A stretch of 32,465 nucleotides of DNA from Chloroflexaceae bacterium (GCA_034437495.1 DAOTUF010000260.1:1-32465), one strand, 5' to 3'. Positions 1 through 32,465 are shown, counted from the first letter of the stretch. Notes: generated by a model from the letters alone, not told the origin. Program-made: numbers and translations.

Positions 1-499
1 ACACAAACTGGAGCATATCCATATCCTCCGGGCTTCGCTCCCCCCGCCGCAGCATGATGTTCGCGGGCATCACATCGCGGTGCAGCGGGTTTTGCTCAAG
101 CTCGTTCGCATAGGTCAGGCCGCTTGCTACCTGGCTCACGATGGTGCCCACCACCTGGAGCGGCAGCAGCAACCGCTGTGCTGCCAGTTCCGACAGCAGC
201 GCCTCCAGTGACACCCCCTCAATCCATTCCCCGACCTTGCCGACTATCCCGTCCTGCTGATAGACGGTGTAGACCCGCTCGATATGCAAATGCTGCAAGG
301 CCACCGCCGCCCGGACCGCCCGCTCAAAGGCCGTCACGACCTCCGGGACTTCGGCAAGCTGCGGCGCAAGCACCTGTATCGCCACCTCCCGCTTGACCTC
401 ATCCTGGAAGGCCCGGTACACCTCCCATACCTGGCTCTGAGCAACCCGTTCCCCCACCCGATAGCGCCCCAGGACCCTTCCGCTCAAATCACCTTGCAT
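1..499 (-). CDS. Hanks-type Ser/Thr protein kinase-like protein, N-terminal 166 aa only (runs off the window); catalytic residues appear substituted (pseudokinase-like)
   Basis: Absent from the ORF track because it is truncated. Manual reverse-complement translation from ATG 499-497 gives MQGDLSGRVLGRYRVGERVAQSQVWEVYRAFQDEVKREVAIQVLAPQ...GEWIEGVSLEALL...LHRDVMPANIML. Kinase subdomains I, II, III, V and VIb are recognisable, and a GGAGG SD lies about 7 nt upstream. Confidence 0.75.
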   Translation of the reverse strand, partial: MQGDLSGRVLGRYRVGERVAQSQVWEVYRAFQDEVKREVAIQVLAPQLAEVPEVVTAFERAVRAAVALQHLHIERVYTVYQQDGIVGKVGEWIEGVSLEALLSELAAQRLLLPLQVVGTIVSQVASGLTYANELEQNPLHRDVMPANIMLRRGERSPEDMDMLQFV

Positions 500-562
500 G
501 TCTCTACCTCCACCACAAACCTTCTCCACCACCAATCTTCGTGACGTGACCGTCCTGATCTC

Positions 563-571
563 ATCATACCA
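563..571 (-). promoter_or_regulatory. Candidate extended -10 element (TGGTATGAT on minus strand) for the kinase-like gene
   Basis: Reverse complement of 563-571 reads TGGTATGAT, about 65 nt upstream of ATG 499. No good -35. Confidence 0.35.
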
Positions 572-620
572 CATCCTGCCCTGCTTTCCTGGCTCCTTCG
601 AATTCCTCGGCATTTCACCC

Positions 621-649
621 TTGACAGAATAAAGGTTCTATTTTACTAT
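621..649 (+). promoter_or_regulatory. Sigma-70-like promoter for the 99-aa gene
   Basis: TTGACA (621-626), 17-nt spacer, TACTAT (644-649), in an AT-richer divergent intergenic region. A GAAGGAG SD precedes ATG 701. Confidence 0.55.
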
Positions 650-700
650 ACCTCTAGATACGAGAGAATAGACAAACACGAAGGAGAACAACCATTAATC

Positions 701-1000
701 ATGGCCAATACCCGCTACCTGATGTGGTTTGACGATAACCCGAAGATACCCGCCCGCCAAAAAATCGATGAAGCTATTGTGGCGTACCAGCGCCGTTTCA
801 AAACCCGTCCCAACGTGGTGCTGGTCAGCGAGGGCGACAACGGGGTGCTCAATGACCCCGCCGAAACGGTAGAGCACGATGGGGTGCAGGTGCGTGGGGT
901 CAGCTTTGTGCGGCGAAACAACTTCTGGGTCGGCCTGGAAAAGGACCCCGCCCAGAAGCCCGCGGCAGCCCCGCGTGAGCTTCACCCCCTCCATTCCTGA
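701..1000 (+). CDS. Hypothetical 99-aa soluble protein (MANTRYLMWFDDNPKIPARQKIDEAI...)
   Basis: ORF with a consensus promoter and GAAGGAG SD. No recognisable domain. Confidence 0.7.
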   Translation: MANTRYLMWFDDNPKIPARQKIDEAIVAYQRRFKTRPNVVLVSEGDNGVLNDPAETVEHDGVQVRGVSFVRRNNFWVGLEKDPAQKPAAAPRELHPLHS

Positions 1001-1080
1001 CCGTGCGCACGATCAGGAGAGGACCCGTATGCCTCGTATGCCAGGAGGACCAAAGAAAAGAAGGGTAGGCCGAAGTTCTG

Positions 1081-1089
1081 TGATACAAT
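1081..1089 (+). promoter_or_regulatory. Candidate extended -10 (TGATACAAT) for the PflX-type radical SAM gene
   Basis: TGATACAAT lies 38 nt upstream of ATG 1127, and an AGAGGA SD lies at 1113-1118. Confidence 0.35.
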
Positions 1090-1126
1090 ACCTACGGGGA
1101 ATAACCATATCGTAAGAGGAACGCCC

Positions 1127-2122
1127 ATGTCCGCCTCTACCCCATCCGACCAAGCATCCTTTACCATCGCCAGCACAGACTTCGAGCCTGCCTACCTTGC
1201 CCTGCACCGCTCCGGCGAACTCCAGCGGCGCATTGCAGCATCTCAGGCGTGGCTCTCAGCATGCCGCGCCTGCCCCCGCGGGTGCGAAGCCAACCGCCTG
1301 AGTGGGCAGACGGGGTTTTGTGGCACCGGTCGCTACGCTATGATGAGCAGTGCCTTCCCCCACATGGGCGAGGAACCCCCCCTGCGCGGGTGGAAGGGGA
1401 GCGGGACCATCTTCTTCTCGCGCTGCAACCTTGGCTGCATCTTCTGCCAGAACTTCGACATCAGTCAGGCCGGAGTGGGGGAAGAGGTTCGCCCCGACCA
1501 TCTGGCAAACATTATGCTGCAACTCCAGGCGATGGGGTGCCACAATATCAACTTCGTGACCCCCTCCCACGTGGTTCCCCAGATCCTCGAAGCGCTCGCG
1601 GTGGCCATTGACCAGGGGCTGCGTCTCCCTATCGTCTACAATACCTCGGGCTACGACTCGCTTGAGACCCTGCGGATGCTGGATGGCGTCATCGATATCT
1701 ATATGCCCGACTTCAAATTCTGGGACCCCCAGGCCGCCACGCGCTACTTGCAAGCCAGAGACTACCCCGAGGTTGCCCGGAACGCCCTGAAAGAGATGCA
1801 TCACCAGGTCGGCCCCCTCAAAACAGACGAGAACCACATTGCCCGACGGGGGCTTCTGGTGCGCCATCTGGTTATCCCCGGTCTGCTCAGCGACACCGAA
1901 CACATCCTGCGCTTCCTGGCAGCGGAACTTTCCCCGGACACCTACCTCAACATCATGGCGCAATACCACCCTTCTGGCAAGGTCAGTGCCGTGCGCTTTG
2001 CCGATATCAACCGCCGTCTGAGCAACCGCGAATATGCCGAAGCGCTCCGGCTGGCTCACGAGGCCGGGTTGTGGCGGCTCGATGACCGCCGCCCCCTGTG
2101 GTCGCTCCAGTCCACCTGGTAG
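1127..2122 (+). CDS. Radical SAM enzyme, PflX-type (COG1313-like pyruvate formate-lyase-activase homologue of unknown substrate)
   Basis: CNLGCIFCQN CxxxCxxC cluster motif. N-terminal CRACPRGCEANRLSGQTGFCG and HMGEEPPLRGWKGSGTIFFSRCNL are typical of the family. 331 aa. Confidence 0.85.
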   Translation: MSASTPSDQASFTIASTDFEPAYLALHRSGELQRRIAASQAWLSACRACPRGCEANRLSGQTGFCGTGRYAMMSSAFPHMGEEPPLRGWKGSGTIFFSRCNLGCIFCQNFDISQAGVGEEVRPDHLANIMLQLQAMGCHNINFVTPSHVVPQILEALAVAIDQGLRLPIVYNTSGYDSLETLRMLDGVIDIYMPDFKFWDPQAATRYLQARDYPEVARNALKEMHHQVGPLKTDENHIARRGLLVRHLVIPGLLSDTEHILRFLAAELSPDTYLNIMAQYHPSGKVSAVRFADINRRLSNREYAEALRLAHEAGLWRLDDRRPLWSLQSTW

Positions 2123-2128
2123 AGGGAG

Positions 2129-2216
2129 CCGCTCTCCGTCCCCCCTTCCTCCCGCTCTCCTTCTCTTCTTCCCTCCCTCCCTCCTCCCTCTTTCCTCTTT
2201 CCTCCTGGCACAGAAC
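2129..2216 (+). repeat. Polypyrimidine (CT-only) low-complexity tract
   Basis: 2155-2216 is 62 nt of uninterrupted C/T on the + strand, and 2129-2216 contains only three G. It holds multiple CCTCC/CCCTCC units and sits between the rSAM stop (2122) and the next start (2271). Confidence 0.9.
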
Positions 2217-2270
2217 TTGCAGTAATCTTTGGCAGGACAGCAAGCAAGAAGTCGTGACAGGAGGGATCGT

Positions 2271-2843
2271 ATGCGAACGGTGGTCGGACTCTTTGAACGG
2301 TTTGAGGATGCAGAGAAAGCGGTCAATGACCTCTATCGCCAGGGATTTAGCCCCGACCAGGTGAACGTCATTGCCCGCGATGTGGTCGTCCAGGATCAGG
2401 TTGGGGGAAAGAGCGGCTATGCTGTGACCGAAGGGGCCATCGGCGGCACCGCTATCGGGGGGTTGGGGGGGTTGCTGCTTGGTCTCAGTGCTCTGAGCGT
2501 GCCCGGTATCGGGCCGGTTATCACCGCGGGCAGCATCTTCACGGCCCTCGGTTCGACCGCCGCCGGCGCCGGGGTCGGGGCGGTCACGGGGGGACTCATC
2601 GGGGCGTTGGCCGGGGCCGGGGTCCCTGAAGAAGAAGCCCACACCTATGCCGAAGGGGTCAAGCGTGGTGGAGTCCTTCTGGTGGTGGGCGTGGACGACG
2701 ATACCATGGCCCCACAAGCCAGTCAGACCCTTTTCGATGCCAATGCGGTGGATATCAATATGCGCCGTGAAGAATGGCGCAGCAGCGGATGGTCCCGCTT
2801 CGATGAGAAATCCCTGCCTCCGGAGCAAGAAACCTCATCCTGA
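2271..2843 (+). CDS. General-stress-protein (YflT/GSP17M-like) domain protein with a central glycine-zipper membrane segment
   Basis: MRTVVGLFERFEDAEKAVNDLYRQGFSPDQVNVIARD, then the Gly/Ala-rich hydrophobic GGTAIGGLGGLLLGLSAL...GAGVGAVTGGLIGALAGAG, then EEEAHTYAEGVKRGGVLLVV. ATG 2271 is preceded by an AGGAGGG SD; the track start at 2229 is an upstream TTG. Confidence 0.75.
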   Translation: MRTVVGLFERFEDAEKAVNDLYRQGFSPDQVNVIARDVVVQDQVGGKSGYAVTEGAIGGTAIGGLGGLLLGLSALSVPGIGPVITAGSIFTALGSTAAGAGVGAVTGGLIGALAGAGVPEEEAHTYAEGVKRGGVLLVVGVDDDTMAPQASQTLFDANAVDINMRREEWRSSGWSRFDEKSLPPEQETSS

Positions 2844-2866
2844 GAGATGCCATAAAAGGCTTGCGG

Positions 2867-2883
2867 GGGGACGGGCAGTCCCC
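2867..2883. terminator. Small GC hairpin between convergent genes (weak terminator candidate)
   Basis: GGGGAC-gggca-GTCCCC between stop 2843 (+) and stop 2886 (-). No clear U tract. Confidence 0.25.
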
Positions 2884-2885
2884 TG

Positions 2886-3287
2886 CTATCCGTCCATCTT
2901 CCCCGCCACGCTCCCCCGCCACCCCACCAGCGCCAACCCCGCAGCGCCATGCAGCACCATCACCAGCGTGAAATAGAGGTGGTGGCCGCTCTGGGCAGCG
3001 TAGAACTCGTCGTAGACGAGGGACTCAATGCGGGCCGCGACGAACGGGGTAAAGAAGTAGAGGCAGAAACACGAGAACGCCGCCAGCCACACTTCGGCTC
3101 GCCGGGCCATGACCCACCCGATGAACAGGACAAACGGCGTGGAAAAAATGGTCCAGACCAGCGGGCGAAGCTGGTCTTCGCCGCGCTCCCCGCTGGTGCT
3201 GGCGTAGTTGAAGACTGCCCACGCAACTCCCACCAGGAGCGCCCCGAGCATGATACCGGTCGTTCGCAAGTCGAGATGGCGGCTCAT
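2886..3287 (-). CDS. Hypothetical integral membrane protein, about 4 TM helices, 133 aa
   Basis: Four hydrophobic stretches (GIMLGALLVGVAWAVF, LVWTIFSTPFVLFIGWVMA, VWLAAFSCFCLYFFTPFVAA, LYFTLVMVLHGAAGLALVGW). Its ATG overlaps the upstream stop as ATGA (3284-3287). Confidence 0.75.
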   Translation of the reverse strand: MSRHLDLRTTGIMLGALLVGVAWAVFNYASTSGERGEDQLRPLVWTIFSTPFVLFIGWVMARRAEVWLAAFSCFCLYFFTPFVAARIESLVYDEFYAAQSGHHLYFTLVMVLHGAAGLALVGWRGSVAGKMDG

Positions 3288-5389
3288 GGCTGGTTCTGTT
3301 CCTTTTCCTGCTCCTTATCTTTCTGCGTCAGGTGGTGGAGCTTTTGTCTGGCCTGTTCCTCCAGCCGGGCAATCTGCTGCTCCAGACGGCGCTCGTCGGT
3401 ATGCAGAGCCGTCAGACGGTCTTCCAGTTTGCCCAGTTCGGCCACATAGCGCTTGCGCAGTGCCCCTTCTTCCCCCTCGCGCCCGAGCGGGGACAGATTG
3501 CCCTGTATCTGCTTCTGATGCTTGGAGATGGCCTGCCGCTCCTGCTCAATCTGGTTCACCTGCTTGCGCGTCTCTTCCATCTGGCGGTAGAGCTGCAAGA
3601 CCTCCTCAAGCCCCTGCCCGATGGCCTCGTCCAGGTAGCGGTGGTGCAGGTAGTCCTGAAGCTGTTTGCCGCTCACACTCTGAACGCGCTCGTGGCGGCG
3701 CTGCATCCGCCGTTCGTGGACCTCAAACACGGTGCGGGCGTTGGCCACACACCAGACGCTCCAGCGAACAAAGGTCGCCGTTCGTTCTGCGGGGTCGGGG
3801 GTATCGGTCAATTCGTAGTTGGGGAGCGGGGAGTGCTCAATCACCACATCGACCGGCGTCGAAAGCGTGCTGGTCAGATGGTACACCGTGTGGTGCAACT
3901 CATATTCCTGAATGAGCAGGTATTCTTCGCGCACGCCAATGCTCACAATCCGGCGCTCCCGGCTGCGCTGCTCCTCGACCTTCACGCCCAGTTCTACCGC
4001 AAAGGGCACGATGACCTCCCCGCCTGCGCGGGTGAAGGGTACGACCGCCTCCCCGGCGTAGTTCCCATCTTCCGTGACCGTCACCGGCCCGCGTTCGAGG
4101 GTCAGCCCCGTCTCATTGGCAAAGCGCAGGCTGGCGACCGGGTGGTCGGGGAGCTTGCGCCCGTTGTAGAGCAAGTCGCGTCGGCATGGCATCTGCTGGC
4201 CGAGAATGGGCACCATAGCCGACTGTCCCCGCGCCACGCTCACGGGGTGGCGGACGGTGTAGGCAAACAACGCTCCCCGTTCGCCTCCGCTGGCGGCAAT
4301 CTGCACCGACTGATCCATCGAATCAATCGAGAGGGAGGGGGGGGCTTCGGGCGCAAACGCCGCCGCTTCCTCCTCATCCGCCATGCCGAGCGTCATGGCC
4401 CGCATCTGTTTGGCTCCCCGCATCCTGGCTCCGGCCGCAGGGGCCGGGGCGGGGGGAGGTGCTCCCTCAAAGAACACCGGCGCATTGACCGTGCGCTCCT
4501 CATCCTGCACGAGCGGACGTTCGGGCGTCTTCGGTTCATAGAGCCGATAGCGAAACGACACCGGCATCCCGGCCACCAGCGTCAGGTGGACCTGCTCCAG
4601 GTCCTCTTCAAGCTGATTGTCGAACAACCCCCACCCTTGCAACAGCACGGTGAAGGGGCGGTCTTCCAGGGTGGTCGGGGCAGAGGGGGAGCCGGTTGGT
4701 GGTTGGCTCGGGGGAGCCGCCGGCTCCGAACGCTCCACCAGCATGCGGTAGCTCACGCGCCAGGCCGGGGCAGGCGCAATGTAGCCCACCAGGATATCGT
4801 GGTCGCCGGGGGAGAGGTGCAGCGTGGCGCTGCGGCGGTCCTCCTCGCTCTGAGCCGCCCGCAGGAAGTAGCGCAAATCGGCAGCCGCCGTTTCATCGAG
4901 CAGGTGCAGGTGGCGGATATCGGCCAGAGGGATAGTCTGTACCTGCTGCTGGTCGGGCCGATAGAGAGAAACAACTGCTCCGTCCAGCGGCTTGTCTCCC
5001 CCGCAGGTCACGCCAACTACCACCCCCTCGGTCTCCTCGTCCCCGCCATCCCCGCCATTTCCACCGTTCCGGTCATCCTGCGAACGCAAACGGCAGCGCA
5101 CCTGCCGTCCCCGCAGGTCGCGCACCAGGTCCAGCAGCGTGCGCGTGTCGGAAAGGTGGATACTCCCTTTGGCCAGCAGTTCGGCGCGGTCTTCGGGGGT
5201 CTCGAAGTCCAGGCTGAGCACCTGCCCGCTCCCGCGGTCGAGCGCAATCAAGCTTTTGAGCACATCGTCCATCGCCGGGCGCGGAAAGGTCAGCCGCAGC
5301 GTTTCGCCCTGCACCGGGCCGCGCCGCTCAAAGTAGCCAACACCATGTTTGTAGATAATCAGGCGTCGAATGGGTAGAACGGTCATCAT
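3284..5389 (-). CDS. DUF4139/DUF4140-family protein with a Pro/Ala-rich insert and a C-terminal coiled-coil extension of about 110 aa
   Basis: N-terminus LIIYKHGVGYFERRGPVQGETLRLTFP..MDDVLKSL and core LERGPVTVTEDGNYAGEAVVPFTRAGGEVIVPFAVELGVKVEEQR match the DUF4140/DUF4139 pattern as I recall it. The C-terminus is heptad-rich (EQERQAISKHQKQIQ...RLEQQIARLEEQARQKL). GGGAGG SD. No signal peptide. Confidence 0.7.
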   Translation of the reverse strand: MMTVLPIRRLIIYKHGVGYFERRGPVQGETLRLTFPRPAMDDVLKSLIALDRGSGQVLSLDFETPEDRAELLAKGSIHLSDTRTLLDLVRDLRGRQVRCRLRSQDDRNGGNGGDGGDEETEGVVVGVTCGGDKPLDGAVVSLYRPDQQQVQTIPLADIRHLHLLDETAAADLRYFLRAAQSEEDRRSATLHLSPGDHDILVGYIAPAPAWRVSYRMLVERSEPAAPPSQPPTGSPSAPTTLEDRPFTVLLQGWGLFDNQLEEDLEQVHLTLVAGMPVSFRYRLYEPKTPERPLVQDEERTVNAPVFFEGAPPPAPAPAAGARMRGAKQMRAMTLGMADEEEAAAFAPEAPPSLSIDSMDQSVQIAASGGERGALFAYTVRHPVSVARGQSAMVPILGQQMPCRRDLLYNGRKLPDHPVASLRFANETGLTLERGPVTVTEDGNYAGEAVVPFTRAGGEVIVPFAVELGVKVEEQRSRERRIVSIGVREEYLLIQEYELHHTVYHLTSTLSTPVDVVIEHSPLPNYELTDTPDPAERTATFVRWSVWCVANARTVFEVHERRMQRRHERVQSVSGKQLQDYLHHRYLDEAIGQGLEEVLQLYRQMEETRKQVNQIEQERQAISKHQKQIQGNLSPLGREGEEGALRKRYVAELGKLEDRLTALHTDERRLEQQIARLEEQARQKLHHLTQKDKEQEKEQNQP

Positions 5390-5415
5390 GGGGCCTCCCT
5401 TCAGGTTATGCCCCT

Positions 5416-5424
5416 ATTGTACCA
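5416..5424 (-). promoter_or_regulatory. Candidate extended -10 (TGGTACAAT on minus strand) for the DUF4139 gene
   Basis: Reverse complement of 5416-5424 is TGGTACAAT, 27 nt upstream of ATG 5389, inside the 82-nt gap after the response regulator. Confidence 0.4.
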
Positions 5425-5471
5425 GATTTTGGGATGGCTCCTGTCTCCTGTCTCCTTCTTTGCTGGCCTGC

Positions 5472-5972
5472 TCACTCGTCATCCGTCCCCGGCCCCTCGT
5501 CATTCACCGCTCGCCACGCATCCCTGAGATGAGCGGTATCATGACCGGTATCCGGTTGCTGAAGGTACATATCAATGGCCCGCTCAATCAGGGCGTGGCT
5601 CAGGTAGCGCCGCCCTTCCAACACCTCACCGACGGCGTGGAGAATCTCGTCCGCTTCGGCCTCCTTCAACACATACGCCATCGCTCCGCGGTTCAGGGTT
5701 GCCCGCACCGACGCATCCGATGCCTGCATGGAGAAGATGAGCAGGCGGGTCTGTGGCGACTGCTCTTTTGCATGTTGGACCACTTCCGACCCGTCCAGTT
5801 CAAGCAGAATGTCCAGGATGAGCACATCCGGCTGGAGCGACCCAAGCAGCGCCAGCGTCTCTGGTGCGTTCGAAGCCTCGCCTACTACCGTCCACCCCGC
5901 CCGCGATTCCAGCACCACCTTCAAGCCGTGTCGCACTATCGGGTGTCTATCGGCAAGAACAAACGTCGGCAT
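5472..5972 (-). CDS. Response regulator receiver protein of NarL/FixJ flavour, lacking the HTH output domain
   Basis: FVLADRHPIVRHGL...DVLILDILLELDGSE...LIFSMQ...AYVLKEA gives the acidic pocket, phospho-acceptor Asp, Ser/Thr and Lys. The 45-aa tail has no LuxR helix-turn-helix. Confidence 0.85.
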   Translation of the reverse strand: MPTFVLADRHPIVRHGLKVVLESRAGWTVVGEASNAPETLALLGSLQPDVLILDILLELDGSEVVQHAKEQSPQTRLLIFSMQASDASVRATLNRGAMAYVLKEAEADEILHAVGEVLEGRRYLSHALIERAIDMYLQQPDTGHDTAHLRDAWRAVNDEGPGTDDE

Positions 5973-6160
5973 ACCCTTATTCTCTCCCTACTCATTCCAT
6001 CCAGATCATTATTCCCAAGCCATCCACCCCTTTGCACCGCTCCCGAACCCCAGACCCGCACGCTTCCCCTTCCAGTGTACCTCCGGCTGCATCCACAAAT
6101 GCGCACACCGAGAAGGGGAATATCAGCCCAGGGGGGTTGGGGGAGGTGGGGGCTGCCAGT

Positions 6161-6189
6161 TTGACAATGCTGCTCCTCAATGCTACTAT
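6161..6189 (+). promoter_or_regulatory. Sigma-70-like promoter for the HDAC-hisH-hisA unit
   Basis: TTGACA (6161-6166), 17-nt spacer ending in TGC, TACTAT (6184-6189). Confidence 0.55.
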
Positions 6190-6234
6190 ACCAGGAAGCT
6201 ATGAAGAAACACGAGCCGGAAAAGGTCACGTCTT

Positions 6235-7275
6235 ATGACCACCTGCATACTTACCGATCCGCGGTACAAATCCCACACTGACCCGCACCATGTGGAACGT
6301 GCTGAGCGGTTACACGCTATCGAAGAGGCATTGCAAGCCAGTGCCCTGACCGAAAACGACACTCTGCTCTCCCTGACGGCTCGGGTCGCCAGCGAAGAGG
6401 AGTTGGCCGCGGTCCACACGGGTTCCTACCTCGAATCCATTCGCCGCTTCGGGGAGCAAGGGGGCGGCTATATTGACCCCGACACCTATATGACCCCCCA
6501 TTCGTGGGAGGCCGCGACCTGGGCCGCCGGGGGCGTAGTCCGGGTGGTTGAAGCCGTTGCCAATGGGGAATGCCAGAACGGATTTGCCCTGGTTCGTCCC
6601 CCCGGCCACCATGCCACGACCCACCGCGCCATGGGCTTCTGCCTCATCAACAACGTGGCGGTGGCAGCTCGCTCTGCCCTGAATACGATGGGGTTGGAAC
6701 GGGTTGCCGTGGTGGATTACGACGTCCACCATGGGAATGGCACTCAGGACATCTTCTATCACGACCCGCAGGTGCTCTACTGCTCAACCCATGCCTCGCC
6801 CTTCTACCCCGGTACGGGTCGAATGGAGGAAATTGGTCGCGATGAGGGCAAAGGGGCAACGCTGAATATTCCGCTCCCCTCCGGCGTCGGTGACGATGGC
6901 TACCAGCGTATCTTTGAACACGCCCTGATACCCGCGCTGCGGCGGTGGCAGCCCCAGATGATCTTGATTTCGGCCGGGTATGATGCCCACTGGGCCGACC
7001 CGATTGGCCCCATGGTGCTCTCCGTGACCGGCTATGCCCGCCTGACGCAGATGCTCTATGACCTGGCGGCGGAGGTGTGTGAAGGGAAGCTGGTCATGGT
7101 CCTTGAAGGAGGCTACCATCTCCATGCCCTGGGGGCCTGTGTGGTCGCTTCGTTGCGCGTCCTGGCCGGGCACCCCCCCGACCCGGCGCATGATCCGCTT
7201 GGCCCGATTACCGCGCCGGAACCTGGTATCAACGACATCATCACGGCGCTTCAACACCATCCATTACTGATATGA
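6235..7275 (+). CDS. Histone deacetylase-family (AcuC/acetylpolyamine amidohydrolase-like) zinc deacetylase
   Basis: [25 protein letters not shown] and EGGY motifs. 346 aa. Confidence 0.9.
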
Positions 7276-7889
7276 TTACGGTCATGAATTATGGGGCAGG
7301 AAACCTGCCCAACGTGGTCCGTGCGCTCGAACATGTGGGCGCACAGGTACAGGTCACGGAGTCGCCCGAAGTGGCCCTCCAGTCCACGAGCCTGGTGCTC
7401 CCCGGTGTCGGGGCCACCCGCGACACGATGCAGAGTCTCCAGCAGTTGGGGTTGGCCGAGGTTATCCCCGCCATCGTCTCCCGTGGGCGACCATTTCTCG
7501 GCATCTGCGTGGGAATGCAGGTGCTCTGCACCGAGAGCGAAGAGTTCGGTACCCACCCCTGCCTGGACATCGTTCCGGGGGTGGTGCGGCGGCTTCCCGG
7601 TGGGCAAAAGGTTCCCCAGATCGGGTGGAACCAGGTCCGCTATGCCGAATCCATGCAGGCGCACCCCCTGTTCGCCCATATTCCCACTGGCAGCGAGTTC
7701 TACTTTGTCCATTCCTACTACTGCGATGTGCCTGACACATCGCTGGTCGCAGGCCAGACCGACTATGGACGTTCCTTCCCCAGTGTCCTCATCCGCGGTC
7801 ATCTCATCGCAACCCAGTTTCACCCCGAAAAAAGTGGAGCCTGCGGGTTGCAGCTTTTACGAAATTTCGTCCTGCTCAGTGAGCAGTAA
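7272..7889 (+). CDS. hisH: Imidazole glycerol phosphate synthase, glutamine amidotransferase subunit
   Basis: NYGAGNL, LPGVGA, GICVGMQ (nucleophile Cys), FYFVHSYY and TQFHPEKSG. The start overlaps the HDAC stop (ATGA at 7272-7275). Confidence 0.95.
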
Positions 7890-7899
7890 GGCGACGTCT

Positions 7900-8616
7900 A
7901 TGGAAATTATCCCGGCCATTGATCTGAAAGATAGTCTGTGCGTACGTCTCTACCAGGGCGACTTTGACCGGACAACGGTCTATGACGAAGACCCCGTTGC
8001 CGTAGCGCAGCGGTGGGTCGTGCAGGGAGCCACCCGGCTCCACATTGTGGACCTTGATGGAGCCAAAGCCGGCCACCCCGTCAATACGGATATCGTGCGG
8101 GACATTGTGCAGGCCGTCGATATCCCCGTGCAACTCGGCGGGGGGATGCGCTGCGAAGAAGACATTGCCGCCGTCCTGGAGATGGGCGTGTCGCGGGTCA
8201 TTCTCGGAACGGCGGCGGTCAATGAACCGGCGCTCGTCGAACGTATGGTGCAGCGGTTTGGCAGCAGTATCATCATCGGTGTCGATGCGCGGGACGGCTA
8301 TGTGGCCATTGATGGGTGGACCGAGGCGACCTTCCTGCGAGCCACCGACCTGATTGACCAGATGGCGGATATCGGCGTCCAGCGCATCATCTACACGGAC
8401 ATCTCCCGTGATGGGACGCTCACGGAGCCAAACTATGCCGCAACGTCGGCGCTCATCTCCCCCGGCGGCCCGGCTATCATCGCCAGTGGCGGCATCTCGC
8501 ACCACGACCACCTGCTCCAGTTGGCCCGGCTCGGCGTCGAAGGGGCCATTGTGGGTCGCGCTCTATATACCGAGGCGATTGACCTTGCGACCGCCATTGA
8601 TGCGCTGCGGATGTAG
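7900..8616 (+). CDS. hisA: Phosphoribosylformimino-5-aminoimidazole carboxamide ribotide isomerase
   Basis: [22 protein letters not shown]...HIVDLDGA...GGGMR...[10 protein letters not shown]...ASGGIS. The track ORF 7291-8616 is an in-frame upstream extension overlapping hisH, and ATG 7900 gives a normal 238-aa HisA. Confidence 0.93.
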
Positions 8617-8663
8617 CGGGGCGGGGCGGGCAACGACAGGGAAGGAAAGAAGGGAAAGAGAGC

Positions 8664-9791
8664 ATGTCTCCATCATCAAACCTGACCGAGAAGTTTGAAG
8701 AAGAACGCCAGCGCACCCACGAACAGTCGCAGATTGTCTACCTGCAAGGGCAGATTGACGAACTGCGACGGCTCATCAAAGACCAGACCAGCAAGTATCA
8801 GTGGGCCATAGAGCAGTCCCGCAAGACGGATGCCGCAGTCGGGCAGGTGCAAAGCTCCTTCGAGCGCCACACCGAAGAGATGACCCAGGTCGTGGACCGG
8901 TCGCGGCGCGATGTGCTGGAACTGCGCAAGGAGGTGGCCGCGGCCCTCGTCAAAATCCAGGAGAGCTTCGAACCCATTCGGCAGATGCAAACGCAGATCC
9001 AGCAAATCGCGGAGATGCGCAAGCAAGACCGCGACCAGTCCTTTTCCTGGGTCTCGCGGGTGGAAGATATCGAAGAACGTTTGCTCTCGTTGCAGGCGCA
9101 GGTGAAAGAGACCGAAGAACGCCACCGCCAGCTGGCCAGCCACTTCGACCGCCTCTATGAAGCGGACGACGTGGCGCTTCAGGAGATTCGCCGCGTCCGA
9201 GATGATATGCAGATAGAGAAGCAAAGTTTGCGGCGGCAGGCCATCGAAGCTCAGCAGCTTGCCACCGACCTGACCGGGGTGCTGGAAGAGCAGGACGCCC
9301 GTATCTCGCGCATTGACGAGATTCGCCAGCATATCGAACTGTTTGCCGAGACGCTGCCCGAACAGATAGCCGATGTTGGCAAGCGCTTCCCGGACATTGA
9401 GGCGGAAATCAAGCGGGTGGAGCGCATTTCGACCGAGCGCTTTCTGATGAACCAGGAGCGGTTGGAAGAGATGCGCCGCCACGCGGATGAGCGCCTCGTG
9501 ACCTTGCAGGAGACCGAGGAGCAAAACACCCACCAGCACACCGCCTGGATGGGGCGCATCGACAGCGTGCTCCACGAACTGGAGCAGCAGTTGGTCCGGG
9601 GCGTCAGCCGCCTGGAAGAGACACAGCGCGAACTGATGACCCTGATTGTAGGAATCGGGGACCGCGAAATCCAGTCAATGATAGCGCTCAACAACGCGGT
9701 GGCGCAGCGGTTGGAGATTGTCAAGGCTGGTCAGGCCGAGATTGACCGCGTTGGTTCACGCGCCGCGAATGGCCAGGAGGGACGGGGGTAG
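8664..9791 (+). CDS. Hypothetical all-coiled-coil protein, 375 aa
   Basis: Continuous heptad-like, E/Q/R-rich sequence without TM segments or known motifs. A GGGAAAGAGAG purine-rich SD region precedes it, 47 nt after hisA. Confidence 0.7.
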   Translation: MSPSSNLTEKFEEERQRTHEQSQIVYLQGQIDELRRLIKDQTSKYQWAIEQSRKTDAAVGQVQSSFERHTEEMTQVVDRSRRDVLELRKEVAAALVKIQESFEPIRQMQTQIQQIAEMRKQDRDQSFSWVSRVEDIEERLLSLQAQVKETEERHRQLASHFDRLYEADDVALQEIRRVRDDMQIEKQSLRRQAIEAQQLATDLTGVLEEQDARISRIDEIRQHIELFAETLPEQIADVGKRFPDIEAEIKRVERISTERFLMNQERLEEMRRHADERLVTLQETEEQNTHQHTAWMGRIDSVLHELEQQLVRGVSRLEETQRELMTLIVGIGDREIQSMIALNNAVAQRLEIVKAGQAEIDRVGSRAANGQEGRG

Positions 9792-9856
9792 CCTGCCCGG
9801 TCGCCAAGGACAAGCCCTTTCTCCCTTTCTGGTAGACCCAGGCATGACATCAACGT

Positions 9857-9894
9857 GCCCCCCGCAGTTCGGGATGACCGGGTCTGCGGGGGGC
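9857..9894. terminator. Bidirectional terminator-like hairpin between convergent genes
   Basis: GCCCCCCGCAG (9857-9867) pairs with CTGCGGGGGGC (9884-9894), an 11-bp GC stem with a 16-nt loop. The U tract is weak (TTCCGT). Confidence 0.45.
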
Positions 9895-9952
9895 TTCCGT
9901 ATCTCTCCGAAACCGTGTTGTTTGCTTCTCGGCTGCCTGCTGCTCCGTGCGC

Positions 9953-10627
9953 CTACGCCTGCGCTGCGGCGATACTCTCGCGGAGGCGGGCAATGTTTTC
10001 GGCAACGCTGGCCTTCTTGTTGAATACCCCCGAACCAGAGACCAGGCACGTCGCCCCGGCCCGCACAACTTCGGTGGCGTTCTCCGCCTTGACCCCGCCA
10101 TCAACCTGCAATTCTGCCGATGAACCGATACGGTCCAGCATCACCCGAAGCTGACGGATTTTCTCCGTGCTGGTCGGGATGTAGGACTGGCCCCCGAAGC
10201 CGGGGTTCACCGACATAATGAGCACCAGGTCCACATAGGGCAGAATATCCTCAATCAGAACGAGCGGCGTGGCCGGGTTGAGCGTCACCCCGGGCTTGAC
10301 GCCCAGTTCCCTGATGCTCTGAATCGTCCGATGGAGGTGGGGGCAGGTTTCGACCTGCACCGTGAGGTAGTTGGCTCCCGCCCGTGCAAAATCTTCCAGG
10401 TAGCGCTCGGGCTTCTCAATCATCAGGTGGACATCCAGGGGCAGCGAAGTGTGGGGCTGAATGGCCGCCACCACGAGCGGTCCGATAGTAATATTGGGCA
10501 CAAAGTGTCCGTCCATCACGTCAACGTGCAACCAGTCGGCTCCCCCTTCGGCAGCTTCACGGACCTGTTCCCCCAGGCGGGCAAAGTCTGCTGACAGGAT
10601 GGAAGGGGCGATTTTTACGGTGGTCAT
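9953..10627 (-). CDS. rpe: Ribulose-phosphate 3-epimerase
   Basis: IAPSILSADFARLGE, HVDVMDGHFVPNITIG, MSVNPGFGGQ, VDGG. Confidence 0.95.
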   Translation of the reverse strand: MTTVKIAPSILSADFARLGEQVREAAEGGADWLHVDVMDGHFVPNITIGPLVVAAIQPHTSLPLDVHLMIEKPERYLEDFARAGANYLTVQVETCPHLHRTIQSIRELGVKPGVTLNPATPLVLIEDILPYVDLVLIMSVNPGFGGQSYIPTSTEKIRQLRVMLDRIGSSAELQVDGGVKAENATEVVRAGATCLVSGSGVFNKKASVAENIARLRESIAAAQA

Positions 10628-10721
10628 AGGTGGTTATCCTCCAGGGGAGCGCAGCGGGGGAACCTGACATCAGGTCCCCCGCATCGTCTCCCAATGAACT
10701 CCAGAACGTCTCTCACGGCTC

Positions 10722-12758
10722 TCAGGTAATCGTCCTATCCAGCATACGCTCGGCAATGGAAACAATATTCTGCGCGGTAAAGCCGTACTGCTTGTAAATC
10801 TCTTCGTAGGGGGCCGACGCGCCGAAGGTGCTGATACCCAGAACGTGGCGCTTGTTCTTCGGCCCGATGAAGTGGCGACCCCACCCGGTCGGGTAGGAGG
10901 CTTCAATGGCCATACGGGTCTCGACGTGGGGCGGGAGCACCTGGTCGTGGTAGGACTGGCTCTGGCGGTTGAACAGTTCCCAACAGAGCATACTGACGAC
11001 CCGAACTTCCACCCCGCGGTTTTCCAGGATTTTCGCGGCTTCCAGCGTGATAGCCACTTCCGAACCGGTGGACATCAGGATGATTTCCGGTTCGGGGGAG
11101 GTATAGAGCACGTAGCCCCCCCGCGCCGCGTGCGACGCCGGAGCCAACTTGCCATGCTTGCCGAACGGTTGGGTCCGGTCCAGCACGGGCACCCGCTGAC
11201 GCGACAGGACAATGGCCGTGGGGCCGTCCTTGCGCTTCAAGGCCATCTCCCAGGCAATGCGCGTTTCGTTGGCGTCGGCAGGGCGGATGGTGCAGAGGTT
11301 CGGCGTGATGCGGAAAACGTGGATGTGCTCAATGGGTTGGTGGGTCGGGCCGTCCTCGCCCAGACCGATACTGTCGTGGGTGAAGACAAAAACCACCTGA
11401 AGCCCCATCAGCGCCGCCATCCGGATGGCCGGGCGCATATAGTCGCTGAAGACCAGGAACGTCCCGCCGTAAGGGATGATCCCGCCGTGCAGCGCCATCC
11501 CATTCATCATACTGCCCATGCCGTGCTCGCGCACCCCGAAGAAGATATTGCGTCCCTCGAAGTTGTCGCCGCTGATGGGGTCGGCTCCCTTCACCATCGT
11601 GTTGTTCGACCCGGCCAGGTCCGCGGAGCCGCCAAGCAGCGAGGGCACGAGCGGAGCCAGCGTGTTGATCATCTGGCCCGAGGCCGAACGGGTTGCTACC
11701 CCTTTTTCATCTGGCTCAAAGGTGGGCAAAATCGTATCCAGGTTGTCGGGGATCTCTTTGGACCACATGCGGTCCCAGAGCGCTGCCAGGTCGGGGTGGG
11801 TTTCGCGGTAGCGCTTCATCACCTCTTCCCACAACCCCTGCTGTCGTGCGCCCTCCTCAATGGCGCGGTGCATGTGGGTGTAGACCTCCTCCGGGACATG
11901 GAAGGCTGGCTCTTCGGGCCACCCCAGGTTTTGCTTGGTGAGTTTGATTTCCTCTTCCCCGAGCGGCTCCCCGTGGGCCTTCGCGCTGTCCTGCTTGTTG
12001 GGGCTGCCGTAGCCAATGTGCGAATGGCAGATAATCATACTCGGGCGGGTCTTTTCGTCCCGGGCCGTGGTGATGGCCTGCCGAATATCAGCGGGGGCAT
12101 AGGCATCCACCGTCTGTACCTGCCAGCCATAGGCTTCAAACCGTCTGGTCGTATCTTCCGTAAAGGACAGGTCGGTCGGGCCATCAATCGAGATACGGTT
12201 GCTGTCATAGAGCACGATGAGCTTGCCCAACTTGAGGTGCCCGGCCAGGCTGCATGCCTCGTGCGAGACCCCCTCCATCAGGTCGCCATCCCCACAGATG
12301 GCATAGGTGAAGTGGTTCACCACCTCGTACCCCGGTCGGTTGAACTTCGTGGCGAGATAGCGCTCCGCAAAGGCCATCCCGACCGCATTGGCAATCCCCT
12401 GCCCGAGCGGGCCGGTGGTCGTCTCCACGCCGGGCGTCATGTCGTGTTCGGGGTGCCCGGCGGTGCGGCTCCCCCACTGGCGAAACTGCTTGATTTCGTC
12501 CAGCGTGATACCATAGCCCGTCAGGTGCAGCAACCCGTAGAGCAGCATCGAGCCATGACCGGCCGACAAGACGAACCGGTCGCGGTCGGGCCATTTGGGG
12601 TCATGCGGGTTATGTTTGAGAAAATCATTCCACAGCGTGTACGCAACGTCGGCCATACCCATGGGCATGCCCGGGTGTCCACTTTTGGCTTTTTGTACGG
12701 CGTCCATTGCCAGAACGCGCAGCGCATTGGCACAGAGTTGACCAATATCCTGGTTCAT
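10722..12758 (-). CDS. tkt: Transketolase
   Basis: [58 protein letters not shown] 12758 gives a 678-aa protein with an E. coli-like N-terminal length; the track start at 13025 is an extension into the leader. Confidence 0.93.
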
Positions 12759-12996
12759 AGAAATAGCGGCGCAGAAAACCCACCGGCCTGGTGCTGGTGA
12801 AAGAAGCGCCACTCCTCCTTTCTGCTTTCCAAATGAGAATGAGCTACCGGTATGGCAGGCATTGATTCGGGCCAGCGGGGGCCTGCCTCTCCCCATCCCC
12901 CCCCGGCGGAGATTCCAGTTTCCTCTTTCTCGCCCGGGTCGCCAGGCGATGCAGCCTTTCTGTTCTCCCTCTGGCGGGGGAGTGCGTGACCAGGCT

Positions 12997-13025
12997 ATGA
13001 TAGCAGAAAAGGAGCCTGGGGACAA
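12997..13025 (-). promoter_or_regulatory. Sigma-70-like promoter for tkt-rpe
   Basis: On the minus strand: TTGTCC (13025-13020), 17-nt spacer ending in TGC, TATCAT (13002-12997). This implies a 5' leader of about 230 nt. Confidence 0.5.
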
Positions 13026-13120
13026 GTTCTTTTTTTCACAAACCCGGCCTGTCCCACTATTCTAGGTTGGGGCACAATCATCAGCCAGGCGCGGCAACCG
13101 TAGAAGCCGGTCGCGGGACT

Positions 13121-14443
13121 TCACTTTGCCGGTTCGATAGAGGTTTCCCCGGTCGCATCCAGCATTTCGGGCGGCGGGGTCCACCTGCGCAGCTTGTCGT
13201 AGTCGGGCGGCACCCGTCCATCGAAGAATTTGCAGGCATAGGAATAGCGCCAGTCCTGCCACCACAGTTTCGCATAGATCTTGTCGGCCTTGAACCTCCG
13301 GAGCAGGGCGCGGGGGCTGCGGAGCAGCGACGTCAGCGGCCCCGCCATCTCCGAGGGGTCGCGGAAGCACTCCCAATCACACTCCTTGCAAAACGGTTCC
13401 TGGTCGAGCGGCTTGAACTGGGGGTCCCAGAACTTGCCCAGGTTTTCGTGCCCGCGATACCCGCAGGGGTAGGTGTTGGCATCTGCCGAATCGATAAAGA
13501 AAAAGTCGATGCCACCCCGACAGGGGTAGGGGAACGCCTCGTCTCCCGAATACTGGCGGATGAGGGCATAGAGCGAGCTGCGCGGCGTGAAGATGCGCAG
13601 CTTCGACCGGAACTCGGGGATGGTGTCCAGGAGCGCCCGGAACAGGAGCGTCTTTTCGGTGGTGGTGAAGTTCACCACATTGTCTTCCGAGGTGGCAGTG
13701 TAGACGGCCTGAAGGTTCCCCGGCTGGCTGGAGTCGATACTCATCGGGTAGCAGGCGTTGACCGTCGTAAAGCCGAGGTTGAGAACAAACTGGTAGAACC
13801 GCTGGAAGGAGCGGCGAAATGTCTCATAGAAGCGGCGAGACATGGTCAACTCGCCTTCGGGTTCCAGGTGGTAGTGACCGCCGACGTTGCGGTTGATACC
13901 CAGGTTGGCCGAGGGATAGACGCCGTGGCTGTGGAAAATCGGCAGGGCCTTCTCTATCCCCGCGATAACCCCGGGCAGCCCCCGCATCTCCTCATGCACC
14001 GCAGGCACCGCCGAGTCAATGCTGATCCAGAAGTTGTACAACCTGGTTTGGGCGAGCGTTTCGGCCAGCCTGGTCATCGCGGCTTCGAACCCCTCGCGGG
14101 CGGAGTTGCGGAACAGGAACCCGTTGGTACCGGTTCGGATGAAGGGGATGCCGGCCTGCTGCGCGTGGGTAATCAGGGGGACCAGTTCATCCAGAAAGAG
14201 CAGCGGTTCCCCGCCGGTGAAGGAGAGCGCCCGCACTCCTCGCGCTGCTGCCGCGTCAATAATCCGCTTGATGTCGTCCGGGTTGAGTTTCGAGCGCTCG
14301 ATTTTTGACGAAACGCGCATCCCGCACTGCGGGCAGTGGGCATTGCATTTGTTGTGGATCTGGATGATGAGTTGTTCGGGAATATGTCCCTGCACAAAAC
14401 GACGGATAGTTGCAAGAGATAATACAGAACGAAGCTGGCTCAT
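13121..14443 (-). CDS. Radical SAM protein with a Cys-rich C-terminal (SPASM/twitch-like) region, function unknown
   Basis: IQIHNKCNAHCPQCG (CxxxCxxC), SFTGGEPLL, RTGTNGF. C-terminal cysteines occur in YPCRGGIDFFFIDSADANTYPCGYRG and FCKECDWECFRDPS. A GGAGG SD sits in the 23-nt gap after gcvPB. Confidence 0.85.
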   Translation of the reverse strand: MSQLRSVLSLATIRRFVQGHIPEQLIIQIHNKCNAHCPQCGMRVSSKIERSKLNPDDIKRIIDAAAARGVRALSFTGGEPLLFLDELVPLITHAQQAGIPFIRTGTNGFLFRNSAREGFEAAMTRLAETLAQTRLYNFWISIDSAVPAVHEEMRGLPGVIAGIEKALPIFHSHGVYPSANLGINRNVGGHYHLEPEGELTMSRRFYETFRRSFQRFYQFVLNLGFTTVNACYPMSIDSSQPGNLQAVYTATSEDNVVNFTTTEKTLLFRALLDTIPEFRSKLRIFTPRSSLYALIRQYSGDEAFPYPCRGGIDFFFIDSADANTYPCGYRGHENLGKFWDPQFKPLDQEPFCKECDWECFRDPSEMAGPLTSLLRSPRALLRRFKADKIYAKLWWQDWRYSYACKFFDGRVPPDYDKLRRWTPPPEMLDATGETSIEPAK

Positions 14444-14466
14444 GCCATCAATACCTCCAGGCTAGC

Positions 14467-15954
14467 TTACAAACACCCTTGCTGGTAACACAGGACTGGC
14501 TGACGAGCCGCGCCCACCTCATCGAGCCGACGCACCGGGGCGGTGGTGGGAGCCGCGTGCAGCAGGTCGGGGTTTTCGCGGGCTTCGCGGGCAATTGCCC
14601 GCATCGCCTCCACAAAACGGTCCAGGCTCTGGCGGGACTCCGTTTCGGTCGGTTCAATCATCAACGCCTCCGGGACAATCAAGGGAAAGTAGACCGTGGG
14701 CGGATGGAAGTGGTAGTCAATCAGGCGCTTGGCGATGTCGAGCGTGCGCACCTCGGGCGCATCGGCAAGCTGTCCCTTGAGCACCACCTCGTGCATACAG
14801 ACCCGGTCTACGGCAGGCGGGTAGATAGCTTCCAGGTGGGAGCGGAGGTAGTTAGCATTGAGTACGGAGACTTGCGCCACCTCGCGCAGACCTGTGGCCC
14901 CGAGCAGACGAATGTAGGTCCAGGCCCGCACCAGCATCCCCACGTTGCCGTGGAAGGTCTTGACCCGTCCGATGCTCTTTGGCGGCATACCAAGCTCATA
15001 CCGCGTTTCTGGCCTGGCCATGGGTTGGTCGGGCACCGTCTGCTCGATGCGGCAGACCTGTGGGCCGGGGAGGTAGGGAGCCAGCGCCTTCGTACACCCG
15101 ACGGCTCCGCTGCCGGGGCCGCCTCCCCCGTGGGGGGTGGAGAAGGTCTTGTGCAGGTTGTAGTGCATAAAGTCGAAGCCCAGGTGAGCGGGCTTCACAA
15201 TGCCCAGAATTGCGTTGAAGTTGGCTCCATCGCAGTACATCAGCCCGCCTGCCTCGTGGACGAGCCGCGAGACCTCCTCCACCTCTTCTTCAAACAGGCC
15301 GAGCGTGTTCGGGTTGGTCAGCATCATTCCTGCGGTGCGGGGTGAAAGATGTCGTTTGAGGTCTTCCAGGTCCACGTTGCCGCGAGCATCGCTCTTCACC
15401 TCAATCACCGTGAAGCCGGTCATGGCGGCGGTGGCGGGGTTGGTCCCGTGGGCGGCGTCGGGCACCAGTATCTCTGTTCGTTCCGTATCGCCCCGGTCCA
15501 GGTGGTAGGCGCGGAACACCAGCGCCCCCGTCAGTTCGCCCTGCGCTCCTGCCGCTGGTTGCAGCGACACCGCGTCGAAGCCGCTCAATTCTGCCAGGGC
15601 ATATTGCAGTTCTGCCATCAGGCGCAAGACTCCCTGGGAGAGCGCCGCATCCTGGAGGGGGTGAACGGCAGCGAAGGAGGGGAGGCGGGCGACCTCTTCG
15701 TTGAGCTTGGGATTGTACTTCATCGTGCAGGAGCCAAGCGGGTACATCCCCGTATCAATGCAGAAATTGCGCTGGCTTATGCGCGTGAAGTGGCGGACAA
15801 CCTCCGGCTCGCTCAGTTCTGGCATCTCAGCCAGGTCATCCTGCCGCAGCAGGCTGGCGGGGAGGTCCGAGGGTGGCACATCGACCTCTGGCAATGACAC
15901 TCCGCACTTGCCAGGTGAAGACAGGTCAAAAATGGGTGGTTCAAAGGTATCCAT
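14467..15954 (-). CDS. gcvPB: Glycine dehydrogenase (decarboxylating) subunit 2
   Basis: YPLGSCTMKYNPK, LQPAAGAQGE and NLHKTFSTPHGGGGPG (PLP-Lys region). Confidence 0.95.
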   Translation of the reverse strand: MDTFEPPIFDLSSPGKCGVSLPEVDVPPSDLPASLLRQDDLAEMPELSEPEVVRHFTRISQRNFCIDTGMYPLGSCTMKYNPKLNEEVARLPSFAAVHPLQDAALSQGVLRLMAELQYALAELSGFDAVSLQPAAGAQGELTGALVFRAYHLDRGDTERTEILVPDAAHGTNPATAAMTGFTVIEVKSDARGNVDLEDLKRHLSPRTAGMMLTNPNTLGLFEEEVEEVSRLVHEAGGLMYCDGANFNAILGIVKPAHLGFDFMHYNLHKTFSTPHGGGGPGSGAVGCTKALAPYLPGPQVCRIEQTVPDQPMARPETRYELGMPPKSIGRVKTFHGNVGMLVRAWTYIRLLGATGLREVAQVSVLNANYLRSHLEAIYPPAVDRVCMHEVVLKGQLADAPEVRTLDIAKRLIDYHFHPPTVYFPLIVPEALMIEPTETESRQSLDRFVEAMRAIAREARENPDLLHAAPTTAPVRRLDEVGAARQPVLCYQQGCL

Positions 15955-16022
15955 CCGGGTTATCTCTTTCTCTTTCTTTGCTGGTTCATACCCCGTCGGC
16001 GTGTATCGTGACCGTGCTCGGG

Positions 16023-17363
16023 CTACCCCACTTTGCGGAGCGCGTCCACGAGCGCGTCAATATCTTCTTTGCTGTTCATCTCGGTCACGCAGAGCAGCAA
16101 GGCATGTTCCAGGTGCGGCTCATCCTGCGAAAGGTCATAGCCGCCGATAATGCCAAGTTCGTGCAGAAAGGTGTTGATACGGGCAGCCGGGCGCGGACAC
16201 TGCACCACAAATTCTTTGAAGAAGGGCAAATCGTCGCGCACCTGGTAGCCAGGAAGCTGGCGAATCTGGTCGGCGGCGTAGTGGGCCCGGTGGTAGCACA
16301 GTTCGGCCACGCGCCGCAACCCCTGACGCCCCATCAGGCTGAGGTAGACCGTCGAGGCCAGCGCCATCAACCCCTGGTTGGTGCAAATGTTGCTGGTGGC
16401 GCGTTCCCGTCGGATATCCTGCTCCCGCGCCCGCAGGGTGAGCACGTAGGCCGGTTTGCCATCAATATCACGGGTTGCCCCGACAATCCGCCCGGAGAGC
16501 TTGCGCAGGTGGTCCTGTTTGCACGTCAGGATGCCCAGGTAGGGCCCGCCAAAGTTGAGGCCAATGCCCAGGGATTGGCCTTCGGCGGTGGCGATGTCGG
16601 CCCCCACCTCCCCCGGGGTCTGGAACAACCCGAGCGCAATCGGGTCAAAGTGCATGATGAGCAAGGCCCCGGCTTCGTGGACCTTGCGGGCCACCGGGCG
16701 CAGGTCGTGCAGACGCCCCAGAAAGTCCGGCGACTGGACTATGACGGCGGCGGTGGTTTCGTCCACCTGCTCCAGCGTCTCTTCGAGCGTCGTACCGGCG
16801 TGCTCGTCGCCCACCACCGTGAAGTTCTGACCCTGGAGGTAGGTTCGGAGCACGGCGCGGTAGTGCGGGTGAACCCCGCGGGCCACGAGAATGCGGGAAC
16901 GGGTGCGCTTCACATTCAGCGCCATGATAGCGGCCTCGGCAACGGCGGTGCCCCCGTCGTAGTGCGAGGCGTTGGCAATGTCCATCCCCGTGAGGCGGCA
17001 GATAAGGCTCTGGTATTCGAAGATGGCCTGCAACGTGCCCTGGCTTATCTCTGGTTGGTAGGGCGTGTAGGCCGTATAAAACTCGCTGCGGCGCAGGATT
17101 TGGTCTACCGCAGACGGGACAAAATGGTGGTAGGCTCCGGCTCCCAGAAACAGGCGGTGGGTCTGGGCGGTGGCGTTCATCGCTCCCATATCCTGAATTT
17201 CTCGCATCAATGCGGGTTCTGAGAGAGGGTCAGGCAGGTTGAGCAGGGGAAACCGCAGCGCTTCCGGAACATCGGCAAACAGTTCCTCCACCGACTCGAC
17301 CCCGATGTGCTTGAGCATCTCGGCACGGTCGGTGTCCGTAATCGCAATATAGGGTGATGACAT
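16023..17363 (-). CDS. gcvPA: Glycine dehydrogenase (decarboxylating) subunit 1
   Basis: FLGAGAYHHFVPSAV, YTPYQPEISQGTLQAIFEYQ. 446 aa. Confidence 0.95.
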   Translation of the reverse strand: MSSPYIAITDTDRAEMLKHIGVESVEELFADVPEALRFPLLNLPDPLSEPALMREIQDMGAMNATAQTHRLFLGAGAYHHFVPSAVDQILRRSEFYTAYTPYQPEISQGTLQAIFEYQSLICRLTGMDIANASHYDGGTAVAEAAIMALNVKRTRSRILVARGVHPHYRAVLRTYLQGQNFTVVGDEHAGTTLEETLEQVDETTAAVIVQSPDFLGRLHDLRPVARKVHEAGALLIMHFDPIALGLFQTPGEVGADIATAEGQSLGIGLNFGGPYLGILTCKQDHLRKLSGRIVGATRDIDGKPAYVLTLRAREQDIRRERATSNICTNQGLMALASTVYLSLMGRQGLRRVAELCYHRAHYAADQIRQLPGYQVRDDLPFFKEFVVQCPRPAARINTFLHELGIIGGYDLSQDEPHLEHALLLCVTEMNSKEDIDALVDALRKVG

Positions 17364-17400
17364 GAGTTATCCTCGTGATTTCTGAGAACATCTCCCGCAA

Positions 17401-17429
17401 AGTATACCATGCCCCTTCCCCTCCGGCAA
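17401..17429 (-). promoter_or_regulatory. Sigma-70-like promoter for gcvPA-gcvPB-rSAM
   Basis: On the minus strand: TTGCCG (17429-17424), 17-nt spacer ending in TGG, TATACT (17406-17401). The leader is only about 30 nt. Confidence 0.5.
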
Positions 17430-17469
17430 CAACGACGGTCAGAGCAGCCCGGTCGGGCGGGTGGCCTGG

Positions 17470-17497
17470 TTGCTCCCGCTGCTTCCTGTGGTATACT
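17470..17497 (+). promoter_or_regulatory. Sigma-70-like promoter for the dual-DNA-binding regulator
   Basis: TTGCTC (17470-17475), 16-nt spacer ending in TGG, TATACT (17492-17497). Confidence 0.45.
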
Positions 17498-17545
17498 TCT
17501 CGGGTGGGAACGGTGGTATGGATGCTGAATGGCATGGGAGAACAT

Positions 17546-18436
17546 ATGAGCGGGACAAAGAAGCTCTGGGAACAGATTTACGAGGAAACCATCTGGGATG
17601 AGGAGGCGGCGAAGTCCATTGCCTACCGGATGGAGTGGCAGGGGATGTCGCGCTCCGAAGCGGAGGCCCGTCAGCGCGAGGAAACCCGTCACTACCAGCA
17701 GCAGAGCGTGTATACTCTCATGGTGGGCGACCTCTGCGTTGATTATGAGCATGGCGAGGTGTGGTTCGATGGGCAGCGGGTCGATGTCAACCCCGTCGAA
17801 TACCGCCTGCTCCTCTGCCTGACCGCCATCCCTGGCCGCCTCATGCCCTACAGCGACATCCTGCGCCAGATGCATATCCGGATCTGGGAGCATGGGTCCC
17901 AGGAGTTTTTGCAGTCCCACGTCCGAAACCTGTACCAGAAGATAGACCCGCGCTACCTGGTTGAATTGTATGGTGTTGGCTACCTGGTCATCGACCCGGA
18001 GGAGGTGGATCGGTATGGCGGGGGGAACCGCCGCCCATTCCGCACGGCCATCATCAGCAATCATATTATCCACATTGCCGATGATGGTTCGCTGGTGGTC
18101 CAGGAGATGGGCAGTATGGACTCCACCGTCCTCCCCCCCCAGGTCTCGGTGGCGCTCCGAATGTTCTTCCATCGCCAGGAATCGGTCGTGCCGCTCGCCC
18201 CCAACAAAGACCCGCTGACCAATGATGAGATGGCGATTATGCCGCTGGCGGCCTGTGGTTATTCTGATGACGTTATCGCCAGCCACCTGGGAATGGTCGC
18301 CGCAGAGGTGCGGCACCATATCAATCGGATTCTGGTCAAGTTCCAGCTTGAAAATCAAGTGCAGCTGGCGATGCATATGGTTCGGCGGGGGCTTATCCGC
18401 ACGGAAGATGGCATCATTGCGCGGGGGGTAGTCTGA
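17546..18436 (+). CDS. Transcriptional regulator with an OmpR/PhoB-type winged-helix domain and a C-terminal LuxR/GerE-type HTH, without a receiver domain
   Basis: LMVGDLCVDYEHGEVWFDGQRVDVNPVEYRLLLCL...VRNLYQKI...YGVGYLV resembles Trans_reg_C. LTNDEMAIMPLAACGYSDDVIASHLGMVAAEVRHHINRILVKFQLENQVQLAMHMVRRGLI resembles GerE. The start is ambiguous: ATG 17546 follows a GGGAG SD, and ATG 17522 is an alternative. Confidence 0.7.
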   Translation: MSGTKKLWEQIYEETIWDEEAAKSIAYRMEWQGMSRSEAEARQREETRHYQQQSVYTLMVGDLCVDYEHGEVWFDGQRVDVNPVEYRLLLCLTAIPGRLMPYSDILRQMHIRIWEHGSQEFLQSHVRNLYQKIDPRYLVELYGVGYLVIDPEEVDRYGGGNRRPFRTAIISNHIIHIADDGSLVVQEMGSMDSTVLPPQVSVALRMFFHRQESVVPLAPNKDPLTNDEMAIMPLAACGYSDDVIASHLGMVAAEVRHHINRILVKFQLENQVQLAMHMVRRGLIRTEDGIIARGVV

Positions 18437-18499
18437 GGCGGCGGAGGGGGACAGCTCCCTGCGCCCCTCCGCAGGACCTCCGAGCGTGGTAGGCAGCGT

Positions 18500-19210
18500 A
18501 TGGAAGATGCAATCCATCACTTCGTGCTCGTATTGAAGCGGGAGGAAGTTTCGGTCATCATCGGGCTGGCCTGTGTCACGATGGTGCTGTGGGATGTTCC
18601 CCTGGTGCGCCAGGTGCTTTATCCGTTTCGCCTCTTCAATACGTTCGTCCACGAACTGGGGCATGGCATTGCGGCAACCGCGACGGGGGGGACGTTCAAG
18701 TACTTGATTGTCAACCCGAATATGTCCGGGGAGGCGTGGACAGCCGGCGGCAACCGCTTCATTATCGCCAGTTCGGGGTATCTGGGAAGTATGCTCTTCG
18801 GGGGAGCACTCATTGTCGTCACTTCCTGGGAGAACGTGACCGCCAGCGGGGTGTTTTTCTGCCTCGGGGTCGGGTTTGGCATCCTGTGTGTGCTGTTTGT
18901 GCGCAACTGCTTCGGGTTGCTGATGTCCATTGTCCTCACGGTGGGGTTGCTGGCCGCCGGGGTCTACCTTGAGGCTCCGTGGGACGGCTACCTGCTGCTC
19001 TTTCTGGCGGTGCAGGCCACCCTCAATGCCCTCAACAGTCTGGTGCATTTGCTGAAGGTGACGGCCCGGAAGGAGAAGAGCATCAACGATGCCGCGGCGA
19101 TGGCTGAGATATTCCCCCTCCCGGCCATGGTCTGGGCGATGGTGTGGGGGGTGCTGTCGATCGGCATTCTGGTGGGGGCGCTGAACATTGCCTACCCGCC
19201 AGCGGGATGA
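18500..19210 (+). CDS. M50B-like integral membrane metallopeptidase (HExxH)
   Basis: FVHELGHGIAATATGG is followed by several TM helices (SGYLGSMLFGGALIVV, VFFCLGVGFGILCVLFV and others). 236 aa. Confidence 0.7.
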   Translation: MEDAIHHFVLVLKREEVSVIIGLACVTMVLWDVPLVRQVLYPFRLFNTFVHELGHGIAATATGGTFKYLIVNPNMSGEAWTAGGNRFIIASSGYLGSMLFGGALIVVTSWENVTASGVFFCLGVGFGILCVLFVRNCFGLLMSIVLTVGLLAAGVYLEAPWDGYLLLFLAVQATLNALNSLVHLLKVTARKEKSINDAAAMAEIFPLPAMVWAMVWGVLSIGILVGALNIAYPPAG

Positions 19211-19228
19211 GGAGACGAGGGGAAGCGT

Positions 19229-20179
19229 ATGCCAGAGACGTTTGCTATCCAGACCCGGAACCTGACCAGACACTTCAAACAGCGCGTGGCGGTTGAGGAT
19301 GTTTCGCTGGAGGTGCGGCCCGGGGAGGTGTTCGGGTTTCTGGGGCCGAACGGCTCCGGGAAGACCACCACCATTGCCATGCTCCTCGGGCTGATTGCCC
19401 CGACGCGTGGGCAGGCTATGGTGCTCGGGCACGATGTGCAGCGGGCGACCGCTGACGCTCTCCGCGGGGTTGGCGCAATGATTGAGCAGCCGGCCTTCTA
19501 CCCCTACCTGAGCGGACGCAACAATCTGCGGGTGCTCGCCCGGGTGGGAAACGTCCCCGAATCGCGCATTGACGCGGTGCTCAAGCTGGTGGACCTGGAG
19601 GAGCGGGCGAAGGACCGCTTCAAAACCTATTCGCAGGGGATGAAACAGCGGCTCGCGATTGCAGCGGCGCTCCTGCCCGACCCGCAGGTCATCATCCTCG
19701 ATGAGCCGACCAACGGCCTCGACCCGTCGGGGATGGTCGAAATCCGCGACCTGATTGCCACCCTGTCGGGGCAGGGGCACACGATTTTCCTGAGCAGCCA
19801 TCTGCTGTTTGAGGTGGAGCAGGTATGCCACCGGGTAGCCATCCTGAAGGAGGGCCGCGTGCTGGCGCAGGGGACGGTGGACGAACTGCTCCAGCGGGGC
19901 CGTGGCATCCAGGTGCGCGTGGCCAGTGACCCGGCGCGGGCCGTGGAGGTGCTGCGGTCGGTGGACTGGGTAGGCGATATCCAGCAGCAGGACCACGTGC
20001 TAATAGTTGCTGCCCCTGGTTCCCGCACGCCAGAAATCAACGCCCTGCTTGCCCGCCATGACATTCCCGTGGCTGAAATCCGCGCCCACGAGGGGAGCCT
20101 GGAGCAGTTCTTTCTCGAAATCACGCACGACGAAAAGGGTGCTCCGCAGGGCGGAGGGGGAGCGGCAGGCGGGGGGTGA
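19229..20179 (+). CDS. ABC transporter ATP-binding protein (ABC-2/CcmA-like exporter type)
   Basis: Walker A GPNGSGKTT, signature YSQGMKQRL, Walker B IILDEPTNGLD, H-loop SSHLL. 18 nt after the M50B gene. Confidence 0.92.
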   Translation: MPETFAIQTRNLTRHFKQRVAVEDVSLEVRPGEVFGFLGPNGSGKTTTIAMLLGLIAPTRGQAMVLGHDVQRATADALRGVGAMIEQPAFYPYLSGRNNLRVLARVGNVPESRIDAVLKLVDLEERAKDRFKTYSQGMKQRLAIAAALLPDPQVIILDEPTNGLDPSGMVEIRDLIATLSGQGHTIFLSSHLLFEVEQVCHRVAILKEGRVLAQGTVDELLQRGRGIQVRVASDPARAVEVLRSVDWVGDIQQQDHVLIVAAPGSRTPEINALLARHDIPVAEIRAHEGSLEQFFLEITHDEKGAPQGGGGAAGGG

Positions 20180-20250
20180 TGGGCCGCCACGGTCGTGTCA
20201 CCTACTGCCCATCCTCCCCTCACCCCGCACTCACCACCGTCTGCCGTTCC

Positions 20251-20448
20251 TCACTGCCGCGGGCGGGTGTTCCCCGCTGATGGGGGCGTGGGGGTGACTC
20301 CTTCCAGCGCCGCCAACCGGCCCCGCAGGTGTTTCACCTGCTCCTGGAGCAATACCAGGTGTTGCAAGATATGCCCGTTAGTCTGCTCTGACGTGAAGAT
20401 ACCCTGGCTCCACTGCCGCAACACCTCATCCAGTGCGTAGGTGCTCAT
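20251..20448 (-). CDS. Hypothetical 65-aa protein (MSTYALDEVLRQWSQGIFTSEQTNGHILQHLVLLQEQVKHLRGRLAALEG...)
   Basis: Internal ATG 20448 of track ORF 20251-20634 is preceded by a GAAAGGAGA SD at 7 nt. A predicted helical/leucine-zipper-like core precedes a Pro-rich tail. Confidence 0.5.
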   Translation of the reverse strand: MSTYALDEVLRQWSQGIFTSEQTNGHILQHLVLLQEQVKHLRGRLAALEGVTPTPPSAGNTRPRQ

Positions 20449-20465
20449 GGTTGCTGTCTCCTTTC

Positions 20466-20600
20466 CTGCTGGTCTTTCCAGCAGCCTCTTTACGTTTCCC
20501 GGGCCCCGAAAGCATGGTAGAATAAGCAGCACCGCGGGGCACACTCCGGTGCTGCGCCGGGAAGGGTTGCGCTGAGCCTTCCAGTTCTGCAACGCAACCC
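20466..20600 (-). promoter_or_regulatory. Structured 5' leader (three hairpins) upstream of the 65-aa gene; cis-regulatory or sRNA candidate
   Basis: Hairpins: GGGTTGCG/CGCAACCC (20564-20600); GCAGCACCG/CGGTGCTGC (20526-20555), followed on the minus strand by UUAUUCU; CTGCTGG/CCAGCAG (20466-20484), directly 5' of the SD. Confidence 0.4.
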
Positions 20601-20624
20601 ACCTTGTATTTATACGTTCAACCA

Positions 20625-20653
20625 ATTTTAGCATACTTTGCCCAGGAAATCAA
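20625..20653 (-). promoter_or_regulatory. Sigma-70-like promoter driving the structured leader and 65-aa gene
   Basis: On the minus strand: TTGATT (20653-20648), 17-nt spacer ending in TGC, TAAAAT (20630-20625). The -35 abuts or overlaps the divergent XRE start codon. Confidence 0.5.
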
Positions 20654-20865
20654 TGCAACGATTCCCTGAGAAACTCCGAGCGCTCCGTTCGCGGCATGGG
20701 ATGTCGCAAAATCGTCTAGCTCAGGCAATCGGAGTAACGCATACCCATATTCAGCGTCTTGAACAGGGTATCAATAAACCTGGTGCGGAAGTGGTCTTGA
20801 AACTGGCGGCCTATTTCGGCCTCACGCCGAATGACCTGCTGCTCGATGAGGTTGAGTTGGAATAG
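20653..20865 (+). CDS. XRE-family helix-turn-helix transcriptional regulator (70 aa)
   Basis: LRALRSRHGMSQNRLAQAIGVTHTHIQRLEQGINKPGAEVVLKLAAYFGLTPNDLL is a classic HTH_3. ATG 20653 has an AGGAAA SD; the track TTG 20638 is an alternative. Confidence 0.8.
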   Translation: MQRFPEKLRALRSRHGMSQNRLAQAIGVTHTHIQRLEQGINKPGAEVVLKLAAYFGLTPNDLLLDEVELE

Positions 20866-20885
20866 GTGATATCCGTGATGGATGA

Positions 20886-21785
20886 ATGATGAGTACAGCA
20901 CAGGAATACCCCATGGCGACCATAACCATCGACCCCGCCCTCTGCAAGCGCTGCGGGGCGTGTGTCCACTCGTGCCCGGAGGCCGTGTTTGCCAGGCAGG
21001 ACCCGAAGGAGATCCCGTCCGTGGTCAACCCGGACCTGTGTATTGCGTGCGGGCAGTGCGTGGTCCTCTGTTCGCAGGGCGCAGTTGCCCACCGCGACTA
21101 CCCGCCGGAGCGCCTGCACCCGGTGGTCGCCCAGGACCTCCCCTCGTCCGAACAGGTGCTCACCCTCCTCAAAACGCGCCGCTCCGTGCGGGCCTTCAAG
21201 CGCACGCCGATTGAACGCTCCCTCATTGAGCAGGTCATCGAGGGGTCCCGCTTTGCGCCCAGTGCCCACCATGTGCAGAGCACCCACTTCATCGTGGTGC
21301 AGGATGCCGCCACCCTGCGCCAGATTGTGGACCTGACGGTGGGCTACTTTGCGTCCACGGCCCGCCTCCTGCGCCATCCCATCATTCGCCCGCTGGCCTC
21401 GCTGGTCATGCGGGACGAGATAGCCGGTGCCCTGCCGCTGCTGCACGACTTTGATATGCTGGTAGAGGCTCACCGCAACGGCGAGGATATGGTGCTGCAC
21501 CACGCCCCGGCCCTGCTCCTGGTACATGCCAGCCGGCGGGTCAACCTTGCCGACGTGAACGCGAACCTTGCGCTGCAAAACGCGATGCTCACCGCGCACA
21601 GCCTGGGGTTGGGGAGCTTCTACGCGGGCTATGTGACCGCCGCCTGCCAGCGCGAAGCCCACCTCGCCCGCCTGCTCGCGCTCCCTGCCCACCACCGGGT
21701 GTATGGCGCACTGGCGCTCGGCTCCCCCCGGTTTGCGTATGAGCGCTGGATGGAGCGCCGCCCTGCCCAGGTGGAGTGGCGGTAG
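20886..21785 (+). CDS. 2x[4Fe-4S] ferredoxin domain fused to a nitroreductase-family domain
   Basis: CKRCGACVHSCP and CIACGQCVVLCS motifs, then TRRSVRAFK...APSAHHVQ...HHAPALLLV, which is nitroreductase-like. Alternative start at ATG 20913 (MATITIDP). Confidence 0.85.
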   Translation: MMSTAQEYPMATITIDPALCKRCGACVHSCPEAVFARQDPKEIPSVVNPDLCIACGQCVVLCSQGAVAHRDYPPERLHPVVAQDLPSSEQVLTLLKTRRSVRAFKRTPIERSLIEQVIEGSRFAPSAHHVQSTHFIVVQDAATLRQIVDLTVGYFASTARLLRHPIIRPLASLVMRDEIAGALPLLHDFDMLVEAHRNGEDMVLHHAPALLLVHASRRVNLADVNANLALQNAMLTAHSLGLGSFYAGYVTAACQREAHLARLLALPAHHRVYGALALGSPRFAYERWMERRPAQVEWR

Positions 21786-21834
21786 GGGCGCAAACGAAAA
21801 GCCTTCCCCCCGCTCCCTGCCCCCTCTCCGTTCA

Positions 21835-24090
21835 TCACCTGCCGAGCGAGAAGGCATACAGCCGTCCGCTCATTGTCGCAACGTAGAGCATCTTCCCGTC
21901 CGCTCCGAGCACCGGCGGTGCGTGGATGGCTCCGCGCAGGTGTGCCTGCCAGAGCAGGTGTCCACGACCGTCCAGCGCGAGCAACCGTTCATCCTCCGTG
22001 CCAAGGTACAGGATGCCCGCCTCGCTCTGCACCGGCGGACCCCGCAGGTCGCTGCCGGTCGGAACCTGCCACGGCTGTGTTCCCAGGGCGTGGAGCACCC
22101 CGTCACGCGCAGCAACGAACACAGCACGGGGATCATCCTGCCCGATGAGGGGGGCAGCTTCGATGGGTACGCCAACCCGGTCGGTTGTCACCACGCTGCC
22201 TCGGCGGTCGAGCACCACCACATCCCCGTCCACGGTCGCCACCACCACGCCTCCGCTGCGGTCGGGGGTGAGGGGGGGCCATAGCTCCTGCTCCAGTTCG
22301 GTATTCCACGGCACCTCCCCGTCGGTCCCCATCTTGAGGATGCTTCCCGCGGCGGTGCCCACCAGGAGCAACCCGTCGCTGCTCAGCGCGAGGGGCGTGG
22401 TCTCGCTCTCCAGGTCGCGGGTCCAGACCTCCTGCCCCTCCTCGTCAAACGCCACCACCTCACCAACGCTGGTCACTCCGTAGAGGTGCCCATCGTGGAA
22501 CACCGGACTCCCGCGCAGGGGGCTGCGGAGGCGTACGGTCCAGGCCACGCGCCCATCGGGGTGCAGCGCGGTGAGCAGGCTGCTGCTGTCGCCCAGGTAG
22601 AGGGTGCCGTCGGGCGCACGGGCAGGGGTGCTGCTGACCATCCCCGAGGCGTGGTAGGCCCACTGGAGCGTGCCAGCAGGGGTGATGGCGTAGAGCGTGC
22701 CGGGGTCGCTGATGGCGTAGATGGTGCCATCGGGAGCCAGCAGCGGCGGCGAACGCATGGGTCCCCGCCCGGGGAAGGTCCAGGCATAGGCCGCGGCTGC
22801 CCCCGCAGAGAGGAGGGGGGGACGCTCGATATCTTGCAGGGCATTGACGTTCATTTGCAGGGTCAGGTAGGCCGGGCGGATGCTCCAGTCGGGGTTGAGG
22901 ATGCTGAAACCGGCCTTCTCATCGCCAGGTTCCGTGATGACGCTGAAGTTGAGGTTCCAGACGAACACCCCCCCCACCCAGGGGTAGGACTGACGGACCA
23001 TCCACAGCGTGTCTACCAGGTAGCGCGACTGCTCCTCCTCGCTCACGGGTTCCGGGGCCCCCTCGGCGGGGGAGGTGTTCCACCCCACCTCGGTTATCCA
23101 GACCGGGCGCGTGTCTCCGTGCTGGCGCATCAGGTCATGCACCCGTTCGATATGGCGGAAGTAGTGGTGCGACTGCTGCGGAGCATCGGCGGGCCACCGC
23201 GCTCCGGGGGGGTGGGGACCGGCGCCGGGGTGGACGGCAACCACATCGGCGACGTGCAGGAATGCCCCCTCGTCAAGCGCATACAGCGCCTCGTAGAAGG
23301 GCAGGTCGTCGGTGGCAACGGCGGGGTCGGGCTGGTTCGTTGCCGCGAGGGGAGCAGCCAGCACCAGGGCACACGGGTCGGCCTCTTTGATGGCGGGGTA
23401 GGCGGCCTGGAGCGTGGCAAGGTACGTGGCCGGGTCGCCGGGCGCTCCCCCGCTCTCGTGGGACAGGTTTGGCTCATTCCAGATTTCATAGGCCGAGACG
23501 CGACCGCGGTAGCGGGTGGCAAGCTGACGAAGAAAGGTGGCCAGGGTGGTGGGGTCGTCGGGGAGGCCGCTGTGCCCGGTGCTGGTGGCCCACGCGGGCG
23601 AACGCACCACGCTGAGCATAATGCGCAGGTCGTGGGAGCGGGCCGCGCTCACCACCTGGTCAAGCGGCGTCCACACCAGTTGTCCGCGTTTGCCCTCCAG
23701 GTCGCGCCAGTGTATCTGCTGGCGCACCCACCCGAACCCCGCAATGCCCGTCAGCGTCAGCACCCGCTCGCTATCGGTTCCGAGCAGGAAGGCGTTGATG
23801 CCGTAGTGCAGGCGGGGAAGCGAGGGGGATGACCTTGCTTCTGCCGCTGACGCTGCTTCCGCGCTCTCCCCTGCCTCCCGCACCTGCTCGGCCAGACACT
23901 CGCCGGTGAGGGGAGCAAACAGGGGCACGGGGGTGCCGGTTCTCCAGGGCGATACGGTTGGCTCCTGCCCGACCGGAGGGGTGGGGGGTGGGGTGGTTGG
24001 TGGCGGCGCGGGGTGCAAACACCCGGCGAGGAGCAGGGTGAGCAGCAAGAGCACGATGGGTCCGGGGCGCATGGGCGTGGGCATGGGCAT
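21835..24090 (-). CDS. Lipoprotein: clan GH-A (GH5/GH39-like) glycoside hydrolase domain fused to a PQQ-like (BamB-type) beta-propeller
   Basis: Lipobox LLLAGC after MPMPTPMRPGPIVLLLLTL. YEIWNEPN (acid/base Glu) and WITEVGW (nucleophile Glu). The C-terminal half has repeated DGT(I/L)Y...G.L.A....G...W units. GGAAGGAGGAA SD. Confidence 0.8.
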   Translation of the reverse strand: MPMPTPMRPGPIVLLLLTLLLAGCLHPAPPPTTPPPTPPVGQEPTVSPWRTGTPVPLFAPLTGECLAEQVREAGESAEAASAAEARSSPSLPRLHYGINAFLLGTDSERVLTLTGIAGFGWVRQQIHWRDLEGKRGQLVWTPLDQVVSAARSHDLRIMLSVVRSPAWATSTGHSGLPDDPTTLATFLRQLATRYRGRVSAYEIWNEPNLSHESGGAPGDPATYLATLQAAYPAIKEADPCALVLAAPLAATNQPDPAVATDDLPFYEALYALDEGAFLHVADVVAVHPGAGPHPPGARWPADAPQQSHHYFRHIERVHDLMRQHGDTRPVWITEVGWNTSPAEGAPEPVSEEEQSRYLVDTLWMVRQSYPWVGGVFVWNLNFSVITEPGDEKAGFSILNPDWSIRPAYLTLQMNVNALQDIERPPLLSAGAAAAYAWTFPGRGPMRSPPLLAPDGTIYAISDPGTLYAITPAGTLQWAYHASGMVSSTPARAPDGTLYLGDSSSLLTALHPDGRVAWTVRLRSPLRGSPVFHDGHLYGVTSVGEVVAFDEEGQEVWTRDLESETTPLALSSDGLLLVGTAAGSILKMGTDGEVPWNTELEQELWPPLTPDRSGGVVVATVDGDVVVLDRRGSVVTTDRVGVPIEAAPLIGQDDPRAVFVAARDGVLHALGTQPWQVPTGSDLRGPPVQSEAGILYLGTEDERLLALDGRGHLLWQAHLRGAIHAPPVLGADGKMLYVATMSGRLYAFSLGR

Positions 24091-24140
24091 GGGCGTGGTT
24101 CCTCCTTCCTCTTGAGCGCATGGTATGGTATTGATAGTTT

Positions 24141-24149
24141 ATGATACCA
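24141..24149 (-). promoter_or_regulatory. Candidate extended -10 (TGGTATCAT on minus strand) for the GH/propeller lipoprotein gene
   Basis: Reverse complement of 24141-24149 is TGGTATCAT, about 50 nt upstream of ATG 24090. Confidence 0.4.
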
Positions 24150-24328
24150 GCGATATCGGATATGGGCGAATCCGGCTCTTCCCCCTCGTCCTCCTCGTCC
24201 TCCTCTTTCCCCCCCTTCCCGTCGGGCCGCAGCGGGCGCACGCTGGAGCGTTCCGGGGTATAATGGGGAGCGCCATTCCTGAGAGGGGGTGGTTCTGTGG
24301 TCGCGTTGCCATCGGAGGGGGTACCCTG

Positions 24329-25249
24329 ATGCGAAACCTGATACCTGTCAACCTGATACACGCCGAGTGGCTGAAACTCTCCCGCCGACCCATGGCGTGG
24401 GTGCTGCTCATCATCTTTCTTATCTTCCTGCTGTTCTCGCTCTCCGTCCCCTTCCTGGTGCTGGCCCTGCACGACGGGGTCTTCACCGGGGGCGAAACTC
24501 GCGCTACCTTTCCCATCATCACCGAGGCGCAGATGGAGCAATTCCGTCTCCAGCTTCGTTTCCCCGGTCTCTTCGGGGAAATCCTGGGTCAGGTGAACGG
24601 GGTGGGCGGCATCCTGGCCGTTCTGCTGGCGGCGGGGGCGATGGGAGGCGAGTATGATTGGGGGACGCTGCGGGTGCAGCTTGCCCGCTTCCCCGACCGC
24701 GGGCGCTACCTGCTGGCCAAGGTCGTCGCCCTGCTGCTCATTCTGCTGGCTGGTATGGCCATTGTGCTGGTGGTGGGGTCGCTGTTCGGCCTGTTCTTGA
24801 GCCTGGTGCTCGGCAGCGTGGGGCACGTCGGCCTTTCTGACGTGGCACTCCTGCCGATTGGAATGGTGCGGGCGCTCTTCATTATGCTGCCCTACCTGAT
24901 GTTTGCCATTGCGACATCCACGCTCGGGCGTTCAACGATGGCAGGCATTGCGGGGGGCATTCTGCTCATCGTGGTGGATGCGGGCGCGGGAGCACCGGCG
25001 CTGCTGGCCGCGGTGGACAACCCCGTAGTCAACCTGCTCTACAACCTGCTTATCCAGCAGAATGTCAATGCGCTGGTGGTGGTCAATCGCAGCGCCTACG
25101 GGCTTGACCCGGCGGTGATGACCAACCTCGACCCGTCGCAGCTTCCGCACCCCTTCCAGGCAGCGGTGGTGGTGGCGTGCTACAGTCTGCTCTTCCTGGG
25201 CTACGCCTGGTTCCTGCTGACGCGGCGCGATGTGCCGGGGAGAGCGTAG
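24329..25249 (+). CDS. ABC-2-type transporter permease (6 TM)
   Basis: MRNLIPVNLIHAEWLKLSRRPMAWVLLIIFLIFLL is a typical ABC-2 permease N-terminus, followed by multiple TM helices. A GGAGGGGG SD lies 8 nt upstream and TATAAT lies at 24259-24264. Track start 24125 is an extension. Confidence 0.75.
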   Translation: MRNLIPVNLIHAEWLKLSRRPMAWVLLIIFLIFLLFSLSVPFLVLALHDGVFTGGETRATFPIITEAQMEQFRLQLRFPGLFGEILGQVNGVGGILAVLLAAGAMGGEYDWGTLRVQLARFPDRGRYLLAKVVALLLILLAGMAIVLVVGSLFGLFLSLVLGSVGHVGLSDVALLPIGMVRALFIMLPYLMFAIATSTLGRSTMAGIAGGILLIVVDAGAGAPALLAAVDNPVVNLLYNLLIQQNVNALVVVNRSAYGLDPAVMTNLDPSQLPHPFQAAVVVACYSLLFLGYAWFLLTRRDVPGRA

Positions 25250-25312
25250 GCGGGGGAACGACGGGAGGAAGGTTTCATCGGCTTTTGCCAGGTCTTCTGT
25301 TCATCTGTTCAT

Positions 25313-25351
25313 CCAGGGAATTCGAAACCCGTAGGATTCCTGGTATTTTTG
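25313..25351 (+). terminator. Intrinsic terminator after the permease gene
   Basis: CCAGGGAAT (25313-25321) pairs with ATTCCTGG (25336-25343) with one bulge, followed by TATTTTTG. Confidence 0.6.
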
Positions 25352-25360
25352 TGGTATAGT
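25352..25360 (+). promoter_or_regulatory. Candidate extended -10 (TGGTATAGT) for the giant LRR gene
   Basis: TGGTATAGT sits in the lower-GC 320-nt intergenic region. A second candidate, TACAAT, lies at 25384-25389. Either implies a 5' UTR of about 180-200 nt. Confidence 0.35.
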
Positions 25361-25569
25361 TATCTTAAAAAGTGGTGTCGGGTTACAATCAAGGTCGTCT
25401 GGACTTCCTGACACAAACGGTGCCCCTGCTCCTGGTTGACCAGCATCCTTACCGCTGAGAAGCTTCGCTGGTGGTCGAACGTCCTTTTTCAGGAATCATA
25501 TACTCCATCGTGCATCATGTTCTCTAACTATCCATGGAAATCGGGTGGGTTGGAAAGAGAGGGTCCCCC

Positions 25570-28500
25570 ATGAAACAAGTCGTCTGCTTGCATACGCCGT
25601 GCGCTGCACGTCGTTCCCTGGTCTTTCTCCTGTTCCTCCTCCTCGCCTTTTCCTTCCATCCCGAATCAGTTCCCACCACGCAGGCCGCCGCCTTCACCGG
25701 GTGTGACTACCCGTCGCTCCAGAACGAGATCCCGCAGGCTGAATGTGAAGCGCTGGTCGCCCTCTACGACCAGACGGGGGGGCCGGAGTGGACGAACCGC
25801 ACCGGGTGGCGGACAACCAGCACCCTGTGTGACTGGTATGGAGTGACGTGCAGCGGGGGACAGGTGGTCGCCATCTCGCTCTCGGACAACCAGTTGAGCG
25901 GGACACTGCCCGACCTCCGCCCCCTCACCAACCTCACCTACCTCTCCCTCTCGGATAACCAGTTGAGCGGAACCATTTCCAACCTCGCCACCCTCACCAG
26001 GCTCACCACGCTCTACCTGTCGAACAACCAGTTGAGCGGGACGCTGCCCGACCTCAGTCCCCTCACCAACCTCGCCTACCTCTCGCTCTCGAACAACCAG
26101 TTCAGTGGCTCCATTCCCGACCTCAGTTCCCTGACCAACCTGGCGACCCTCTACCTGTCGAACAACCAGTTGAGCGGGACGCTGCCCGACCTCAGTCCCC
26201 TGACCAGACTGACGACCTGTTCCCTCTCGAACAACCAGTTGAGCGGGACGCTGCCCGACCTCCGCCCCCTCACCAACCTCACGTCGCTCTCGCTGTCGAA
26301 CAACCAGTTGAGTGGAGCAATCCCCGATCTGAGCACCCTGACCAGGTTGAGCACCCTGTCGCTGGCGGATAACCAGTTGAGCGGGACGCTGCCCGACCTC
26401 AGCCCCCTCACCAACCTCACCTATCTCCGCCTGTCGAACAACCAGTTGAGCGGGACACTGCCCGACCTCAGCTCCCTCACCAATCTCACCTATCTCTACC
26501 TGTCGAACAACCAGTTGAGCGGGACACTGCCCGACCTCCGCCCCCTCACCAACCTGCGGGATCTGCGGCTCGAAAACAACCAGTTGAGTGGGACGCTGCC
26601 CGACCTCCGCCCCCTCACCAACCTCACCACGCTCTACCTGTCGAACAACCAGTTCAGCGGCCCCATTCCAGAGCTGACCACGCTCGTCAGCCTGGCCCAC
26701 CTCCGCCTTGCCAACAACCAGTTGAGCGGACCCATGCCCGATATGACCACCCTGACCAGTCTGGTCACACTCGTGCTTGATAACAACCAGTTGAGCGGCC
26801 CCGTGCCCGATATGAGCGCCCTGACCGGCCTGACCCACCTCTACCTTGCCAACAACCAGTTGACCAGTATTCCTCCTGGACTGGGCAGCCTCCCCTCCCT
26901 CACCATTCTCTCGCTCTCGAACAACCAGTTGACCAGTATCCCCCCCGAACTGGGCAACCTTTCCTCGCTCACGACGCTCTCGCTTGCCAACAACCAGCTG
27001 ACCACCATCCCCCCCGAATTGATGCAGCTGTCGTCACTCCAGGTCCTCGTCCTGTCGAACAACCAGTTGAGCGGGACGCTGCCTGACTTCAGCCCCCTCA
27101 CCAGCCTGACCCATCTCTACCTGTCGAACAACCAGTTGAGCGGGACGCTGCCCGACTTCAGCCCCCTCACCAGCCTGACCCATCTCTACCTGTCGAACAA
27201 CCAGTTGAGCGGGACGCTGCCCGACTTCAGCCCCCTCACCAGCCTGACCGACCTGGACCTTTCTGTCAACCACCTGGATGGCCCCGTGGTTGCATCGAGC
27301 CTGCCCATCAGCCTGACCCTCCTGAACCTCTCGCACAACCACCTGAGTAGCTCCATTCCAGACGCCAGCCTGCCCATCAGCCTGACCCTCCTGAACCTCT
27401 CGCACAACCATCTGAGCGGTCCCATTCCGGACCTGAGCATGCTGGCCAGCCTCACAGACCTCATCCTCACTGGCAACCAGTTGAGCGGCGACATCCCGCC
27501 CGCTCTGAGCACGCTGACCAACCTGGTCAACCTTGACCTGGGCTATAACCAGTTGACGGCCTCCGACCCGGCCCTGCTCGCGTTGCTCGAATCGCCAGGC
27601 AACAGAGACCCCGACTGGAGCAGGACCCAGACGATTCCTCCCACCGACATCGCCGCCGAAGCGCTTACCGACACCATGGTGCGCGTTAACTGGTCTCCCA
27701 TCCCCTATACGGGCAATGGCGGCTTCTACCAGGTCTGGTATGCCGTGCAGCCGGCAGGAGCCTATACCCCTGCCAAGAGCACGACCGTGGACAAGAACAC
27801 CCCGGGCTATATCGTCACGGGGTTGCAGCCAGAGACGACCTACTCCTTCCTGGTCAGAACCTTCACCCCCGCCCACACCCGGAACCAGAACGCGCTCACC
27901 AGCACCCGGAGCCTGGAGGCCGCGGCCACCACCTTCCCCCCCTCCCCAGAAATCAGCGTCCTGGACTGGAACGGCGCAGTGGTTGCCGACGAGAGCGTGA
28001 CCCCGCTCGACCTCGGGATAACGTCCATAGGGGTCCCCATGACCAGGACCTTCACGGTGCGCAACCTCGGAACGACCGCCCTCGAACTGACCAACCCCAT
28101 CACCATCCCATCCGGCTTCACGCTCAACCGTTCGCTTCACGGTGCTACTGTCACGGCGGGTGGTTCCATCACCTTCGACCTCACTTTTGAGGCCACCCAC
28201 CCGGGGATTTTTAGCGGTGAGCTTTCGTTCGGCACCAGCGATAGCAACGAAAACCCCTTCAACTTCCCTATCCGGGCCAGGAGTATCGCCCCGGACATCC
28301 AGGTGGCGAACTGGAACAGCGTGCCCGTGACCAGCAGCACCACAACCCTCATCCAGGTAGGGCAGACGGCTGTGGGCAAAACCTTGAGCCGAAGATTCAA
28401 GGTGAGCAACAGCGGGGAAGCAGACCTCATCCTGACCGACCTGACCGTCCCGCCCCGCTACACCGTCGCCCGAACCTTCGCCATCACCACGGTGCGGCCC

Positions 28501-31020
28501 GGCTCATCCACCACCTTCGACCTCGCTCTCACCACCGCCAGCGCCGGGGTCTTCAGTGGCACGGTGGCGCTCGCCTCCAACGACCCGGATGAAAACCCCT
28601 TTGTCTTCACCGTCACGGGCACCGTGAGCGGAACCGTCCCCGACCCCTTCGACTGTCCTGCTGCGCTGGCCGTCACCGAAGGGATGGCCCACCTGAAGGC
28701 CGACACGGCCCGCACGACCTACCAGGTTGACGGGAGCGGTGTCACAGTGGGGGTAATTGCCAATTCCTACGATGCTGCGACCCTGGGCACGGATGGCAAG
28801 CTGATTGCCACTCGCGCCATCTCCGATGTACACTCCGGCGACCTGCCCGGCGACGGCAACCCGTGCGGATATACGACCCCCGTCAGGGTCATCCGCGACG
28901 GTCCATCGGGGCACCCCGGCCCGGGTGGGGACGAAGGACGGGCCGTCATGCAGATTATCCACGACATTGCCCCCGGGGCCAGGCTCCTGTTTGCCAGCGG
29001 CGTGGGCGAAACCGCCACGGTGTATGACCTGGCCGAGGCTATCCGCCTCCTGCACCAGGCGGGAGCGGATATCATTGTTGACACGATGTACTATGGCGTC
29101 CAACCCTTCTACCAGGATGGGCCGGTGGCGGTTGCCGTCGCTGAGGTGGTGGAAGCGGGGGGCATCTCCTTCACCACCGCGGGCAATTTCAACAAATACA
29201 CCCGCATTGATGATACGCCGCGAGGGTTGTCATATGAAACGCTGGCCTACCGACCCACGGCGTGCCCTGCGGGTCTCACCCGCCCGGATGGAACCCCCGT
29301 GACCCTGGAAGGGGATTGCCACAACTTTCTTGCCTCGACCGGTCCCCCCGACGCGACCGCCCGCTATACCGCCGCGCCCGCTTCGCAGGTCCGGTTTCAC
29401 CTTCAGTGGGGCGAACCCTGGTATGGAGTGACCACCGACCTGGACCTCTACGCCATTGACGAATCGGGGACCGTTTTGGCGACCAGCACCAGCGACAACC
29501 TCTCCACCCGCCTGCCCTACGAGTCCCTCACCATCACGACGACCACGACCACGACCACCCTTGCCGCCGATACCGCCGATGCCGAAGCAAGTCAGCCGTT
29601 CTTGATCGTGGTCAATCGGGTCAACCGCGCCGACCGCTCGGATTCGGAGCGCCAGGGGACGCCGCAGTTCAAGTACATCGTTGACGGGATGGGCATAGCA
29701 CAGGCGGAATATTATGCGCCCGATGACCCCGACATCTCCCCGGATATCTTCGGGCCGACGATCTTCGGGCACCGCGGAGCCAATGCGGTCATCAGCGTGA
29801 GCGCCGTACCCTATACCACCATCTCCCACGTCGAAGATTCGTCCTCGCGTGGGCTTCCGTGGTACTACTTCGGCCCCATCAATGGGGATGAGACCCCCGC
29901 AGACCGCCTGGATATCCCCGAATCTCGCCAGAAGCCAGATATGGCGGCGACCGATGGAAATGCCACGACGTTCTACGGACGGCCTCCCCACAGCCCGGAA
30001 AACCCGGATGCGGTCTGGCGCTTTGATGGAACATCGGCTGCGGCAGCGCACGCTGCGGGGGTGGCTGCCCTCGTGTTGCAGGAAGCGCGGAAAAACCACA
30101 TCCCCATCGGTCAGCAAACCATGGAACTGCTCCTTGAGACGACCGCCAGCCGGATTGAAGGCAGTCCGACCGAGGCCACCGGCGCCGGGCTAATCCAGGC
30201 CGATGCCGCTGTGCGGACGATGACCATTCAACCCTTCGAGGTGCTGGTGCCAGGTGGGGACGAGCCGCTGCAAGCCGGCCCCCATACGACCCCCCAGGCA
30301 GCGACCATCCATATCAGCAAGCCCAACTTCGGGTTGCTCCAGCCGGACCACTTTACGGTTCAGGTGGGCAGCAGCGAGGCGGAGGTATTGTCCGTGGTCG
30401 AACTCCCCGAGCGCTACATCCTCGAAGTTGCCCCCCCCGTCCAGAAGAAAAACGACCTCTACGACCTGAGCATCACCGTCGTCAACCGGTCATCGCCGGT
30501 GGTGCGGAAAGGGGGAGTGCTCTATGGCGAGACTGTGGCCAGAATACGTCCTACCACCTTGCATACCTACCTTGATAAGCAGGCTTACCGTCGCGGCGAC
30601 CCCGTCCGCGTGGCTGCGGTGCTGTTCAATGACTACCCCATCACCAGCGCCAGAGTCACTGCCGTGATGGAGCGGCAGTACCAGGATGCGGGGGGCAACG
30701 AGGAGGTGCCGACGCGAGGATTCCCCGTTCAGGTGCGGCTGTATGACGATGGGTTTCACGGCGATGGGATGGCCGGGGATGGGGTCTATGCGGGGACAGT
30801 GACGAGCAACTATACCCGCTCGCACGGGGATTACCGTATCGATGTCTTTGCGAGCGATTTTTCCCTTCCCAACGGCGGCGAGGAAACCAGACTGCACACC
30901 CGCCACACCGTTCGGGTCTCCGAAAGCGGCGACCAACCCGGGGTCAATGTCGGCGTGGCGGTGGAGGAGGAGGAAGAGCCACAGGGTCAGGTCTTCCTGC
31001 CGCTGTTGACCGCAAAGTGA
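25570..31020 (+). CDS. Giant secreted mosaic protein (1816 aa): signal peptide, LRRNT-like Cys cap, about 25 LRRs, FN3, two choice-of-anchor-D/ASH-like modules, a subtilase-like (clan SB) peptidase domain, and C-terminal beta-sandwich modules
   Basis: Signal-like LVFLLFLLLAFSF...TQAAA. Cap CEALVALYDQTGGPEWTN..GW....LCDWYGVTC. LRR consensus LxLSNNQLSGTLPDLSPLTNLTx. FN3-like VRVNWSPIPY...YSFLVRT. Modules ending SNDPDENPFVFTVTG. GTSAAAAHAAGVAALVL plus TAGN plus HDIAPGA. DDGFHGDGMAGDGVYAG. ATG 25570 is chosen over track start 25534. Confidence 0.85.
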   Translation: MKQVVCLHTPCAARRSLVFLLFLLLAFSFHPESVPTTQAAAFTGCDYPSLQNEIPQAECEALVALYDQTGGPEWTNRTGWRTTSTLCDWYGVTCSGGQVVAISLSDNQLSGTLPDLRPLTNLTYLSLSDNQLSGTISNLATLTRLTTLYLSNNQLSGTLPDLSPLTNLAYLSLSNNQFSGSIPDLSSLTNLATLYLSNNQLSGTLPDLSPLTRLTTCSLSNNQLSGTLPDLRPLTNLTSLSLSNNQLSGAIPDLSTLTRLSTLSLADNQLSGTLPDLSPLTNLTYLRLSNNQLSGTLPDLSSLTNLTYLYLSNNQLSGTLPDLRPLTNLRDLRLENNQLSGTLPDLRPLTNLTTLYLSNNQFSGPIPELTTLVSLAHLRLANNQLSGPMPDMTTLTSLVTLVLDNNQLSGPVPDMSALTGLTHLYLANNQLTSIPPGLGSLPSLTILSLSNNQLTSIPPELGNLSSLTTLSLANNQLTTIPPELMQLSSLQVLVLSNNQLSGTLPDFSPLTSLTHLYLSNNQLSGTLPDFSPLTSLTHLYLSNNQLSGTLPDFSPLTSLTDLDLSVNHLDGPVVASSLPISLTLLNLSHNHLSSSIPDASLPISLTLLNLSHNHLSGPIPDLSMLASLTDLILTGNQLSGDIPPALSTLTNLVNLDLGYNQLTASDPALLALLESPGNRDPDWSRTQTIPPTDIAAEALTDTMVRVNWSPIPYTGNGGFYQVWYAVQPAGAYTPAKSTTVDKNTPGYIVTGLQPETTYSFLVRTFTPAHTRNQNALTSTRSLEAAATTFPPSPEISVLDWNGAVVADESVTPLDLGITSIGVPMTRTFTVRNLGTTALELTNPITIPSGFTLNRSLHGATVTAGGSITFDLTFEATHPGIFSGELSFGTSDSNENPFNFPIRARSIAPDIQVANWNSVPVTSSTTTLIQVGQTAVGKTLSRRFKVSNSGEADLILTDLTVPPRYTVARTFAITTVRPGSSTTFDLALTTASAGVFSGTVALASNDPDENPFVFTVTGTVSGTVPDPFDCPAALAVTEGMAHLKADTARTTYQVDGSGVTVGVIANSYDAATLGTDGKLIATRAISDVHSGDLPGDGNPCGYTTPVRVIRDGPSGHPGPGGDEGRAVMQIIHDIAPGARLLFASGVGETATVYDLAEAIRLLHQAGADIIVDTMYYGVQPFYQDGPVAVAVAEVVEAGGISFTTAGNFNKYTRIDDTPRGLSYETLAYRPTACPAGLTRPDGTPVTLEGDCHNFLASTGPPDATARYTAAPASQVRFHLQWGEPWYGVTTDLDLYAIDESGTVLATSTSDNLSTRLPYESLTITTTTTTTTLAADTADAEASQPFLIVVNRVNRADRSDSERQGTPQFKYIVDGMGIAQAEYYAPDDPDISPDIFGPTIFGHRGANAVISVSAVPYTTISHVEDSSSRGLPWYYFGPINGDETPADRLDIPESRQKPDMAATDGNATTFYGRPPHSPENPDAVWRFDGTSAAAAHAAGVAALVLQEARKNHIPIGQQTMELLLETTASRIEGSPTEATGAGLIQADAAVRTMTIQPFEVLVPGGDEPLQAGPHTTPQAATIHISKPNFGLLQPDHFTVQVGSSEAEVLSVVELPERYILEVAPPVQKKNDLYDLSITVVNRSSPVVRKGGVLYGETVARIRPTTLHTYLDKQAYRRGDPVRVAAVLFNDYPITSARVTAVMERQYQDAGGNEEVPTRGFPVQVRLYDDGFHGDGMAGDGVYAGTVTSNYTRSHGDYRIDVFASDFSLPNGGEETRLHTRHTVRVSESGDQPGVNVGVAVEEEEEPQGQVFLPLLTAK
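25873..27597 (+). repeat. Coding tandem array of about 25 x 69-bp (23-codon) LRR units
   Basis: Strict 69-nt periodicity. The core ctgtcgaacaaccagttgagcgggac(g/a)ctgcccgacctc recurs more than 10 times. Confidence 0.9.
27052..27249 (+). repeat. Three near-identical consecutive 69-bp units
   Basis: Units start at 27052, 27121 and 27190. The only difference seen is T27084 versus C27153 (synonymous Pro codon), until divergence near 27250. Confidence 0.9.
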
Positions 31021-31079
31021 CCCCCTGCGTGTGCGAAACTGTCTTGCCCGTCCTGTCCGTATCGGCGTGCAGGTGCGGT

Positions 31080-31112
31080 GCTCCCTCTCCCGTACGATGA
31101 GAGAGAGGGAGC
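31080..31112. terminator. Bidirectional terminator-like hairpin between the giant gene and thiD
   Basis: GCTCCCTCTC (31080-31089) pairs with GAGAGGGAGC (31103-31112), a 10-bp stem with a 13-nt loop. No strong U tract. Confidence 0.45.
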
Positions 31113-31120
31113 CGGGATGG

Positions 31121-31915
31121 TCAGACCACGACCGCATGGTTGAGCGGGCCGTGCCCGTGCCCGACGTGCAGCGCATCTGCCGCCCGAATTGCCGCCGTGA
31201 CATAATCTTTAGCGACCTGCACGGCCCTGCCTATGTCCTCCCCCTTCGCGAGTTCGGCAGCGATGGCCGACGCAAAGGTGCAGCCAGTGCCGTGGGTGTT
31301 CGGGGTGGCGGCCCGCGAAGCACGAAGCTCGGTAGAGTTCTGCCCGTCGTAGAGCACGTCTACCGCGTCTTCGGATGCGGGCAGGTGCCCCCCCTTCACC
31401 ACCACGTAGCGCACCCCCATCTGGTGGATAGCCACAGCCGCGGCGCGGGCATCGGCCAGGGTGCGGATCTCCTGCCCCGTGAGCACCTGCGCCTCGTGGT
31501 GGTTGGGCGTGACGACCGTCGCCAGCGGCACCAGGTCGGCAATCAGGGCGTCACGCGCCTGGGGGTGGAGCAGCGGGTCCCCCCCCTTGGCCACCATCAC
31601 CGGGTCAAGCACGAGCCGCGCCACCCCATATTGCCGGGCCTTCTGCGCCACCACCCGAATAATCTCGGCATTGGCGAGCATCCCCAGTTTCCAGGTGTCT
31701 ACCTGAATATCGCTCATCACGGAGTCAATCTGCCGGGCCACAAAGTCGGCGGGAACTTCAAACACCCCCTGCACGCCGGTGGTGTTCTGGGCCGTCAGCG
31801 CGGTCAGCACGCTCATGCCGTAGACCCCGCGGGCCGCAAAGGTCTTCAAATCGGCCTGGATGCCCGCCCCCCCGCCGGGGTCGGAGCCTGCAATGGTGAG
31901 CACATTTGGAATCAT
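31121..31915 (-). CDS. thiD: Bifunctional hydroxymethylpyrimidine/phosphomethylpyrimidine kinase
   Basis: VLTIAGSDPGGGAGIQADLKT, LTAQNT, VLDPVMVAKGG, THGTGCTF. Confidence 0.93.
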   Translation of the reverse strand: MIPNVLTIAGSDPGGGAGIQADLKTFAARGVYGMSVLTALTAQNTTGVQGVFEVPADFVARQIDSVMSDIQVDTWKLGMLANAEIIRVVAQKARQYGVARLVLDPVMVAKGGDPLLHPQARDALIADLVPLATVVTPNHHEAQVLTGQEIRTLADARAAAVAIHQMGVRYVVVKGGHLPASEDAVDVLYDGQNSTELRASRAATPNTHGTGCTFASAIAAELAKGEDIGRAVQVAKDYVTAAIRAADALHVGHGHGPLNHAVVV

Positions 31916-31939
31916 ACGCCTCTGTCCTCCGGGTAGGTA

Positions 31940-32465
31940 CTACCTGTTCGCACGAATAATCTCAAGCGACAGTTCGGCGGCCCGCTGCCCCGACAGGAAC
32001 ATCCCCCCGAAGATAGCCCCCATTCGCGGGGTGGCCGCCACGTTGCTCGCTGCCATCCCGGTCACGATGAGGCCGGGGAAGACCTCCAGCGTGCTGGAGA
32101 CCAGGTCGGCTTCGCCCCGTGCGGCCCACATCGAGCGCTCGCCCGGCACGCCGCCGTCGGGGGAGCGCAGGCGAGCGCCGGGGATTTTGGTAATCAGGGT
32201 GCGGCAGATGTGGGCGTCGTGCCCGGTCGCGTCAATGACGACCTTTGCTTCGACGGCCAGCGGGTCCACGTGCAACCCGGCTTGCACCGTTGCGTCCCAG
32301 TTGAGCACGACACCGGCTACCCGCTGGTCGTGGTAGACCATCACATCTTCGGCTATCATGCCAATCCAGATACGCGCCCCGGCATCCAGGGCCGCGGCGG
32401 TACACTTCGTGACAGCCTCCACCGAATCGGCTACCAGGTAGCCTTCGCGCCAGGGGTGCAGGCGA
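31940..32465 (-). CDS. thi4: Thiazole synthase of the Thi4 family, C-terminal part (N-terminus off window); His-type (non-Cys) active-site variant
   Basis: VAGVVLNWDATVQAGLHVDPLAVEAKVVIDATGHDA...FPGLIVTGMAA...PRMGAIFGGMFLSGQ. The reading frame stays open to the window edge upstream of the track's GTG 32422. Confidence 0.85.
   Translation of the reverse strand, partial: RLHPWREGYLVADSVEAVTKCTAAALDAGARIWIGMIAEDVMVYHDQRVAGVVLNWDATVQAGLHVDPLAVEAKVVIDATGHDAHICRTLITKIPGARLRSPDGGVPGERSMWAARGEADLVSSTLEVFPGLIVTGMAASNVAATPRMGAIFGGMFLSGQRAAELSLEIIRANR

Follow-up and report, generated by a model that had tools for sequence, protein, structure and literature searches.

Lactocepin PrtP and the C5a peptidase ScpA are large surface-anchored subtilases in which Fn3-like or Ig-like modules lie beside the catalytic domain. 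Both have an N-terminal propeptide and a catalytic domain with a PA insert, an LPXTG anchor, and the canonical triad, and neither contains leucine-rich repeats (LRRs). Subtilisin-like catalytic cores as a whole were divided in a 2024 survey into only two families: the Ser-His-Asp subtilases and the Ser-Glu-Asp sedolisins (PMC11593635). In the sedolisins (MEROPS S53; e.g., kumamolisin and TPP1), a glutamate replaces the catalytic histidine to give a Ser-Glu-Asp triad (PMC11593635, PMC2635056). The Csp germination subtilases have a subtilisin fold with a jelly-roll inside the catalytic domain (PMC3567191). The pseudoproteases of this group are reported to be inactive although they have the subtilisin fold, and they offer a precedent for sensors built on that fold without catalysis (PMC7200643); for CspC and CspA of Clostridioides difficile, a non-catalytic signalling role has been described (PMC7200643, PMC12880746).

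The window analyzed here is a 32,465-nucleotide stretch of DNA from a Chloroflexaceae bacterium (GCA_034437495.1 DAOTUF010000260.1:1-32465). It encodes an 1816-aa protein in which a long LRR cassette is followed by a subtilisin-fold domain. The domain shuffle is new, whereas the kind of system to which it belongs is already known.

Gene and domain architecture

The open reading frame (25534/25570..31020, plus strand) encodes 1816 amino acids counted from the ATG at 25570. The sequence GAGAGGG lies 6-12 nt upstream of this codon, and the 1828-aa version from the ATG at 25534 has no comparable ribosome-binding site; the ATG at 25570 is the preferred start. The features of the gene and its downstream flank are as follows, with the evidence for each in parentheses.

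25570..25692, plus strand: signal-peptide-like N-terminus, aa 1-41, MKQVVCLHTPCAARRSLVFLLFLLLAFSFHPESVPTTQAAA (read from the sequence)
25732..25857, plus strand: Cys-flanked, LRRNT_2-like LRR N-terminal cap, aa 55-96, ECEALVALYDQTGGPEWTN...CDWYGVTC (Pfam PF08263)
25873..27597, plus strand: LRR solenoid of 24 x 23 residues, aa 102-653, with a C-terminal cap to about aa 676 (TRF, register table, Pfam)
27631..27909, plus strand: fibronectin type III (FN3) module, aa ~688-780 (PF00041, collinear with P0236)
27952..28629, plus strand: two choice-of-anchor D (ASH/HYDIN-type Ig-like) modules, aa ~795-905 and 906-1020 (NF012200)
28639..29199, plus strand: subtilisin-fold domain, N-terminal part, aa 1024-1210 (AF2, Foldseek, hhalign)
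29200..29724, plus strand: beta jelly-roll insert, aa ~1211-1385 (AF2, family profile, Foldseek)
29530..29559, plus strand: (ACG/ACC)n microsatellite encoding T-I-T8, in a loop of the insert (sequence)
29725..30234, plus strand: subtilisin-fold domain, C-terminal part, aa 1386-1555 (PF00082, PDB matches, hhalign)
30235..30954, plus strand: C-terminal region, predicted all-beta, aa 1556-1795 (NF041940, relatives)
30955..31020, plus strand: E5 run and C-terminal tail QVFLPLLTAK, then the stop codon (tail compared across relatives)
31080..31112, no strand: 10-bp perfect inverted repeat between convergent genes, without a T-run

The six-part architecture proposed in the initial annotation is correct, as judged from the Pfam and NCBIfam profile matches and the LRR register table. 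The flanking signals proposed with it, a promoter region belonging to the gene and hairpin terminators on both sides, found no support. Consensus scans detected neither a sigma-70-like promoter nor an intrinsic terminator on either side of the reading frame, there are no inverted repeats of 8 nt or more upstream, and an Rfam scan of the 320-nt leader returned no element. The sole hairpin found is the inverted repeat at 31080-31112, a possible terminator that was not among the calls of the consensus scan. As no promoter, terminator, or Rfam signal was found, the proposed monocistronic status and 200-nt 5' UTR are still guesses. The gene has no operon partner, and its neighbors are housekeeping genes. 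An extended -10-like string, TGGTATAGT, occurs near 25352-25360.

The window comes from a metagenome-type contig, and a short-read assembly over 69-nt repeats might produce a chimera or a wrong repeat number. Three neighboring LRR units (aa 493-561) are 93-97% identical at the DNA level, so that the copy number could be off by 1-2, and the metagenome-assembled genome (MAG) that contains the ortholog has a 1-nt frameshift in a C-run. Against such an artefact, most repeat units are just 65-90% identical, the frame is intact for 5.4 kb, and dN/dS relative to the ortholog is 0.1-0.3 in every segment. An artefact is very improbable because an independent JGI contig of 9080 bp spans the whole gene with a single mismatch (99.989% identical), and because the ortholog, in an independent Chloroflexaceae MAG, is 78% identical and collinear from the LRRs to the C-terminal tail, with the junctions between LRRs, FN3, choice-of-anchor D modules, peptidase, and C-terminus all recurring. 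The peptidase core has the lowest dN/dS (0.11-0.13, vs 0.15-0.30 for the other domains), values that indicate purifying selection on the protein.

The LRR cassette

At the N-terminus, basic residues precede the hydrophobic stretch LVFLLFLLLAF, and the putative signal cleavage site lies near residue 41. The tetrapeptide FTGC (aa 42-45) was considered as a lipoprotein signal and rejected; its Cys lies about 15 residues past the hydrophobic core. The cap that follows scores 22.3 bits against LRRNT_2 (PF08263) when the N-terminus is scanned in isolation, above the cut-off of 20.7, but only 17.7 bits, below it, in the full-length scan. It shares 47% identity with a cap that lies internally in the Beggiatoa protein P0236. 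The solenoid had been described as about 25 uninterrupted repeats of 23 residues; the repeat length holds exactly and in perfect register, with a DNA period of 69 nt, and the count is 24. In the LRR region, TRF reports a period of 69 with 19.9 copies and 74% matches, and Pfam matches include LRR_4, LRR_8, and LRR_1. Downstream, fn3 (PF00041) matches aa 690-767 at 30.4 bits (cut-off 25), and choice-of-anchor D (NF012200) matches in two stretches at 92.5 bits (cut-off 45), with PF22544, PF07610, and PF15780 also matching in this region.

The initial annotation called the LRRs plant-type, and a plant-derived or plant-like receptor ectodomain, acquired horizontally or acting as a signal-transducing receptor-like sensor, would account for the LRRNT_2-like cap and for an LSGxLP motif that recalls plant-specific LRRs. 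Plant-specific LRRs are, however, 24 residues long (LxxLxxLxLxxNxLSGxIPxxLGx), one residue more than the repeats here. The best NCBIfam match of the LRRs is the Leptospira LRR protein LIC_11051, with internalin-like proteins and Xop effectors also matching; bacterial homologs number in the thousands, many of them with LRRNT_2 (about 35 of the 120 best bacterial matches), and a Beggiatoa protein carries a collinear cassette. Nor does the protein have a transmembrane segment or a signalling output domain: the LRRs lead into FN3, choice-of-anchor D modules, and the peptidase, where a plant receptor would have a juxtamembrane cap and a transmembrane helix, no hydrophobic helix occurs after residue 30, and neither Pfam nor NCBIfam gives a kinase match. 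The plant label is thus misleading, and a plant origin or plant-like role is highly unlikely.

The subtilisin-fold domain

The second half of the protein contains a clan SB domain of about 535 aa, including a jelly-roll insert. The peptidase-like fold suggested earlier is borne out by an AF2 model with a pLDDT of 91.8 and a pTM of 0.93, and by Foldseek matches to CspB, CspC, and CspA (E 1e-12 to 1e-15) and to subtilisins (probability 1.00, TMt 0.75-0.81). Peptidase_S8 (PF00082) scores 36.9 bits against a cut-off of 21.8, with only profile positions 171-285, the Ser half, aligned. The C-terminal part of the domain has PDB matches to AprV2 and BprV and contains H1401, SSRG, KPDMAATD, and GTS1489AAAAH, the last with the nucleophile Ser. 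There is no propeptide: the domain begins 4 residues after the second choice-of-anchor D module.

The insert, about 175 aa, sits between the oxyanion Asn (N1206) and the catalytic Ser (S1489). It is all-beta in the AF2 model (model residues 187-356), the family profile matches the beta-jelly-roll region of Tk-SP (3afg), and the same insert is present in the metagenomic protein P0187. The poly-Thr microsatellite previously reported at about 29530-29560 is present as ACG/ACC repeats that encode TIT8. Its loop is modeled with low confidence (pLDDT 62-71 over AF2 model residues 301-320); the poly-Thr is absent from the ortholog: P0001 has an 11-residue gap at this site.

Beyond the subtilisin-fold domain, choice-of-anchor X (NF041940) matches aa 1723-1760, covering DDGFHGDGMAGDGVYAG, at 31.6 bits (cut-off 25). 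When the C-terminal 261 aa served as query in a word-based search, the ortholog was the only homolog returned; part of this region is matched by the closer relatives P0251-P0253, and its AF2 model, built from a two-sequence alignment, has a pLDDT of 32. The E5 run noted in the initial annotation is present. The tail follows the pattern hydrophobic, [F/Y]LP, hydrophobic, xx, [K/R...], stop, which the ortholog, L002, and two unrelated LRR giants also show. A (Y/F)LP tail occurs in 12 of the 144 representatives of the peptidase family, behind different domains, and has the look of a portable signal for sorting or anchoring; an NCBIfam scan of five such C-terminal tails returned no sorting-signal model.

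Catalytic residues

An hhalign comparison with subtilisin BPN' worked once the 175-aa insert had been removed, with the His region still misaligned, and the equivalence to His64 was settled with P0187, a canonical homolog that bears the insert. The family profile and the S8 domain of P0187, which is canonical, align with a probability of 99.6%, an alignment that pairs NHGT with DEGR, IIDAG with VIANS, AGNE with AGNF, and GTSQASPH with GTSAAAAH (P0187 motif first in each pair). The residues D1121-E1122-G1123 accordingly stand at the His64 site, and a helix begins at Glu1122 in the AF2 model. D1171-T1172 occupies the Asn123/Leu124 site, and A1064/N1065 the canonical Asp32 site, with Ala1064 in the canonical position (Ser in the family) and Asn1065 next to it (Asp in the family). 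Asn1206 of TAGN1206 is the oxyanion residue Asn155, and the Ser of GTS1489AAAAH aligns to S221. Two histidines were set aside as candidates for the general base: H1401 is matched by a Glu in the canonical homolog and falls in the S1-pocket region of subtilisin, and H1131 lies 9 residues from Glu1122 along the same helix.

The peptidase family as a whole has Glu in place of the subtilase His64 and Ser-Asp in place of Asp32. Among family representatives with a residue at the position, Ser1489 is kept in 142 of 142, Asn1206 in 141 of 144, and Glu1122 in 140 of 141, and all three are retained in the 1816-aa protein. This protein and its ortholog differ from the family by S1064A (0 of 142 others), D1065N (Asn in 5 others), D1172T (0 of 143 others), and E1178Q (1 other), at positions where the consensus is near-invariant and which map to the acid/base zone of subtilisin (PMC11593635). 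With a family that lacks His64 and Asp32 and with these further changes at 1064, 1065, 1172, and 1178, the proteolytic competence of the 1816-aa protein is uncertain. The earlier suggestion of a target-directed protease, made without noticing that the canonical His and Asp are absent, is therefore not a safe one.

Possible functions of the fusion

The reading that we favor, with about as much doubt as belief, is a targeted subtilase-like protein, in which an LRR binding cassette is fused to a subtilisin-fold domain that acts as a tethered hydrolase. It arose by the fusion of two pre-existing modules. The N-terminal 1020 residues (cap, 24 LRRs, FN3, and, as spacers, two Ig-like choice-of-anchor D modules) form a putative binding cassette, of a kind known from giant surface proteins of filamentous bacteria, that occupies the place of the propeptide; the C-terminal 790 residues hold the subtilisin-fold domain with its jelly-roll insert, the beta modules, and a short hydrophobic tail. 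The protein is probably secreted and retained at the cell surface of a filamentous bacterium, which its nearest relatives (a Chloroflexaceae MAG, an Oscillochloris MAG, and Ca. Viridilinea) suggest to be of Chloroflexales type. There, the LRR solenoid may bind a protein or surface ligand and so keep the subtilase-like domain beside its substrate, as a target-directed hydrolase in which Ser1489 would act as the nucleophile, Asn1206 would form the oxyanion hole, and Glu1122 would stand in for histidine as the general base. Several observations weigh against a hydrolase. The catalytic apparatus is non-canonical throughout a family whose members are all uncharacterised, this protein and its ortholog further alter near-invariant residues at 1064, 1065, 1172, and 1178, and the propeptide, which is usually needed for subtilase folding and implies autoprocessing, is absent. 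The lack of an operon partner counts against this reading as well, and retention of the Ser, Asn, and Glu across just two orthologs is weak evidence for catalysis.

These same points bear on a plausible, if on balance doubtful, alternative, in which catalysis has been lost and the subtilisin-fold domain provides a second binding surface beside the LRR solenoid, so that the protein is a pseudoprotease with a purely adhesive or recognition role, as an adhesin or a sensor. The lineage-specific residues A1064, N1065, T1172, and Q1178 (consensus S, D, D, and E) cluster in the acid/base zone, as would fit such a loss, and a protein that has lost its propeptide has no need of autoprocessing. The best structural matches include CspC (6mw4) and CspC-CspA (9pr8), and strong purifying selection on the domain fits conserved binding equally well. 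Csp pseudoproteases have, however, lost triad residues, and the 1816-aa protein retains its nucleophile Ser and an unbroken GTS motif, along with the oxyanion Asn and Glu1122-Gly1123. Asn1065, moreover, is shared with 5 ordinary members of the family that keep a propeptide and presumably depend on self-processing.

A more tentative proposal, which we consider rather unlikely, concerns the family as a whole: it might add to S8 and S53 a third type of catalysis on the subtilisin fold, with Glu for His64, the acid shifted by one residue (Asp32 to Ser-Asp), and an S8-type Asn in the oxyanion hole. The LRR-fused protein would then be a derived member, with a targeting solenoid gained in exchange for the propeptide and a remodeled acid zone, and its (Y/F)LP tail would act in sorting or anchoring as a signal not described before.

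The fusion is a natural example of domain shuffling, in which an LRR-FN3-Ig cassette is set exactly at the usual site of the propeptide. It offers a useful test of whether folding in such enzymes is possible when the propeptide is missing, and of whether LRRs can guide a protease to its target. Its wider value lies in a widespread, unstudied subtilisin-fold clade with Glu for the catalytic His and an S8-type oxyanion hole, and the recurrence of the (Y/F)LP tail may point to a route by which Chloroflexota-like bacteria sort their secreted proteins.

Comparison with known systems

The initial annotation could place the combination of LRRs and a protease in no described family. For the domain order this stands: no characterised family with the same order was found in the literature or in an exhaustive protein search, in which LRRs upstream of this peptidase occurred in one ortholog only. 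Searches of the literature for LRRs with subtilases in bacteria yielded plant work only, and those for choice-of-anchor modules yielded no characterised relative among the matches listed. LRR-protease fusions of other kinds do exist. The LRR is paired with M4, M23, trypsin-like, or reprolysin-like domains in other matches, and the metagenomic proteins P0187, P0193, and P0228 combine an S8 domain with LRRs in one polypeptide.

These three proteins resemble the 1816-aa protein in joining a secreted subtilase and a long LRR array, and the S8 domains of P0187 and P0193 have the same jelly-roll insert (hhalign 99.6%). Unlike it, they have the opposite order (signal, propeptide, S8, LRRs), retain the propeptide, and have canonical Asp-His-Ser motifs (IIDAG, NHGT, GTSQASPH). 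A close likeness to the N-terminal half is P0236 of Beggiatoa sp. PS ('VCBS'), in which cap, LRRs, C-cap, FN3, and two choice-of-anchor D modules are collinear with those of the 1816-aa protein at 41% identity over 538 aa; the two share the C-cap pattern YNQLTA.DP.L...PDW..TQT.PPT. The giant LRR surface proteins of filamentous and gliding bacteria also include P0165, a choice-of-anchor D protein of Desulfonema magnum. P0236 and P0165, themselves uncharacterised, differ in that Peptidase_S8 (PF00082) is not listed for them and the NCBIfam scan gives no S8 peptidase; FG-GAP/VCBS-type and cadherin-type families appear as well in the Pfam list precomputed for them.

The peptidase half belongs with an uncharacterised clade of 'S8 family serine peptidase' proteins from Chloroflexota, Solirubrobacterales, and others (e.g., P0002 from Candidatus Viridilinea mediisalina, P0251-P0253, and P0043), which comprises at least 787 clusters at 50% identity. 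Identity is 40-48% over all 535 aa of the domain, jelly-roll insert included; the motifs DEGR...HD.APGA, AGN, FGH, SSRG, KPD.AATD, and GTSAAAPH are all shared, and the likeness extends in some relatives to part of the C-terminal region and to the (Y/F)LP tail. Members of this clade are mostly 530-1400 aa long, with accessory modules that are mostly C-terminal, and in nearly all of the best 150 representatives the domain starts 150-230 residues in, after an I9-like propeptide where aligned (about 100 aligned propeptide residues). In the 1816-aa protein, by contrast, a 1020-aa LRR-FN3-choice-of-anchor D cassette stands in place of the propeptide, and the consensus S-D, D-D, and E are changed to A-N, D-T, and Q. 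Accessory modules in the family include VWA, CBM96, PKD, SLH, Ig, and fn3; with so many binding modules, the pairing of a binding module with a peptidase is the family norm.

Among described enzymes, the protein shares with the subtilases (S8) the clan SB fold, a PF00082 score above the cut-off, the Ser of a GTS motif, and the oxyanion Asn of AGN. It lacks the His of the HGT motif at the N-terminus of helix C, the strand-1 Asp (D-T/S-G), and an I9-type propeptide, the last being usual in subtilases but not universal. In sedolisins, the Glu is followed four residues later in its helix by the acid Asp, and the oxyanion residue is the Asp of SGD. The 1816-aa protein is like them in having Glu1122 at the His64-equivalent position of the alignment and a short spacing from the base to the APGA strand; it is unlike them in having Val1126 (Met in the family) at the +4 position and the S8-type Asn1206 as the oxyanion residue, and in lacking a pro-kumamolisin activation domain. 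Membership in S53 was rejected, as hhalign gave no alignment to kumamolisin, for which an approximate query sequence was used. The best structural matches are the clostridial Csp proteins (CspB, 4i0w; the pseudoproteases CspC, 6mw4, and CspA, 9pr8), whose catalytic domain likewise has a jelly-roll insert. These spore proteins are intracellular and carry no LRR, FN3, or choice-of-anchor D modules, and CspB has a canonical triad and a prodomain that stays bound. Because sequence identity to them is just 10-12%, the 1816-aa protein is not filed as a member of the Csp family, and the likeness is structural only.

Gene structure and domain architecture

The gene is real, and the initial annotation read its architecture correctly. 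One single open reading frame runs along 25534..31020 (+); GAGAGGG precedes the ATG at 25570 and no such site precedes the ATG at 25534, so the 1816-aa product beginning at 25570 is more likely. Records exist of both forms, the 1828-aa one being named "Leucine-rich repeat (LRR) protein" in IMG. Pfam and NCBIfam scans bear out the proposed order of cap, LRRs, FN3, two choice-of-anchor D (CoA-D) modules and peptidase-like domain: matches of the repeat region to LRR_4, LRR_8 and LRR_1 are massive, fn3 scores 30.4 (cut-off 25), CoA-D 92.5 over two stretches (cut-off 45) and Peptidase_S8 36.9 (cut-off 21.8; only the Ser half of the Pfam model aligns), and the LRRNT_2-like cap reaches 22.3 bits when scanned alone (cut-off 20.7) and 17.7 bits within the whole protein. 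Choice-of-anchor X covers the DDGFHGDGMAGDGVYAG stretch (31.6, cut-off 25). The LRR array (aa 102-653) has the reported 23-residue length in every unit and no register break, with a count of 24 instead of about 25. The reported E5 run and poly-Thr tract (29530-29559, encoded by ACG/ACC repeats) are both present.

The promoter and bilateral terminators once proposed lack support: consensus scans called no promoter-like or terminator-like sites on either side of the gene, no inverted repeat lies upstream and one lies downstream, and an Rfam scan of the 320-nt leader found no element. The adjoining genes are housekeeping or unrelated, with no partner gene among them that points to a pathway.

Features near the gene
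21835-24090 (-), upstream: GH5 plus beta-propeller protein, 751 aa
31080-31112, downstream: 10-bp inverted repeat
Downstream, convergent: thiD-type kinase
Other neighbours: two glycine-cleavage P-protein subunits, a radical SAM protein, a regulator, an M50B peptidase and ABC transporter parts

The GH5 protein has a signal-like, proline-rich N-terminus with a possible lipobox (LLAGC), and its GH5 cellulase-type domain is followed by a PQQ/BamB-like beta-propeller, an unusual combination. The ORF at 17375-18433 (+), upstream of the M50B-like peptidase and an ABC ATPase, joins two differing DNA-binding output domains (Trans_reg_C and GerE/LuxR); the long ORF antisense to it (17207-19996, 929 aa) has no family match and is probably spurious.

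Integrity and conservation of the gene

An assembly artefact, raised in the initial annotation, is an unlikely source of the ORF, because an independent contig matches it, its repeat units diverge, a collinear ortholog exists and dN/dS is low. The 9080-bp JGI contig (L005, sample 3300012009) spans window 23376-32455 with one mismatch. Most pairs of 69-nt LRR units are just 65-90% identical; the sole exception is a group of three adjacent units (aa 493-561; 93-97%), so copy number is uncertain there alone. The ortholog, on a Chloroflexaceae MAG contig (L001, JAAUSY010000129) that begins inside the LRRs, is 78% identical in DNA and collinear through the last LRRs, FN3, both CoA-D modules and the peptidase up to the C-terminal tail. 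Values of dN/dS are 0.11-0.30 across all segments, with the minimum in the peptidase core (0.13, 0.11); both genes are under purifying selection.

In the ortholog, a 1-nt insertion in a C-run directly before the Ser motif (L001 2623-2640) yields two annotated pieces, P0001 ("partial") and P0250 ("S8 family serine peptidase"). Since conservation carries on past the shift, it more probably reflects a sequencing error than pseudogene formation; with one C deleted, the frame is continuous again and ends in QVFLPLVVAS.

Origin of the LRR cassette

The LRR half, earlier described as a plant-type ectodomain, is not one in any specific sense: its repeats have 23 residues, its matches are bacterial and it is collinear with a Beggiatoa protein. 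The best curated match of the LRR half is the Leptospira LRR protein LIC_11051. A full-length search returned 6939 bacterial proteins (E <= 1e-10), many of them 2000-3000-aa giants of filamentous or gliding bacteria (Beggiatoa, Parabeggiatoa, Desulfonema, Saprospiraceae, Aquimarina), and LRRNT_2 occurs in about 35 of the best 120. In P0236 of Beggiatoa sp. PS, the LRR end, C-cap, FN3 and both CoA-D modules are collinear with the window protein (41% identity over 538 aa, E 4e-98), and an internal cap is 47% identical to its N-terminal cap; NCBIfam models confirm both CoA-D and LRR for P0236 and for P0165 of Desulfonema magnum. To judge from this collinear block and the many bacterial LRR giants, the N-terminal 1020 aa is a pre-existing binding cassette.

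The initial annotation could place an LRR-protease polypeptide in no described family, yet such fusions exist. Among the best 120 LRR matches, Peptidase_S8 is found in P0187, P0193 and P0228, M4 thermolysin-type domains in P0154 and P0181, trypsin-type domains in P0234, reprolysin-like domains in P0173 and P0214, and M23 in P0153. The three S8 fusions have the opposite order, with the protease N-terminal and the LRRs after it; among the matches examined, LRRs lie upstream of the peptidase in the window protein and its ortholog only. Because LRR giants carry these other protease types too, such fusion seems a recurrent, unstudied theme in metagenomic giant bacterial proteins.

The subtilisin-fold domain and its insert

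A word search gives over 580 homologs of residues 1024-1560 (535 aa), and an exhaustive HMMER search gives 787 clusters at 50% identity (E <= 1e-30); where named, these are "S8 family serine peptidase" from Solirubrobacterales, Chloroflexota and others. An AlphaFold2 model from 121 sequences (pLDDT 91.8, pTM 0.93) and its Foldseek matches establish the predicted fold as clan SB, as first annotated. CspB (4i0w), CspC (6mw4) and CspC-CspA (9pr8), clostridial subtilases with a jelly-roll, rank first in the PDB (E 1e-15 to 1e-12), CspC and CspC-CspA being pseudoproteases; classical subtilisins follow (TM-scores 0.75-0.81, normalised to target).

The oxyanion Asn is separated from the catalytic Ser by an insert of some 175 aa, all-beta in the model, for which a profile search gave a match to the Tk-SP beta-jelly-roll. 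The poly-Thr tract, located in one of its low-confidence loops, is missing from the ortholog. A stretch within RADRSDSER (~29596-29640) is likewise an insertion relative to the ortholog, and both insertions fall in lower-confidence jelly-roll loops (pLDDT 62-81). As P0001 is gapped at both points, the microsatellite looks recent and lineage-specific.

The peptidase family is highly modular (VWA, CBM96, PKD, SLH, Ig, fn3). Nearly all of the best 150 representatives have 150-230 residues ahead of the domain, and in the aligned members these comprise a signal sequence and I9-like propeptide; the ortholog and P0258, which has an N-terminal CBM96, depart from this most clearly. Since the domain of the window protein starts four residues past the second CoA-D, the LRR cassette has replaced the propeptide.

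The catalytic site

Residue equivalences were taken from alignment of the family profile with P0187, a metagenomic relative that shares the insert and shows textbook S8 motifs (IIDAG, NHGT, AGNE, GTSQASPH); the match has 99.6% probability over 368 columns, and a BLAST alignment agrees.

Catalytic-site equivalences (canonical residue; window protein; family, with counts over 144 representatives, gaps left out of denominators)
Asp32; Ala1064; Ser, then Asp1065 (134/142; here Asn)
His64 (NHGT); Glu1122 (DEGR); Glu (140/141)
Asn123/Leu124; Asp1171/Thr1172; Asp-Asp (Asp1172, 142/143)
Asn155; Asn1206; Asn (141/144)
Ser221; Ser1489; Ser (142/142)

By this alignment and these counts, the whole clade has Glu at the subtilase His position, in a non-canonical site. 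Across the family (alignments A1 and A2; window 28639-30234; at least 787 clusters at 50% identity), DEG stands for HGT and Ser-Asp for Asp-Ser/Thr, and the Asn oxyanion residue and GTS nucleophile motif are kept. The modelled helix starts at Glu1122, as helix C of subtilisin does at His64. Sedolisins (S53) also have Glu at the His position, with an acid Asp four residues past it and an oxyanion Asp, both of which the clade lacks; the aligned arrangement is neither canonical S8 nor S53. No characterisation of this clade was found in the literature.

The acid/base zone of subtilisins comprises Leu31-Gly34, His64-Gly65 and Asn123-Ser125 (PMC11593635), and the window protein and its ortholog differ from the family at residues mapping to this zone. 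S1064A and D1172T are unique in the family; D1065N recurs in 5 other clusters (2 have G), E1178Q in one other and P1493A in three others. Ser1489, Asn1206, Glu1122-Gly1123, Asp1121, His1131-Asp1132 and His1401 are kept.

Family members without Asp1065 (P0003, P0008 and P0023) show joint changes at Glu1422, Arg1427 and Asp1462 as well, which suggests that the four positions are coupled in a network, for example through a metal site or a salt bridge. Position 1065 alone is altered among the four in the window protein.

Proposed function and relation to known systems

The tail at the extreme C-terminus recurs in several proteins:

Window 30988-31017: QVFLPLLTAK, then stop
L001 ~3627-3656: like tail in the ortholog
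L002 4917-4946: like tail in an Oscillochloris MAG homolog

Its pattern (hydrophobic, F/Y, L, P, hydrophobic, two variable positions, K/R/Q or similar, stop) occurs in 12 of 144 family representatives irrespective of the preceding domain (VWA, Ig or plain peptidase), and in two unrelated LRR giants (P0126, P0204). The tail has no matching NCBIfam model and is not long enough to form a transmembrane helix. It has the look of a putative sorting or anchoring signal not described before.

In the best-supported reading, the protein would be secreted and probably retained at the surface, where the LRR solenoid would bind a ligand and so position the subtilisin-fold domain, which may cleave that ligand through Ser1489, Glu1122 and Asn1206. 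Its chief competitor is a reading of the protein as an adhesin or sensor with a pseudoprotease domain, modelled on CspC and CspA, for which PMC7200643 and PMC12880746 provide the pseudoprotease precedent. The substitutions in the acid/base zone would suit such a protein, and the kept Ser, Glu and Asn would suit a peptidase; that the domain still hydrolyses something is close to an even bet.

Of most interest are the family-wide His-to-Glu exchange, with a predicted S8-type oxyanion hole, and the (Y/F)LP tail that recurs as a putative signal. The protein draws on two evolutionary sources, and the fusion is not a categorically new system; it newly combines the modular secreted subtilases with the LRR surface giants of bacteria, each a known kind.
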